DNA of 64,000 nucleotides, from contig JABISL010000050.1 in assembly GCA_018700055.1 (NCBI GenBank), positions 99,946-163,945 of the forward strand. Direction: 5' to 3'. The notes under the pieces are model-generated. The model searched no databases. It was given only the letters and a program-made list of their open reading frames with translations, and was not told the DNA's origin. Position 1 is the stretch's first letter. Every line of letters starts with the position of its first letter. Positions 1 through 64,000 of the stretch are shown here, piece after piece. Position numbers and translations under genes: made by a program. This stretch comes from a bacterium (lineage in GTDB: Bacteria; Margulisbacteria; Marinamargulisbacteria; UBA817; JABISL01).

Positions 1-1
1 A

Positions 2-1930
2 TGTGTTTTAGCGACCCAGAAGGCGCTGAATCTAGAAGATACAATTTATGGGCGTCGATTTGAGTACTCTGCAGAAAATTCTGGGTTTTCAGCGACCAAA
101 GCCGTTGATAAATTAAGTGCCGAAGAACGCCATCTATTTCTGTATGGTGAGAAACAACAAGACGTTTACTTTAAGAAGCGTGGTGGTATGGTGCGCAAGA
201 TTGTCCCTAAGTATTGGGAAGGCGTCATTGGAAACTTAAAGCGTCGGTACCATCAAACCAATAGCGAAGGAATGCGATCCTGGTTCCGAAGTATGATGGC
301 TGCCAAAACGTGTGAATCCTGTAACGGTTATCGCCTAAAACCGGAGGCCGTTGGCGTTACTATTGGCAAAAAAAATATTGCGGAATTAGGCGGACTACCG
401 ATTTCAGAAGCAGTTACGTTCATGGAGACTCTCAAGCTCACCAAAAAAGAACTAGAAATCGCCAACTTAGTATTGAAGGAGGTCCAAGACCGCCTAAGCT
501 TCCTGGACAATGTCGGGCTCACTTATTTGAGCCTGGATCGAAAAGCCAATACGCTTTCTGGGGGAGAACTTCAACGGATTCGACTGGCTACTCAGATTGG
601 TTCCGGCCTCACCGGCGTACTGTATGTATTAGACGAGCCAAGTATTGGCCTTCATCAACGGGACAACCAACGATTATTGGTTACATTGCGACGCTTGAGA
701 GACTTAGGGAATACCTTAATCGTCGTAGAACATGACGAAGAAACTATCCAAGAAGCAGACTATGTTGTGGATATAGGACCAGAGGCCGGACGTAATGGTG
801 GCAACATTGTGTTTGCTGGCACTGTCCCTCAACTACTCAAGTCCAAAACCGTTACTGCGCAATATATAAACGGCGAGAAAGAAATTGCCATTCCTAAAAA
901 AAGACGCTCGGGCTCTGGTAATAGCCTTGTGGTTAAAGGTGCTCAGGCTAACAACCTACAAGATGTCACTCTTACGTTACCTCTGGGTAAGTTGGTTGCG
1001 ATTACTGGTGTGTCTGGCTCTGGAAAAAGCACCCTAATCAATGAAATACTGCATCGAGCACTGATGAAACATTTTCATAAGAGCAAAGAGCGCCCGGGGA
1101 AATTCAAATCCATGAAAGGCCTTGAATACATCGACAAGGTAATCACGATCGATCAGTCGCCAATCGGAAGAACGCCTCGTTCTAATCCTTCCACATATAC
1201 CGGTATGTTCACTCCAATTCGAGAGTTATATGCCCAAACACGTGAAGCGCGTATTAATGGATTCAAAGCCGGACGATTTAGTTTCAATGTTAAAGGTGGC
1301 CGTTGTGAAGCTTGCCAAGGTGATGGTCTCGTAAAGATTGAAATGCACTTCTTATCCGATGTTTATGTCACCTGTGACCTCTGTAAAGGTAAACGGTACA
1401 ACGATCAGACATTAGCCGTGAAATTTAAGGGGCATAGTATCTCTGATGTCCTGACCATGACTGTCAATCAAGCCGCAGAAGTATTTGTAAATATTCCTGC
1501 TATATTTAGTAAGCTACAAACATTACAAGAAGTGGGTCTGGGCTATATCGCTGTGGGGCAAAGCGCAACAACACTAAGTGGGGGCGAGGCGCAGCGAATT
1601 AAATTGGCCAAAGAACTATCCAAACGAAGCACTGGAAAAACATTGTACTTATTGGATGAACCCACCACAGGACTTCATTTTGAAGATATCCAAAAACTGC
1701 TGGGGGTGGTAAACCGTTTGGTTGATGCGGGCAACACCGTTCTAGTTATTGAACACAACCTTGATGTAATCAAAACGGCTGACCATGTAATTGACTTGGG
1801 CCCAGACGGTGGGTCTGGTGGTGGCCAGATTGTAGCGGAAGGCACGCCAGAGACTGTCGCCAAAGCTAAGGGATCATACACTGGATCATTTCTAAAAGAA
1901 TTATTGGGGAAAAAGAGAGTTAAGTCATGA
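2..1930 (+). CDS. uvrA: Excinuclease ABC subunit A (UvrA), 5'-truncated by window edge; the reading frame is open from nt 2
   Basis: Frame 2 is open from the window start into the 188..1930 ORF. Two ABC signatures are present ([24 protein letters not shown]), plus Walker [10 protein letters not shown] and Zn-finger Cys pairs (CESCNG, CEAC..CDLC) typical of UvrA. Confidence 0.9.
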
Positions 1931-2214
1931 AGGCTGTAAAAGTAACGTATACCGTTAAGCCAGAGTACGTCTCCACGAATCAACAAAATATAAAAGCCGT
2001 TATGGACTATTTAGAAGCCAACCCGATTGAGGGCATGGATTATAACGCCTACTTATTGGAAGACGGTCAGAGCTTCATGCATATTAACGTCGCCAAAGAT
2101 GAGGCGACCATGAACCAATTGTTAAGCGTTGACGCGTTTAATGCGTTTCGTATGGCACTCAAGGCTAGTGAGCCAGTGAGTCCTCCTAAATCAGAAGTCT
2201 TAGATAAGATTTAG
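1927..2214 (+). CDS. Small ABM/Dabb-like (antibiotic-biosynthesis-monooxygenase fold) protein, 95 aa
   Basis: Size and alternating hydrophobic pattern ([22 protein letters not shown]) fit the ABM alpha/beta-barrel family. ATGA overlap with the uvrA stop suggests translational coupling. Confidence 0.4.
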
Positions 2215-3407
2215 GACTGAATCGGTTTGATCCGACGAATCAAAAATACCGCGATAACATTCGCAACAATCGCTATATACCCAACGGTTGGATAATGTAG
2301 AAAATGACCGGTGGCCGATTGAACTACAATGGCGCCGCCAATGAATGCTCCTGCCCCAGCGGCCAATTGTTGAACTGACGTAATTAAACTCATAAACCCT
2401 GCTCGGTTTTGATCACTTGCAGTCGCAGTAATCAAGGCCATGGCAGGGACCATTCTAGCAATCATCAATACGAACATTGCTGTTGATACTATCAATGGGA
2501 GCCACATCGGTGATGGGCCTAAATGAGTCAATATCAAAATAGGCCCTATGACCAAAAGAACTGCTGCCGTAAATACTTGGGGTTTGCCAAATCGATCGGC
2601 CAAATATCCTATTGGGGTCGATGCCACTAAGGTTCCCACACCACCAAATAAGTAGACTAGCGTAAGCTGAAGTTCTGAGAACCCCACATTGGCCACTAAA
2701 TAAGGGCTAATAAATGGAACCATTACAAACTGTCCAAACATCATTATGCTAATCAATAATAGTGCGGATCTCTGGCTTGGGTTTTTGAGGATATCCAAAA
2801 AATTAGTGTATATCTTAGTGTTCTCAGCCGCCGTCATATGAGCCGTCATCTTGGGAAGACAAAAGACAATCCCAGCCAGAATTATAAGCGCTGCTCCTGA
2901 CAAGAAAAAGAAAGGGGTATTCCATCCATACTGAGTTCCCACCCACAGGCCAAAGGGGACACCAAAAACGGTCGCGGCAGCAAACCCTGACATCACAACC
3001 CCCATTGCCTTGCCTCTGCGCTCAAAAGGAATCACGTCCCCTATAACCGACATAATTAGACCAGATAAAAGCCCCCCAAACATTCCTGTTATTATTCTAG
3101 CAATCAATAATGTGGCGTAGGTCGGGGAAACGGAACAAAGAAAGGTCCCGAGAGCAAAGCCAATATAGGCCCCCATAACGGCCTTTTTTCGATCCAGTCG
3201 ATCTAGAAAGAATGCCCCTGCAAATCCTACTGCTCCCGCACTTAATGAATACGCCGCTACTAAAATCGCAAATTGTTGCGAGTTGATATTAAAGACTCTC
3301 ATCAACTGAGGACCCAATGGCATTAGAATCATAAAATCCACCACATGGGTAAACTGAATGGCTGCTAATGTGACTAGTATTAATCGTTCCTGAAGGTTGC
3401 TGTGCAT
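2211..3407 (-). CDS. MFS transporter
   Basis: 398 aa with ~12 predicted TM helices and an MFS-like loop motif (GAFFLDRLDRKKAV). Confidence 0.7.
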   Translation of the reverse strand: MHSNLQERLILVTLAAIQFTHVVDFMILMPLGPQLMRVFNINSQQFAILVAAYSLSAGAVGFAGAFFLDRLDRKKAVMGAYIGFALGTFLCSVSPTYATLLIARIITGMFGGLLSGLIMSVIGDVIPFERRGKAMGVVMSGFAAATVFGVPFGLWVGTQYGWNTPFFFLSGAALIILAGIVFCLPKMTAHMTAAENTKIYTNFLDILKNPSQRSALLLISIMMFGQFVMVPFISPYLVANVGFSELQLTLVYLFGGVGTLVASTPIGYLADRFGKPQVFTAAVLLVIGPILILTHLGPSPMWLPLIVSTAMFVLMIARMVPAMALITATASDQNRAGFMSLITSVQQLAAGAGAFIGGAIVVQSATGHFLHYPTVGYIAIVANVIAVFLIRRIKPIQS

Positions 3408-3806
3408 AGGAGTAGTATAGGTGTCTTATCCGGTATATGAAACCTCTAGATCAAGCCTTGGTGGGTTTAAATACATCCGCCAAAGACTGGTATAGTTTAT
3501 CTATATTTAGTGGCTTGGTCACACGCTGAAATCTCTATAATCGGATTTTTCTGTATCAATCGGATCGATCACTTGTCTTCCTGTTAAATCTTGTATCACC
3601 ATCATACATACCTCTTCTGCGAGCAGCTTCTTTAGTGCATACAAATTGAGGCATCCTCAGCCAGCTTTGTTTCACCTTGTAAATCACTTATCGATCGTCT
3701 TTGATACATATTACGTTTATCAGATATTGAGGTTTTCTGAGGGACCTTCAGATACTGGTCGCGTAGTAATGTGCATAGCCAGGCAGGAATGCTATACTAA
3801 TCGGCT

Positions 3807-5165
3807 ATGGAAGAACGTATACCACCACAGGATATGGAAGCTGAGCAATCTGTGCTTGGCGCCATGATGTTATCTAAGGAAGCAATCGCTGCTGTTCTAG
3901 ATAAAATCAAGCCGGATGATTATTATCGAGATGGTCATAAGTTCATCTTTGAAGCCATGATCGCTCTATATCAGCGAAACGAACCTATCGACCTTGTTAC
4001 TGTCTCTGCCGAGCTAAACAAGCAGGATAAATTGGATGGCGCAGGTGGCAAGACCTATCTAATTGATGTCGTTAACTCGGTTCCTACTGCTGCCAACGTT
4101 GAACATTACGCTGGAATCGTCCGCGAAAAGTCTATTCTTCGTCGATTAATTGATACTGGTACTCATATTGTTAGTGACTCATTTGATGACAACCTTGAAG
4201 TCGACATGATCCTAGGCGATGCGCAACGCGAAATCATGGAAATCTCCAAGGATACTTCGGGCGACGAGTTTGCTCGACTTGGAACTGTTGTGGAGTCTGT
4301 CTGGGATCAAATTAGTGAATCCTACGGGACTGATGACCAGATTTTGGGTGTTCCTACTGGATTCAAAGACCTTGATCAAATGACATCTGGATTCCAACCT
4401 TCTGAATTAATTATCTTGGCCGCTCGTCCCTCCATGGGAAAGACTACTTTGGCAATGAACTTCGCTGTTAATGCGGCATTTAACCACGGTAAAACGGTAG
4501 CTGTATTTAGCTTGGAGATGCCTAAAGAACAGTTGGCGTTGAGAATGTTGTCATCCGAAGCAAAAGTGGATATGGCACGTCTGAAAACAGCTAACATCCA
4601 TGAAAATGAATATAAAGGCATTGCGAAGGCACTCGGCAAATTATCCGAAGCCAATATTTATATAGATGACACTCCGGGAATATCGCCTTTGGCAATGCGT
4701 GCCAAGTTGCGTCGTCTGGAAATGGAAGGGCCGATAGACTTGGTCTTGATTGATTATCTTCAGTTAATGCGCATTGGCAAAAAGAAAATCGAAAGTCGAT
4801 TCCAAGAGGTCTCCGAGATTGTTCGAGAAGTCAAAGGGTTGGCCAAAGAGGTGAATGTTCCGATTATCGCCTTGTCTCAGTTAAGTCGAGATGTAGAGAA
4901 ACGGGGTGGGGATACCATTCCTAAACTGAGTGACTTGAGGGAGTCTGGGGAGCTTGAGCAAACCGCTGATCTCGTTATGTTTATCCATCGTGAAGACTAT
5001 TATGATGGGACAAATTCCAATAAAACCAGTCTTACAAATCTTATTATTTCTAAGCAACGTAACGGTCCCACGGGGAGGGTTGAACTTGTCTTCCGTAAAG
5101 ATGTCTCTCGATTTGAAATGGCTAGCAGTGTTATGCCAGCGAAGTCTCCGCAGTCTACTCCTTAG
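3807..5165 (+). CDS. dnaB: Replicative DNA helicase DnaB
   Basis: N-terminal DnaB domain (QDMEAEQSVLGAMML), Walker A ARPSMGKTT, and RecA-like C-terminal domain. Confidence 0.9.
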   Translation: MEERIPPQDMEAEQSVLGAMMLSKEAIAAVLDKIKPDDYYRDGHKFIFEAMIALYQRNEPIDLVTVSAELNKQDKLDGAGGKTYLIDVVNSVPTAANVEHYAGIVREKSILRRLIDTGTHIVSDSFDDNLEVDMILGDAQREIMEISKDTSGDEFARLGTVVESVWDQISESYGTDDQILGVPTGFKDLDQMTSGFQPSELIILAARPSMGKTTLAMNFAVNAAFNHGKTVAVFSLEMPKEQLALRMLSSEAKVDMARLKTANIHENEYKGIAKALGKLSEANIYIDDTPGISPLAMRAKLRRLEMEGPIDLVLIDYLQLMRIGKKKIESRFQEVSEIVREVKGLAKEVNVPIIALSQLSRDVEKRGGDTIPKLSDLRESGELEQTADLVMFIHREDYYDGTNSNKTSLTNLIISKQRNGPTGRVELVFRKDVSRFEMASSVMPAKSPQSTP

Positions 5166-6669
5166 CAGCCTACTTATAGGGCTTTTTCTATGTAGCTCCC
5201 CTCTTTCCGCCTTTGAAATCGAAGGGCTGCCTTTGGTATTGGAAGCCAATGAAGTGGCGTATGACAATGACACCAAAGATGTGTTTGCTACAGAAAATGT
5301 TCGGATAGACTATGCTCCCTATGTCATCACCTCCGATTATTTCGAGTATGTTGCTCAAGATCGACGTCTACTTTTCAAAGGCAATGTGGTTGTTAAAGAA
5401 AAAGGTAGAACCTTTCAATCTAGGGCCTTTGAATTCGATTTTGATACCCAAAAAGGGATCGCACATGACATCAAATCTACTGTGGACGGCACTATCATTA
5501 AAGGAAAACGTTTATCTGTAACCGCCACTGAAACCACCGTCGATGAAGTAGGGTTTACCACCTGTAGTTTGGATGAACCACACTATGTTTTTCAAGCTAA
5601 TAAGGTCCGTATCTACCCCGAAACCGGTGATTTTGTCGCCAATCATAATACGGTCAATTTATTTGGGGCGCCTATTTTCTATTTCCCTACCTATGTCCAC
5701 AGCTCCAAATCCAGAACGGTGAAGCAAAACTCAACGATTCCAGAGTTTGGCTACAATCGTATAGACGGTACTTTTTTCAAACTTAACTATGCTTATTTTA
5801 TGTCGCCTCGTTCCAATGGCACGATATCTATAGGATCAACTACTTTTCGTGGCAACTTATACGGATTTAATCACCGCTTGGGACTGCACCCCGACCATCG
5901 TTTATTTATCAAAGCCTATGATGTTCAAGACACTGGGTTTGAAGGGGGATTAATCTATGAATGGGATCTTATGCGCCCCAAGGGCGGGACTTATGCTAAC
6001 AGTTTTTTTGATCAACTCTACTCCGTTTTTGCCACCAATGATCAAAGTCGAATGAGCTCTAATTTCACAGCACATTATGTCTATAATGAATCTATTAACT
6101 ATCATTTAGTGGATTACTTACCGATGGTTCAGTGGGACGTAGACCATATTCAACTTCCTTACGATTGGCAGCTCTCAACTGAGGTCTCATCCGGAGAGGT
6201 GCGCGACTCTCAAGCCAGTACCGATAGAAGTGAAGGGATTGGCGTTCTTAGTCATGAGTGGACTCTGACTGAAGACTGGTCCATGGCATCTACGTTTACC
6301 CAGTATCGAAGCTATTATGGGACAGGGGATCGATGGGAGCGTATATTGGGCACTCTAAGTTTTTCATATGAGTCGGCTCTTTTTAAGCCGGAGATCTCTT
6401 ACACCCGCTTATTTTCCGATACTGGAGGAAGCCCTTTTCTCTATGATTCCGAAAATGTCATCGCCTCTGATGAAATTGGCTTGAAACTTACTTCGAATTT
6501 GTGGGGTAAATATTTGGCTCTGGACGTCGATTATGATTTGAATGACCAATCTCTACGGGACGCCACTATAACCACCGGTCTCAAGCAGCATTGTTGGATG
6601 TTAATGGTGAGTTGGAACATGGTTTGGCAAGAATTTCGCTTGGGTGTTTCTGTTATTCCCCACGAATAG
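5101..6669 (+). CDS. LptD/OstA-like outer-membrane protein (OstA N-terminal domain), shorter than canonical LptD
   Basis: Long signal peptide (MSLDLKWLAVLCQRSLRSLLLSSLLIGLFLCSSPLSA) followed by an OstA-N-like region (VAYDNDTKDVFATENVRIDYAPYVITSDYFEY..LLFKGNVVV). The start at 5101 was chosen over 4954 because 4954..5100 lies inside dnaB. Confidence 0.5.
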   Translation: MSLDLKWLAVLCQRSLRSLLLSSLLIGLFLCSSPLSAFEIEGLPLVLEANEVAYDNDTKDVFATENVRIDYAPYVITSDYFEYVAQDRRLLFKGNVVVKEKGRTFQSRAFEFDFDTQKGIAHDIKSTVDGTIIKGKRLSVTATETTVDEVGFTTCSLDEPHYVFQANKVRIYPETGDFVANHNTVNLFGAPIFYFPTYVHSSKSRTVKQNSTIPEFGYNRIDGTFFKLNYAYFMSPRSNGTISIGSTTFRGNLYGFNHRLGLHPDHRLFIKAYDVQDTGFEGGLIYEWDLMRPKGGTYANSFFDQLYSVFATNDQSRMSSNFTAHYVYNESINYHLVDYLPMVQWDVDHIQLPYDWQLSTEVSSGEVRDSQASTDRSEGIGVLSHEWTLTEDWSMASTFTQYRSYYGTGDRWERILGTLSFSYESALFKPEISYTRLFSDTGGSPFLYDSENVIASDEIGLKLTSNLWGKYLALDVDYDLNDQSLRDATITTGLKQHCWMLMVSWNMVWQEFRLGVSVIPHE

Positions 6670-6751
6670 GTGTGGTTCACGGATTACTAAGATATAATAC
6701 TTTTGTTGCAATTTCGCGACTCTTTGAATCGATAATTAACAAGGACATTTC

Positions 6752-8932
6752 ATGACAAATACACTAAACCCGGATCAAAAAAAAGCTGTCGCTCATTCTG
6801 AGGGGCCACTCCTTGTTATTGCGGGTGCTGGTTCCGGAAAAACCAGGGTCCTTACCCAAAAAATTTCTCATTTAATTCATTTTAACGGAATCCCACGGGA
6901 TCAAATCCTTGCAATTACGTTCACCAATAAAGCAGCCAAAGAAATGAAGGCTCGTGTCATTGAATTAATTGGAAAAGAAGCGCTCATGCCCACTGTTGGA
7001 ACCTTCCATTCGGTTTGTGCCATGATTCTACGCGATGAGTTTCATCTATTGGGTCGGTCTAGTCATTACATTATTTATGACTCTGGAGACCAGCTCTCTC
7101 TAATGCGTCAGTTGATCAAATCACTGAATCTCGGCGAGCGGTTTAAGCAACCTCAAGAAGCCTTAAGCTTAATTTCTAAGCTTAAGAATAATTTGATTGG
7201 GCCCGAAAATCTAGTGAGTTCCCACCCCAACTATTCCGATCACCTCAAGCAAATTTATACGGCTTATCAAAATGCACTCAAATTAAATAATGCGATCGAC
7301 TTCGATGATATGTTGTTTTTCGTCATTCAATTATTTGAGACCCAGCCTGCTGCGTTAAAAAAATATCAAGACAAATACCAATACGTCTTAATTGATGAGT
7401 ACCAAGATACCAATCATGCTCAGTATTTCCTGTGCAAACTCCTCACTCAGACGCACAATAATATTTGTGCTGTAGGAGACTTCGATCAAACCATTTACTC
7501 ATGGCGTGGTGCTAAACTCCAGAATATTTTACAGTTTGAACAAGACTTTCCGGGCACCAAAACTATTGCATTGGAACAAAACTATCGGTCCACCGGGCAT
7601 ATTCTAGGGGCCGCAAACGGTGTAATCAAAAATAATTCGCAGCGACGTCCTAAAAACTTATGGACAGAGAACAATGATGGCGAGCCTGTCACAGTTTATT
7701 TCGCCTATGATGAAGTTGAAGAAGCGACCTTTGTGGCCGACCAACTTCGAACACTCAAACAAGACAAAGATTTCTCCTTTAATAACTGCGCAATTCTCTA
7801 CCGTACAAATGCTCAGAGTCGCATTATTGAAGAGGTCTTTAATCGTCAAAACATTCCTTACCGTTTAGTCGGCGGGGTGCGATTTTATGCCAGACAAGAG
7901 GTCAAAGACATCGTGTCTTACCTTCACCTTGTCGAAAATATCCATGATAATTTGGCACTCGCTCGTGTGGTTCAGCGACCAACACGAGGTGTAGGTCAAA
8001 CGTCGATAGAAAAAATGGTTGCCTTGTCTCAAGAGACTGGCAAGTCAATCGTTACTTTGTCGGATGAAGGACTACTTCCTGTATCTCAAAAACAAACGTT
8101 CGCGATGAAAGCACTTTTTGACATGATTCGAGCCGTTCAACAAGTCTATGCCACCAGTCCTGAAAACAAGATTTCTAACTGTGTCCATGCGCTAATTGAG
8201 CTATCTGGATATAAAGGAATGTTAGAATCAGACTCTTCTGACAATGCTATGGAACGACTAGAAAACCTCATGGAGTTTGCTAGCATCAGTGAAGACGACA
8301 CGAAAGAACTTGGTGACTTTTTGAACGACCTCTCGCTAATGTCCGTTCTGGATGCCACGAAGGACTCTGGTGATGCGGTCACGCTAATGACCCTCCATCA
8401 TGCGAAAGGGCTTGAATACCCTATCGTCTTTATCGTCGGGGTTGAAGATGGATTACTTCCTTATTTTCGAACTAAGGGAGACGCTGAAGGAATGGAAGAA
8501 GAGCGTCGTTTAATGTACGTTGGAATCACTCGTGGAGAGGAACGCGTTTACCTTGTGGCTACTAATCAACGAACACTCTTTGGAGATCTTTGGTTCCATA
8601 ACGTCTCTCCTTTTATTAAAGAGCTCCCTAAAGAACACTCTAGGGTATTAGTATCGGAACGTGTGGTTGACCAAAATGGGGCTATCCTTGATAAGCTTCG
8701 CGAATCCGGAATCGCGTACGACACGTTGTTTGCTGCAGGAAAACCAATTATTGGCGCCACCTCCGTAGGTATTACATCATTAGCCACCGGCGATGTCGTT
8801 AAACATAAGGTTTGGGGCACGGGCGTCGTAAAAGCCGTCGAGGGTGCGGGCGAAAAAATGATGGTGAAGGTAGGGTTCTCAGATGAGACTCGTAACCTGA
8901 TGACCAAGTATGCACCGCTAGAAAAGCTATAG
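6752..8932 (+). CDS. pcrA: ATP-dependent DNA helicase, UvrD/PcrA/Rep family
   Basis: Walker A AGAGSGKT, motif II VLIDEYQDTN, and UvrD-like C-terminal domain. Confidence 0.85.
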   Translation: MTNTLNPDQKKAVAHSEGPLLVIAGAGSGKTRVLTQKISHLIHFNGIPRDQILAITFTNKAAKEMKARVIELIGKEALMPTVGTFHSVCAMILRDEFHLLGRSSHYIIYDSGDQLSLMRQLIKSLNLGERFKQPQEALSLISKLKNNLIGPENLVSSHPNYSDHLKQIYTAYQNALKLNNAIDFDDMLFFVIQLFETQPAALKKYQDKYQYVLIDEYQDTNHAQYFLCKLLTQTHNNICAVGDFDQTIYSWRGAKLQNILQFEQDFPGTKTIALEQNYRSTGHILGAANGVIKNNSQRRPKNLWTENNDGEPVTVYFAYDEVEEATFVADQLRTLKQDKDFSFNNCAILYRTNAQSRIIEEVFNRQNIPYRLVGGVRFYARQEVKDIVSYLHLVENIHDNLALARVVQRPTRGVGQTSIEKMVALSQETGKSIVTLSDEGLLPVSQKQTFAMKALFDMIRAVQQVYATSPENKISNCVHALIELSGYKGMLESDSSDNAMERLENLMEFASISEDDTKELGDFLNDLSLMSVLDATKDSGDAVTLMTLHHAKGLEYPIVFIVGVEDGLLPYFRTKGDAEGMEEERRLMYVGITRGEERVYLVATNQRTLFGDLWFHNVSPFIKELPKEHSRVLVSERVVDQNGAILDKLRESGIAYDTLFAAGKPIIGATSVGITSLATGDVVKHKVWGTGVVKAVEGAGEKMMVKVGFSDETRNLMTKYAPLEKL

Positions 8933-8964
8933 CTAATTTTCTTTACTTAAGCAAAGAAAATTAG
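8933..8964. repeat. Perfect 12-bp inverted repeat (ctaattttcttt / aaagaaaattag) with an 8-nt loop, immediately after the pcrA stop
   Basis: Seen directly in the sequence. The stem is AT-only, so it may be a weak terminator or an operator overlapping the next promoter. Confidence 0.3.
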
Positions 8965-8988
8965 ACAAATATTGCAATAAACTATAAA
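8961..8988 (+). promoter_or_regulatory. Candidate sigma70-like promoter (TTAGAC-16 bp-TATAAA) upstream of the 9002 ORF
   Basis: Hexamer match and spacing read by eye. No experimental support. Confidence 0.25.
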
Positions 8989-9001
8989 ATAGCCTTATAT
9001 T

Positions 9002-10354
9002 ATGAAGGTATTTCCCCCTACTTTTGTATCTTATAAGGTAATAGCAGCTTTTCCCGAAAGTTGTGTTTTCGCACTTAATCTATTAGATACCTGCTTAAAC
9101 CCTCCTCTCAAGGGTATTTTAAAATACCCTCATCGAGACTCTTCAGGGTCTCTCTCAAGCGCCAACACAACTGTCGCCGACAACACTTCTATGTCTTCTC
9201 GGGAGGGATTAGTCCTAGATGATGTATCTGATGTAAGCACTGAAGTTCTTTCTGAGTCGGGCGAATCTTTCAACGTCCCTGCCAAAGAGACTGAATTTTT
9301 ACCGAGTCCTAACGCAAAGGGACATAATGTTTTCTTTGGGGAAGACCTCATTGAGTCCGTTGATAATTATGCCAACCTCTATCCAGAATTATTTCGAAAA
9401 GATCCGACATTGATCTCCCCAACCTATTTTAGGTCGGACTTTTTCTGTGATGAGCTTAACTACGTTGGTGCAGATGTCACAGAATCGAAAGATGTCGTCC
9501 CCCCACAGTTACGCGTCGCTGAGGAACCCCTGCTACGGACTCCCTTTCAAAGGTCACGAAGTCAAAGTCATAACTTAAGTGATTTTATGACTCAATCAAA
9601 TATCGCTATCGCTCCTCCCCCCGCCCCAATACTACCTCAAGCCGAATTAGCACTAGGCAAACTAGTCAGCGCCTATAAGGAGTTTGCTAAGAATCATCCT
9701 GGCACTGACTTATCAAGTCGAGATTTACTCACCAATGTTTCCACAATGGCAAAAACGGCTGATGGATTGACTCAATTAGTTGCTCTTTCAGATCCTACTA
9801 TTGGGGACATATTGCATACCAAAGGACTCTCGCTAACGACTGATGATCAAGACAATGCTAGAAAGTGGTTGGCTGCCGTTGTCAAAATTGGAAAGGGTGG
9901 CGGTTTGGGAGAAACTCAGCTCAATCAATCACGGGCCATTTCATTCGATTCTATGAGAACGGCTATTACGAATATCCTCTTTCACTCGCCCTCTCAAAAA
10001 ACGTTTATATTCGACCTAAACTTGATCGCAAATACTGTAGAGGGATATAAGACTATTCTTATGACCCCCAGCTATTCCGAACTGTTTCATGAGGACTGTG
10101 AGTCCACGTTGTTAGATACTCCCGAAATGAGAGTCCAGTTTTTACACGCTGTCTCACAAATTGTTCGGATGAAAAGTGAGTCCACTACAGCCCTGATCCG
10201 TCAAAAAGGGTTCCAATCAACGCTAGCTACTGTTGTTACCCTCCTTACTAGTCTTGATAGGAAAGCAGACGAAATCGCTCCGATATTAGACACCATCCGA
10301 GCTAAATCCTCTACCTTGAATACAATATTAACTGAAACTTTTGGCTGCTTCTAA
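9002..10354 (+). CDS. Hypothetical protein, 450 aa, Ser/Pro-rich N-terminal half with no signal peptide
   Basis: Long ORF with consistent coding bias. No recognisable catalytic motif. Confidence 0.55.
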   Translation: MKVFPPTFVSYKVIAAFPESCVFALNLLDTCLNPPLKGILKYPHRDSSGSLSSANTTVADNTSMSSREGLVLDDVSDVSTEVLSESGESFNVPAKETEFLPSPNAKGHNVFFGEDLIESVDNYANLYPELFRKDPTLISPTYFRSDFFCDELNYVGADVTESKDVVPPQLRVAEEPLLRTPFQRSRSQSHNLSDFMTQSNIAIAPPPAPILPQAELALGKLVSAYKEFAKNHPGTDLSSRDLLTNVSTMAKTADGLTQLVALSDPTIGDILHTKGLSLTTDDQDNARKWLAAVVKIGKGGGLGETQLNQSRAISFDSMRTAITNILFHSPSQKTFIFDLNLIANTVEGYKTILMTPSYSELFHEDCESTLLDTPEMRVQFLHAVSQIVRMKSESTTALIRQKGFQSTLATVVTLLTSLDRKADEIAPILDTIRAKSSTLNTILTETFGCF

Positions 10355-10366
10355 ACGATATTTACT

Positions 10367-12220
10367 ATGAGTCATTTTTCCAGCTATATATCCCATTCCA
10401 GCAATGGGCGTTCGTTCGTCCCAGGGGGACTTTACGAAAATCAAGCGGAGAATCAGCCTATTGTACTCCCTCTGTCACAGTCTCAAAACAGATCGGCTCA
10501 GGCTGCAGCTCAACAAGCAACGAACGTTCCATCAGGGCAACGCCCTATTGTCCTACCTAGATCCAGGGCCGCTGCTTGGCAACCAGACTACCAACACCAT
10601 TCTCACCCCTTTCCTTTGCCACCTCATTTCCAACCGCCTAAAACGACTCCAGATTCTATTGCGCATCAAACTAAAAATGCCATTATCGACGCGCTGACGC
10701 CCCCTTACGTTCGCGATAAACTAGTGTCTTTACCACATCATTTTTCAACCTTAACACAGCTAGTTCACCACCTCCCTCTAAATGATCGAACTCTATTGTT
10801 ACGCTCAATTGATCAAACACTATCTACAGAGGAAGGGCGAAACTGTCTGACATCCTATCATTTTACTTCGCCTACGATAGCTTCTTTCTTAGCGACTCTG
10901 GGTCGAACCTTAGACCCTGCAGACCATTCTTTATTATCCCCCTCTATTGAGACTCTATCTCTATCCCCCGAAGGTCTAAAACAGCTCATTCATAAACCAT
11001 TTTTTACACCTCTATTCCAAAATAATCCCCAAAATTCTTTTATGTTTAATACCCCTGAAAAACGACAGATTATTCTACAAACACTCGGCGAGGCCTTTCA
11101 AACTGGATCATCTCACAGAGAGCGTTTCTCTCAAGCCCCCTTTAAAGACCTGGTTATTGAGATCGCAAAGTACACTAAAAAGAATACCCCCGAATTATTT
11201 AAGCCTATGAAGATTCATGTTCTACAGTTAGCGAATTCCGTTCCTGAGATTGGAGAAGCATTGCTACGAGCCGGTGTTATTCATCGTCACCAGCCGCCTG
11301 TTCAGGCGCCACCCTCCTCAGTAGCTGCAATTCGAAACAGTTTAATCCGTACCATTGAGAATAATCCCTCTCAGTCTATTTCTGATCAACCTCAGGAAAC
11401 TGCAGCACCTCCACTAACTCTTTCTGCTGCAATGCAGGCCTTGTTGGGGCCCCCAACTATTCGACCTTTAACTAGTTCTGCGCGCTCATCATCTAACACA
11501 CAGCCCTCTCATGCACTAAGAGCATCTCCTATTACTACGTCATCATCACATGAAGTTGTCCCACCGACACTCTCTCAAACAGAAATAGAAGCCCAACGAA
11601 ACAACTCTATTGATAGTGCTATTGAGAAGAGTGCTCGACACTTTAAAAACATAAAGAACTGTTGTCAGCATATCGTTAATTTTATTGTCTTATCGACTTT
11701 GGGGTTAGAAGAGCATGCCAATCGAATTCCTAAGAAACCATGTAACAATACCTATGATATTAAACATTATCCCACCCCCGTTAAAAGAGAAGGGGGGCTA
11801 CCTCAATACCTTGCGAATACTACTGAAGTCGTTAGTAATATTTCCTTAACACGTTATTCCCCATACGGAACGACGTGGACCATTGATTTGACAGGTGATG
11901 TCCCCGAAGAATCCTACCACCATCATACTCAGTCTATTGCAAAAGCATGGCCCTATTATTCTGTTGATAATGCTGACGACGTTTTGACAGAAATGTTACA
12001 AAAATATAATCATTGCTCATTCGTTATTGTTGAAATTGGGGCGTCTGGATCCCTAGGAGGTCATTCACTCTTGTGTGTTAAAAATGGATCATCTCTCTAT
12101 CTAATAAATAATGGGGCTAAAGTCCTTCAAAAATCCCCCTCTCACCTTGAACTATCCGTTTTCCTCAAAAAGGAAGATTTTAATGTTATGGGGTTAAGGG
12201 TGCTCCACAGCGAAACCTAA
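10367..12220 (+). CDS. Hypothetical protein, 617 aa, Pro/Gln/Ser-rich N-terminal region with a repeated PIVLP motif and a globular C-terminal ~200 aa
   Basis: Long ORF. Low-complexity effector-like N-terminus. The C-terminal region has a Cys..His..Asn spacing loosely reminiscent of papain-fold enzymes (weak). Confidence 0.55.
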   Translation: MSHFSSYISHSSNGRSFVPGGLYENQAENQPIVLPLSQSQNRSAQAAAQQATNVPSGQRPIVLPRSRAAAWQPDYQHHSHPFPLPPHFQPPKTTPDSIAHQTKNAIIDALTPPYVRDKLVSLPHHFSTLTQLVHHLPLNDRTLLLRSIDQTLSTEEGRNCLTSYHFTSPTIASFLATLGRTLDPADHSLLSPSIETLSLSPEGLKQLIHKPFFTPLFQNNPQNSFMFNTPEKRQIILQTLGEAFQTGSSHRERFSQAPFKDLVIEIAKYTKKNTPELFKPMKIHVLQLANSVPEIGEALLRAGVIHRHQPPVQAPPSSVAAIRNSLIRTIENNPSQSISDQPQETAAPPLTLSAAMQALLGPPTIRPLTSSARSSSNTQPSHALRASPITTSSSHEVVPPTLSQTEIEAQRNNSIDSAIEKSARHFKNIKNCCQHIVNFIVLSTLGLEEHANRIPKKPCNNTYDIKHYPTPVKREGGLPQYLANTTEVVSNISLTRYSPYGTTWTIDLTGDVPEESYHHHTQSIAKAWPYYSVDNADDVLTEMLQKYNHCSFVIVEIGASGSLGGHSLLCVKNGSSLYLINNGAKVLQKSPSHLELSVFLKKEDFNVMGLRVLHSET

Positions 12221-12261
12221 TTCCTTCTCCTGATCATCACTAACTTTGCTATAATAAGTCG

Positions 12262-13803
12262 ATGTCTATCAAACCACGAAATGAAGATCCAGGGCTCATG
12301 GACCTAAAAGCCTTGGCGAATGCCGCGCCCAACTTAAAAACGATCTTAAATGAAAAGCGTATTAATGCCGCTATTGTTGAGGCTAGTCCGTTACAGTTTT
12401 CTTACGCCTGCTCGCAAGTGAATGATGCTGTGATTAATCAATTCCAAACGCTCTCTGATGACTGGAAAATCCTGGGACATTATGACGAAGTACTGGCAGG
12501 AAAAGCTGTGAATCAAACAGAGGCGCGTTCTGTCTCTCATCATGGACTTCGCGATCCTCAAAATAAAGAAGCCATTGCCAGTCATAGCGATATTACTGAG
12601 TTTGTTTCTCGAATACATGATGGGGATTTACTCGGATATACCGACATGCCTTTTGATACCGTCGTTCAAATTGGAATCGGAGGGTCAGAGCTAGGCGTTC
12701 GTGCCGCTTATGAAGCGTTAGTTCCTTATGCCACCACTCAAAATGGGCATCTTATGGAAGCCGATTTTGTAGGTAATATCGACCCGGATGGATGTGCCAT
12801 TACATTGGGAAGCGTCGACTGGGATAGCACCTTATTTATTATCGTATCCAAAAGCGGTAATACTCTTGAGACTCAAGCCAATTTGGCGTATCTAAAAGCC
12901 TCTTTGAGGGATGATGGCATCGATGTTGATGCATACCTTAAGCAGCATTGTGTTGTTATTACAGGTAATGGGAGCATTTTAGATCGTCCCAATACTTATC
13001 TAAAAACCTTTTCTCTTTCAGATTCTATCGGTGGTCGTTTTTCAGTGATGAGTCCCGTAGGGTTGGTTCTTCTGAGTTTGGCATTTGGCTCAGAAATAGC
13101 TCTATCTCTACTATTGGGAGCCGCTAAAATGGACCAAAACGCCCATGCCAAAGACGTCAAAAAGAATGCCTCACTTATGGCTGCCTTTATTGCCTACTGG
13201 GAACGTGTCTGCTTGGGGTATGAAGCTGTAGCAATTGTTCCTTATTCCGAATCACTTCGATCCTTTCCTTTCCATCTGCAGCAATTGTTATGTGAGAGTA
13301 GTGGAAAAAGTGTCACGGTTGATGGAAAACCAATTCATACTCCTACGAGTCGTGTTGTATTTGGAGGTGCAGGAACATCATTACAACACTCCACTTTTCA
13401 AATGCTCCACCAAGGCCCCGATACTATTCCGGTTCAATTTATTGGATTCCGGAACAGTGTTTGCTCGGATTCTCCTGACATTCATGACAAAAACCATGAC
13501 GCATTATTACAAAATCTTGTGGCTCAAATGACTGCTTTGGCCGTTGGAAATGACTCTAATGACCCCCGAAAACGTCATGACGGTCATCGCCCATCGTCTT
13601 GTATTATTGCCGAAGCCCTTACACCAGATGTTGTGGGCGCTCTTTTTGCCTTTTACGAAAACATGGTGATGTTCACGGGTGCGTTATTTGACATTAACAC
13701 CTACGACCAACCCGGCGTAGAGTATGGTAAACTCCTCGCAAAAGACTGTGAAGGATCCGTGTCAGACACTCGTCTTCAAGCATTCTTGGGACTGTTTACG
13801 TAA
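12262..13803 (+). CDS. pgi: Glucose-6-phosphate isomerase
   Basis: PGI signature DSIGGRFSVMSPVG and overall SIS-domain layout. Confidence 0.85.
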   Translation: MSIKPRNEDPGLMDLKALANAAPNLKTILNEKRINAAIVEASPLQFSYACSQVNDAVINQFQTLSDDWKILGHYDEVLAGKAVNQTEARSVSHHGLRDPQNKEAIASHSDITEFVSRIHDGDLLGYTDMPFDTVVQIGIGGSELGVRAAYEALVPYATTQNGHLMEADFVGNIDPDGCAITLGSVDWDSTLFIIVSKSGNTLETQANLAYLKASLRDDGIDVDAYLKQHCVVITGNGSILDRPNTYLKTFSLSDSIGGRFSVMSPVGLVLLSLAFGSEIALSLLLGAAKMDQNAHAKDVKKNASLMAAFIAYWERVCLGYEAVAIVPYSESLRSFPFHLQQLLCESSGKSVTVDGKPIHTPTSRVVFGGAGTSLQHSTFQMLHQGPDTIPVQFIGFRNSVCSDSPDIHDKNHDALLQNLVAQMTALAVGNDSNDPRKRHDGHRPSSCIIAEALTPDVVGALFAFYENMVMFTGALFDINTYDQPGVEYGKLLAKDCEGSVSDTRLQAFLGLFT

Positions 13804-14505
13804 TTAAAGAAACTGTTTTCGAAATCGAAAAAGTATTGGCAGGCGTTTGATACGACTTGGCGAGACAATGAGTCTGTACAACCATTCGATGCCTAAGGAT
13901 TGAGTCCATTTTGGAGCGCGACGTTTAGCTCCAGAAAGTACATCTATCGCGCCACCACATCCAATACCAATACCTCTCTGCAGATTATTCTGACAGTGGA
14001 TCAAAAACTGCTCTTGTTGAGGAAATCCCATCGCGGCGATCACTAGATCTGGATCTGCATCCTTTATCGCATGAATCACTACGGGAAGATCGTCTGTCTC
14101 ACTGTACCCATGATGAAAATAAACCCATTTGCATTTGGGGTACTTGGCCTGAAGCACCTTTTTTCGCTGATATATCTCATTGGGTTTTCCGCCAACTACA
14201 GCTACCTTTATCTTGGGAATACTAAGCAAATCATCTACCACTTCCACGCCTGGATAGGGTGATAAGGGGGCGTTGACTCTTCGCTTTAATGCACGGATAA
14301 CTCCAACTCCATCTGGGATTATAAACTTGGCTCTCTGAATCCATTTGGTGGTTTGGGAAGACTCTAGGGCTGTCATCATTATCTCGGGATTAAGCGTTAC
14401 TATCCGATCAAAATTAGCGGTGTCGATAGCCTCTCGAACGGCTTTTAAAATACGCTTTCGTGACTCAATACAAATATGAAACGGTCCTAAAAGAAGTGTC
14501 TTCAT
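13804..14505 (-). CDS. WecB/TagA/CpsF-family glycosyltransferase (GT26)
   Basis: 233 aa. Family-typical motifs (TLNPEIMM..., DGVGVIRALK, GGAIDVLSG..WLYRL). Confidence 0.7.
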   Translation of the reverse strand: MKTLLLGPFHICIESRKRILKAVREAIDTANFDRIVTLNPEIMMTALESSQTTKWIQRAKFIIPDGVGVIRALKRRVNAPLSPYPGVEVVDDLLSIPKIKVAVVGGKPNEIYQRKKVLQAKYPKCKWVYFHHGYSETDDLPVVIHAIKDADPDLVIAAMGFPQQEQFLIHCQNNLQRGIGIGCGGAIDVLSGAKRRAPKWTQSLGIEWLYRLIVSPSRIKRLPILFRFRKQFL

Positions 14506-15497
14506 CCAATAAGACCCTTCGCTCGTTCCAAAGGATTTTGAACCAGTCGGATTAATTCAGTCTGGTAATGTGTTCTTTGTTTGGCAAAGTCATTCCAAAT
14601 ACTCGGTAAGTCTTGCGTTGCCCTAGGTGATCGAAGATCTAGAAAAGGTTGTCCGCAATCTTTCGCGAGCGATATCAGCTTTTCATCTGATGCCAACGCT
14701 AAAAACGGAATGCCATGAAGAGCAGCGTATGCGGCTGCATGATATCTCATCGTTATCATTCCCTTTAAAGGTAATTCTCCATCTAGACCAATTGTGTTCA
14801 TATCCGATAAAGATAGCGTTTGATCTTGAAATATATGACGTGTAAATGGAATATCCCATTTTGGATGCATCGCTAATAGCTTCTTAGGAGAGACTATCTT
14901 ATTTAATAATTTAGATAGTACTTCTTTAAGAGAAGGAGGCATATCCATCGGCCTAAGCGAAATACCAATATTAGTAGCCACTTTCGGGGTAGTCATTTTT
15001 CCCTTATAAAATACTAGATCACTGACCAAGTAACTCCTGGTAACGCCTAGTGCCCCAAGTGCTTCTTGGCTACAAGTATCTCTTACAGAGACCGTCACAT
15101 TGGCATGAGACAAAAGATTAGCGAGCCAACGCCCCAATCTAGGGGATCGAATCGGCCCAATTCCTTGAGCTAACAATGTGACAGACTTGGTCGTCTTAGT
15201 CGCTCGCCACAAAATAGCTAAATAGTACAAAAAACTACGCCTAGAACTACTATCTTGAAACAGTCCTCCTCCACCAAAAACCACATGGTCTGATTGATTG
15301 ATCGCGCGAGCCAATGCCCTTATCGACCACCGATCAACAGATGTGAAACCGACATAATTGGGTGCTGTTTTGGGCAGGCTAATCTGAATATGGGCATCCG
15401 GATAGTGATCCCGAACCCAGCGAATACTTTGATTCAAAAGCCATTCATCGCCGGCGTTCTGGAAGCCGTAATACCCAATCAGAAGGACTGTTGTCAC
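14502..15497 (-). CDS. Polysaccharide pyruvyl transferase family protein (CsaB-like)
   Basis: N-terminal GYYGFQNAGDEWLL motif typical of the family. 4-nt overlap with the downstream GT26 gene. Confidence 0.55.
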   Translation of the reverse strand: MTTVLLIGYYGFQNAGDEWLLNQSIRWVRDHYPDAHIQISLPKTAPNYVGFTSVDRWSIRALARAINQSDHVVFGGGGLFQDSSSRRSFLYYLAILWRATKTTKSVTLLAQGIGPIRSPRLGRWLANLLSHANVTVSVRDTCSQEALGALGVTRSYLVSDLVFYKGKMTTPKVATNIGISLRPMDMPPSLKEVLSKLLNKIVSPKKLLAMHPKWDIPFTRHIFQDQTLSLSDMNTIGLDGELPLKGMITMRYHAAAYAALHGIPFLALASDEKLISLAKDCGQPFLDLRSPRATQDLPSIWNDFAKQRTHYQTELIRLVQNPLERAKGLIG

Positions 15498-16687
15498 GCC
15501 AATGCGGTTTTGGTAGTCTCGAATCGGATGTTATGCGTCTTCATTCGTCGAATCGCTTCTTCTAGCCTTTCGTTAGGCGTAGTGATTGAGATTCGGAAAT
15601 ACCCTTCCCCATTCTCACCATAGCCTGTCCCAGGAACGACTAATATTCCAGCTGTTTCCAACATGAAGATAGTGAATTCTTGCGAAGTATATCCAGCAGG
15701 TATTGGTGCCCAGATGTAATACGTTGCTCTAGGGTAGTCCAAGTTCCATCCTTGCTCATTTAGTCCGTCTACAATAATGTTCCTACGAACTTTTAGTAGG
15801 TCGTTTTGCTCTTGAATAAACGGTTGGTCGTTATCCAGCGCATGAATAGCTGTTTCTTGAATTGCCTTAAATACACCGGAGTCTACATTGGTTTTTATTT
15901 TGCCAAGAATTTGAATCGCTTCGGCATTACCTACGGCCATTCCAACGCGCCACCCTGTCATGTTGAATGTCTTAGAAAGACTATGAAATTCAATACAAAT
16001 ATCCATGGCACCTTCAAATTCCAATATGCTCCGAGGTTTGTCATCAGCATCAAAATATACTTCGGAATAAGCCAAATCCATGCATATTAAGACATCATTA
16101 GTCTTCGCCCATTTAATTGCCTTTTCTAAAAAGGCATCTCTTGCCAGGGTTCCTGTAGGGTTTCCTGGATAGTTAAGAAACAACATTTTGGACTTCGCTA
16201 GGATATCCGCTGGAATTCCGTCCAAATCGGGTTCGTAGTTATTAGCTTCATCAACATTAAGCTTGTAAGGTTCACCGCCAGCAATCAAAACCCCTGTTTG
16301 ATATGCGGGGTACCCTGGATCAGGCAATAATGCCACATCGCCTGGGTCTAGAAATGAAAGGAACGAATGAACGATTCCTTCTTTGGATCCAATCAATGAA
16401 ATAACTTCATTTTCTGGGTCTAGCGTCACACCAAAACGTTTTTTGTACCATCGTGCTACAGCTGTACGATAATCTTTGGTTCCTTGGTAAGGGGGATAGT
16501 CATGATTAGCTGGGTTTTGAACGGCTTCAACCATTTTATCAACGATAAACTTAGGTGTGGGTAGATCAGGATCGCCAATTCCTAGGTCGACAACGTCGAT
16601 TCCTTTGGCTTGGGCTTCTGCTTTCTTCTTATCAATTACCGCAAAGATATAAGGTGGGATGCGGTCGATTCGTGTAGATTTTTTCAT
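15494..16687 (-). CDS. dapL: LL-diaminopimelate aminotransferase (class I PLP aminotransferase, DapL-type)
   Basis: PLP-lysine motif FHSLSKTFNMTGWRVG. N-terminus (RIPPYIFAVIDK..VVDLGIGDPDLPTP) resembles DapL. Adjacent to dapF. Confidence 0.6.
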   Translation of the reverse strand: MKKSTRIDRIPPYIFAVIDKKKAEAQAKGIDVVDLGIGDPDLPTPKFIVDKMVEAVQNPANHDYPPYQGTKDYRTAVARWYKKRFGVTLDPENEVISLIGSKEGIVHSFLSFLDPGDVALLPDPGYPAYQTGVLIAGGEPYKLNVDEANNYEPDLDGIPADILAKSKMLFLNYPGNPTGTLARDAFLEKAIKWAKTNDVLICMDLAYSEVYFDADDKPRSILEFEGAMDICIEFHSLSKTFNMTGWRVGMAVGNAEAIQILGKIKTNVDSGVFKAIQETAIHALDNDQPFIQEQNDLLKVRRNIIVDGLNEQGWNLDYPRATYYIWAPIPAGYTSQEFTIFMLETAGILVVPGTGYGENGEGYFRISITTPNERLEEAIRRMKTHNIRFETTKTALA

Positions 16688-16770
16688 AATAATAACTCCT
16701 TAAGGTGGCAACTGCCCCTTCAATTCGAGGCTATATTATAGCTGGAAACTGAGGTTATTTATAGTCATGT

Positions 16771-17655
16771 TCAAGCGTGAACTGAAAGAGCGACAGTCCC
16801 AGTGTATGACAAAGTAGCGGACCCCGTCATAAATACATGATTACTACTTAAGTCCCAGTCGATATCGAGGGGGCCGCCAGGAAGATTAACGCGAACCTGG
16901 CGATTCATTTTGTCATTAAGAACGCCGGCTACGCCAATGGCACAAGCGCCGGTTCCGCAAGCTAGCGTTGGTCCAGCACCGCGCTCCCAAACTTTCATTG
17001 TGCATTCGGATGGGCTGTTGATCTCGACAAACTCAGTATTAATTCCTTCTGGAAATGCTGCGTTTCTCCCGAATTCTGGGCCCAACTGAGCAAATGGAAG
17101 AGCCTCTAATTGGTCTACAAAAACTACCGCGTGAGGATTTCCCATTGATACCGCTGTGAATTCATATTCTGTTTCTGAAACCGTAATGGCTTCTGCTATC
17201 ACGGAATCATTGGGCACCCCTGAAATGGGAATAGCATGACGATTTAGAATAGGTTCGCCCATATCAACTTTTACATTCGCCACATCTTTTGAGTTGCTAA
17301 GTATTTCAGGAATAATCGGTCCGGCCAATGTCTCTATCGTCATTTTTGGGCCGTCTAAAATCTCATTATCCACTACATATTTGGCAAAACACCTGATGCC
17401 ATTGCCACACATCTCCGGCTCAGAGCCATCGGAATTAATGATTCTCATTTTGATATCCGCCGTATCTGAAGGTAATGCCAAAATAACACCATCGCCACCA
17501 ATCCCAAAGTGTCGATCACAGAGTTGAACGGCTGCTTTGCAAATCGCCTCTTCATCTATTGCGCGTGTAATTCCATCAATGAGAATAAAGTCGTTTCCCA
17601 AACCGTGCATTTTTGTAAAGTTAATCATGGGATTAGTATACAAGATCTTGGACAT
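16771..17655 (-). CDS. dapF: Diaminopimelate epimerase
   Basis: HGLGNDFILID start. Both catalytic Cys motifs are present (CGNGIRC and CGTGACA). Confidence 0.85.
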   Translation of the reverse strand: MSKILYTNPMINFTKMHGLGNDFILIDGITRAIDEEAICKAAVQLCDRHFGIGGDGVILALPSDTADIKMRIINSDGSEPEMCGNGIRCFAKYVVDNEILDGPKMTIETLAGPIIPEILSNSKDVANVKVDMGEPILNRHAIPISGVPNDSVIAEAITVSETEYEFTAVSMGNPHAVVFVDQLEALPFAQLGPEFGRNAAFPEGINTEFVEINSPSECTMKVWERGAGPTLACGTGACAIGVAGVLNDKMNRQVRVNLPGGPLDIDWDLSSNHVFMTGSATLSYTGTVALSVHA

Positions 17656-17672
17656 CTATTACACTGGGAAGT

Positions 17673-18254
17673 ATGTGGAAAATGATTAAATCTCGTTATG
17701 CGAAATGGGTCGACTATAAGGCCAAAATCAAAGCTGAAAGTGCGATAAAATACTTCATCTTAGACGGTGTCGAAAGTATTATTGTGGCTTTGGGAATGGC
17801 GTTAGTCATCAAAACCTATATTCTCCAAACATCATTAGTCTATTCCGGGTCTATGATCCCTACTCTTGGGATCAATGATCGATTGATCGTTAACAAGGTC
17901 ATCTATCATACTCGTGCCCCAATACGCGGTGAAATTGTCTTGTTTGAATCACCTTATAAAGATAAAAAGGAATTCGTAAAACGACTTATTGCTTACCCAG
18001 GTGAATTGGTTGAAGTTAAGCGAGGCATCATCTATATCAATGGAACGCAGCTAGTTTTAGCCGGTGTAAATGTTCAGCGTGATTACAGTTATTACGGTCC
18101 CGAAACGGTTCCCGAAAACTCATACTTTGTTATGGGTGATAATCGTGGAAATTCAGCCGATTCTCGTGTTTGGGGGTTTGTTCCAAGAAATGAGCTCATT
18201 GGCAAAGCGATTTTTACCTTTTGGCCTCCCAGCCGTGTTCAAGTTCTACACTAG
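17673..18254 (+). CDS. lepB: Signal peptidase I
   Basis: Catalytic Ser box SGSMIPTL and the C-terminal GDNRGNSADSRVWGFV box. Confidence 0.8.
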   Translation: MWKMIKSRYAKWVDYKAKIKAESAIKYFILDGVESIIVALGMALVIKTYILQTSLVYSGSMIPTLGINDRLIVNKVIYHTRAPIRGEIVLFESPYKDKKEFVKRLIAYPGELVEVKRGIIYINGTQLVLAGVNVQRDYSYYGPETVPENSYFVMGDNRGNSADSRVWGFVPRNELIGKAIFTFWPPSRVQVLH

Positions 18255-18260
18255 CCAGTC

Positions 18261-19094
18261 ATGAACCTAACCGTTAACGGCGACCCAATGGATGTGGCGG
18301 CTTCTAACCCCACGGTCGCAGATGTTGTGTCTCAACTTAAGTTAAACCCGGCTCATATTGTCGCGGAACATAATGGTGAGGTGCTTAGCTCGGAGCGCTT
18401 TGGTACACCCGTCTATGATGGTGATAAGCTCGAACTCGTTCGGTTTATGGGTGGTGGTGCTATCACAGCACCAGATCACTTTGAGACTCAGTGGGATAAC
18501 ATTGCCAAGTCTTCCCCAAAAGAAAATATGGCCTATGACGCCCAGTTACTGGAAACTCTCTCCGACTCTACTCGAGTGTTTCGTCTCTACCAATGGCCCA
18601 GCCCAGGAATAACTTATAGCTACAAACAAACATTACCTGAAACGTTACAATCCCAAGCCAATAGCTCCCGAATCACTGGTGGCGGGGTTGTGTTTCATGA
18701 GACTGGCGACGGGCTATTCACCGCAATCGGTTGGTTAACAGACCCGATGTTTCCCAAACGTCTCAAAGATAAAATGGCCTTTTTTAGCGACCAGTTACAT
18801 GACGCCTTTTTAAAAATAGAAATCCCTCTCGACGCCAATGAATCAGAGGGGCCAATCGACAGAGACTACTGTAAGCAATACCCCAACCCTTTTGAGCTAT
18901 CCTTGAATGGCGAAAAAATTGTGGCGTTAACACTTAGACGGTTTAAGGATCGGTTTATTATGCAAGGCATATTGCATTTACATTCCATTGACTCAAATGT
19001 ATCTTGGCAAGCCTTAAGTGAGGCAATTCAGTCCAGCTTTACTGGACTGAAGACAACGATCGAAGAAGAGACGGAAGCTCCGTCAAATCTTTGA
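18261..19094 (+). CDS. Fusion protein: N-terminal ThiS/MoaD-like beta-grasp domain (~65 aa, internal GGG) plus lipoate/octanoate-protein ligase (LplA/LipB/LipM) catalytic domain
   Basis: N-terminus (MNLTVNGDPMDV..VVSQL..GDKLELVRFMGGG) matches ThiS-like proteins. The C-terminal domain carries the BPL/LPL signature (RITGGGVVFHETGDG, equivalent to RRSSGGGAVFHD) and the conserved Lys region (GEKIVALTLRRFKDRFIMQG). Confidence 0.55.
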   Translation: MNLTVNGDPMDVAASNPTVADVVSQLKLNPAHIVAEHNGEVLSSERFGTPVYDGDKLELVRFMGGGAITAPDHFETQWDNIAKSSPKENMAYDAQLLETLSDSTRVFRLYQWPSPGITYSYKQTLPETLQSQANSSRITGGGVVFHETGDGLFTAIGWLTDPMFPKRLKDKMAFFSDQLHDAFLKIEIPLDANESEGPIDRDYCKQYPNPFELSLNGEKIVALTLRRFKDRFIMQGILHLHSIDSNVSWQALSEAIQSSFTGLKTTIEEETEAPSNL

Positions 19095-21372
19095 TAATAA
19101 GAACATTAAGCTGGGAAGGAATGGAAATTTCTTCTTCCTCAAAATTCCAAGCGCTAGCTACTACTGTAGTAATTCCCAACTGAGACGCAGCCAATAGCTT
19201 TTGTTCCAATGCTTCTGTGGGAAGCACCTTTCCTAATAGTGATATTTGACCTGCAAACGCGACAGTGGCCTGCAAAGGCAAATCAAGAATAGCCGATAAA
19301 ATAGCCGTAAATACAGCTAACCCCCACCCCTCACCTTTCTTTTCTAACTGCTGCTTGTGAAAATGAACATGCACATCCTGAGACGTTAGTATTTCGGCAG
19401 ATAACCCAAATTCTTTATGGTGGGTCTTAATATAGGAAATCGTCGTTTTGATTGTTTCTTGAAGAAGTGGATCTATATTCCCCGTTGCCAAAATTTGTCC
19501 CGTTCCTGAATAAACTGCCGCTTCAATAGGCAAACAGTTACCAATCATACCCACCGTATAGAGCGCAACCGATCTACCTGAACGCGGTTCGGTTGAGAAA
19601 TTGGGCTTGGAAATCCCTGGCCCCAAGAACTCCTGAATAGTCGTTTCACTTAACTCCGCAGGCAATGGTTCTCCGGACACCTTTTTGAGGGCCAGTTTTC
19701 TTAATAATCGCTGAAAACACCGGTCCAATTCACGCAACCCAACATCTGCTGTGTAGTGTGCGATTAAATGCTCAAGAAATGCACGATTCATCTTAATTTT
19801 AAGTTTGCTAAGCCCATGAGCCTTAATCTGTTTGGGCAAAAGATAATGCTGCGCCAATTCAATTTTTTCGGACAGTGTATACCCAGAGATCTGAATAATT
19901 TCTAATCGATTCAGAAGTGGAGCGGGGATATCACTCATGTTATTGGCCGTACAAATAAATAAGGTTTGGGAAAGGTTAAATGGCACTTGGATATAATGAT
20001 CCATAAATGTGTCATTCTGCTCCGGATCAAGGATTTCCAATAGGACGGAAGAAGGGTCTCCTTTAAATCCAGACGCCATTTTGTCTATCTCATCCAAGAG
20101 TATTACCGGATTGATAGACTGTGCCTTATAGATAGCCGAAATAATTTTGCCTGGTAAGGCGCCAACATACGTCCGTCGATGTCCACGCAAGTCCGCTTCA
20201 TCACGAATCCCACCTAAGGCAATCCGATAGTACTTGCGGTCCAAAGCCTTAGCGACACTTTTTACCACAGATGTTTTACCCACACCTGGAGGGCCAACCA
20301 AACACAAAATATTAGAGGTCGGATTCTTGGATAATTTCTTAACCGCTAGGTATTCAAGGATACGTTCTTTGACATCATCCAATCCAAAATGACGCTTACT
20401 AAGCGTTTCTCTTACCTTATTAATATTCAATCGATTGCGCGTTTGCTTACGCCAAGGAAGGTCCAATACAAAATCTAAATGGGCACGAATTACGCCGGCT
20501 TCAGTGGATTCATCCGGGGACCGTTCCAGTTTATTGATTTCTTTTTCGATCTCTAAATGGGCATCGCTCGTTAGCGCCAGTTCACGAAGTCGCTCTCTAT
20601 ACCGATTAATTTCTTCTTCTTGTGAACTCTGCCCCAACTCCATCTGAATCGCACGGAGCTTGGCCTTTAGCAACATTTCCTTCCGCTCAGTTTCTACATT
20701 ACTCTGTACTATCCCATCAATGCTCTGTTCCAAGTTGGCATCAATAATCAATTGGTTAAGATGGCTCAAAACCTTTTCTAATCGACTACTGACAAGTGTT
20801 TCTTCTAGAATTTCTTGCTTTTCACTAAGATTCAAGTCCAAGTAAGATCCTATAAGATCTGTCAGCTCTGCAGGTTTATCAACGTCCAGAATGGCTAGAA
20901 TCGTATCATCTAAAACCTCTCCTGCCGCATTTAAATGTTCTTTAAATCGTTGGTATACCGTATTGGTTTGAGCGCTTAGGTCTTCAGGTTCTACTTGATC
21001 AAAAACAGGCTCAATATCTGCCAAAAGAATCCCATCGTCAGATAGGTGAATGTTCTTTACCCAGACCTTTTCTTGGCCCTCAACTAAAAGTCGTGCTGGG
21101 CCATCTACTTGATCCTGAAATTGAACGACCTCACAACGGACGCCAATATCATGAAGTTCCTCTTCTGAGATTTGGTCCAAAGTTGTATTGCTACCAATGG
21201 GTCTTTTGGGCAAAACGATAACGCACTCTTTGGGTCCGCCTTCAGGGTCTTCTAGGCTATCATTTGGACAAAATTGAGTTTGGATCTGCTGAACAGTGTT
21301 TGGAAAAACAAACCCTTGTTCGATAGGTACTACAAATCTGGTTGTTGTTGGGGTTTTGGCCACTGGGCTCAC
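19039..21372 (-). CDS. lon: Lon-family AAA+ protein (LonA architecture) with a substituted protease catalytic dyad
   Basis: LAN domain, Walker A GPPGVGKTS, Walker B ILLDEIDK. The protease domain aligns to E. coli Lon, but Ser679 (DGPSAG) reads GEGWGL and Lys722 (GGLKEK) reads EALEQK. Confidence 0.8.
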   Translation of the reverse strand: MSPVAKTPTTTRFVVPIEQGFVFPNTVQQIQTQFCPNDSLEDPEGGPKECVIVLPKRPIGSNTTLDQISEEELHDIGVRCEVVQFQDQVDGPARLLVEGQEKVWVKNIHLSDDGILLADIEPVFDQVEPEDLSAQTNTVYQRFKEHLNAAGEVLDDTILAILDVDKPAELTDLIGSYLDLNLSEKQEILEETLVSSRLEKVLSHLNQLIIDANLEQSIDGIVQSNVETERKEMLLKAKLRAIQMELGQSSQEEEINRYRERLRELALTSDAHLEIEKEINKLERSPDESTEAGVIRAHLDFVLDLPWRKQTRNRLNINKVRETLSKRHFGLDDVKERILEYLAVKKLSKNPTSNILCLVGPPGVGKTSVVKSVAKALDRKYYRIALGGIRDEADLRGHRRTYVGALPGKIISAIYKAQSINPVILLDEIDKMASGFKGDPSSVLLEILDPEQNDTFMDHYIQVPFNLSQTLFICTANNMSDIPAPLLNRLEIIQISGYTLSEKIELAQHYLLPKQIKAHGLSKLKIKMNRAFLEHLIAHYTADVGLRELDRCFQRLLRKLALKKVSGEPLPAELSETTIQEFLGPGISKPNFSTEPRSGRSVALYTVGMIGNCLPIEAAVYSGTGQILATGNIDPLLQETIKTTISYIKTHHKEFGLSAEILTSQDVHVHFHKQQLEKKGEGWGLAVFTAILSAILDLPLQATVAFAGQISLLGKVLPTEALEQKLLAASQLGITTVVASAWNFEEEEISIPSQLNVLIIKDLTELPSLLRSLSSVQ

Positions 21373-21404
21373 TTCCCTTTTTGCTTTCGGTCTTATTACG
21401 GTCT

Positions 21405-22718
21405 CTAAGCGGCTAATTTTGCTTTCGTCTCACTTTTATTATCGATCTCTTTGAGTAATTCTTCACTCAATTCCGTGGACAACTTGTCCTTAATATATTG
21501 AGTGACATTATCTTTAGTAATCGTAATTTTTTTGGCCTTCCCATCTTCTGGGATATTGTACATATGATCCATCATGATTTCTTCGACAATACTTCTTAAG
21601 GCACGGGCCCCAACCTTGCGCTTAATCGCGATCTTGGCTATGAGTACCAATGCATCATCCTTAAACGTTAAGTCTATATTATCCATCTTCATTAGTTTTT
21701 GAAATTGCTTGGTCAAAGCGTTTTGGGGATCCTTGAGGATTGAGAGCAATGCCGTTTCATCCAATTCATGCAGCGGCGCCAAAATTGGTAACCGTCCAAT
21801 AAACTCTGGAATGAGTCCAAATTTCAATAAATCTTCTGGCTGAATCTGCTCAAAGATTGTTTCTCTTTCAGCCGTCACTTCTTTTTGACCGTCTTCGGTC
21901 AAAAAGCCCATAGATCGTTTGTTAATTCGTTTTTCAATTATCTCTTCAACGCCATGAAACGCTCCGCCGGCAATAAACAAGATATTGGCTGTATCTAAGA
22001 GTACAAATTCTTGCTGTGGATGTTTTCGTCCGCCACGTAATGGAACGTTTACCTTGGACCCTTCCAAAAGTTTGAGTAAGGCTTGTTGAACCCCTTCGCC
22101 AGAAACATCTCTTGTAATGGATGCGCTTTCGGATTTTCGAGTAATCTTATCAATTTCGTCCAAATAGATAATGCCTCTCTCTGCTTTTTTCACATCATTA
22201 TCGGCAACCTGAAGCAGGCGCAACAACATGCTTTCCACATCTTCTCCGACATACCCAGACTCGGTAAGTGTCGTGGCATCCGCTATCGTAAACGGCACGT
22301 TCAGTAGCTTGGCTAAGGTCTGAGCAATAAGCGTCTTGCCTGTTCCTGTAGGACCAACCAACATGATGTTACTCTTCTGAAGCTCAGTATCCGGATACGC
22401 ATCGGTCTTTTTGAAAATTCGTTTGTAATGGTTATATACACCAACTGAAATGACTCGTTTAGCGATATCTTGCCCAATAATATGTTTGTTTAGCCACTCA
22501 TTAATTGCCTTAGGCTTGGGAAGAACCATTTGCTCAGCGTCGTCAGCGACGTCGACCGTCTCCGCCTTTTTTTGGCTCTCTTCTTCATGGATAACCGTTG
22601 CGCAAACGTCTATACACTCATCACAAATGTATATGCCTGGACCAGCAACAAGTCGAGTCACTTGGTCTTGGTGCTTGTTACAAAACGAACATACTATCGG
22701 GTCTTTTTCTTTTGTCAT
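21405..22718 (-). CDS. clpX: ATP-dependent Clp protease ATP-binding subunit ClpX
   Basis: N-terminal C4 zinc finger (CSFCNK..CDEC). Walker A GPTGTGKT. Confidence 0.9.
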
Positions 22719-22741
22719 TTAAGGTCGCTCACTAAAGGGGG

Positions 22742-23413
22742 TTATTTAGAGCCCTTTTTATTCTTTTTTTTCTTTTCATCCAAATCATGTTTAGTGATTA
22801 CTTGATCAATAAGGCCATAGCTTACTGATTCTTCGGCACTTAAGAAGAAGTCACGGTCCGTATCTTCTTGAATCTTCTTCATTGGTTGTCCCGTTTGATT
22901 CACAAGGATTGTGTTCAATGAATCCTTAAGGCGTTGAATCTCTTGGTTTTGGATTTGGATATCCGATGCTTGTCCTTGTGCGCCACCTAGGGGTTGGTGA
23001 ATCATCACTCGCGCTTGAGGTAAGGCAAACCGTTTTCCCTTTTCGCCTGCTGTAAGTAACAACGCACCCATCGAAGCCGCTTGTCCCATACATATCGTAG
23101 AAACATCACACTTGATATAGTTCATTGTGTCATAAATTGCCAAGCCTGCTGTTACTACGCCGCCCGGACTGTTGATATAGAGGTAAATGTCCTTTTCAGG
23201 GTCTTCCGCTTCTAGAAAAAGCATCTGCGCCACAATGAGGTCGCCCATATTCTCTTCTACCTGTCCTGTTAGAAAAATAATCCGTTCTTTTAAAAGACGA
23301 GAAAAAATATCGTAAGATCTCTCTCCGCGTCCAGTTTGCTCAACAACCATTGGTACTAAACCTGACATAGTATTTATTTTTTTAGACATATTATTCCCTT
23401 TCGTTTCACCCAT
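22742..23413 (-). CDS. clpP: ATP-dependent Clp protease proteolytic subunit ClpP (start may be an internal Met; Lys-rich C-terminal tail)
   Basis: Ser-His-Asp triad context is conserved ([21 protein letters not shown]). Confidence 0.85.
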
Positions 23414-23476
23414 TAAATTTGTCCCCCCAAGGCTTTCTACATTTTACCTTGGGCGGGATTTAGAAACAATCGATCT

Positions 23477-24763
23477 CTACTTAACTTTGGCTGTTGAAAC
23501 CAACAACTCAATTACTTTTTCTTCTTTGATGGCCGCTTTGACGTTATCCAAATCATATTGAGGACTTTTTTCAAGGTCCGCAACAGTATTGATATCTTTG
23601 ATATTCCATTTGGCCAATGTTGCTTCGATGTCTTCGTTAGAAGGCTCAATTTTTTCTTTTTGAGCCACTTCTTTAAGGACCAATGTGGACTTCACTCTTA
23701 GTTGAGCTGCCTCACGTGTCTCATTACGGATATCATCCATAGTCTTTTGTGTGAATTGCGCATACTGCTCCAGAGTTAACCCTGAATGCTTAAGGTTATG
23801 CTCCATTTGATGCATCGCCATATCCATTTCACGTTGAATCATCGCTTCTGGAATAGTAATCGTCACATTGTTAGTGACCTCAGTAATGATGGCTTCTTTT
23901 AGCTTCGTTTCAGATTCTTTGTCACGGGTTTCTTGTAAGTTCCCTTTGATTTCTGTTTTAAAAAGAGCAACATCTTTTTTCTCACCTGATATTTTTTCGA
24001 CGATCTCTTCCGTTAGTTCAGGAAGTTGTTTTTCACGGATTTCACTAATCTCGATATCAAAGTCTACCGTTTTGCCAGCTACTTCAGGAATATTGAAATC
24101 ATCTGGGTAAGCTACAGTAAATGCTTTTTGAGCACCTGTTTTCAAACCAGTTACTTCGACATCAAACTCAGGTCCGTAATAAGCAGCGCCAATACGTGCG
24201 CCAGAGTTTTCGCGTGTCCATTGCTCATATGCAACGCCATCAATCGTAGCCTTCAAGTTGAATCGAAGAATATCTTCGTCCTTGGCTTCACGAGTAACTT
24301 CATTATATTCCGCATGGTTTTCGCGTAATTTGTCCAATTCCGCTTGAAGATCTTCATCCGTAACCGTTGTAGGTTCTTTGACGACCTTCACACCTTTATA
24401 TTTACCCAATTTAACAATTGGCTCTACTTCCACATCCAGAGTGAATCGAATAGGTTTGTCTTCTTTATATGTTGTAAAATCAACGTTCTGTGGGTAGTCC
24501 ACAACGTCCAACTTAAGTTCTGTAATGGCGTCTTTATAAGCGTCATTAGTTAAGAAGCCTAGTGCCTCTTCCATCAATGGGCCTTTTCCATAGTTTTTTT
24601 CAAATATTACACGGGTTATTTTTCCAGGACGAAATCCAGGAATCTTGGCGTGTTTTTTGACCTTGTGAAAGGCTTTGTCCATACAAGCATCTAGCTTGCT
24701 GTGATCTTCTTCGATCTCAAGACTTACAATGTTTTCTTTACGTTTTGATTTAATTACTTTCAT
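23477..24763 (-). CDS. tig: Trigger factor
   Basis: N-terminal ribosome-binding region with GFRPGK motif. The start was set at MKVIKSK (24763) rather than the ORF-track Met 20 codons upstream. Confidence 0.8.
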   Translation of the reverse strand: MKVIKSKRKENIVSLEIEEDHSKLDACMDKAFHKVKKHAKIPGFRPGKITRVIFEKNYGKGPLMEEALGFLTNDAYKDAITELKLDVVDYPQNVDFTTYKEDKPIRFTLDVEVEPIVKLGKYKGVKVVKEPTTVTDEDLQAELDKLRENHAEYNEVTREAKDEDILRFNLKATIDGVAYEQWTRENSGARIGAAYYGPEFDVEVTGLKTGAQKAFTVAYPDDFNIPEVAGKTVDFDIEISEIREKQLPELTEEIVEKISGEKKDVALFKTEIKGNLQETRDKESETKLKEAIITEVTNNVTITIPEAMIQREMDMAMHQMEHNLKHSGLTLEQYAQFTQKTMDDIRNETREAAQLRVKSTLVLKEVAQKEKIEPSNEDIEATLAKWNIKDINTVADLEKSPQYDLDNVKAAIKEEKVIELLVSTAKVK

Positions 24764-24885
24764 GGTATATCTCCTTTCAAATAGGACATCAATTATGTCG
24801 GTTAGAGATTGTACCACGCGCACGAGTTTGAGGCTATAGATTTGGGCCTATTTTGATTTGGAAGACACTTGTTCTAGGCGCTTAC

Positions 24886-24942
24886 TTCTTAGACTTTTTT
24901 GAGAGACGGCTCTCATCCACTGCCTTCTCTCATTTAATTTGG
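24886..24942. repeat. 57-bp direct-repeat copy A (1 mismatch to copy B), duplicating the 3' end of the tfoX-like gene
   Basis: Seen in sequence: aggcgcttacttcttagNcttttttgagagacggctctcatccactgccttctc at 24886 and 25012. Confidence 0.7.
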
Positions 24943-25011
24943 AGTCCATCAGCCTTTAAGGGCTGAGATCCTCCGCGTTCGGACTGGCAAAGCCAGCTCC
25001 TCTCTCAGCCG

Positions 25012-25068
25012 CAGGCGCTTACTTCTTAGGCTTTTTTGAGAGACGGCTCTCATCCACTGCCTTCTCAA
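25012..25068. repeat. 57-bp direct-repeat copy B, overlapping the 3' end of the tfoX-like CDS
   Basis: See copy A. Confidence 0.7.
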
Positions 25069-25363
25069 TCCATGAGCGGATTTCGTCGGGGTCTTCTAGG
25101 ACTTCTTCGGGGACCTTCCAATAGGACATTGTAACTGGCTTGTTCTTCCCTTCGTATACAAAAGGTTCTGACTCTGCGGATTCATAGTCAGCTCTATTTC
25201 CATCGCCCACTTTGAAGTAAAGCTCATCGTCTATCACGATGGCAAAAAACATGTCGTATTGATACAAGCCAAACCCGCCAAACATCGCCCTGTGTCGAAT
25301 GCCAGGGATATGAGAAAATCGGTCTTCTAGAATATAGTCTAAATAGTCACTGGTTTTGGGCAT
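25019..25363 (-). CDS. TfoX/Sxy N-terminal-domain protein (competence-regulator family)
   Basis: 114 aa with a TfoX_N-like pattern (HRAMFGGFGLYQYDMFFAIV..ELYFKV). Confidence 0.5.
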   Translation of the reverse strand: MPKTSDYLDYILEDRFSHIPGIRHRAMFGGFGLYQYDMFFAIVIDDELYFKVGDGNRADYESAESEPFVYEGKNKPVTMSYWKVPEEVLEDPDEIRSWIEKAVDESRLSKKPKK

Positions 25364-25449
25364 GGGGGTAATATTACAAGAAATCGGGCATTTGAATAGG
25401 ATATTCCCAAACTATAGGCCCTAGTGATATAGTATGTGGCACAAAGCAT

Positions 25450-25525
25450 GCGGGATTAGCTCAGTTGGTAGAGCGCAACCTTGCCAAGGTTGAGGTCGTC
25501 GGTTCGAACCCGATATCCCGCTCCA
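25450..25525 (+). tRNA. tRNA-Gly (anticodon GCC)
   Basis: Folded manually into a cloverleaf: acceptor GCGGGAU/AUCCCGC, anticodon loop UUGCCAA, T-loop GGUUCGAACC, 3' CCA. Confidence 0.9.
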
Positions 25526-25557
25526 TTAGATTAGCTCCGCTTTGGCCTTCGGCGAAG

Positions 25558-25791
25558 ATGGAGCACTTGATGACTAACAAGCCAGATAATCTTACGTTAA
25601 GTGAAAAAATATGTGATGAAAAAGTTTTTTACCACTATATTGAATTTGACCATTTCAAAACATCCTTGAAAGATCAAAAACTGCGTTTCAAAGATATTGT
25701 TGATTTTGAAGATCGAGAGTTTCTTAAGAAGAAGAATCTAAACGGGACTATCGTTAATGGTGTTCATAAATTTTCTATTAACGAAATCTGA
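25558..25791 (+). CDS. Orphan small ORF in an AT-rich region downstream of tRNA-Gly (uncertain)
   Basis: ORF-track entry 25465..25791 is trimmed here to the first Met after the tRNA. No homology recognised. Confidence 0.25.
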   Translation: MEHLMTNKPDNLTLSEKICDEKVFYHYIEFDHFKTSLKDQKLRFKDIVDFEDREFLKKKNLNGTIVNGVHKFSINEI

Positions 25792-25835
25792 AAATCTGTT
25801 CCATAAAACGTCCAGGTTTTGCATATGAAAATGAA

Positions 25836-26081
25836 GTGCGGCTTATTTGTTGTAAGAAAAATATTATCGAACAAAACAAATCTGTTTTATGGCTAAACTA
25901 CGATAAAGCTCTGTTAGAAAATATCAAATTTGATCCTAAGACTTCGGATTGTAGGTTTAATTATTATAGAAAGAAAATTGAGTCTTTGTACATGAAATTT
26001 GCTCCATATATCGTAAAGTCAGACCTATATGATAAAAATGCCCGCTATACCCAATATGTTAGCCCAAACGAAGTGACGTAA
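25836..26081 (+). CDS. Orphan small ORF (uncertain), AT-rich, in a different frame from the preceding ORF
   Basis: ORF only. May be a gene fragment. Confidence 0.2.
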   Translation: MRLICCKKNIIEQNKSVLWLNYDKALLENIKFDPKTSDCRFNYYRKKIESLYMKFAPYIVKSDLYDKNARYTQYVSPNEVT

Positions 26082-27191
26082 TTACCTCAAAAAGACAGTC
26101 GCAGCCTGGTCATAGAGATCAGGATTGGCAGGTAATGTATCCGATAGTGTCTTAAGTTGAGATTGCGCCGCTTTGTAGTCGTCTTCAGAAGAGATTATCG
26201 ATAAAATTTTGTTGGCTATTTTTTTGGGGCAAATATCATTCTGGCGATACTCAGGAACGACTTCGCTTCCCATAATAATGTTAGGTAACCCTATAAAAGG
26301 AAACTTGAATCTTAATAGGTACGTGACAATCAAATAGGAAATCGGCGAAAGGGCACCCATGATCACTTGAGGAATACCTAAAAGTGCCGTTCTGAGGGTC
26401 GCCGTTCCCGCAAAATTAACCACAAAATGGGCACGTGACTCCCAAGGTGTTTCAGAGTCCCACACTGCGATAATATCATCGTGGTTTTTCATAAGGTCCT
26501 CAACTATAGGACGCAGTCTGGTATTGGGACAAACTACCCAACATTTAATAGATTGGTCCGTACTTAATCGTTTGGCAATCTTGCACATCTGAGGGAACAA
26601 GCGTTTAATTTCGGTTTCTCTTGTTCCGGGATTAAAAATAATTACTTTTTGCTCATGTTTAGAGGGAAGTTTGGGATATTTTGGGGTTAGATCCAATGTC
26701 AGTGGGTGACCAAAATAATGACAGTTTGTGGCGCCTAACCCTTCATAAAATTTCCTCTCAGACTCAAATATTGTCACTATTTCGTTGCTGTAGCTAGCTA
26801 GCTTCCGACCCCCACGCTTGTCATTCCAAATCCAAAAATTGGGAGTAATGAGTGTGGATATTGAAATATTGAGCGCTTGCAATGTCTCAGCAATTGCCAA
26901 GTTCATATGCGGATAATCAATAATGATAGCCTTTCTAACGAAGCGTCCTTTTCCAAATTTATGTATCGTATCGAGAAGCTGCTTTTTTTTGTCCTTCTTA
27001 CCCCAGTTTTCGGTAATTCCCACAGCATGACTGTAAGCTGTTTCCATTAAAAAATCATCGGCAACGCCCTGCAGTTTGGCACCGCCAATCGCCGCTATTC
27101 GAGTGTTGGGAGACTTCTTTTTGATTGCCTTTACTAGCTCAGCTCCATAATGGTCTGATGACATTTCACCGGCAATAACCAGGATACTCAT
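26082..27191 (-). CDS. lpxB: Lipid-A-disaccharide synthase
   Basis: N-terminal ILVIAGEMSSDHYGAEL plus GT19-family layout. Confidence 0.85.
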   Translation of the reverse strand: MSILVIAGEMSSDHYGAELVKAIKKKSPNTRIAAIGGAKLQGVADDFLMETAYSHAVGITENWGKKDKKKQLLDTIHKFGKGRFVRKAIIIDYPHMNLAIAETLQALNISISTLITPNFWIWNDKRGGRKLASYSNEIVTIFESERKFYEGLGATNCHYFGHPLTLDLTPKYPKLPSKHEQKVIIFNPGTRETEIKRLFPQMCKIAKRLSTDQSIKCWVVCPNTRLRPIVEDLMKNHDDIIAVWDSETPWESRAHFVVNFAGTATLRTALLGIPQVIMGALSPISYLIVTYLLRFKFPFIGLPNIIMGSEVVPEYRQNDICPKKIANKILSIISSEDDYKAAQSQLKTLSDTLPANPDLYDQAATVFLR

Positions 27192-27193
27192 AT

Positions 27194-28453
27194 CTAGTCT
27201 GTTTCAGATTCTTCGATAGAGGTTTTTTTGGATATGCCTCGAGAAGATCCTTCCTTAAGGAACTCTATTAGCAATTTGATTTGATCGGTTTCACAAGCGC
27301 CTGTTTCGATTTCTTCCAATGCTTGTTTGATATTCATACTGGATCGATAGAGTAGTTTGTAGGCGTTTTTGAGTTCTTTTAACTCTGTCGCTGAGAGTCC
27401 TGCACGACGCAAGCCAACCACATTAAGATTGCGAACATACGCAGGGTTTCCATCACACAACATAAAGGGAGGGACATCTTGAATTAGTCGGGAATACCCG
27501 CCAGACATTGACCCGCGACCTACTCGAACGAATTGATGAACCCCGGTTAAACCACCAATTATCGCCTTATCATCAATCACCACATGGCCGCCAACATGCA
27601 CCATATTAGCTAACGTAGTACTGTTACCCACCACGCAATTGTGTCCAATATGAACATTGGTAAGGAACATATTGTCACTTCCGATTTGAGTGACTTCATT
27701 CTTGCCTGTAGCTCTATTAATCGTTACGTATTCACGAATTTGATTACGATCACCAATTACCACCCAAGATTTTTCGCCCTGATACTTCATGTCTTGTGGA
27801 CCAGATCCAATGACTGAGCCGAAATGAATATGGTTTTCTTCGCCAATCTTGGTCCATTTTTCAATATACACATGAGCTTCTATTCTGGTCTTGTCGCCAA
27901 TCTGAACGTTCTCACCAATGATACTATAAGGGCCAACTATGACGTCCTTTCCTAATATCGCGGTGGGATGAACCGATGCAGTTGGGTGAATCTGAGCCTT
28001 AGTAGGTTGCTGAGTAAGTGTAAAAAGAAGTCCGCCTTCACAAACAATCGCGTCGTTGCATAAGACTTTGCCTTCAAATGTGATGGTTTCTTCTTTGCGT
28101 TTGGTTACTTCTACTTCTATACGAAGTTGATCGCCAGGATTTACATCGCGATGAAACTCTATCTTCTGCGCTTGGGAAAATGTTGGGCGTTGGCCAGACA
28201 AGTCCTTGTTACTCAATAGTATTGTAGTAGCCGCCTGCGTCATGGTTTCTAAGATCAATGCACCGGACATTACGGGACTAGACATTCCATCATCCTGGAA
28301 AAAAGGATCGTTACTACTTACAGATTTGATTGCAATAATACGTTCATTGGGAACCAATTCTAAAATACGATCTAGTAAAAGATGAGGGGTGCGTTGCGAT
28401 AAAACATCTTGCACGTCTGTTGCTGTCATGGGCTTATTATAGTTGATTGCCAC
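27194..28453 (-). CDS. lpxA: Fusion protein: FabZ-like hotdog domain (catalytic His replaced) plus UDP-GlcNAc acyltransferase LpxA
   Basis: N-terminal ~150 aa aligns to FabZ (TPHLLLDRILEL..NDPFFQDDGMSSPVMSGALILETMTQAA), but GHFPG reads DDGMS. The C-terminal left-handed beta-helix has hexapeptide repeats and the LpxA catalytic His context (VHIGHNCVVGN). Confidence 0.8.
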   Translation of the reverse strand: MAINYNKPMTATDVQDVLSQRTPHLLLDRILELVPNERIIAIKSVSSNDPFFQDDGMSSPVMSGALILETMTQAATTILLSNKDLSGQRPTFSQAQKIEFHRDVNPGDQLRIEVEVTKRKEETITFEGKVLCNDAIVCEGGLLFTLTQQPTKAQIHPTASVHPTAILGKDVIVGPYSIIGENVQIGDKTRIEAHVYIEKWTKIGEENHIHFGSVIGSGPQDMKYQGEKSWVVIGDRNQIREYVTINRATGKNEVTQIGSDNMFLTNVHIGHNCVVGNSTTLANMVHVGGHVVIDDKAIIGGLTGVHQFVRVGRGSMSGGYSRLIQDVPPFMLCDGNPAYVRNLNVVGLRRAGLSATELKELKNAYKLLYRSSMNIKQALEEIETGACETDQIKLLIEFLKEGSSRGISKKTSIEESETD

Positions 28454-28737
28454 TATACGGGGTAGTGAAAACCATTTTCCGTCACAATAAGCTTGTCTTC
28501 TACCGTCTGCATTTGAGCCATTGGGGAGTTCTTGCGTTTGCGACGCATAAGCTCATTACGGTATTTGGTGTAGCCTGTCTCTTGAGCACCAATATTGCCA
28601 CTAACCGCCGTTACAGCATCAAAAAGCAGCATTTGATTCTGCAATACCTGATCAAACCCACCTGAACTGTTGAGTTGCGGAATGGATCGTGTAGATTGGG
28701 CTTCCCATAGTGATTTAATTTTTTTGAGTTGTTTCAT
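28453..28737 (-). CDS. Hypothetical protein, 94 aa
   Basis: ORF only. Confidence 0.3.
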   Translation of the reverse strand: MKQLKKIKSLWEAQSTRSIPQLNSSGGFDQVLQNQMLLFDAVTAVSGNIGAQETGYTKYRNELMRRKRKNSPMAQMQTVEDKLIVTENGFHYPV

Positions 28738-28821
28738 AGTGATTTGTCCTGTTTTTAGTCATCACTATATTATCGAGTTGAAACTGGAAAAATTTCAAAA
28801 AATTACTAACCGCTTTCAATA

Positions 28822-29655
28822 CTAACTATATCTGCGTCGTTTCCCTGCTGGTTTGTCCTCAAAACTTTCTTTTAAAGACTCTATTATAATCTTGATTACT
28901 TTTTTTTGATCTTCGGCAGAAATCTTCCCATAGGTCCCTTCTCCCGACAATATTTCTTTTGCTTGTTCTACAGTGTCCTCGGCAGTCATCGAGGGCATTA
29001 TCTCTCTCATAATCTGTGCTATTGCCGAATACGGTGAGACAGATCCAGCATAAGTCTTCTCGTTAAAGTTAAACAGTAAAAAACTTATCACTTCAGTATA
29101 TAAAGGGTGTCGGTAAGTCTCTGATAGGCTCCCCGAGTCAATAACAGCTTTTAAAAACTCCGAAACCTCTTCTGCATTCATATCCTCTATATATGGCGAA
29201 ACTCTGGCTTTACTTATATCTGTTACCAATTCAAACCTTTCTGTTTCACCAATCACCCCTAGTTCAATGACTACATTTAAAAAAGATTTCATTTCCATCA
29301 TTTTTTCGATCACTGTTTCGTGAGGTTCCCTCATCATTGCATCTAGCGCAATAAAAACAACTTCTGTTCCGTATTCCTTAAATACACCTTTATCAGTGAG
29401 GTCCTTCAGCAGTTCCCCCAAAAGGTCTATCGTGCCGACATGGTTTTCTATCAACTCAGAAAGAGACTCCCAGTCGGTTTCTGTTGGAGAACCCTCCTCT
29501 TCGCAGGGCGCATCTATATTAATTAGGCTCTCAAGAAATAATAACCACTCGTTTTCCTCTGAAGTATCATCTAAAGAATCAGCCGAAGACTTTGAGGAAC
29601 TTTGTTCAAATGCTATTACTTTATATAACGTTGTTATAGAAGAAAGATTTATCAT
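28822..29655 (-). CDS. Hypothetical acidic protein, 277 aa
   Basis: Long ORF. Strongly acidic (Glu/Asp-rich). No motif recognised. Confidence 0.5.
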   Translation of the reverse strand: MINLSSITTLYKVIAFEQSSSKSSADSLDDTSEENEWLLFLESLINIDAPCEEEGSPTETDWESLSELIENHVGTIDLLGELLKDLTDKGVFKEYGTEVVFIALDAMMREPHETVIEKMMEMKSFLNVVIELGVIGETERFELVTDISKARVSPYIEDMNAEEVSEFLKAVIDSGSLSETYRHPLYTEVISFLLFNFNEKTYAGSVSPYSAIAQIMREIMPSMTAEDTVEQAKEILSGEGTYGKISAEDQKKVIKIIIESLKESFEDKPAGKRRRYS

Positions 29656-29770
29656 AATATTCGTCCTTTTATTAATTTTCAGTACATATTAAGTATTTTA
29701 TATCTTATTTTACAATTATTTAGTCTTTTATACACTTATTTTATTAGTCGCGATTTTTCAACCAAAACTG

Positions 29771-29822
29771 TCACCCTCTTTTTTGAAAAGTTTCTTAATG
29801 TCGATTTTTGAGGCAAGGGTGG
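29771..29822. repeat. 52-bp direct-repeat copy 1 with 7-bp inverted termini (ccaccct..agggtgg) and an internal cttttttgaaaag palindrome
   Basis: Exact duplicate of 29909..29960, seen in sequence. Confidence 0.8.
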
Positions 29823-29908
29823 GCGGATTGCATTAGATTCACTTCGTTCTCAACGAAGATGAATCACGGAATCCCGAATCAAGTTCGATGATTCCTCAAC
29901 TAAAGCTG

Positions 29909-29960
29909 CCACCCTCTTTTTTGAAAAGTTTCTTAATGTCGATTTTTGAGGCAAGGGTGG
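29909..29960. repeat. 52-bp direct-repeat copy 2
   Basis: Identical to copy 1. The period is 138 bp. Confidence 0.8.
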
Positions 29961-29975
29961 CACCTTTTAGCCTCA

Positions 29976-29988
29976 GGTGCCTGGCACC
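29976..29988. promoter_or_regulatory. 13-bp perfect palindrome GGTGCCTGGCACC upstream of the addB-like gene, followed by a TATATATA box
   Basis: Seen in sequence. Candidate dimeric-regulator operator. Confidence 0.3.
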
Positions 29989-30032
29989 CTGGCTTTCGAC
30001 TATGTAGAGTTTTATATATACTGAGTACGCTC

Positions 30033-32699
30033 ATGACTACAATAACCACTAATACCACTCACTCCGTCCAATTATCCAATTTAAGGACATCCATATGGAC
30101 ATTGTTTCGTCCCTTACTAACACCCAATAGTCTGATTATTGTGGGGTCGTTGGCGCAAAAAAATCACTTAACACAAGACTGGTTAACTCACACTCCTGAT
30201 GCCGCTTGCCCCGATATTGTTACCTTGGATGATCTCGTGGTCTCTCATCGAGCCAAACCATTAATTACTCAAGAAGGCCTGGCCAAATGGGCCCTAAAAA
30301 CAACCTTGTCCGAAATCAAACCTCAAACGATCCCCTTATCCATTTGGAAATCAAGTGGGTTCGGCATGACTATCTTTCAGTATATCCGCCAAAGAGAGCG
30401 TTATGGGGTTACCACCCCTAGTGATTATCCCGAAATTGAATCCGCCATTCAGGCGTTTGGGCCGGCCAAGAAAAAGGTCGGGTTTGAAGATATCCAAGAC
30501 TATTATGTTGAAAGCCTTTCTGCTGATTCCGCGTATTGGCAAAAATTTGTATCGAACCGGCCGTTAATTTTGTTCGGGTTCTTTGATGTACCTCAAGCGA
30601 TGCGGCAATTTATGGCGCTATTAAAGGAAGCAGCACCTCGTTCGGATACCTTTGTTATGGATACACTCCCCACCGTATTCGACACAGGTCATGTATCCAT
30701 CACTAAGTACCCCAATCCCCAAGAAGAATGGCATGGGGTTGTGGCACAGCTTAAGGACTTGGCTCATTCGGGAGCGGCTTTGTCTGAGATCACTGTTATT
30801 CTTCCCGATCTGCAAGACTCACTATTGGCCCTAGAGCCACTACTTCAGCATTATGGAATACCCTATACATTGCCCGTAGGAAAAGCCCTTCTGGACACGG
30901 GTCTAGGGCAATGTTTTCGAGACTTTTTATCGGTCGTTCAATTCCAAAATGTCGCAGCGGTTACCCGTTTCTTTCAATCGCCGATCATTCAAGATAAGCC
31001 GTTAGAAGACCGTCAAAGCGGTCTGTTTTTGGCCCAAATATCTCGTATCGTAGATCAGCCAACTCCAGGCACATTTGCCTCGGCTATCAAAGAAACCTTC
31101 CAATATTGGGTCTCAGAAGACACAAGGTCTCAATGGCGCGCCGAATGGATCGTGTGTAATGGGGTGATTGAGGAGTATGAGCAGATATTTGGGAATCAAC
31201 GAATGACCCATGAGGCGCGCGTCTCAGCCCTGCAAATGGTCTATGCCGATGTCCGTGTTAATGCGCTAGATGTAGTTCAACCGGGGGTAAAAGTGATGGG
31301 TCCACGTGCGGCATTTGGCGCCCGAACAACTCACTTACTCATGCCACGATTCACCGCAACATCTTGGGGAATCAAAGACACCCAAACGCTATTTATGTCC
31401 CCTGAGTCTGCCAAATCTGTTGGTATTCCTGGGCTCATCGATCGCTTACGTGATCACGAAATGATATTCGCGGCATTACTGCATTCGGCTAAACACGTTC
31501 ATGTTTCGTATCCCAAAAAATCAGGGGATGGGCCTATTGTTCGTCATCACTACTGTGATCAATACCTGTCTAATCTCCCCATTCAAGAAGGGAGAGGAGT
31601 TGATAAACGTTTCTCAGGACAACTTACTCTTGCTGCCTCTCGACCCGAAGGGATCGATGTCATTAACGTGGCTTATCCTACAGAACTACCTAGTCTCAAT
31701 CATCAACTTCAGGCCAATGACCTCCGTCAAAAAGGCGGCCTTACCAACCCCTATACAGGCTATGTTCCGGATGCCAGTCCCTCTCAACCCAATCCCGTCT
31801 ATCGACACTCTCCTACCGAACTCGAGCTCTATCAACGTTGTCCTCAACGGTATTATTTACAAAAAGTCTTGGGCGTAAGATCACCTAAAAGAGATGCCGA
31901 CTTGGACCTTCAAAGTGTTTGGGGATCCGTAGTGCATCATTTTTTTATGACCCTCTTTCGGCAACGTATTGCGATTAATCGCGATACACTTCCTGCCATA
32001 CATCAGGTCGCTCAAGACTCTGTCAAAAGCTACTCCAAACGTCCCAGTATGGCTGCCCTTTTTTCAAATTGGTTCTTAGGACTGGGCGAACAAACCGGAT
32101 TAATTGAGCAGTTGATCACTGGCTTTGAAGGCCGGCCTTACCCAATCGATCAACTCACTGCTGAGACCCCATTCGGAGAAGAAGGCTCTGAGTGTGCAAT
32201 AGCGCTTCCGAATGGATCCATCGTAGAATTACATGGACAAATCGATGCCGTTCTTGGCGATTCCAAAGGGTTTATTATCGTGGATTTCAAAACGGGAGAA
32301 TCCGTTCCCAAGCTAAGCGACGTCAAATCAGGAGCGAGTTTACAGCTGCCGTTATATCTCTTGGCCTATAGTCGAATCACGCCCAACCTTGAGCCATTAG
32401 GCGCAATGATCTATCAGCTACATCCCATTAAAGGAGTCAGAGAACACCTCTATATAAGTACCAAAGAGGCCAAAAAAGAAGTCTTCGAAGCGGGACGAAA
32501 ACAGCCCCAATTATTGGATGATCAATGGGAATCTGTTTTGCTCCATCAATTATCTAAATGTGTAGACTCGATTCATTCCGGAGCCTTTTCCCCTATGGCA
32601 TGGCCTGAATTGGAACCGGTTCGTAAATCCGCTTGTAGCTACTGCCCTTATTCCAGCGCTTGCCGCTATGACAAGCGATTCGAAGGATTCCGTCTCTGA
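30033..32699 (+). CDS. addB: AddB/RexB-like helicase-nuclease subunit (RecB-type nuclease plus 4-Cys Fe-S staple; no Walker A)
   Basis: C-terminal PD-(D/E)xK nuclease motif (GQIDAVLGDSKGFIIVDFKTGE) flanked by Cys (CPQRYY ... CSYCPYSSACRY), as in AddB. The start was chosen at MTTITTN (30033). Confidence 0.65.
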   Translation: MTTITTNTTHSVQLSNLRTSIWTLFRPLLTPNSLIIVGSLAQKNHLTQDWLTHTPDAACPDIVTLDDLVVSHRAKPLITQEGLAKWALKTTLSEIKPQTIPLSIWKSSGFGMTIFQYIRQRERYGVTTPSDYPEIESAIQAFGPAKKKVGFEDIQDYYVESLSADSAYWQKFVSNRPLILFGFFDVPQAMRQFMALLKEAAPRSDTFVMDTLPTVFDTGHVSITKYPNPQEEWHGVVAQLKDLAHSGAALSEITVILPDLQDSLLALEPLLQHYGIPYTLPVGKALLDTGLGQCFRDFLSVVQFQNVAAVTRFFQSPIIQDKPLEDRQSGLFLAQISRIVDQPTPGTFASAIKETFQYWVSEDTRSQWRAEWIVCNGVIEEYEQIFGNQRMTHEARVSALQMVYADVRVNALDVVQPGVKVMGPRAAFGARTTHLLMPRFTATSWGIKDTQTLFMSPESAKSVGIPGLIDRLRDHEMIFAALLHSAKHVHVSYPKKSGDGPIVRHHYCDQYLSNLPIQEGRGVDKRFSGQLTLAASRPEGIDVINVAYPTELPSLNHQLQANDLRQKGGLTNPYTGYVPDASPSQPNPVYRHSPTELELYQRCPQRYYLQKVLGVRSPKRDADLDLQSVWGSVVHHFFMTLFRQRIAINRDTLPAIHQVAQDSVKSYSKRPSMAALFSNWFLGLGEQTGLIEQLITGFEGRPYPIDQLTAETPFGEEGSECAIALPNGSIVELHGQIDAVLGDSKGFIIVDFKTGESVPKLSDVKSGASLQLPLYLLAYSRITPNLEPLGAMIYQLHPIKGVREHLYISTKEAKKEVFEAGRKQPQLLDDQWESVLLHQLSKCVDSIHSGAFSPMAWPELEPVRKSACSYCPYSSACRYDKRFEGFRL

Positions 32700-35692
32700 T
32701 GCAACTTACTCAAGCCCAACAAGATTCCTTATTATTGGACAAGCCTATTCTAGTTGAATCCTGTGCGGGATCTGGCAAAACAACGATGTTGGTTCAGCGC
32801 ATTTTAAAGATACTCAGAGAAAACCCTGATATTCCCCTGGATACTATTTTGGCGATCACTTATACCAACAAAGCTGCCAACGAAATGCTACAGCGGCTGC
32901 ATGAAGCTGCGCTTGCGGAAGGGACTGACTCGCCTCTATATCACCGGGTAGTCTCTCAGTTGGGACGCTCCTCGATTGGGACGATTCATTCCTTTTGTTT
33001 TCGAATCGCGATGGCCTACCCTTTTGCGTTTGGTTGTTCGCCAATGGCTCAGATAATGGATGAGAGTCAGCGCCAATGGGCGATTCAAAAATCACTGGAT
33101 CATGTGATGGATACTCCCAACCCTTCGGAATCCCTCTCCCAATTATTGTTCTATTGGAGCCCTCGACAATGTCGTAGACATCTACGCACCTGTTTTGATA
33201 ATGCCGACCTGGCATTGAAATGGCTGGCGGACCCGGTGGGATTAGCTGTTCCTACTGCTCCCGTTACAGAAGTAGAAGATGATGAAGCCGCTACCGTGAT
33301 TGCTGAAACGTTACGTCGGACCTTATATGGCGTGTTTGAGAAATGCTGGACCCATTATACGTCGCTTAAAACTCGTAATGAATGGCTAGACTATGACGAT
33401 TTAATCCAAGGCACAGAGCGCATGCTTGCTACTAACCCAACGATTTGCAACGAGCTACAGACCCGATACCGATTCATTCTCGTGGACGAGTTCCAAGATA
33501 CCGATTCTGGCCAATGGGCCATTATTCAATATTTGTGTAAGTATGATGGTCACGATTCCAAGCTCTTTTTGGTGGGGGATCGAAATCAATCCATCTATTC
33601 ATTTAGAGGGACACACCCTACTCTATTTAAGGATATCCGGCAGTCTTTTTCACAATCAGATGCTCGCGTCATCGTTGCGAATGACAACTTTCGGTCTAGC
33701 GCGGCATTGCTCTCCTTTTTAAACCCTTTATTCCAAACACTATTTGATGATGCCTCGGAGCCATTCCATCCGTTGATTGCTCACAAACCTATTGAATCGG
33801 GATCAGGTCCTGTTTTTGCTGTTTTTCCATCTGAAACACCTTCCACTATGGTTGACCAAGCGCATTTCATGGCGCAATGGATTCTTACGAATCAGACGGC
33901 ACATCCCGATCGGGATTGGTCTGACTACGCGATTCTAATGCGGCGGCGTAAGGGGATGACGCTTATTCAGGATATCTTTGGCCAATACGGTATCCCGGCT
34001 GTTGTTCATGCCAACTCTAGTTTATTTGAACGCGATGATATTCAAGATTTAGTTCACGTGGCTCAATTATTAGTTGAACCAGAGTCCAACTTATCATGGA
34101 TCACCGTACTACGTTCTCCTTTATTCGGAGTAAGTGATGCTGGTATATTTGCATTACAAACCCATTTTTCCGATCGGCCCTGGATGGATATCCTCTTAGC
34201 TATTCCTGAGCTGACGTACGCCGATTGGTCTCAAATTGATGTCTCTGAATTGGATCATGACCTATTACGAGTGGCCGCATCTCGTTTAAATACACTTCGA
34301 AAACAAGCCCCCTCTATGCCATTATCCAAAAGTATCCGAAACCTACTCTCTCACCAAGGCGGCTGGTTGATATACACTCAAATTCGATCCGATTCAAGTC
34401 AGGCTATCGACCGGCTATTGGTCTTGTTGGATCGCTATGCCAATGATGGATCTCTGGGCTCTGACTCACTAATTGATTACTTGGATCGATTGGCCGACTA
34501 TGTCACCGTCTCCAACTCCGATAATGAAGATGCTCAGCAAGGCGTTCAGCTTATGACGATCCATAAGTCTAAAGGACTCGAATTTCCTGTAGTCCTACTC
34601 CCGGAGCTTGAGACTGGGTTCCAATTTGGAGATACGGATACGTTGGCCTTCTCCCATGCAAATGGGGTGGCTATTAATCCGCCTGTCGCATCTGGCAAAA
34701 ACACCCTTCGTGAATCATTTAAAATGGCTCAAAAAGAGAGTGTTCTGGATGAGGCCAAACGACTCTTTTATGTAGCTTGTACACGTGCCCAAGAACAGCT
34801 GGTATTTGTAAGTAAAGAACCCAAACGCGCCAAACCTTCTTTCTATCATTTCCTTACTGATAACGCCGACAGATCCATTGAAGACGGCACTATCTCTTTT
34901 GCCTTTTCAGAGCAACCCCAATCCTTCCCCTGTACAGCTTCCCTACCCGATCGATCTCTTGGTCGTGACACATCGCTAGGACAGCCTTCCCCCAAACCCA
35001 GCCCAGACTTAATATCTGTTATTAAGCCAAACACCTCACTTACGCCATCTGGGCCCGTGACTATTTCTGTGTCTGACGTAGCCTCTCTGATAAACTCACC
35101 TGAAACGTTTTTTGAGAGTCGTTCCAAAGCCTCGTTTCAGTGGACCCAAAACTCCAGTAAGCCGGATTATACATCGGCGACATTTGGTTCATTGGTTCAT
35201 AGTCTGATTCATCGCAGTATCGTTATGGGGTGGCCGCTCTCTAATGCGGACATTGATCGATTCTGTGACCGCTATGGCGTACCTCGTTCCGATGCGGCCC
35301 ACCAAGATGTCCAAGCGCATTTGGCACGGGCCTGGATGGCGATAGAAATACCCCTTGGCCAATCCCATTGGTCAGTAAGTGAAGGCGGGGTCACTTGGGG
35401 ACAATCTAATCTCATTATAAAAGGGCGTGTAGATTTGGCTTGGCATGATGAAACTACCCTGACTATTACGGATTTCAAAACATCCAAGGGGGGGGCAAGC
35501 TTGGAGCGATATCGTACTCAATTTGCCTGCTACGCATTGGCGTTTCGGAATCAGTTTCCTGAGTTATCACTGGCGATAAAAGGACAGTTGATCCATACCA
35601 ACACTGGGAATATTGACTCGATCCCTTTTTCGAATGAGACACTCGATCAGTTTCAGTCTGAGTTAATGACAAATTGGCAAGCTGCTCAGTGA
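32699..35692 (+). CDS. addA: AddA/RecB-like helicase-nuclease (UvrD-like SF1 helicase plus C-terminal RecB nuclease)
   Basis: Walker A CAGSGKTT, motif II LVDEFQDTD, and C-terminal nuclease motif GRVDLAWHD..ITDFKTSKG. Confidence 0.8.
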   Translation: MQLTQAQQDSLLLDKPILVESCAGSGKTTMLVQRILKILRENPDIPLDTILAITYTNKAANEMLQRLHEAALAEGTDSPLYHRVVSQLGRSSIGTIHSFCFRIAMAYPFAFGCSPMAQIMDESQRQWAIQKSLDHVMDTPNPSESLSQLLFYWSPRQCRRHLRTCFDNADLALKWLADPVGLAVPTAPVTEVEDDEAATVIAETLRRTLYGVFEKCWTHYTSLKTRNEWLDYDDLIQGTERMLATNPTICNELQTRYRFILVDEFQDTDSGQWAIIQYLCKYDGHDSKLFLVGDRNQSIYSFRGTHPTLFKDIRQSFSQSDARVIVANDNFRSSAALLSFLNPLFQTLFDDASEPFHPLIAHKPIESGSGPVFAVFPSETPSTMVDQAHFMAQWILTNQTAHPDRDWSDYAILMRRRKGMTLIQDIFGQYGIPAVVHANSSLFERDDIQDLVHVAQLLVEPESNLSWITVLRSPLFGVSDAGIFALQTHFSDRPWMDILLAIPELTYADWSQIDVSELDHDLLRVAASRLNTLRKQAPSMPLSKSIRNLLSHQGGWLIYTQIRSDSSQAIDRLLVLLDRYANDGSLGSDSLIDYLDRLADYVTVSNSDNEDAQQGVQLMTIHKSKGLEFPVVLLPELETGFQFGDTDTLAFSHANGVAINPPVASGKNTLRESFKMAQKESVLDEAKRLFYVACTRAQEQLVFVSKEPKRAKPSFYHFLTDNADRSIEDGTISFAFSEQPQSFPCTASLPDRSLGRDTSLGQPSPKPSPDLISVIKPNTSLTPSGPVTISVSDVASLINSPETFFESRSKASFQWTQNSSKPDYTSATFGSLVHSLIHRSIVMGWPLSNADIDRFCDRYGVPRSDAAHQDVQAHLARAWMAIEIPLGQSHWSVSEGGVTWGQSNLIIKGRVDLAWHDETTLTITDFKTSKGGASLERYRTQFACYALAFRNQFPELSLAIKGQLIHTNTGNIDSIPFSNETLDQFQSELMTNWQAAQ

Positions 35693-36252
35693 CGGCTCTT
35701 TATCTGACCTCGGATCAACGTAAATGGGTGATTGTTTTTTGTGGGGTACTATTGGTGGGTGCACTGACTATCACACTAAGAACATGGTTTACCCCTATCG
35801 TTCCCGAGGTGGTTTCTACCCCGCTTGTTGCACCCAATGACTCTACTCAGCCAATGGTTTGGGTACATGTCGCTGGTGCCGTACACCATCCGGGTGTTTA
35901 TACCGTATCTCCCAATGCCCGTGTACTAACAGCTATTCAACTGGCTGGAGGACCCTCTCCCGCAGCAGATCTCGATGCTATCAACTTAGCCGCTCGGGTC
36001 AAAGATGGGCAACGCCTGCTAGTTCCTAGTTTGAGACCACAAGGTGCTGAGTCCGGTACCGCCAGCGCTTCTATCAATCAGGGTAGCGCCTCGTCTCTTA
36101 CTCAGATTAGTGGCATTGGGCCATCAATGGCGAATCGAATTGTGGCCTACCGTAATGCAAATGGGGCCTTTCAATCTGTTGATGATTTGGTAAAAGTCAG
36201 TGGTATTGGACCCAAAACGCTAAGTAAACTCAGAGACCAAATTCGCTTATAA
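35674..36252 (+). CDS. comEA: ComEA-family DNA-binding competence protein (SLBB plus tandem helix-hairpin-helix)
   Basis: C-terminal HhH motifs (LTQISGIGPSMANRIV, LVKVSGIGPKTLSKL). N-terminal TM/signal anchor. Confidence 0.75.
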   Translation: MASCSVTALYLTSDQRKWVIVFCGVLLVGALTITLRTWFTPIVPEVVSTPLVAPNDSTQPMVWVHVAGAVHHPGVYTVSPNARVLTAIQLAGGPSPAADLDAINLAARVKDGQRLLVPSLRPQGAESGTASASINQGSASSLTQISGIGPSMANRIVAYRNANGAFQSVDDLVKVSGIGPKTLSKLRDQIRL

Positions 36253-36543
36253 TGGGTCGGCTGGATACTCTTTATTGGGATCAAGGATTCGTTTAATGAT
36301 TAATGTCTCTCCATCCAAATCAATCTCAAATCGTTTATCTACCCAATTGATCAACGGAAAGCCCATGCGCTCATCATAGAGGTCGATAGCCAAGTCTTTT
36401 GGAATAATTAAGGCACCTATACGAGTGTCTTTTTTGGCCTTCACGTGTTTTTGGTCCGCGTCCAAATCAAATAAATCTGCAAATCCAGTGTTCATAGGAG
36501 TATTATAGCGCAAAGTGGTTGGGATACGAGGGATTTGATACAC
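36247..36543 (-). CDS. Hypothetical protein, 98 aa
   Basis: ORF only. Confidence 0.3.
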   Translation of the reverse strand: MYQIPRIPTTLRYNTPMNTGFADLFDLDADQKHVKAKKDTRIGALIIPKDLAIDLYDERMGFPLINWVDKRFEIDLDGETLIIKRILDPNKEYPADPL

Positions 36544-36550
36544 TGGGTCC

Positions 36551-37537
36551 GTGAGTTTGCGACGTATAATTTGTGGGATGGCTATCGGGGTCTTGATGGG
36601 AACTGTTCCTGTAACCTCTAGCTCAACACAGCATGTTCAAACTATTGTATTTGAACATTACTTCACCTCTGATAATGGCACAATCGGTATGGGGGGATTC
36701 ACTTTTGATACCTTTCTCAATGACTCATTATTCTATCGACTGTCTGTTCTGGAGGCTGTCGGAGGTGTTAATCGTGCAGGTTATGCAGTGGCTGGATTTG
36801 GGGTTGGTTGGCTTACACCAGTCGCTCCGCGCTGGAATTGGACGGGCGCACTGGAAGTCGGTGCTGGTGGTGGCGGCCATTTAACAGAAGGTACCGGGGG
36901 GGGATTATCATTCAAATATCAAACCGGACTCCACTATTCCATCAACCCAGAATGGGGATGGGCCGTCTCAATGGGTTGGCTAGATTTTCCTGATGGGACA
37001 CTCCATACACCAATAGTAAGCACAGGTCTCACTTGGCGCCATTGGGATTACCGCAACACTGATACTGATGCTGTTCCGAAGGAAGCTATCAAAAGTGTTC
37101 AAGTCCTTACGCTTGACCACAAATCCTTTATATACAATCAAGATTCCGGCGAAACCATTTCGTTGATTGGAGGTCGCTTTCGCAAGTTCATCACGCCGAC
37201 CATCTATTGGGGGGAAGCTGGATATGCGGCTATAAGCGGCAAACGTCATGGCTATATTGAAGGCGCACTTATCGGAGGCATTCGGTCTATATTTATGGAC
37301 CGTTTGGTCTGGGACCTTGGGGTTGGCATAGGGGCAGGTGGAGGGGGCGGGGACTCAAGAGAAGGGGACGGATTAATGGTTCAGACTTATGCGGAACTGG
37401 GTTATTCCCTTACAGATCGTTGGGCGCTGTCGTATCAAGTCGGCACGATGTCGTTTGTGAATGGGGACATCAACAGCACCGTTTCGGGACTTAATTTGGG
37501 ATACACCCTTTGGTCTGTTCAAGGCGCAGCTAAATGA
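36551..37537 (+). CDS. Glycine-rich secreted protein containing two copies of a ~130-aa module; putative small beta-barrel/outer-membrane protein
   Basis: Signal peptide. Internal duplication. Aromatic-Gly alternation (GYAVAGFGVGW..VGAGGGGHL..GWLDF). Confidence 0.55.
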   Translation: MSLRRIICGMAIGVLMGTVPVTSSSTQHVQTIVFEHYFTSDNGTIGMGGFTFDTFLNDSLFYRLSVLEAVGGVNRAGYAVAGFGVGWLTPVAPRWNWTGALEVGAGGGGHLTEGTGGGLSFKYQTGLHYSINPEWGWAVSMGWLDFPDGTLHTPIVSTGLTWRHWDYRNTDTDAVPKEAIKSVQVLTLDHKSFIYNQDSGETISLIGGRFRKFITPTIYWGEAGYAAISGKRHGYIEGALIGGIRSIFMDRLVWDLGVGIGAGGGGGDSREGDGLMVQTYAELGYSLTDRWALSYQVGTMSFVNGDINSTVSGLNLGYTLWSVQGAAK

Positions 37538-38028
37538 AAATTATCTCACTGGCACTAATCTTTTCTGCCTCGATTTTACTCACTCCTTTAATAGGCACGG
37601 AACGCCATATTGAGCATTTTTATTATGAAAATTATTTGGGTGATAACCAAGGCCTAACCGGGTTAATTGGGTATTATCATGACACCTATATAAGCCCCCA
37701 TGTGTACTTCACTGTGGGAACGGCCTGGGCCACAACTGGGTTTCATGGCGGATATGGGACAGCGGCATTAGGTCTAGGGTATTCGGCGCCATTAAATGCT
37801 GACCTGGAATGGGACGCTAAGGTTATGGTCGGCGCTGGCGGACACTTTTTAATTGAAGCGGGCGGCGGAATTTTGACCCAGTGGCAAACAGGGCTACGCC
37901 ATCGTTTAGCAGATCATTTTTATGGAGAGATTCGCTACGGTGGGCTAAATTACCCGAATGGAAACTACTCTGTGAATACACTCAGTTATGGTGTTGCTGT
38001 AGATTACTCGGTATTAACATGGAAATAA
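37534..38028 (+). CDS. Single-module paralog of the preceding glycine-rich protein
   Basis: Signal peptide. Clear homology to each module of the 328-aa neighbour (VGAGGHFLIEAGGGILTQWQTGL). ATGA start/stop overlap with the upstream gene. Confidence 0.55.
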   Translation: MKIISLALIFSASILLTPLIGTERHIEHFYYENYLGDNQGLTGLIGYYHDTYISPHVYFTVGTAWATTGFHGGYGTAALGLGYSAPLNADLEWDAKVMVGAGGHFLIEAGGGILTQWQTGLRHRLADHFYGEIRYGGLNYPNGNYSVNTLSYGVAVDYSVLTWK

Positions 38029-38822
38029 GCACCGAAGTCATTATTCGATTGGGCGGATTTCTTACTGTGTTGATTGGCATAAGTATTTTGGAATTGGTTT
38101 TTCCAAGACAGACTAGAAAACCACATCATTGGCGACGGTGGTGGAACAACCTGGGACTCTCAACGTTTAATTCACTCTTGATGCGCTTTGTATTCCCATG
38201 CGCTGCTGTTTGTACCGCTATTGTTTGTGAACAAAAGGGAACTGGGTTGTTTTATCAGATTTCTGTTTCGAGCTGGGTCCATATAGGTGTTTCTTTATTA
38301 CTTTTAGATCTCGCTATTTATTGGCAGCATGTCTTAGTACACAAGGTGCCATTTCTTTGGCGATTCCATAAGGTTCATCATGCGGACACCTTTATGGATG
38401 TGAGTACGGGAACGCGTTTCCACACCATCGAGATATTAACATCTATGGGTCTAAAGCTAATCCTTGTCGCCTTAATCGGCGTAGCCCCCATTGGGGTTTT
38501 GCTTTTTGAGTTGGGGTTAAACTTAGGTGCCATGTTTAATCACAGTAATATTCACCTGCCGTATTGGATAGACCGTGTTTTGCGTTTGATTATCGTAACA
38601 CCAGACATGCATCGTATTCATCATTCGGTTCATCGAGCTGAGCATGACAGCAATTACGGATTCAATCTGTCGTTGTGGGACTATTTATTCCGTACTTATA
38701 CGCCTGCACCAAAAGAAGGGCAAGAAAAGATGGCCGTTGGTTTGCATAAATATCGAAGTCATCAGTGGATGAGTATCTGGCCATTATTTACATTGCCCTT
38801 TCGAAAACCCGATTCTGAATAA
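38019..38822 (+). CDS. Fatty acid hydroxylase / sterol desaturase superfamily membrane protein
   Basis: Histidine boxes (HKVHHAD, MHRIHHSVH). Four TM helices. The start was chosen at MEISTEV (38019), because the upstream part of ORF 37881 lies inside the previous gene. Confidence 0.65.
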   Translation: MEISTEVIIRLGGFLTVLIGISILELVFPRQTRKPHHWRRWWNNLGLSTFNSLLMRFVFPCAAVCTAIVCEQKGTGLFYQISVSSWVHIGVSLLLLDLAIYWQHVLVHKVPFLWRFHKVHHADTFMDVSTGTRFHTIEILTSMGLKLILVALIGVAPIGVLLFELGLNLGAMFNHSNIHLPYWIDRVLRLIIVTPDMHRIHHSVHRAEHDSNYGFNLSLWDYLFRTYTPAPKEGQEKMAVGLHKYRSHQWMSIWPLFTLPFRKPDSE

Positions 38823-39072
38823 GGTCTGTTTTTTTTAAAGCTTCCGGCGGCCTGGTTAAGATACTATTCTTAAACTGAATTGACGTATCGATATTAGCCT
38901 CTTGAGTCACTTGTGATACGAACTGATCATATAGCATCTTGTAAGCCCCCGCTGTCTCAATCCAAAGTTCCCCAAACCCTTTTTTCATGTCATTTATCTT
39001 CTTATCCATTTTTGTCCCCCTAACTATCCCAGTATTGTTCCCCCCCTGCTCGCTATATAATGCAATATTCAT
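38788..39072 (-). CDS. Hypothetical protein, 94 aa (uncertain)
   Basis: ORF only. Overlaps the 3' end of the hydroxylase gene. Confidence 0.2.
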   Translation of the reverse strand: MNIALYSEQGGNNTGIVRGTKMDKKINDMKKGFGELWIETAGAYKMLYDQFVSQVTQEANIDTSIQFKNSILTRPPEALKKTDLIQNRVFERAM

Positions 39073-39273
39073 GCCAACCGAGTGCAGACATTTGGATTAC
39101 ACGGGTATCTGAAGCCCTCATTGATAGCGGTTTTCAGTAAAAATAATTGTATTTTCTGCAATCGCGTTGCATTTAGTGCATTAGATCACCGACGACACGC
39201 CTACTTACGCGTGCCAATAAATATACAGGCACTGTTTTATATTTCATCCTTGAGTTAAAATCGGGGGTAATGT

Positions 39274-39350
<77 letters not shown>

Positions 39351-39441
39351 ATAGTTAGGGTCGAAATTGATTGGGGGACTGATGCGGGGAGTTTTTCTTC
39401 TACCCTTTTTCTACCCGGATGCATTTAACTAGGAGGCTGTT

Positions 39442-39777
39442 TTGTTAACAAAACAAGGAACCCAAAGACTTCATGACAAGCTAAATAAGAAGGGTCTAGA
39501 TGAAGTTGAAATCGAATTGGAAAGTGGTGCTTATCGTGGACCAAAGAAAATCATCGTTTGTTCTTGGATAAAAAAAGAAAAAGAAAAGAAAGCGGGGGAA
39601 ATTCGCCTAGATAAACAAGATGCTAGGGAAGAAGAAAACCTAGCAATTAATAAACAGCAATTAGTCATTAACAAGATCGCAATTTCGAAATCAAACACTA
39701 AAGCAAATTTGGCAATCGGTATCTCCATTGGACTTCCCATAATTCTTAAAATTATTGATTACTGTTTTTTTAAATAG
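39442..39777 (+). CDS. Small Lys/Glu-rich protein with a C-terminal TM helix (element cargo, uncertain)
   Basis: ORF only. Confidence 0.3.
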   Translation: MLTKQGTQRLHDKLNKKGLDEVEIELESGAYRGPKKIIVCSWIKKEKEKKAGEIRLDKQDAREEENLAINKQQLVINKIAISKSNTKANLAIGISIGLPIILKIIDYCFFK

Positions 39778-39786
39778 CGTTTGATT

Positions 39787-40242
39787 CTATTCAACGATTT
39801 TACATGTCCCATTATATTGTGACGTCATTGGATCAATTAATGTTAGATGTCGTGAATAGACCATTGGGTATTGTTGGGTATTTGTTAAAGGCTTTGAAAA
39901 TACAGTAAGTATATTAATCCCACCCCCAGTATATTCAGCAAAAGTAATGCCCTTGCTAATTTTGATTGCCTGAACATCTGTTGATCCACTTCCGATCAAC
40001 CGAGCCGTGCCATTTTTAAGGTCGATAGAATCAAATATTAACGTGGAATCCTCCTTAGACTTAGACCATGTGCTGGCTTTCATACTGGGCCCGTTCTTAT
40101 CCCAAACAGTGAACATTCCCTTGCCTATCTGGCATTTTATTGTTGTCGCTGTTATTAATTCATTGCCTTTAATATTCCCTAAACAGACATTTGAAAAGAC
40201 TATTAATAGAACCAAAACGAGTTTCGTTTTCCATATATCCAT
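39787..40242 (-). CDS. Secreted hypothetical protein (signal peptide), element cargo
   Basis: The internal Met gives a typical signal peptide (MDIWKTKLVLVLLIVFSNVCLG). No homology recognised. Confidence 0.4.
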   Translation of the reverse strand: MDIWKTKLVLVLLIVFSNVCLGNIKGNELITATTIKCQIGKGMFTVWDKNGPSMKASTWSKSKEDSTLIFDSIDLKNGTARLIGSGSTDVQAIKISKGITFAEYTGGGINILTVFSKPLTNTQQYPMVYSRHLTLIDPMTSQYNGTCKIVE

Positions 40243-40298
40243 ACCCCTGCGCCTCATCAAGAGCGGCGCATCAGTGGGTGTGGGGATGTGTGTAAACA

Positions 40299-40502
40299 CT
40301 AACAGTGCATATCCTTCTCAATAGTGATCTTGTAGCCAATCACCTTAAGGATTTCTTTTAGCTCGGCATATTTAATGGAGCCGCGAGCGATTTTTTGGTT
40401 GAGGTTTTGGGTGCTGGTGCCAAGTAATTCGGCAACCTTCGCGACAGTAAATCCTGCCCCGTAAATAATCCCTTTAATCTCGTTTTTGATTTCGTCTGTC
40501 AT
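40299..40502 (-). CDS. XRE/Cro-like helix-turn-helix DNA-binding protein, 67 aa
   Basis: HTH region VAKVAELLGTSTQNLNQKIARGS. Confidence 0.6.
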   Translation of the reverse strand: MTDEIKNEIKGIIYGAGFTVAKVAELLGTSTQNLNQKIARGSIKYAELKEILKVIGYKITIEKDMHC

Positions 40503-40749
40503 AGGCGCTCACTTTATCATAGTTCACTTCAATAAACTAAACTGTTTATAGAAGATGCTTGACTGTTTATTCATAAGTATTTATACTATAAATGTATTCG
40601 TTTATTAGATAAATCTTTTAGTGGAGCGGGGTGATAAAACAAATAACAAATCAGGATGGGTGAAAAGAACGGACTCTCGCTTAAAAGGCCAATCCTTTTG
40701 CACCCGTCCTAAGCATATCAAAAACAAACAATTCTGCTTAGGAGCATCT

Positions 40750-40947
40750 ATGGAACTATTAACCAAACAAGAACTAGCCAACTATCTAAAGGTACGGGTC
40801 AAAACAGTCTGTTACCTTCTCTATTCCAAACAACTACCCAAAATCAAAGTGGGCAGAGAATACCGATTCATCAAAACAGACATCGATAAATGGATCGCAT
40901 CGCAACGACAAGAAGTACGAACCTACTCCTTCAAAGGCATCCATTAA
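40750..40947 (+). CDS. xis: Excisionase / AlpA-like HTH (Xis)
   Basis: MELLTKQELANYLKVRVKTVCYLLYSKQLPKIKVGREYRF matches the excisionase HTH_17 pattern. TAATG overlap with the int start. Confidence 0.6.
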   Translation: MELLTKQELANYLKVRVKTVCYLLYSKQLPKIKVGREYRFIKTDIDKWIASQRQEVRTYSFKGIH

Positions 40948-42065
40948 TGGCCTTCCTTAAAGAAGTCCCAGGAAAAAACAAACCCACCTTTTACATCATC
41001 TACAAACAACCGGTACGCCAACCGAACGGTACCGTTATTAATAAAAAGAAATGGCTCAACGTAGGGCACGTTAAATCAAACGCCCACCAAGCACTACGAG
41101 CCTTTAAGAAAGAGTACGACGCCAACCGAAGTAAGTTCACACTCACGCAAACAGTCCTCTTCTCTACCTTCGTAAACGAGTCATTCCTCCCCTGGTGCAA
41201 ATCCAGAAAAAACGAAAAAGAATATGCCAGGACCTGTCATTCGATATGTTTGATGGTGGGGTTCTTTGGGCCCATTCGACTCAATGACCTTACGACAAAA
41301 ATGATTGAAGACTATGTCACATGGCGAAAAGAACGAAAGACACGTGACAAGAGTATTTCCAATCGAACAGTCAATATTGACCTCATTTACCTATCCCAAT
41401 GCTACAACAAAGCTATCGAATGGGAAGTTGTAGAGAATAATCCCTGCAAAAAAGTATCGAGATTAAAGGAGCCCAAAAGTCGTGTGCGTTTCTTTAGTGT
41501 TGAAGAAATAGGCCATCTCATCTTTGCGGCGAACCCGTATATCAAACGGTTCTTGATCGTCGGTCTCTCTACGGGCATGCGACATAGTGAGTTGTTGAAT
41601 CTAAAGCTCTCTCAGATCGATATGGTTAACCAAACCATCCACATCACTAACGATGAGACGTTTCAGACGAAGAGTGGGAAGAATCGGGATATTCCCATCT
41701 CGTTCTTTCTCATGGATCACCTCGTCCAAATGATGAAAACATGGGCCCACCCTATCACCTGTGAAGTGCGACCTCGCACGTCAGCGCAATCGACTTATTT
41801 GTTCTGCAACGAGAAGGGAGAACCTCTCAAGAGCTTTAAGCGATCGTTCTATTCATTGCTTGCCCATGCCAATGTCTCAAACGCCACCGTCCACACCATG
41901 CGCCATACATTCGCCTCTCATCTCGTGATGAAAGGCGTGAGTATCCGAACGGTTCAAGAGCTGCTTGGACACTCTTCAATCAGTGTTACGGAGATGTATG
42001 CCCATTTGAGCAGTGGGTTTAAGAAGAAGGAGATTGATTTGCTGGATTACGGGGGCTTGGGCTAA
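40947..42065 (+). CDS. int: Tyrosine-type site-specific integrase
   Basis: C-terminal catalytic region (HTMRHTFASHLVMKGVSIRTVQELLGHSSISVTEMYAHL) with R..H..R..Y signature residues. Confidence 0.85.
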   Translation: MAFLKEVPGKNKPTFYIIYKQPVRQPNGTVINKKKWLNVGHVKSNAHQALRAFKKEYDANRSKFTLTQTVLFSTFVNESFLPWCKSRKNEKEYARTCHSICLMVGFFGPIRLNDLTTKMIEDYVTWRKERKTRDKSISNRTVNIDLIYLSQCYNKAIEWEVVENNPCKKVSRLKEPKSRVRFFSVEEIGHLIFAANPYIKRFLIVGLSTGMRHSELLNLKLSQIDMVNQTIHITNDETFQTKSGKNRDIPISFFLMDHLVQMMKTWAHPITCEVRPRTSAQSTYLFCNEKGEPLKSFKRSFYSLLAHANVSNATVHTMRHTFASHLVMKGVSIRTVQELLGHSSISVTEMYAHLSSGFKKKEIDLLDYGGLG

Positions 42066-42108
42066 TTGTGCAATTTATTGCGAGTGAAAGTTGCACAATT
42101 ATGCACAA
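42066..42108. promoter_or_regulatory. Operator-like repeats TTGTGCAA-N17-TTGCACAA plus a third half-site, upstream of the RhuM::Doc gene
   Basis: 8-bp inverted repeat seen in sequence, followed by an additional tgcacaa half-site at 42102. Confidence 0.3.
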
Positions 42109-42202
42109 TTAGGAAAACCACCTCTCACATGGACAATGATGTGAGTGTAACGTAAGATAATTACTATTTTATTTATTTATTGACGTAACTAGGAGAAACA
42201 CC

Positions 42203-43237
42203 ATGAAAACTACAAAAGAAAACCAAATACTGATTTTTAAATCCGACACCGGACCGGAAGTCGATGTGACACTTATTGATGAAAACATATGGCTCACACA
42301 AGCGCAAATGGCGGAGTTGTTTGAGAGAACAAGAGAAAATATAACCTTGCACATTAAAAATATTTTTAATGAGGAAGAATTGGATGAAAAAGTGGTATGT
42401 AAGGAATCCTTACATACCACTCAACATGGTGCTTTAAAGAAAAAAACACAAACTAGCACCGTCAAACTCTACAATCTTGATGTCATCATTTCAGTGGGTT
42501 ACCGCGTTAAATCCAAACGTGGGACGCAGTTCAGGATATGGGCCAATCGGGTTCTCAAGGACTATTTGATTCAAGGGTATGCCGTCAATGAGAATAAGCT
42601 CAAAGGCCAGACCCAAAAGATTAAACAGCTTGAAGCGACGATACAATCAATCGTGTCAGCGTCAGACCAAAAAGAGTTAACGAATACTGAGGCCAAGGGT
42701 GTATTGAGGGTAATTCAGGACTATACCCTGGCATTGGACCTATTGGACCAATACGACCATCAAAAACTTCAAATAGAGAATACAAATAAACAGACCGGAA
42801 CTGTGATTAGCTATGAAGAGGCGATGAATGCCATCGCGACATTAGAGCAGAAGTTCCGAACCGATGGGGAATCTGTAGGGTTCTTTGGAAAGGAAAAAGA
42901 CGATTCATTCCGCAGTTCCATTGCTACGATATACCAGACCTTTGATCAGAAAGAGCTATACCCAAGCATCGAAGAGAAGGCAGCGCATCTCTTGTATTTC
43001 GTTATCAAGAACCACTCGTTTGTTGATGGGAATAAGCGAATCGCAGCGTTTGTGTTTGTTTGGTTCTTAGAACGAAATGATTACCTATATGCCCCTGATG
43101 GTAGACGCAGGATCGAAGATAACGGTCTTGTTGCACTCTGCTTATTGGTAGCTCATAGCAAACCGGATGAAAAAGACGTCTTCGTTAAGTTGATCGTGAA
43201 CTTGATTAATAAGCGGAATGGAGGGAACAACGGATAG
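42203..43237 (+). CDS. RhuM-family N-terminal domain fused to Doc/Fic-family domain (HxFx(D/E)GNKR motif)
   Basis: RhuM-like N-terminus (ITLHIKNIFNEEELDE..YNLDVIISVGYRVKSKRGTQFRIWANRVLKDYLIQG). Doc-type motif HSFVDGNKRIAAFVF near the C-terminus. Confidence 0.75.
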   Translation: MKTTKENQILIFKSDTGPEVDVTLIDENIWLTQAQMAELFERTRENITLHIKNIFNEEELDEKVVCKESLHTTQHGALKKKTQTSTVKLYNLDVIISVGYRVKSKRGTQFRIWANRVLKDYLIQGYAVNENKLKGQTQKIKQLEATIQSIVSASDQKELTNTEAKGVLRVIQDYTLALDLLDQYDHQKLQIENTNKQTGTVISYEEAMNAIATLEQKFRTDGESVGFFGKEKDDSFRSSIATIYQTFDQKELYPSIEEKAAHLLYFVIKNHSFVDGNKRIAAFVFVWFLERNDYLYAPDGRRRIEDNGLVALCLLVAHSKPDEKDVFVKLIVNLINKRNGGNNG

Positions 43238-43318
43238 TTAACCACAATTCCACATTTGCTACGGCGCTCCCTTGATGGGCGCCGTGGTGGATTTGATGGA
43301 TAACTTTGAAGCTTTCAA

Positions 43319-43642
43319 TTGAAAAGAATAGTGTTCCGTAGAATAATACTTAGCATGCATAAAAGAATCGAAACTAACGATGACGTTACTATTATTTTTA
43401 AATATTACCCCTTGTTCTATCTTTGTTTTATAGGGTTATTAATTTCCGAATTTTTCCCTCCTACTATTGGTGGAATAATTTCAATCGCTATAACTCTATT
43501 ATTTAGTATATATATTCTCGGCAACATTAAAGTATGGTTTGAAATTAGAAAAGCTATGAAAGTTGGCGATGTAAAGATATCAGGTAGCAAATTCTCATTT
43601 TCTAATCCATTAACCTTCGTAATAAAAAAACAACAGAAATAG
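43319..43642 (+). CDS. Small membrane protein (2 TM), element cargo (uncertain)
   Basis: ORF with two hydrophobic helices. Confidence 0.3.
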   Translation: MKRIVFRRIILSMHKRIETNDDVTIIFKYYPLFYLCFIGLLISEFFPPTIGGIISIAITLLFSIYILGNIKVWFEIRKAMKVGDVKISGSKFSFSNPLTFVIKKQQK

Positions 43643-43783
43643 AAACAATAAGATCTATCCATCACTAATTTCTTCTACCTTTTTCTACCCACTTCAACTT
43701 AAACCAACAAACCCGTACGCACAAACAGTGGAATGAACGAAAAGGTGGAATATCAAAATACGTGCGTGGAGAGTGGTGGGGGA

Positions 43784-43831
43784 AGGACTTCTAATCCGTA
43801 GGTCAGTGGTTCGAATCTACTCGGGCGCACC
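43784..43831. repeat. attR core (displaced partial tRNA-Arg 3' end)
   Basis: Exact duplicate of 39303..39350. No 5' half of a tRNA is present. Confidence 0.85.
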
Positions 43832-43901
43832 AATTAGATAAGATTCACTTGCTCTACGCCCAAGATGAATCACGGAAACTCGAAATAAATTCGATCCTAT
43901 A

Positions 43902-44606
43902 TTAAGCCGAAGGGGTTCTTTTTTCGTTTGAAAGAGCTAATGTTTGCAGAACTCTTAAGTACTCATCGGGCATATAAGATGACCCGTCACCGGCAGAACA
44001 CGCCTCATTGTCATATAGAAATGGTACATCAAAGTGTTTTGACCAATCCAATACCATTTTCGACGCCCGGTGTCTCTCTTTTCCATTACCAACAATCAAT
44101 GTCTGGCCGTCCTTCTGATGGTCATAGTCCTTCAATGGCATTAGTCGATCTGTAGTAAAAATAAGCATGTTTTCTTGGTCTTGATCTTTAACAATATCAG
44201 CTGGATTCAGCAGAATGCCATTATAGTCTTGCTCTACAGGAACCTCCCTTTGTACCCGATGCCCGATAAGTTTGTCGTTAGAATCAAAAACAGGTGTGCC
44301 AAATCCCCCTAAGTTGGCATGTGCGGGGACAAACATTGATACCATCTGTACGTCTCCCTGAGAAGGAATCCCTTCTAAAAGGTCTAAGACCTTCTCTTCA
44401 TTGAAAAGGTCCCAATTAGATTGATTTCCTGTAAGCAGTTGATGCGTTGTAAAATTCCCTCGTTCACTACTGAGGAAGGCATTCAAATCGGCCAATTCTT
44501 GAATTTTTTGGTGTGATGTATAGTCAAAGTCCATGATAACTCTACGGTCATCTAGGCTTACGATAAGGTAATCGTGAAAGGCCTCACCTTTTTCATTTAA
44601 GGACAT
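43902..44606 (-). CDS. C-terminal fragment carrying the His/Asp part of a transglutaminase-like cysteine-protease core; probably the downstream half of the preceding gene, split by a frameshift
   Basis: AFHDYLIVSLDDRRVIMDFDYT resembles the TGase-like H..(G)W..FDPT segment. 10-nt out-of-frame overlap with the upstream ORF at an A6 run. Confidence 0.5.
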   Translation of the reverse strand: MSLNEKGEAFHDYLIVSLDDRRVIMDFDYTSHQKIQELADLNAFLSSERGNFTTHQLLTGNQSNWDLFNEEKVLDLLEGIPSQGDVQMVSMFVPAHANLGGFGTPVFDSNDKLIGHRVQREVPVEQDYNGILLNPADIVKDQDQENMLIFTTDRLMPLKDYDHQKDGQTLIVGNGKERHRASKMVLDWSKHFDVPFLYDNEACSAGDGSSYMPDEYLRVLQTLALSNEKRTPSA

Positions 44607-47600
44607 CTTTTTTCTGTTTCAAACCCTAACGCCGAAAAGATAATCCGTCCTAGCTCAGCCTGATGACGACAAACGCCCTTTTGAAAATAAAGCGAGTCAT
44701 ACAAAAGGTTTCCTGTCTTCTGGTCAGCCGGACTATCCATCTCCATAAACCCGTCAAAGTAAGTAAAGATACCTGCCAACATATCGGTCTGTGACACCCC
44801 ATCCTGAATGAGTATATTTAATGCGATTAAAAGACTCTCTTTTGTATAGTTCGCAGGCACTAACTTGGCATGTATAAATCGTTTAAGAATGTCATTCAGA
44901 TCGATCAATTCTTCATTCAATATATCCAAATTGCGTTGGCCTTCTTGCTTAAACAACGGAGTTGATCGCAACTCAGAATAGAGAGGCAGTGGATCGTCGA
45001 ATGTTACATCTACGGTTAATGACTGTGACTTTGCGTTAAAGATTACTCGTTCTTTTCTATCAAACATCTGCTCACATTCATTTGGTGGGCACTGTAAGGC
45101 GTAACCTGCTTCGTTATACAACGACATGGTGGCCTGGTTACTTCCCATAAGACTAGGGACTAGAAGCGTTTCGCCTGGCGCCAAAGTTGCACTAATCGTG
45201 TTTGGAGTAGTCACGCGTTCAGGTATTTGGGACATCTTAACCATTAAGTCAGCCGCGTACTCCAAAAAAAGTGCCTTCGTGCCAGTCCAATTCCTTTTGG
45301 GCGTAGCCTCTCCAGGTATTAGGTCATATCGACGTGCTGCAGCCGCCTTCTCTTCCATCTGATTCAGATTACTAAGAGTTAAAAATGAGCCTTCACGACG
45401 TGCCACAGCCGCTTTCCTTTCCGTCTGTATCTTCTCTTTTATCGGATTCACATTACCTAGGGGAGATAAGGGGGCTTGAGGGGGGGTAGGAGGAACGTTT
45501 CCAGGTAATGAGTCATAACGACGTGACGCAGCCACTTGCTCTTCCATCTCTGCCTTCTCTTCCATCTGATTCAGGTTATCAAGGGATAAGGGCGTTGGAA
45601 GACCGTTTCCAGGTGTCGCTGGAATCGCCTCTCTTTCAAATTTAACCGGCTTTAGCTGAATTGTTTTTCTGTGCCTAAAAAAAACGGCGTTTAATAAATG
45701 GTGTGCCGATTTTTCTGCACGTTCCAACCCTTCTTCTTGAATCTTCTGTCCCAGTTTTTTGGCAAACAAGATCAATTGTCTGGGGGTCGGAGGGTTATTA
45801 ACATCTTGAATATTCTCGTCGATGTAGAGGTCGGCGAATACGACTACTGCCCACTTCAGGGGGACCTCATATTTGGCACTTGCCCAGTCTATTAATCCCT
45901 TCATGTACTCCGTTCTATCCCTCTTACCCGTGGGTGACGTAAGATGTACCGTTGAAAAAGTCTGCTCATTTAATTTAAAGCGATTACTAATTTGAGACTG
46001 CGCGTTTTGAGTCCCAATGATTTTGATGTTTTTACCTTGTATAAAATGAAATATTTCATTGAGCTGTGCGGGTGAGATTAAATTAATTTCCGATATTTGA
46101 AAAACAATATTCTTGCCTGGGTGTTGTTCATGAGTATCGACGATTTGTTCCAGTAGTGGCTGATCTGGTGCCGAAGTAATTTCTTCGACATGAATATTGT
46201 CAGCGTTCTGGCCTAGCATCTTTAAAAAGTGCTTAGTAAGCGCATCTTTTCCAAGACCGGGGGCGCCTTCTAATATAAGCCATTGTGGGTCATTCGTTGC
46301 AAACTCAGAAAGGGCGTCAAATACCTCTCTAGCGATATCATTATCCATATATAAAGAACTGTCATTAAAATAATCTTGCTTGAGAAGCTCAGGGCTAACT
46401 ATATTCAGGTGCGTAGGGGTCGATGACTTGTGTGTCGGTGCGTGTGTTTGAATGCCTTTTACTTGATACCAGTTGTCACGATATTGCAGTTTCCATTTCC
46501 CCATATGTTTCTTAAAATTGGCAACAATATCTAACTTGGGTTTTGTTGGGATCCTTATGACTTGGTCTTTGAGATACTCTTCAATTTTCTGTGTGTCTTC
46601 ATTATGGATCCCTTGTTGAGACAACTGGCGGTCTATGTTTTTTCCAAAGTCACTCAAATACTGATATATCACGACATCAGATTCTTTAGTCGAATGTTTT
46701 TGATATACCTCGTCTGGAAGACGGGTTAATAAATATCGATGCGGCGGTTTGTCTGTAGATGAAACAGCGTTTAATTCACCATCGCTTTGGACTACAACAA
46801 GTTCGTTTTGAGACACGTTGTGTTTACTCTTCTGTTCTAGTGTAATTATATCTAATTCTAGTGCCTGAACGGTCGTTATACGTGATAATTGTTTATACCG
46901 TAATTGGTCCGCTCCTAACTCATCGGTCTTAGGTGAAGATGGCTTATTTTGGTACTGCAGTGAATACTCATCTATATAATCACTGTCAATTCGATTTTGG
47001 ACATCTTTGGTTAGGTCATTATAGTGGCCTACAACTATGATTTTAACGTGGTCGGAAATCTTTCTGCCTAACCAGCGTCGATCTTGTAATAAGTCATTGT
47101 GTCCCGAATTAATATCATCTGTAGGGATAATAAGTACTGTAGGAAGTGTTGTGCCATACAATGTTTGCTGGGTATCCAGATCTTGGCCTGTCTCTTCTGT
47201 ATGTTGCTTGTACAAACTACTCGGTGTAATCCTTTGAATGTTTTTTGACCCTAGATCCCTTAAAAATTGAGGTAGAAATTGGTCTGGGTTTGTTTCTATA
47301 AACGTAAACTCAAAGGAAAGTAAGTCAGAAAGTTTAAAAGACTCATTTGCCATCACATCCTCACGACTTACAAACGGAGTGTGTTTCATCACCTGTTCTG
47401 TGAAGCTAGGCGACCACTTCTCACAAGGAATATGTTTTATAAGGGCGTTAACTACGTTTATAGGTATAGTCATATGGAAAGAGTAGGACTTCTGATTATG
47501 ATTAATAACCTTGATAACATCCGTAAAGTCGGCATGCTGATTAATGGCCTCGGCAACCTCCTTGTTATCTAATAATTCCTGGGAGAATTTGGATAAGTCA

Positions 47601-47995
47601 CGATACCCGCCTTCTATGGCCTTAACTGCGAACGGTACATTATCTCGCGTAATCACCAGGGATATTTCAGGCCAATACTCAGGGTGTTGAGTAATCACTT
47701 TCATCCAAAAATCCCGATCTTCCCGAAGAGGGCTCTTTATCATGGTTCGCCATTTTATGTCTTTAGATATAACTGCTAAGGCAAGGTCCTCATTACTCCT
47801 AAGTCTATTAGAAGCGAGAAAGAAAGAGTGGGGGTCTTTCTGAATTGCAGCCAGAACACACTCATACCTATCCCTATCGCTGTCTGGTAGCGGGGTTCTG
47901 TGCGATAATTCCTTACAGCCTGGTTGATGAACGGGTTCTCCACGGACTTGAGTCGCGGCATATGTTGTTGCTGCTAATGTTATTAAACGAATCAC
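44597..47995 (-). CDS. Large secreted protein (1,132 aa) with degenerate P-loop (GAPGLGKD), internal ~45-aa tandem repeat, and C-terminal TGase-like Cys motif (GVCRHQ) truncated by the stop
   Basis: Signal peptide. P-loop-like motif. Repeats (LDNLNQMEEKA..RRYD..PG). The TGase-like catalytic Cys motif lies ~8 aa before the stop. Confidence 0.6.
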   Translation of the reverse strand: MIRLITLAATTYAATQVRGEPVHQPGCKELSHRTPLPDSDRDRYECVLAAIQKDPHSFFLASNRLRSNEDLALAVISKDIKWRTMIKSPLREDRDFWMKVITQHPEYWPEISLVITRDNVPFAVKAIEGGYRDLSKFSQELLDNKEVAEAINQHADFTDVIKVINHNQKSYSFHMTIPINVVNALIKHIPCEKWSPSFTEQVMKHTPFVSREDVMANESFKLSDLLSFEFTFIETNPDQFLPQFLRDLGSKNIQRITPSSLYKQHTEETGQDLDTQQTLYGTTLPTVLIIPTDDINSGHNDLLQDRRWLGRKISDHVKIIVVGHYNDLTKDVQNRIDSDYIDEYSLQYQNKPSSPKTDELGADQLRYKQLSRITTVQALELDIITLEQKSKHNVSQNELVVVQSDGELNAVSSTDKPPHRYLLTRLPDEVYQKHSTKESDVVIYQYLSDFGKNIDRQLSQQGIHNEDTQKIEEYLKDQVIRIPTKPKLDIVANFKKHMGKWKLQYRDNWYQVKGIQTHAPTHKSSTPTHLNIVSPELLKQDYFNDSSLYMDNDIAREVFDALSEFATNDPQWLILEGAPGLGKDALTKHFLKMLGQNADNIHVEEITSAPDQPLLEQIVDTHEQHPGKNIVFQISEINLISPAQLNEIFHFIQGKNIKIIGTQNAQSQISNRFKLNEQTFSTVHLTSPTGKRDRTEYMKGLIDWASAKYEVPLKWAVVVFADLYIDENIQDVNNPPTPRQLILFAKKLGQKIQEEGLERAEKSAHHLLNAVFFRHRKTIQLKPVKFEREAIPATPGNGLPTPLSLDNLNQMEEKAEMEEQVAASRRYDSLPGNVPPTPPQAPLSPLGNVNPIKEKIQTERKAAVARREGSFLTLSNLNQMEEKAAAARRYDLIPGEATPKRNWTGTKALFLEYAADLMVKMSQIPERVTTPNTISATLAPGETLLVPSLMGSNQATMSLYNEAGYALQCPPNECEQMFDRKERVIFNAKSQSLTVDVTFDDPLPLYSELRSTPLFKQEGQRNLDILNEELIDLNDILKRFIHAKLVPANYTKESLLIALNILIQDGVSQTDMLAGIFTYFDGFMEMDSPADQKTGNLLYDSLYFQKGVCRHQAELGRIIFSALGFETEKRCP

Positions 47996-48433
47996 TGATT
48001 AATCCTTTGAATATAACTATATTTGTTTTCGTACTGCCTACATATAGTTATCGGATTTTTTTTGAATGAATTTCAAAAAATAAGGCTGCCGATAGACTAG
48101 AACTCTTTTTCTCTATCGATGAAGGGGCCGCATTCCCCAGCCAATATGTTGAGCTACTTTTTCAGGTGATAAATTTATTTATATTCACTCCTTCGAAATC
48201 TTTACGGCTCAATATTTCAACCATGATAAGGCCAGGCCAAGTGTTGGATTACTAACATTAGATATCATTCCTAAGACTTTCCAACCGGTTTCATATTGGC
48301 TCTGTACCAACGATCCACCATATCGATATCCTGAACCCCTTTATTAGTAGTGGGCCACTGTTATACCTTGACCCAACTACTCCTCTACTTAACTGGGATA
48401 CGGGCCGTAGTAAATGCCCCCCTCCTCGTCCGA

Positions 48434-49012
48434 TCATTCGAATCGTTTCTGAAGGGTTGCCTTGATCATAGGCCAGTCATCCTGGGTGATGCTAAACATA
48501 ACAGTGTCGCGGACGTAGTTGCCTTGGACGATCTTATGTTTGCGAAGTATGCCTTCATTGGTGGCGCCGAGGTAGGTCATGGCTGAGATAGATCGATCGT
48601 TGCGAGTATCTACATGAAATCCGACTCGATTCCATTGAAGGGCTTCGAAGGCTTGAGAGAGTAAAAGGAACTTGGTCTCGGGATTAATTCCTGATCCCCA
48701 AACGCTGGGTTGGTACCAAGTGAATCCGATGCAGAGTCGTTTATCTGAAGGGGCTACTTCGTAGTACCTGGTAGATCCTAATATGGTCTTGGTCTTGTTA
48801 TCAATAACTACATACGCAAAGGGATCTCCACCTTGGTGGTTCTTAGTCATAGCCTCGATATAAGCCGTGATGAATGACTCTAAATCTTGGTTGACCGGCT
48901 TAGCCCACGTCCAAATATCATCATGAGATGCGGCTTCGGTTAACCTTTCTAAATGATGGGGAGCTAGTTGTTCTAAGGTGATATTGGGGCCTTTGAGGGC
49001 TTTGCTAAACAT
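48434..49012 (-). CDS. GNAT-family N-acetyltransferase (RimL/RimJ-like)
   Basis: GNAT motif-A region (LCIGFTWYQPSVWGSGINPETKFLLLSQAFE). Confidence 0.65.
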   Translation of the reverse strand: MFSKALKGPNITLEQLAPHHLERLTEAASHDDIWTWAKPVNQDLESFITAYIEAMTKNHQGGDPFAYVVIDNKTKTILGSTRYYEVAPSDKRLCIGFTWYQPSVWGSGINPETKFLLLSQAFEALQWNRVGFHVDTRNDRSISAMTYLGATNEGILRKHKIVQGNYVRDTVMFSITQDDWPMIKATLQKRFE

Positions 49013-49123
49013 AGCTGAATTTTATCACGGAAGCGCCAAAATAAGTGGGGATAATCAATCCTATGTCCTCAATAACTGTATATTTTATGTAAATTACGTA
49101 AAATAAATGAAATTTATACGGTC

Positions 49124-52100
49124 ATGTGCACGATAATTAGCATGAACAAACAAATAAGCCCATTTATCGTATTAATGATGATCATTGGAATTTTCCTATT
49201 AAATCCAACAGCGACATTTGCAGGGTTTTCTAAAACTAACGCGAAAACTGCGTTGATGGCACAGTCTAAACAAGTCATATCATTACGCTATACATCTAAT
49301 AGTAAGACCCCTTCCTTTGTAAAAGGAAAATTTGCCTTTTCTCGTTTTCGAACTAAACAAAGTGTGGCGAAAGCCTTTATGGGATCTACATTGCCCAAGG
49401 CTTTGGGTTTAAAAAATGTGCGGTCTAGAAACTTTAAGCAAATCCGACAAATTCGTGATGCTCATAAACAACGTACTATTGTTCGGTTAAAACAAGACTA
49501 CGAAGGCATTCCTATTTTTGCCAGTGACGTCGCTGTACATATTTCAGATCAAAATGAAGTACTACTAACATCAGGACAGTTTCATGACATTCGATTGAAG
49601 ACTACCCGCCCCAAGATTTCAGGTCTTGATGCAACGAATATTAGTAACGGCTTGATCGGTAAATCCGGTAAGTCCGATCCTGCAACACTAGAAATATATA
49701 CGATTAATGGGAGTTCCCAATTAGTATGGCATGTCGTCACCAAGATCTCAGACCCCGTTGAAGAATGGCACTATTTAATTAATGCAGAAACGGGTAAGCG
49801 CGTTATCTTTTATAACAATATTCAAGACACCAAGCATCGCAAGACGCATGACGCCAATCATGGCTCATCCTTACCCGGAACATTGATCCTAGATGAAGAT
49901 CAAGGGACCTCCACTGATAACGAAATCAATACCGCTCATGATCATATGGGAACCACCTATGACTACTTTAAGGATACCTTTGATAGAGATAGTTATGATG
50001 ATAACGGGGCTATATTATCAACAACCGTTCATTATGGATCCAACTATGTAAATGCCTATTGGAATGGATCTCAATTAGTATTTGGGGATGGGAGTGGGAA
50101 TGTAGGTCCCCTCGGGAACGCGCTAGATATCGTCGCTCATGAATTGGGCCATGCGGTAACCTCACGAACAGGGAATATGACTTATTACAGTCAACCAGGG
50201 GCACTCAACGAATCCATGAGTGATTTTTGGGGGGCTATGGTGGATAGAGATGACTGGAATATGGGTGAAGATGCTTGGAGTCCGAATGACCCAAGTATAG
50301 CGCTGCGATATTTCGAAGACCCTACTCTAGGAAATCAGCCTGCTCATATGGATAATTACTATACCGGAACTGGTGATAACCAAGGTGTTCATATTAATAG
50401 TGGCATCCTAAACAAAGCGGCCTACTTAGTTGCTACCGCTATTACCAGAGAGAAAGCCGAAACAATCTACTACAGAGCGTTAACCACTTATTTCACTCAG
50501 AGCACTAATTTTTTGCAGGCCCGAACAGCACTCGAACAATCCGCAATCGATCTGTATGGGGATAACAGTTCCGAGTTACAGGCTGTGACGACTGCATTCG
50601 AAGCGGTAGGCATCATTCCCCCACCACCCCCAGCAGGTGATTTTGAAGGGATTTATTTTTCAGATCCTTATTCAACGCCTCACCCTTATACCGATAATAC
50701 AACGTACACGAAAACATACACTCACCCTGGCGCAGCGGCGATGAAGGTAGTGTTTACGAATACCAATGTTGAGGCAAACTATGACTTCATCCGAATAAAA
50801 AATGCGGATGGTCAGACAATCTATACCTATGATGGCAATTTAGGAGACTTTACCACCGGGCCTGTGAGTGGCGACACCATTACCGTTGAATTTATAACCG
50901 ATTATAGCGTTACCGGTTATGGATTTGATATCACTGGCTACCATGCGGACCTATCAATAGGAGATATGATTGATCCTGTGACTGACTTCAGTGCCATATC
51001 CACTGGAAATGTCGTCGACTTAACGTGGACTCTTCCAAGTAGCCCTATTTTAAATAATGTAGAGTTGAGACGAAAAACAAACGCAGACCCTGATAATCAT
51101 GGAACGAAGGTATTCGAGCAACTAACGTCAAATTTCACCGACGGCCCTTTAATTGAAAACACTACCTATTATTATGAGATTTATGCAGTGACAACCGCCA
51201 AGGATTATTCTGTCATTACTACTCTGAATGTTACGACGGTAAATAGGCCTCCCGCGGCACCTATAATGGCCATCGTAGAAACAAGTACGCGCAACGTGTC
51301 TCTGTCATGGACGAACCCTGAAGACCTCGACTTTAGAACTGTGGTTATTCGACGCAGTACCACTCACTCGCCTACATCCCTTACTGACGGAACGCATGTC
51401 AGTGAAGTGTTCGGAAACATCATTATCGACCATGGCCTGGACCCTGGTACCGACTATTTTTACAGTATCTTCGCCAAAGATGCGGGAGACCTCTATTCCA
51501 TTCCAGCAACCGCAAGTGTGACTACGCTTGGCATCAAGATCCCTGTACCTGAGAGTCCTGAATCTGAGCCTATTGAAATCGGCCAGATAAAACTCAATGG
51601 CGTAGACTTCACTGGTCAATCAAATGTCATCTCTACATTACCGAAAATCGAGTTTGATTTAAACTATCCTATAGATACAGCAATTGACGTCACCGTGCGT
51701 GTAAGAATTATGAAAGAGTCGTCACAAACACAGGCGCGGGCCTTTATGATTCAATCTACAAGCCCCCAAAAAATCACTCTAGATTTGAATGAGAACCACG
51801 GACTCGAGTTTAGTACCACGGCTCTAAATGACGCCTTGAAACCGAATACGGCCTATTATCTTGAAATCGATGTTGAGGACACCACTGGTATCCAACTAAC
51901 CTTCAGAACCAGCGCCTTTCAAACAGCAGCAGATATATTATCCGTAACCAATTTGTTAAATGGTCCCAATCCGTTTAACCCAAGTGCGGAATCTACAACC
52001 ATTCAATTCGAACTGGCCAAACAAGCCGATATATCTCTCTACATCTACAGCCTTAGTGGCCAACGGTTATGGACCAAAGAGATCTCTCAAGCAAACACCA

Positions 52101-52243
52101 TAATTGGAATGAATACGATCGATTGGAATGGAAAAGACCAAAGTGGACAGTATGCACCGAACGGAATGGTTGTTCTTTACTTCATCGCCAAAAATGAGAC
52201 CAAGACGATCAAACGAAAACTTAAAATAGGGGTCTTACGATGA
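49124..52243 (+). CDS. Secreted M4 (thermolysin-family) zinc metalloprotease with FN3/Ig-like repeats and a type-A T9SS-style C-terminal sorting domain
   Basis: HEXXH (VAHELGHAV) plus third-ligand box (NESMSDFWG). The C-terminus (NGPNPFNPSAESTTIQF..ISLYIYSLSGQ..TIDWNGKDQSGQYAPNGMVVLYFIA..KRKLKIGVLR) matches the Por-secretion CTD consensus. Confidence 0.8.
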   Translation: MCTIISMNKQISPFIVLMMIIGIFLLNPTATFAGFSKTNAKTALMAQSKQVISLRYTSNSKTPSFVKGKFAFSRFRTKQSVAKAFMGSTLPKALGLKNVRSRNFKQIRQIRDAHKQRTIVRLKQDYEGIPIFASDVAVHISDQNEVLLTSGQFHDIRLKTTRPKISGLDATNISNGLIGKSGKSDPATLEIYTINGSSQLVWHVVTKISDPVEEWHYLINAETGKRVIFYNNIQDTKHRKTHDANHGSSLPGTLILDEDQGTSTDNEINTAHDHMGTTYDYFKDTFDRDSYDDNGAILSTTVHYGSNYVNAYWNGSQLVFGDGSGNVGPLGNALDIVAHELGHAVTSRTGNMTYYSQPGALNESMSDFWGAMVDRDDWNMGEDAWSPNDPSIALRYFEDPTLGNQPAHMDNYYTGTGDNQGVHINSGILNKAAYLVATAITREKAETIYYRALTTYFTQSTNFLQARTALEQSAIDLYGDNSSELQAVTTAFEAVGIIPPPPPAGDFEGIYFSDPYSTPHPYTDNTTYTKTYTHPGAAAMKVVFTNTNVEANYDFIRIKNADGQTIYTYDGNLGDFTTGPVSGDTITVEFITDYSVTGYGFDITGYHADLSIGDMIDPVTDFSAISTGNVVDLTWTLPSSPILNNVELRRKTNADPDNHGTKVFEQLTSNFTDGPLIENTTYYYEIYAVTTAKDYSVITTLNVTTVNRPPAAPIMAIVETSTRNVSLSWTNPEDLDFRTVVIRRSTTHSPTSLTDGTHVSEVFGNIIIDHGLDPGTDYFYSIFAKDAGDLYSIPATASVTTLGIKIPVPESPESEPIEIGQIKLNGVDFTGQSNVISTLPKIEFDLNYPIDTAIDVTVRVRIMKESSQTQARAFMIQSTSPQKITLDLNENHGLEFSTTALNDALKPNTAYYLEIDVEDTTGIQLTFRTSAFQTAADILSVTNLLNGPNPFNPSAESTTIQFELAKQADISLYIYSLSGQRLWTKEISQANTIIGMNTIDWNGKDQSGQYAPNGMVVLYFIAKNETKTIKRKLKIGVLR

Positions 52244-53151
52244 GATATTATAAGCCTCTACTAGCCGCAATCCTGATCCTAAGTACCATCATCGCACCTG
52301 TATCAGCTGAGTCTAATGCGGCTGCGTTTCTAGATAAAAGCTCAACTGCCAGAGCCGCAAGTCTCGGTATGGCGTATGTAGCCATTGCAAATGACAATGC
52401 CTCAATCTATCTAAATCCAGCCGGTCTCAGCAATTACAAAGGAAAGTTCGGTTTGCATGCCATGGTCTTCGAGTCCATAGAAACAACCTACAGTTCTGTA
52501 GAATACATCCAGGATTTTGTGTTGGGTTCTAAACTAGGAATTGGGTATATCGGGGCTCGAATTGACGGGGCCATGCTCACCAGTTATGACGATTCTTCTA
52601 ACCAATATGTCGATACCGGCGAGTCTTTTGGTTATACCGGAGACGCCCTCCATCTAACGCTAAGCAAACAACTATTGAAAAAACTCCATGTCGGTGTAAC
52701 CGCTAAGGCAATCAGAGAAACTCTATTTAACAGTGAAGCCTTTGGGGTAGGTGCCGATGTCGGTGTGTTGTACATTCACCCCAAAAGCACTCTGCAAGTA
52801 GGAGCAACCCTACGAAACGCGATTGCACCTCAATTAAAATGGGATACCGGCACAACCATTTCGGCACCCCAAACCTTAGCAGTAGGGGCAAGTTACCGAC
52901 TGCTTAAAGACCAACTTCTAGTCAGTGCGGAACTCCAAAAACAAAATGATTTAGACCCTACACTCCACATCGGATCAGAGTATTTTATCAGTCCTTCTCT
53001 ACCGATTCGAGCAGGTATTAACGATAAAGATATCTCCCTAGGCGTTGGTGTAATAGTAGATGCCTTGTTATTCGATTATGCACTACTCATTCCAAATGAT
53101 GGCGATATCGTCGGAAACGAATCTAGGTTCTCAATTGGACTTAATCTATAG
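52240..53151 (+). CDS. FadL/PorV-like outer-membrane beta-barrel protein (303 aa), translationally coupled to the protease gene
   Basis: Signal peptide. N-terminal FadL-type motif (ARAASLGMAYVAIANDNASIYLNPAGLS). ATGA overlap with the upstream stop. Confidence 0.45.
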   Translation: MRYYKPLLAAILILSTIIAPVSAESNAAAFLDKSSTARAASLGMAYVAIANDNASIYLNPAGLSNYKGKFGLHAMVFESIETTYSSVEYIQDFVLGSKLGIGYIGARIDGAMLTSYDDSSNQYVDTGESFGYTGDALHLTLSKQLLKKLHVGVTAKAIRETLFNSEAFGVGADVGVLYIHPKSTLQVGATLRNAIAPQLKWDTGTTISAPQTLAVGASYRLLKDQLLVSAELQKQNDLDPTLHIGSEYFISPSLPIRAGINDKDISLGVGVIVDALLFDYALLIPNDGDIVGNESRFSIGLNL

Positions 53152-53164
53152 GTTTTATCGGTCT

Positions 53165-56100
53165 CTACTGATACCCCGCTCTGTTACGTCCACCAAGAGC
53201 GGCTGAGCCAGGTCGCACCATCTTCAACTTAGAGGGATCTACACTTTGTAGATCCACAAACTGTGTATTATGTTGAGCGGCTTGCTGCTGCTGAGCAAAT
53301 TGCTTTGTGTAAAACTGATCAGAAGAAGGTGTCTGGGCATGTCCTTTTACTCCTCCCAATGTATTAGGGGCATGAAAGGTCTGTCCCGTTTGCGCCGCTC
53401 GCAAATCAGCTGCTGTTCGTTTTGCATCATCTATTGATACACCTGATCTGCCAGGAGCTGATCCGAGAGTATTAAGGCGTCGAGTTGCGCTCATGGCCGC
53501 ATCACCTTGTTGATTTGCACCAAGTACACTTCCTGCCTGTTTTACACTTATCTTAGATGGACGCGTAGCATTAGGATTACTCAAAGAGTTATTGGGTAAT
53601 CCCCCCTCAGATTGGGAGTTCATCATTCCTTGGTTATTGGAATGATTCACTACAGGTGTTTTCGTTGGGATCTGTCGAGGTGTCGTCTGAGGAGACGGTT
53701 GCGAGGACGCTGACTGACTACTCGCCTCTGGAATAACCACCGGGGCGGGTACCGTTGGTACAGCACCTGGTGACTGGCCATTACTCACCCGTTTAAGATA
53801 GTCCACTTGAGCCTTCATATAACCTTTCGCCCATCCATCACTTTTGTCTGAGTTGCCACCTCTTCTTTCAAGGGTATTGGTATAGCTATTATGTAACAAA
53901 TAGATCGGGAGCGGCTCCAGTGGGATATCGTACTCATCCCCTTTGTAGCTTGTGTTTGACGGGTTCGGTTTCATGTCCCTAACCTCTAGTCCCACATAGT
54001 TGCCGCCCAATTCCTCATTCTTGTTAACCTCAACCAGGGCATACTGCCTAAAATTTTCTCGTTGTCCTTTCTTAGTAAGCGAATATGTAATGGCAGTCAT
54101 TCTTTTTTTATTAATGTTGAGCTTTATGTTCACCGTTAACGTTCGGCTTTCATCTCTGTTATGGAGTCCCGATACATTTCCATCGAGGCCATTAGCTTTT
54201 AAATAGGCGCGTTGATTATCGATGGCCTGAATTGATTCGTTGCCCCAATCCGTTAACCAAGGTGCCCCTGTCGCCATGTCTGATTGATTGAGACGTCCCG
54301 CAAAAAGTAGAATTCGTTGCCACGTGGCTTCGTGATTATCATATTCTGTTCTTAGTGCAGAGGCCACTTTCCATCCAGGCACATTTTCTTCTTTCGCTTG
54401 ATAGGCTTTCTTATACTCATTTTCTGCTGTTTGTTTTGCTGTGCTAGCAGCATTAAAAATATTCTCTGGGTTTTTTTCGCCTTTTTTTCGCGATTGTCCC
54501 CGGTTATTGTCTTCTAGGTTTCTACCCACATTATCATTATAAGCTTTGTGTACCTCTTTAGCTTCCTCAAATTTACGGTTCGCACTCATCATTGTCGCGT
54601 GTGCTTGCTTGTAGTTGGCAACAACGTTGTTATGGGCTCTTTCCTTCTCTGAATCAACTTGCGGTCGTCCTCCTATACTCTTAATCCAGTCGCTCCACTC
54701 GAAGGGCTTGCCTATGGCTGAAGGGTCATCCGATTTGAGAATGCATCGCTCTTGGATGTCGATCAGTGATAGTCCTTCTGGAAGCGTCTCTTGATCAATC
54801 AATGAACTGGCTTCTCGTGGCGATAATAAGACCATTTTGATTGGGTTTCCGCCATTTTTTTTATCCTCTCGTTTGTCCATTAGTAAATATCGAGGTGTGG
54901 CTACGATAGCATCACTCTCGGCTAAATCTGCGAATGACTTGGAAACAGCAAAGTCGTTTAATTCTTCGAATCTAAAAGCGCTACCCCCTATTTGGGATAA
55001 TCGTTGGTGCCCAAATACATTTTTGGAATGACCATTCAGCCCCAATATACTTATTTGTGCATTTCGCACGTTCACTACTTTTCCCCCGGTTTTGGCAGTA
55101 ATCGGTACCATAGGTCCAAACAGGCTGTCTTGGGATAAGGGCCTCTCTGCGTGTGGAACGCCCTCTATAGACCTCGGTGAGTCGCCAAAGATGTCTAGAC
55201 TTTGTTGGTTCTGCACCTGGGTTTCCATTTGCTCCTGAGTTTGACCCATCGCTTCCTGTTGCGTCTCAACTTGAGTTACGGCTTCTTGGGTTGTATCCAG
55301 TTCCAACTCTTGCTCCTGCCCCTCTTGTTCCTGGACCTGCTCTTGAGTCATCTTAGGGGTCCCGTCATCTTTCATGCGCTCATTCAGCAATCCTTGCTCT
55401 TTTAATTTTTTCTCTCGATAATTCAAAGCTTTGTTCATTTCAGTCATAAACCTTTGTTGGTCTGATTGGGTTACGTTTAGCGCTTTAATTTTTTCTGTGT
55501 ATTTGGCTTTTAGCTTGGTCATCAGGCTCGCATAGGTTGGGGGTTGATTAACCGTTTGATAGGCCTCAAAGGCATCCTCTGAGTAGGTCGAAAATTGAGA
55601 TTGCTCGTTAGAATAATCGCCCTCTACGTTAGTGGCTCTAGACTCTCCAGCCACCTTCAAAAATAAGGCTTCTAAAACCGGTTCCGTCTCCCGCATCATA
55701 TGGTTGGTTCGCAGTACCTTCTGACTATTGATGGCTGCTGCAGCAATAAGGTTTCCTCTTGTCAGACCTTTTCCTGCTAAGCCTTGCAGTGTCTTAAGGG
55801 TACTATTGGGCACTATAAACTCATACATGGCATGAGTCTGCCCTCTTTTTTTGTCCATACGGCCGGCTCGGCCCATCATTTGATTAAGCTCATCCTGTGA
55901 AAGGGTCTCCATATCGCAGTTGGCCAATAGTCGATGATTCATTTGAAGCACTTCTGGCGCACTAAATCCGCGAGTCGCCTTGGGGCCACCAAAGATAATA
56001 TAGTTTTGTTTTTTGGGATCAAAATCGGGGTCTTTTCTCCCGAGTAGTGTTTTGTAGTCAATGACCTCATAGGTCACCTGCCCATTATTGCCCCTTTTAG

Positions 56101-59100
56101 GGATCACTACCTTTTTAATGGCCTCGCCGCCTTCGGGAGGGACATAACGAATCACAACGCCATCTAACTTGATTCTATTATTTGTCCCATTTAGCAACTG
56201 CAAAAACGCCTTGGCCATGTCTTCGTCACTCTTCGCAAATGACTTGCGAGCATCTAAGACCACTTGGATTGGATGGTCTGTCCCAAAGCTCTCACTCACT
56301 CGTGTTGCCATATTATTGAATAATGTTTGGCTATCATAGTTGTCGTCTACAGCGGTAAGCGTCTCCGTTCTATTATTATTATTTGTCCTTAACAGATCCA
56401 TTCGCTCAGCGGCACTAGTATCTTCCGCTACTTCACGATCATATTCTTGAAGAAGATCTCCAGTGGCAGTCAGTCCATAATCAGCCTTCACCATATGTCG
56501 CATATCATTCGGAGTGGTTACAAACACCCGTTTGGATCGAGGGATACCTGTCTTGATGATGGTCTCCCAAACCACACGGAGGGCCGCGGGGTCTTTATTT
56601 AATTCGGGCAATATTTCTTGTTTCATCGCCGGAGTCATCATCATCTTGATGATGTCGGAGGTCTCAGAAGCGGTAGCCTCGATCTGCTCATTAATTTGCT
56701 CTGCAATGGATACGATCATAGGATTAGGGTGATTAAGATAGGCAACATATTCCTCTGCCATATAACCAATAAAGTGCTTATATTGGGCATCGGTAGTAAT
56801 TCCTTTCGCCATTAGTGAATTGAACGTAGCAAAGGCTACATCCTCAATCTCACTATATTGATTGGCTGTTTTTTCACCCCCATCCAGGCCGGTAGCATAG
56901 ATCTGGTCTCTTACCCCATAATGTCGATCCACTTCTTGTCCCAATTGCGAGGTTAATGACTTGATGGATGCGATAGCAAAAAGCACTTGTTCTTTGATTT
57001 GTTTTAATTGGGGATTGTTTGGTCCCATCACATCTTTGAATAGTGTCTCTTCAATGAACGACGTTTCATTGTCAGATAACTTTCTACCTCTACCTTGAGC
57101 GGTTACTAAGGTTCCTGTCATGAGAGCCGTGAATAAGTCTTTTAAGGTAACATTATTAAGTGAGCCTACGTCTTGTTTCATTAACCCATCGACAGTGGTG
57201 TTGGCCAATCCACTATGAATAGTCGGCAGCATATCGTTAAAAAGAGCCTCCTGTAATTGGGTCACGGCTTGCGGGTTCCCTGGCATTAGTCGATATCCAC
57301 TGCCAGGTGTTGCTATGATTCTGTGCTGTTTGGCTCGGGCAGTAAATTGATCAACTAACCCACTAAGAATAGAGGCTTGGTCCTGATTTAAATTGGATGG
57401 CTCTCTACTCTGAGCATCATTATATGTTTCTCTTAAGGTCTGAGTTGCGGCATTCACTGCATCCGCTTCATCGGTGATTAGTGTGGTATTTTTTAGTGCC
57501 ACCATAATCTCTCCAAGTAACTTGGCCGCCTCTGTTCCAGCGCCAGTTTTATTCTTTTCATGAAGGATAATATTGTTGAGATTATTTAGTGATTTGAGTG
57601 CCGTTGGCGCCATGGCATACGAGAATCCAGCATCTCTTACAAACAGACTATGCAGGTGCCTGATATAGGGTAACGATCTTTTGGCGTCTGATTTGGATGG
57701 CGGAGCGATGCTTATGACCTCCAAATGTCTAACGAGACCCTTCGTATTTTCATTGATTTCTTGTGCGGTCACATCGGCTAGCGGGCTAATTAGAATGCTC
57801 CGTTTATGAGCAGCAAGAAGTGCTGGTACCGCTTGGGAGGATTTTCCGGACCCCGTCCCTGCAATCCCAATATCTACTTGAGAAGAGCTGCTCGAGGGGT
57901 CGGTGAGTAAATATTGAAAGTCATCCACCGCGCCAGCGACTAAACGAATCACTAAGGCCGCTTGTTCTGGTGTTCCTCGGAACCCATTGGCATGTTCCAT
58001 CCCCATAAACGACAAAAGTAGCTTCTGCATAACGGGGTCATCGCCGCGTTCCAACAATCGATCTAGTCGATATCCTCGTGGCCTATCCAAGTACTGATTG
58101 AGTTCGGTGTGCGCTTCGTTAGATACTACATTCTGAAAAACCGATGGCGGTGCAATAAGCCGGTCTACTTGTGATATACACTGCTTCCTATGATTGTGGT
58201 CCGTATCTACAATGAGGTATCGCATAGCAAGGTTTACAACCCGTTGGCGATCTTGATCATGCAACACTAGTGTAGGATCAAGTTCCCAAAGCCCTTCTTC
58301 CTCTCTGAGGACAATTTTGAGAATATCATCGATGGACCACTCTTTTTTCTGGGCATTGCTGGTCACAGCCGCTACACTCAGAATCGCCTTCATGTCTGCT
58401 TCTATTCGTCCTTTTTCTTCCGTTTCTAAAGCCCCTTGCTTAGTGAGTTCTGACTTCATCCCTTTTAATTGGGCCTGACTATAGTTAGTCTGGCTAGTCC
58501 ATCCAGGAATTCCAGTGAGCGCTGTTGCCACCGTCCTAGTGTACCCTTCTGCCCATGTGAGTAGGCCTTCATTCCGAGGTGCGTCCGTTCCTGTATTCTG
58601 TTTTAGCTCTGATGTTTTTCCAGCAATATAACGGTTTACATCATTTTGATATTTAATATCCGGGTCTATTGGATCTGACGTATAGGGCATGATCTCAAGT
58701 TGGCTATTATTGGATAGCCATTCACCCATCTGAACCAGCATTTTTAAATCCAGCTTAGTACTGGCTGAGTCACGTAGGTCCTCTTTCCCATAATTTGCTA
58801 CAACCGCTACAAAATGATTCTTCGCTGCATCAACAATTTGTTGGCTTGGTAGTGCCTGGGTATAGTTACGGTGTAATAGTTGTGAAAAAAACTGGAGCAT
58901 CATTTTGGAATGATCTATGCCGGAACCAATATTTGATAAGGACATTACCCATTCTTCCTCTGTCTCGTTTAAGGAACGAGTAGCCCAATTAGCCATCAAT
59001 TGGTCGGTATGCCCTTTCCAATCTGGAGTACCGCCATTATCAATAACCTGACCTAATTCTTTGTTAATTGTTCGCCATTTACTTAGGCGGGATCCTTGAT

Positions 59101-62100
59101 TAGTTGTGTATCCCTGGATAGTTTTTAGGTTTTCTAATTTGCTCGGATCCAATCCCAAACAGTCTCCAAACTCAACCAAGACACCTAGTCCTTGAGCCTT
59201 GGTAGTTGCCCACTGGTGGTCTCTTAGCGCTTGGTACATATCTCCGTTTTCACCATTTTTTTCGTCCTTAAGGACTGTATTACACACCATGTAAATCGCG
59301 AAGCCATTCAGTGCTTTGAGCTGTTTCTCGGAATTATATAACGCCCCTTGAGATAGCGCTTTAAAAACGATCATGGCCACCATCGCTTGGTATTGAACCG
59401 GTTTAGATCCACTTGTTGTAGCTAGATTATTAATCCAATCGATCTCCTCTGTCGTCAACTTGCGATTGGTAGGAGTGCTCGATAGACACTTGAGGGCCTC
59501 TGTTATTCCGCCATCTTCGGCCAATATCTGGGCTACTTCCCATTGCTGGACGCGTGAACTACTCTGAAGTCGATCCACTTGAGTCGCACTGCCATTATAA
59601 GTCCATAACTTGGGTGGGTTCCCTTTAACATTGGGAATCAGAGTCCGTTTTGCATGGCTAACAGTATTCTCCAAAGAAATCATGGCTGGACCATCCTTAA
59701 GATGGATTTCCGTTACGCTCTCATTAACTTGCGCCCCTGTTTTGGGATCTTGAGTGACTCTGAGTAATTGCGTTCCGTTTACCAAAAATCGTTCCTTGAG
59801 ACGTGGTAGCAAAACCTCCGTTGGCGTGTTTCCAGGAGGCTGCCATACTTGAATATTCGACAGCTCACGTTCTATAGTACGCATCACTTTTATGGCTAGT
59901 GCGTCAGGGTTCGTGGTTTGCAAGACAGCGCCATCTTCGGCACGTCTTATTACCCCATCGTCTGAAATAGCGTAATCGACCTGTGCATTCGGCCCGGCCT
60001 GTTTATCCATTAAAATTATTCTAGATCCAATATTGGGATCCACTACCTTCCAACAATGATGGGTATCTAGAATGGATTGGGGAATGCCTGGAGGATGGTC
60101 TTTTGGGGCCATAAATTGTATATCACCAAAAGAAGCATAGGTTCGTTGGATAACTAGTTCACCATCGGCAGCGTTTAGGGGACTATAAAAAAGAGTGTCG
60201 TTATCCTTGGCTCTATATAAGTTAAATCTAGCCGCATCCGTATTGGGTTTGGCATATCCACGTGCCAAAGGAATTTTTTTATTGCCATACAATGCCTTAT
60301 AGACGGCGCTATTAGTCACTTCCAGTGGCGGACGAGTGAGTGGTCTACCATCCACTAATAGTCCATCGTAGATATTCCAAACTAAGCTCCCTTTATTTGC
60401 CGAAAAGACCCCGGATCCAAGATTGGTCCATTGATTGCTACTTGAGGTATTCACTGGTAATTCAATGCCGTTAATGGCCGCTAGCGGAAGTGCTTTATTT
60501 AGCAAGTCCGTATTCGTAAGTATCTTCGCTTCCACAATTTTACTCAGCATCGGCTCTAATCTAGTGAAGGCCATTGTCGCTTGAGCCGCCAAGTGCGCTA
60601 GTTCTTTGGGTAGACTACCTGTTTTCGGATCTATTAATTCATCTCTACTGGCTTCTATGTTTTCTTTGGCTTTTAGGATCTGCATCGTGATGTCTACTCG
60701 TTCTCCGACAGTGGTTTCTTGATTTACTAACTGATGCGACAGATCCATGAGTCTATAGGTTCCTTGCAAGAACTGAGCCTTCCCCCCACTTTTCCTAGCC
60801 AATGTTGTCATGACTTGATTCCATTCTGCGTTAAATTTTCCTAGCGCATTTAGCGCAATATGTCGGACATTACCATTGGCAGACTGCATTCCCTTCTGGC
60901 AAGCCAGTTTGGCAAAATACAAGGTCTGCAGTGCCTTAGAATAGTTACCCGCCATATTGATGGGTATCGCATTGTCACATACCTCTACTAAAGCTGACAT
61001 TGTGTAGGGGGTAAGCTCATTTGAATTGCCCAAGATGTCGTTTTCGGTCATTTTTTGAAAAAACATCTCTGCGATATCTAGTTTCTTCATATCTTGCGGG
61101 TTGGCTTTGGCCCACGACACTAACTCATGCAGAACTAATCCCTTGTTGGTTGTATTAAAAAAGGCGATCTTGGCGGACTGAACGCCCAATCGTTTGAGAA
61201 AAATTTCCATCGAGTGACTATCACTAAAATGGCCTAGTTGCATTAAGATCTCGGGGTTCGCAGTTAGTGTGTCTTCATCATATTTAACTCTGTACGCCCC
61301 CTCTTTTTGAGTCACTCTTATATTATTTGGGATGTAGGCTTTATTCCCTACTTGGATGCGAACGCCCTTCTCAAAGTTGGTGACTATGGAGAGGTCTCTC
61401 GCCATGGGAACTAGCTGAACGTCCTTCTTATAATTATCGCTCCATTTTATAAAAGGATCTGAGAGAAGTATTGCCGCTGTTGTCATCTGGCTCATTTTTG
61501 TTCCATATAATAACAACCCATCAACTCTATTAACCTTTTGTTGTGTAATAGCTTCTATTTCTGCAAAGCTTGCGGCTTTATTTAGCGCCTTTGTATTAGT
61601 GCGAAGTTGATCTATATCTTTTTGGGAATTGGCTTTGATCGGACCCACAATGTCATTATAGGAAGGAATTCTGGCTGCCCCCTCCATTGCCACTCTTATC
61701 CGCTCACCGGAAAAGGATGTTCTGGGAAGTTGGTCCAGTTGGGCAAGTATGTGCGCTATCCCTAGAATCTCAACCTTATGTTGGATACAAAAGGCTAGGG
61801 TTAGTAGGTTTTGTTGGTACGTTACTGTGTTTTTTAACGCACTATCCGATCCGTTAAATTCCGCTCTATAGTTGAAATGTATTTGGGTTATGGTTTGTTG
61901 AAGCTGTTGAAATTCGGACGTTAGGTCCATTTCAACCCATTCTGATTGCAATCCAGACGCCTCTTCTATTAGTGTTTCTGTCAGTCGAGTTATCGCTCCC
62001 ATGGCGGCTTGAAGCTGATCTGGTTTCTGAGCTGACTTTTTTAAGTGTTGGGTCATGGATGACATATAAGCTTTTATATCCGCCTTATGTGCCGCAACAT

Positions 62101-64000
62101 GTTGATCATATTGTTTAATCTCTTTTGAATAATCTGGGCCAAGTTTTTCATACGCTGCAATCGCGGCTTCTCCTTCTCTTCTGACCTTTATGAGTTCTTG
62201 ATTGACCGCTTTATGTTTAGGGGTGCCTTGCTTGCACCCGTCTAACCTTTTCGATAATAGATCCGCCCTTTCATGAGATTTTTTAATCTCGGCCTTTAGC
62301 GTTCTAGCCGTATCATTATAGGTTCTAATCAGCCCTTTAAGGTTTTGCATATCCTGTCCGTAAGAAATCCTGATCTGAGGCTCTACGTTTTGTTCTGGGC
62401 GACGAACTGTCTTGGATCTAATCACAGTTGTTGAATAAAGAGTCGATGCCGGACGGGGCCTAGCACTAGTAATATTTTGTGCCTGAGTGGCTTTGCCTGG
62501 CGCCACTGTTATTTGTAATGCGGTTGCCTGATACGTAGATTGATAAGTGCTTAGTTTGGCTGTTGGATATTGATCTAATTGGCGCTTGGCCTTCTGTTCC
62601 GCCTTGGTTAGCGGCGAAGAGACACGCTTCGATTTTTTTACCCCAACTACTTGGGTTGCACTCTTTATCATATTGAGTCGGTTATTTGCGACGCCTTGTA
62701 GTGCCGGGAGGACGTCCTCTTTTGGTATGTAGTATTCAGCATTAACTCTACGTGAGACATTATGCTTCTCAACAAATTTTCCCTTTTCGCTAAGTCCATT
62801 TAAAGTAGCCCCATCCCCATATTGAGTCTGAATATATTGGGAAAAGGACTCACGAATGCTCAGTCCTTTGGCCAGCTCATGAGGGGTATAAGGTTGCCCG
62901 TTTTTATCTAGAAGGGAGGGCACAATTACTTGGTCAATATCAGCGTTCTTTAGCAACCCATTTAACTCGGCGAGTGGGAGTGTTTTCACCCAACCTTCCA
63001 TCACCCTTACTTGCTCATTAACGACCACCTGTTCAGCCTTCTCATAACTCGTAATGGCTTGATTGATTTGAGCGCTTTGGGTTCGTGCTGCTCCGGCATA
63101 TCTATCATGTTTATCCTTTATAAGTCCCCATTTTCCTTTTCTGTTGGATGAAATCTTAAATGTATTCAAATCCAAAACAGGACTAGTTAACGTATCGAGA
63201 ACCGTTGGTTCTGGCAGGGCCTGATCATGCTTGGTATTTGCAACCTCAGTGATTTTGGTTTTGATCTCATCAAGTTTGGCTTGTTTGAGTTCCGCGAACT
63301 GCTGGCTGTTGGTTTTGAATTCTTGGATAGCGGCTCGTTTATCTTTCAAAAGAACTGAATCTTCCTCATTCTGAGCCGCCAATTCTTGAGCCGTGACGTT
63401 AAGTTGGGCGAGTACATCTTTCATATTGGCTAGACCGTGAATCACACTCTCCCACTGATTTTCACAACCCGTATATGTTGCAAGTGTTTCCTGTAATGCA
63501 TCGAGTTGGTCGGATATCGTTTTTTTGGTTTCTATGGGCACTTGGTTATGCCGAGCCAAAAGATTGTTCTTATAGGTATTAAGTGCATTTACTGTATCGG
63601 CAAGCTCTAGATTAAGCTTGGGGTTTGGTGGAGGAGTTATAAAAGACTCGGCTGTAGTAATCAAGTCATTAAATGCGACAATTTCCCGCTTTATCCTTAT
63701 TTGCACACCCTTATGACCTTGTATTTCTTGTTCAAAATGGCTTAATCCGTCTTCTGCCGACTGAATATCGGCATCCGAGATGGTAGGGGCGGGGGCGTTA
63801 TTGATTGCATTCATCTGATCAGATAATTGAGTGAGTAATGTGGATTTTTCTTGGAATCGATTATGGGCAGCTTTTTGCTCATCTACAGTCTGAGTAGCCT
63901 TTGCATGATCTGAGAGAAATGTTGCCACTCTCGATTCATAATCGCTCTTTTTCGTTAAGAATACTTTGGCTTCGTCCGCATTGTTAAATGTCTGCCATGT
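53165..64000 (-). CDS. Giant multidomain protein (>3,587 aa; N-terminus lies beyond the window) with coiled-coil N-terminal region, embedded SF2 helicase-like ATPase core, Gln/Glu-rich tract and Ser/Pro/Gln-rich C-terminal tail
   Basis: The frame stays open from 63928 to the window edge (the ORF-track start is a GTG, not a true N-terminus). Walker A GIAGTGSGKSS, DEAD box LITDEADAVN, motif VI QMMGRAGRMD. Confidence 0.7.
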   Translation of the reverse strand, partial: TWQTFNNADEAKVFLTKKSDYESRVATFLSDHAKATQTVDEQKAAHNRFQEKSTLLTQLSDQMNAINNAPAPTISDADIQSAEDGLSHFEQEIQGHKGVQIRIKREIVAFNDLITTAESFITPPPNPKLNLELADTVNALNTYKNNLLARHNQVPIETKKTISDQLDALQETLATYTGCENQWESVIHGLANMKDVLAQLNVTAQELAAQNEEDSVLLKDKRAAIQEFKTNSQQFAELKQAKLDEIKTKITEVANTKHDQALPEPTVLDTLTSPVLDLNTFKISSNRKGKWGLIKDKHDRYAGAARTQSAQINQAITSYEKAEQVVVNEQVRVMEGWVKTLPLAELNGLLKNADIDQVIVPSLLDKNGQPYTPHELAKGLSIRESFSQYIQTQYGDGATLNGLSEKGKFVEKHNVSRRVNAEYYIPKEDVLPALQGVANNRLNMIKSATQVVGVKKSKRVSSPLTKAEQKAKRQLDQYPTAKLSTYQSTYQATALQITVAPGKATQAQNITSARPRPASTLYSTTVIRSKTVRRPEQNVEPQIRISYGQDMQNLKGLIRTYNDTARTLKAEIKKSHERADLLSKRLDGCKQGTPKHKAVNQELIKVRREGEAAIAAYEKLGPDYSKEIKQYDQHVAAHKADIKAYMSSMTQHLKKSAQKPDQLQAAMGAITRLTETLIEEASGLQSEWVEMDLTSEFQQLQQTITQIHFNYRAEFNGSDSALKNTVTYQQNLLTLAFCIQHKVEILGIAHILAQLDQLPRTSFSGERIRVAMEGAARIPSYNDIVGPIKANSQKDIDQLRTNTKALNKAASFAEIEAITQQKVNRVDGLLLYGTKMSQMTTAAILLSDPFIKWSDNYKKDVQLVPMARDLSIVTNFEKGVRIQVGNKAYIPNNIRVTQKEGAYRVKYDEDTLTANPEILMQLGHFSDSHSMEIFLKRLGVQSAKIAFFNTTNKGLVLHELVSWAKANPQDMKKLDIAEMFFQKMTENDILGNSNELTPYTMSALVEVCDNAIPINMAGNYSKALQTLYFAKLACQKGMQSANGNVRHIALNALGKFNAEWNQVMTTLARKSGGKAQFLQGTYRLMDLSHQLVNQETTVGERVDITMQILKAKENIEASRDELIDPKTGSLPKELAHLAAQATMAFTRLEPMLSKIVEAKILTNTDLLNKALPLAAINGIELPVNTSSSNQWTNLGSGVFSANKGSLVWNIYDGLLVDGRPLTRPPLEVTNSAVYKALYGNKKIPLARGYAKPNTDAARFNLYRAKDNDTLFYSPLNAADGELVIQRTYASFGDIQFMAPKDHPPGIPQSILDTHHCWKVVDPNIGSRIILMDKQAGPNAQVDYAISDDGVIRRAEDGAVLQTTNPDALAIKVMRTIERELSNIQVWQPPGNTPTEVLLPRLKERFLVNGTQLLRVTQDPKTGAQVNESVTEIHLKDGPAMISLENTVSHAKRTLIPNVKGNPPKLWTYNGSATQVDRLQSSSRVQQWEVAQILAEDGGITEALKCLSSTPTNRKLTTEEIDWINNLATTSGSKPVQYQAMVAMIVFKALSQGALYNSEKQLKALNGFAIYMVCNTVLKDEKNGENGDMYQALRDHQWATTKAQGLGVLVEFGDCLGLDPSKLENLKTIQGYTTNQGSRLSKWRTINKELGQVIDNGGTPDWKGHTDQLMANWATRSLNETEEEWVMSLSNIGSGIDHSKMMLQFFSQLLHRNYTQALPSQQIVDAAKNHFVAVVANYGKEDLRDSASTKLDLKMLVQMGEWLSNNSQLEIMPYTSDPIDPDIKYQNDVNRYIAGKTSELKQNTGTDAPRNEGLLTWAEGYTRTVATALTGIPGWTSQTNYSQAQLKGMKSELTKQGALETEEKGRIEADMKAILSVAAVTSNAQKKEWSIDDILKIVLREEEGLWELDPTLVLHDQDRQRVVNLAMRYLIVDTDHNHRKQCISQVDRLIAPPSVFQNVVSNEAHTELNQYLDRPRGYRLDRLLERGDDPVMQKLLLSFMGMEHANGFRGTPEQAALVIRLVAGAVDDFQYLLTDPSSSSSQVDIGIAGTGSGKSSQAVPALLAAHKRSILISPLADVTAQEINENTKGLVRHLEVISIAPPSKSDAKRSLPYIRHLHSLFVRDAGFSYAMAPTALKSLNNLNNIILHEKNKTGAGTEAAKLLGEIMVALKNTTLITDEADAVNAATQTLRETYNDAQSREPSNLNQDQASILSGLVDQFTARAKQHRIIATPGSGYRLMPGNPQAVTQLQEALFNDMLPTIHSGLANTTVDGLMKQDVGSLNNVTLKDLFTALMTGTLVTAQGRGRKLSDNETSFIEETLFKDVMGPNNPQLKQIKEQVLFAIASIKSLTSQLGQEVDRHYGVRDQIYATGLDGGEKTANQYSEIEDVAFATFNSLMAKGITTDAQYKHFIGYMAEEYVAYLNHPNPMIVSIAEQINEQIEATASETSDIIKMMMTPAMKQEILPELNKDPAALRVVWETIIKTGIPRSKRVFVTTPNDMRHMVKADYGLTATGDLLQEYDREVAEDTSAAERMDLLRTNNNNRTETLTAVDDNYDSQTLFNNMATRVSESFGTDHPIQVVLDARKSFAKSDEDMAKAFLQLLNGTNNRIKLDGVVIRYVPPEGGEAIKKVVIPKRGNNGQVTYEVIDYKTLLGRKDPDFDPKKQNYIIFGGPKATRGFSAPEVLQMNHRLLANCDMETLSQDELNQMMGRAGRMDKKRGQTHAMYEFIVPNSTLKTLQGLAGKGLTRGNLIAAAAINSQKVLRTNHMMRETEPVLEALFLKVAGESRATNVEGDYSNEQSQFSTYSEDAFEAYQTVNQPPTYASLMTKLKAKYTEKIKALNVTQSDQQRFMTEMNKALNYREKKLKEQGLLNERMKDDGTPKMTQEQVQEQEGQEQELELDTTQEAVTQVETQQEAMGQTQEQMETQVQNQQSLDIFGDSPRSIEGVPHAERPLSQDSLFGPMVPITAKTGGKVVNVRNAQISILGLNGHSKNVFGHQRLSQIGGSAFRFEELNDFAVSKSFADLAESDAIVATPRYLLMDKREDKKNGGNPIKMVLLSPREASSLIDQETLPEGLSLIDIQERCILKSDDPSAIGKPFEWSDWIKSIGGRPQVDSEKERAHNNVVANYKQAHATMMSANRKFEEAKEVHKAYNDNVGRNLEDNNRGQSRKKGEKNPENIFNAASTAKQTAENEYKKAYQAKEENVPGWKVASALRTEYDNHEATWQRILLFAGRLNQSDMATGAPWLTDWGNESIQAIDNQRAYLKANGLDGNVSGLHNRDESRTLTVNIKLNINKKRMTAITYSLTKKGQRENFRQYALVEVNKNEELGGNYVGLEVRDMKPNPSNTSYKGDEYDIPLEPLPIYLLHNSYTNTLERRGGNSDKSDGWAKGYMKAQVDYLKRVSNGQSPGAVPTVPAPVVIPEASSQSASSQPSPQTTPRQIPTKTPVVNHSNNQGMMNSQSEGGLPNNSLSNPNATRPSKISVKQAGSVLGANQQGDAAMSATRRLNTLGSAPGRSGVSIDDAKRTAADLRAAQTGQTFHAPNTLGGVKGHAQTPSSDQFYTKQFAQQQQAAQHNTQFVDLQSVDPSKLKMVRPGSAALGGRNRAGYQ

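Follow-up and report, generated by a model that had tools for sequence, protein, structure and literature searches.

What kind of protein is encoded by the very long reading frame that ends this stretch of DNA (the window, 64,000 nucleotides in length), and do the helicase-like motifs buried in it mark a genuine ATPase? An initial annotation had described an uninterrupted minus-strand frame of about 10.8 kb running past the window edge. Translation of positions 53165–64000 (minus strand) bore this out: 3,611 sense codons end in a single stop (53165–53167), and the frame is open to the window edge; at the given composition, 3,611 codons would stay free of stops by chance with a probability of about 1e-95. 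The gene continues on the 228,702-bp source contig (JGI sample 3300072015), where the complete product is 6,042 residues long. The window encodes residues 2432–6042 of it, its last 60%, identical in sequence, and the first 2,431 codons lie outside. The initial annotation was right to call the protein giant and truncated by the window, and its figure of more than 3,587 residues was an underestimate. The full-length protein sequence was retrieved via cluster membership; an exact DNA search of representative genomes for an extension of the contig gave no match. The integrity of the frame is upheld by the same sequence in independent JGI, NCBI, and ENA assemblies. The 3' end of the gene lies on three ENA contigs of the same strain, two at 100% identity and the third identical save for a bad (chimeric) contig end, and two NCBI MAG proteins (MBT5856499.1 and MBT5855096.1) are partial copies.

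The GC contents of the three codon positions are 0.533, 0.386, and 0.414, and the synonymous codon usage lies at a distance of 0.075 from that of the pooled housekeeping genes, whose own range is 0.047–0.117. These two properties indicate a real, native coding sequence. The open frame is genuine; it is a native gene on the chromosome of a diderm bacterium that has not been cultivated and belongs to a lineage with sparse sampling. Upstream of the giant gene are the genes for ThrRS, IF3, L35, L20, PurC, and MGMT, and downstream are an operon with an M4 peptidase of the secreted type, a GNAT gene, and a DUF4116 gene. Just one integrase lies nearby, and it belongs to a 4.5-kb island at a tRNA-Arg gene, which also holds a Fic/RhuM gene. 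Perfect 50-bp repeats (39303–39352 and 43785–43834) bound this island, whose end is 9.3 kb from the giant gene. The earlier impression that the gene is not inside a mobile element was correct; it is chromosomal, between housekeeping genes, and the delimited island excludes it. As a side observation on the source organism, its ClpX shares at most 60% identity with that of any representative genome, the best match being an unclassified MAG.

We consider it likely, on the sequence comparisons described below, that the product is a native chromosomal, soluble orphan of 6,042 residues in which a single SF2 "DEAD-motor" is carried on a giant helical scaffold, and not a polyvalent protein of a mobile element. 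The predicted order of its parts is an acidic long-helix region of about 3,200 residues, a mixed alpha/beta region of about 1,200 residues, the SF2 module, an acidic linker, a C-terminal domain of about 450 residues, and a disordered basic tail of about 200 residues.

The putative motor is a divergent SF2 (DEAD-motor) ATPase module at residues ~2000–2760 of the window fragment (~4431–5190 of the full-length protein; 55721–58003; this and all following features are on the minus strand, and residue numbers are those of the fragment unless stated otherwise). All three motifs quoted in the initial annotation are present: GTGSGKS at residue 2048 (57839–57859), TDEADAV at 2176 (57455–57475), and GRAGR at 2710 (55859–55873). 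The position given for the core, about residues 2,300–2,900, needs correction, as the motifs actually span about 2,047–2,714. Motif I (Walker A), AGTGSGKS (residues 2047–2054, full-length 4478–4485; 57839–57862), is the sole [AG]xxxxGK[ST] sequence in the 6,042 residues and is aligned by hhalign to motif I of DEAD-box proteins, RecQ, and SecA. Motif II (Walker B), DEAD (2177–2180; 57461–57472), is likewise the sole DE[ACISVH][DH] sequence, with the hydrophobic strand NTTLIT just before it, and follows motif I at a distance of 130 residues, which is typical of SF2. Motif VI, QMMGRAGR (2707–2714, full-length 5138–5145; 55859–55882), is the sole [QH]xxGRxGR sequence; it is followed by MDKKRGQTHAMYEFIV and matched in the alignments with motif VI of the same three families. 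A Q-motif-like segment, RGTPEQAALVIRLVAG (2008–2023; 57932–57979), precedes motif I by about 25 residues, with a 17-residue insertion relative to DEAD-box proteins, and is paired by hhalign with their "TPIQ..AIP..L.G". A motif V-like segment, IIFGGPKATRGFSAPEV (2668–2684; 55949–55999), is paired with the DEAD-box sequence VLVATDVAARGLDI, and its PKATRGFSAPEV is aligned jointly with motif VI (z 5.9). Hydrophobic strands can be read from the sequence ahead of motifs I, Ia, and II, a feature of RecA-like folds. Motif II and motif VI are 530 residues apart, as against about 190 in E. coli DEAD-box proteins, which implies roughly 300 extra residues between the lobes; the ATPase core as a whole spans about 710 residues. 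The inter-lobe region (~2230–2560, about 330 residues; 56321–57313) contains two competing candidates for motif III, ALMTGTL at 2291 and GLTATGD at about 2510, and the candidate for motif IV was picked by eye only. The catalytic signatures GKS, DEAD, and both arginines of motif VI are retained, and the module is very divergent but intact-looking.

No match to a curated family profile reached its cutoff. DEAD was the top and only Pfam match (18.1 bits, E = 0.0024), under the 26-bit cutoff; Helicase_C gave no match even at E ≤ 10, and neither SecA_DEAD nor SecA_PP_bind was reported at that threshold. Searches of NCBIfam, PHROGs, PADLOC, and PDB sequences with tiles and trimmed segments yielded only noise. 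In profile alignment with hhalign, the block of the Q-like segment and motif I scored 30.0 against DEAD-box proteins, compared with 13.6 ± 2.7 for shuffled sequences (0 of 100 shuffles; z ~6, with a range of 6–7 and scores up to 30.6), and the V–VI block scored 27.0, compared with 13.0 ± 2.4 (0 of 100; z ~5.9). The RecQ and SecA profiles aligned at their own motifs I and VI. When blocks were required to occur in order, one of 2000 shuffles reached the observed score for the SecA blocks and likewise for the DEAD-box blocks (z ~3.6–3.7), and no other part of the protein reached it. An HMM built from five DEAD-box proteins did not place the real sequence above shuffles, and our own SecA HMM gave −1.9 bits, no better than shuffles. 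AlphaFold2 was run on the module without an alignment because no homologues exist, and returned a pLDDT of 37.8. The assignment to the SF2/DEAD-type ATPases made in the initial annotation is supported at the level of the motifs, with the Q-like/I and V–VI blocks put by hhalign on DEAD-box helicases, and the fold of two RecA-like lobes is a prediction.

One alternative is that the protein is a DEAD-box-like nucleic-acid-dependent ATPase serving as a cytoplasmic RNA or DNA scaffold, such as an RNP organizer or a chromosome tether, and not a polypeptide machine. The best-scoring profile alignments are those to DEAD-box proteins, the F..TPEQ of the Q-like segment is characteristic of that family, the block ATRGF...QMMGRAGR matches it, and the sole Pfam match is DEAD; a soluble protein lacking a signal peptide and transmembrane segments, with an acidic helical region cross-matching SMC proteins, would also suit such a role. 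The spacing of motifs II and VI, the lack of a SAT motif III where it is expected, the failure of the DEAD-box HMM to exceed shuffles, and the missing Helicase_C match all count against it, and a strongly acidic bulk (about −150) would be unusual for a scaffold that binds nucleic acids. We regard this alternative as rather unlikely.

A SecA-type identity of the motor was suggested by greedy extension of the hhalign alignments but did not hold up in stricter tests. The alignment to SecA covers 86 columns at 30% identity from motif I through Ia/Ib (P = 0.0024, z = 4.3), and this NBD1 alignment takes in the GF.Y of SecA motif Ib. A large insert between motif II and lobe 2 is present, as in SecA-type motors. 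A chain of five SecA-specific blocks was equalled by 49 of 5000 shuffles and by none of 43 natural controls; the conserved blocks specific to SecA include, in colinear order, Ia NDYLAxRD, Ib GFDYLRD, DEARTPLIISG, IVDEfTGR, GLHQAiEAKE, ITfQNyFR, and GMTGTA. The landmarks of the preprotein-binding domain were put at different sites by hhalign and by the block search. In a position-blind test, 7 of 26 SecA blocks peaked inside the motor, a marginal result (P = 0.048), and these were not colinear; a match by eye to the start of the SecA scaffold failed. The evidence for a SecA-type relationship is internally inconsistent, and we treat it as a weak lead only.

The module is embedded in much longer regions of other kinds. 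Residues 1–~800 (61604–64000) form a long alpha-helical, acidic, aromatic-poor, coiled-coil-like region, continuous with about 2,400 residues of like character upstream of the window, and the coiled-coil-like sequence noted in the initial annotation is borne out by its richness in helix formers and by sub-threshold cross-matches to SMC coiled coils. Single-sequence AlphaFold2 predicted helices of 44–72 residues here, with pLDDT up to 87 at residues 550–640 and low-confidence linkers at 255–540. The first ~2,760 residues carry a net charge of about −150, and the acidic long-helix part of about 3,200 residues includes a tandem duplication of about 470 residues. Separately, a segment of about 200 residues shows only ~61% identity between two otherwise identical copies. 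The middle ~1,190 residues (800–1990; 58031–61603) have a mixed alpha/beta composition; nothing significant was found for them in Pfam, NCBIfam, PHROGs, or PADLOC, no PDB relative was detected, and a word-indexed search, a weak negative, returned no homologue. Beyond the motor, the acidic tract QEQEGQEQELE at residue 2890 (55301–55333) is found as had been described, within a helical acidic linker of about 150 residues with a net charge of −11. It is followed by a globular-looking region (2950–3405; 53786–55153), which is the most aromatic-rich part of the protein and gave no family, PDB, or homologue match. The C-terminus, which the initial annotation had called Ser/Pro/Gln-rich, is a low-complexity tail of about 206 residues (53168–53785) rich in Ser, Pro, Gln, Asn, and Gly and net basic (+9); it ends in ...KLKMVRPGSAALGGRNRAGYQ, and its last 20 residues are rich in Arg and Lys. 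No transmembrane segment was detected by a hydropathy heuristic, the maximal 19-residue Kyte–Doolittle value being 1.4 with no window above 1.6 in the 6,042 residues, and the N-terminus, MAIRIAPAPVPLPFGDGPGGGEPKVKK, has no hydrophobic core of a signal peptide. Apart from the ATPase module, searches of Pfam, NCBIfam, PHROGs, and PADLOC turned up no enzymatic domain.

Another proposal, whose effector part goes back to the initial annotation, is that a bacterium living in association with a host or prey secretes the protein as an effector or displays it on its surface, with the basic tail as export signal; this would be compatible with the motor-scaffold reading. Giant size, orphan status, and fast evolution are typical of effector proteins, and published giant bacterial proteins are mostly tied to adhesion or predation. 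The DUF4116 gene, the Fic/RhuM gene (inside the island), and the secreted-type M4 peptidase gene lie nearby, the tail is disordered with an Arg/Lys-rich end, and the variable ~200-residue segment could hint at diversifying variation. On the other side, neither a signal peptide nor a transmembrane segment, RTX motif, LPxTG motif, or recognizable sorting domain was found in the protein, no adhesin or eukaryote-like domain was detected, and the 10 kb on either side hold no secretion-system genes. We judge this proposal to be unlikely.

An exhaustive HMMER scan of 1.84 billion protein representatives, which covered the ATPase block, recovered only the protein's own cluster. Three sub-regions submitted to a word-indexed homologue search returned nothing; this is a weak negative, as the tool missed the protein's own cluster too. 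The sole match from a metagenome scan (L004) was a phage tape-measure-like protein and was rejected as a relative, being coiled-coil noise. By these comparisons, the protein is a lineage-restricted orphan.

Could the helicase-like motifs then be relics or chance matches, lying in a non-ATPase fold or in a dead pseudo-enzyme with a structural role only? The failure to pass any curated family threshold, our own HMMER profiles without signal, and the low AlphaFold2 confidence are in line with this. The motif statistics argue strongly the other way: the three textbook motifs occur once each, in order and with normal I–II spacing, an arrangement expected about 7e-8 times by chance, and the flanking motifs are aligned independently by hhalign at z ~6. 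In addition, the catalytic residues of all three motifs are intact, with strands before motifs I, Ia, and II. A chance or relic origin is in our view quite improbable.

The last alternative, that a phage, conjugative element, or some other mobile element encodes the protein as one of its polyvalent proteins, is hardly credible and was rejected. The large size and the helicase-type module might have pointed to it, as might the integrase, tRNA, and Fic/RhuM genes less than 15 kb away. Against it, the repeats close the integrase island short of the gene, ThrRS-IF3-L35-L20-PurC stand on the opposite flank, and the codon usage is native. Searches with the ATPase block of 50,697 phage records, 72,556 plasmids, and the IMG/VR contigs gave no match, and no methylase, nuclease, peptidase, primase, or other typical polyvalent module was detected in the protein. 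The likeness to polyvalent proteins drawn in the initial annotation finds no support.

As to the function, our best guess is a motor that uses ATP to handle a polymer and is mounted on a giant, soluble, helical scaffold. In the proposed mechanism, ATP would bind where two RecA-like lobes form a cleft, and its hydrolysis would cause the lobes to open and close. The large inserted region may clamp the substrate or serve as a specificity domain, the motor would grip or translocate an extended polymer, and the giant helical part may serve as a scaffold, spacer, or tether. A polypeptide is our tentative first choice of substrate, since motors of the SecA-type DEAD kind have been reported inside other giant proteins of bacteria. 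RNA or DNA, handled in a DEAD-box-like manner, is a slightly less probable substrate, and something else would be less probable still. A bolder proposal is that the protein is the founder of a new class of soluble giant motor-scaffold proteins, in which a SecA-derived or novel SF2 motor with a new insertion domain of about 300 residues is combined with an acidic scaffold of more than 3,000 residues and two unassigned globular domains, and which would do what no characterized SF2 protein does, such as exporting or unfolding itself under its own power or serving as a mechanochemical tether, in a bacterial lineage whose relatives are neither cultured nor well sampled; we think this distinctly unlikely.

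Giant bacterial proteins are a recognized blind spot, since they break assemblies and resist annotation. The few that have been studied point to adhesion, predation, or symbiosis, and a buried divergent DEAD/SecA-type motor recurs in them, unexplained. The present example is compact, complete, and soluble-looking, and several assemblies contain it; no catalytic residue of its motor has been lost, yet no relative is detectable among 1.84 billion representative proteins. If the motor is active, its module of about 800 residues would be a manageable target for finding out what such motors do within giant proteins. The locus also shows where current tools reach their limits: neither profile libraries nor structure prediction that depends on alignments succeeds here, and motif logic alone recovers the ATPase. 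The importance is potential rather than demonstrated.

Among known systems, the module shares with the DEAD-box RNA helicases (E. coli RhlE, SrmB, DbpA, DeaD, and RhlB) the Q-like, I, II, V-like, and VI motifs in the same order and in matching forms (I, A.TGSGK[ST]; II, DEAD; V-like, A.RG...; VI, ..GR.GR.G), with normal distances from I to II (~130 residues) and from V to VI (~40 residues). It differs from them in having about 300 extra residues between the lobes and about 55 within lobe 2, in lacking a clear SAT motif III where one is expected, and in failing the Pfam DEAD cutoff with Helicase_C wholly absent. DEAD-box proteins are stand-alone proteins of 400–650 residues with a compact core of about 350–400 residues, whereas the motor here is embedded in 6,042. 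With canonical SecA and SecA2 the module has in common that it is a DEAD-motor ATPase and that a large insertion separates motif II from lobe 2. Unlike in SecA and SecA2, however, the PROSITE-type signature around NMAGRGTD is absent, the landmark alignments are contradictory and near chance, no helical scaffold, wing domain, or C-terminal linker was found, and there is no genomic link to SecYEG.

A protein of Legionella geestiana (WP_135842960.1, 2,947 residues, NZ_CP041715.1) is similarly large and otherwise unannotated, with an embedded divergent motor, and it scores equally on the SecA-specific blocks. It is plasmid-borne and plainly SecA-like by BLAST, with 25% identity to residues 98–602 of E. 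coli SecA (tblastn, E = 7e-28), whereas our protein is neither; the two show no significant direct similarity (best blastp E = 0.1).

Divergent SecA DEAD and preprotein-binding domains are reported in most giant proteins of Omnitrophota and in some actinobacterial ones (10.1101/2023.11.21.568195; 10.64898/2026.06.07.730766). The Omnitrophota types include "Archaeovorin" and Dockerin (West-Roberts et al. 2023 preprint, 10.1101/2023.11.21.568195); a PF07517 architecture cluster is a further example (10.64898/2026.06.07.730766). No sequence relationship to these giants could be shown. They are detected by Pfam SecA_DEAD and SecA_PP_bind, unlike the present protein; the published giants have numerous transmembrane regions or signal peptides (94% in the catalogue of 10.64898/2026.06.07.730766), of which it has neither, and they are often near type II secretion-like genes, none of which lies near its gene. 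The published giants comprise 10,000 to more than 100,000 residues with adhesion and carbohydrate-degrading domains, whereas acidic long helices dominate our 6,042 residues. The likenesses to the Omnitrophota-type giants are a large insertion in the motor, the lack of a SecA scaffold or wing domain found by Pfam, and a similarity to SecA NBD1, of low significance, that runs on through motifs Ia and Ib. Like the Omnitrophota and Actinobacteriota giants, the protein is very large and mostly unannotatable, with a single, highly divergent DEAD-motor toward its C-terminal part.

The minus-strand gene at 53165–64000 encodes a soluble-looking giant protein with long predicted helices and one motif-complete SF2-type module carrying a large inter-lobe insertion. 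Its frame contains 3,611 sense codons with a single stop at 53165–53167, and translation meets no other stop before the window edge. At the local base composition, one codon in ~17 should be a stop, and the probability of an accidental frame of this length is ~1e-95. The GC content by codon position (0.533/0.386/0.414) matches that of the housekeeping genes of the window, and the RSCU distance of 0.075 lies inside the housekeeping range of 0.047–0.117 (reference genes: uvrA, uvrD, lon, clpX, addAB, and other housekeeping genes of the window); the integrase, GNAT, and M4 peptidase genes have more deviant codon usage. From the frame length and these two measures, we conclude that the giant gene, which the initial annotation had described as one uninterrupted frame running past the window, is real and native to the chromosome.

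The full gene product comprises 6,042 residues and is called on a 228,702-bp JGI metagenome contig (sample 3300072015), which was reached by an exact-protein match of the neighboring 303-aa ORF. An exhaustive relatives search gave a single match, whose 90% cluster supplied the complete sequence (P0003); residues 2432–6042 of P0003 and the fragment in the window are the same throughout (residue numbers below refer to the fragment unless designated full-length). In NCBI, one MAG holds two partial copies, MBT5856499.1 (4,765 aa, one mismatch) and MBT5855096.1 (1,510 aa), both annotated as "hypothetical protein, partial [bacterium]". The 3′ end of the gene was found on three short ENA contigs; two are 100% identical, and the third (L001) is identical save for its last ~130 bases. 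All 32 differences between L001 and the window, a stop codon among them, fall in this end (L001 ~3945–4076, equal to window 54310–54441), which looks like a chimeric or low-quality assembly end and not like real variation. The organism is present in the ENA samples ERZ23491495, ERZ4201011, and ERZ27237622.

Full-length residues 1 to ~2,760 include many helix formers and few aromatics and are strongly acidic (net charge ~−150). The N-terminal helical region contains a tandem duplication of ~470 residues (full-length 368–838 versus 832–1311; 37–39% identity, blastp E to 1e-50). The JGI and NCBI MAG copies are 100% identical at full-length 1–1300 and again past ~1500; at ~1301–1500, the identity of one copy (P0002 versus P0003) drops to ~61% across ~200 residues, and this segment represents a hypervariable cassette or else one more tandem unit, diverged, at which the MAG assembly broke. 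Single-sequence AF2 prediction of the first 700 residues in the window gave helices of 44–72 residues, with pLDDT values of 60–87 in parts and low-confidence linkers. The term "coiled-coil-like" in the initial annotation is a fair description of these predicted helices, with no pairing implied; the SMC coiled-coil cross-matches in NCBIfam were sub-threshold only. After the helical part, a mixed-composition region of ~1,200 residues leads to the ATPase module (~2000–2760; window 55721–58003), which is followed by an acidic linker of ~150 residues containing the QEQEGQEQELE tract (residue 2890), the most aromatic-rich region of the protein (~450 residues), and a net basic, low-complexity C-terminal tail of ~206 residues, whose Ser/Pro/Gln richness had been recognized from the outset and extends to Asn and Gly. 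No 19-residue window has a hydropathy above 1.4 (a heuristic, not a dedicated predictor), so the giant protein appears to possess no transmembrane helix and no signal-peptide core. Outside the ATPase, no part of the protein matched anything in Pfam, NCBIfam, PHROGs, PADLOC, or PDB sequences.

A DEAD-type ATPase core had been placed at residues 2,300–2,900, but the motifs in fact lie at ~2,047–2,714, and the strings quoted for it are all present (GTGSGKS at 2048, TDEADAV at 2176, and GRAGR at 2710). Pfam DEAD was the top and only relevant match to the module (18.1 bits, E = 0.0024, cutoff 26 bits), and Helicase_C, SecA_DEAD, and ResIII were absent from the Pfam results for the module. By curated profiles alone, the ATPase is not proven. 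The motif logic makes a much stronger case. Three patterns set beforehand ([AG]xxGxGK[ST], DE[ACISVH][DH], and [QH]xxGRxGR) each occur exactly once, in the fragment and in all 6,042 residues, with the canonical order I, II, VI and 130 residues from I to II, which is a normal distance; the number of ordered motif chains expected by chance is 7e-8 (20,000 composition-preserving shuffles). A DEAD-box profile built from five E. coli paralogues was aligned by hhalign, and a block comprising a Q-motif-like stretch and motif I (RGTPEQAALV...AGTGSGKS versus TPIQ...AQTGTGKT in the DEAD-box proteins) scored 30.0 versus 13.6±2.7 for shuffles, while the motifs V–VI block (IIFGGPKATRGFSAPEV...QMMGRAGR versus VLVATDVAARGLDI...HRIGRTGR) scored 27.0 versus 13.0±2.4 (0/100 shuffles in both cases). 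For RecQ and SecA, too, the alignment with the giant protein falls on their own motifs I and VI. When blocks were picked by conservation in the reference alignment only, the ordered-blocks test gave a z of ~3.6–3.7 (1/2,000 shuffles), and this score was unmatched by any other 801-residue window of the protein. Hydrophobic strands, read from the sequence, precede motifs I, Ia, and II, fitting a RecA-like lobe. With our own narrow DEAD-box and SecA profiles in HMMER, the real sequence did not score above shuffles, and the proposed structure prediction of the helicase block brought little (AF2 without an alignment, pLDDT 37.8). We consider the module to be very probably an SF2-type P-loop motor, and the fact that its catalytic residues are all intact argues for an active enzyme.

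The distance from motif II to motif VI is 530 residues in the giant protein versus ~190 in DEAD-box proteins, and therefore ~300 extra residues are placed between the lobes and ~55 within lobe 2. Because SecA likewise has an insertion after motif II, namely its preprotein-binding domain, the possibility of a SecA-type motor was tested using a SecA/SecA2 profile of ten sequences. The hhalign alignment covered 86 columns with 30% identity from motif I through Ia and Ib (RDAGFSYA versus NEYGFDYL; P = 0.0024, z = 4.3), and its greedy extension was colinear across the whole motor. Five SecA-specific blocks outscored 99% of shuffles and every one of the 43 natural control windows, and their score equaled that of a genuine divergent SecA-like protein from a Legionella geestiana plasmid. 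However, the block search and hhalign placed the landmarks of the preprotein-binding domain and motif III differently (2215–2298 versus 2358–2516), and a position-blind test over the entire protein located the best match inside the motor for only 7 of 26 SecA blocks (P = 0.048), and these seven were not colinear. In addition, a visual attempt to match the beginning of the SecA scaffold helix failed, and membrane segments are lacking, unlike in the published giants with SecA motors. For these reasons, a SecA-type motor is kept as a lead and not a finding, quite possible yet short of an even chance; a DEAD-box-like motor, of similar likelihood, is a tentative and somewhat doubtful assignment. 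The L. geestiana plasmid (NZ_CP041715.1, 13,794 bp; L102) is almost wholly occupied by one 2,947-aa hypothetical protein, WP_135842960.1, whose embedded divergent SecA-like motor shows 25% identity to E. coli SecA residues 98–602 (E = 7e-28). It represents another large protein around a SecA-type motor, from an intracellular pathogen genus.

The likeness to polyvalent proteins of mobile elements raised in the initial annotation is ruled out, because tblastn with the ATPase block hit none of 50,697 phage records or 72,556 plasmids, because a viral contig collection contained no relative, and because a closed island excludes the gene. This island of 4.48 kb (39274–43834) is integrated at tRNA-Arg(TCT) (39274–39350) and is closed by a perfect 50-bp direct repeat of the tRNA 3′ half (39303–39352 = 43785–43834; clean attL and attR); it contains a tyrosine integrase (40890–42065) and a RhuM/Fic-domain gene (42203–43237) alongside small ORFs. 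Since the repeats close the island at ~4.5 kb, the giant gene begins 9.3 kb past its right end, in keeping with the original view that the gene is not obviously inside an element. The interval holds a 234-aa ORF, a 1,132-aa DUF4116 protein, a GNAT gene, and a plus-strand operon (49124–53151) in which the gene for a 1,039-aa M4 (thermolysin-type) peptidase with a propeptide, fn3, and a C-terminal FlgD_ig-like domain overlaps the 303-aa ORF (without family) by 4 bp. The operon is convergent with the giant gene, the stops being 13 bp apart. The far flank, beyond the window on the 228,702-bp contig, encodes ThrRS, IF3, L35, L20, a BFN-domain protein, PurC, MGMT, DUF2461, an AMP-binding enzyme, and three ORFs of unknown kind. 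In the recommended neighborhood check, the 10 kb to each side of the giant gene contained no genes for secretion or conjugation and none of phage type.

Upstream of 39 kb, the window is ordinary chromosome (UvrA, DnaB, UvrD, PGI, WecG, DapF, signal peptidase, Lon, ClpX, ClpP, trigger factor, LpxB, a FabZ-LpxA fusion, and AddAB). The organism is diderm, as judged by LpxB and LpxA, and none of 185,579 species representatives exceeds 60% identity to its ClpX, the nearest being an unclassified groundwater MAG. Several other genes of the window deserve mention. A 419-aa ORF adjoining lpxB (27194–28453, minus strand) combines FabA/FabZ-like dehydratase, LpxA-type hexapeptide, and Acetyltransf_11 domains and appears to be the FabZ-LpxA fusion, and a 277-aa ORF (18261–19094, plus strand) shows an unusual pairing of an N-terminal ThiS-like domain with a lipoyl/octanoyl ligase (LplA-B_cat) catalytic domain. 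For three ORFs of 450, 617, and 571 aa amid housekeeping genes (9002–12220 and 4954–6669, plus strand), Pfam gave nothing at E ≤ 1e-5; in its listed form the 571-aa ORF overlaps the dnaB end, and its true start is therefore probably later. In the 1,132-aa protein (44597–47995, minus strand), the DUF4116 repeat is the sole recognizable feature, and the DNA at 45345–45589 contains three diverged 38-nt repeats, 84–123 nt apart. The 234-aa ORF, which has no family, overlaps the start of this gene.

An exhaustive HMMER search with residues 1901–2900 against 1.84 billion representatives of ~15 billion proteins recovered nothing at E ≤ 0.001 beyond the cluster of the protein itself. A word-indexed search with three protein regions returned nothing, a weaker negative because the tool never returned the self cluster, and relatives of the N-terminal 2,431 residues were sought by Pfam scan only. 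At the level of sequence, the giant protein thus seems to have no detectable relatives, the ATPase block having been searched exhaustively.

As a possible mechanism, ATP binding and hydrolysis between two putative RecA-like lobes would cause them to open and close, with the inter-lobe insert acting as a substrate clamp. The motor would grip an extended polymer (polypeptide or nucleic acid) or travel along it, and the helical bulk would serve as a scaffold or tether. The protein may be an effector, a candidate role retained from the initial annotation. Most Omnitrophota giant proteins, and some from Actinobacteriota, are reported in a published survey to contain divergent SecA DEAD and SecA preprotein-binding domains without the SecA scaffold and wing (10.1101/2023.11.21.568195), and a 2026 catalogue of giant proteins includes an architecture cluster that is SecA DEAD-like (10.64898/2026.06.07.730766). 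The published giant proteins with SecA-like motors have membrane segments, whereas none were found by hydropathy in the 6,042-aa protein. Notable for having neither detectable relatives nor a membrane anchor, this protein appears to be a very divergent new case of a known theme, the DEAD-type motor embedded in a giant bacterial protein.
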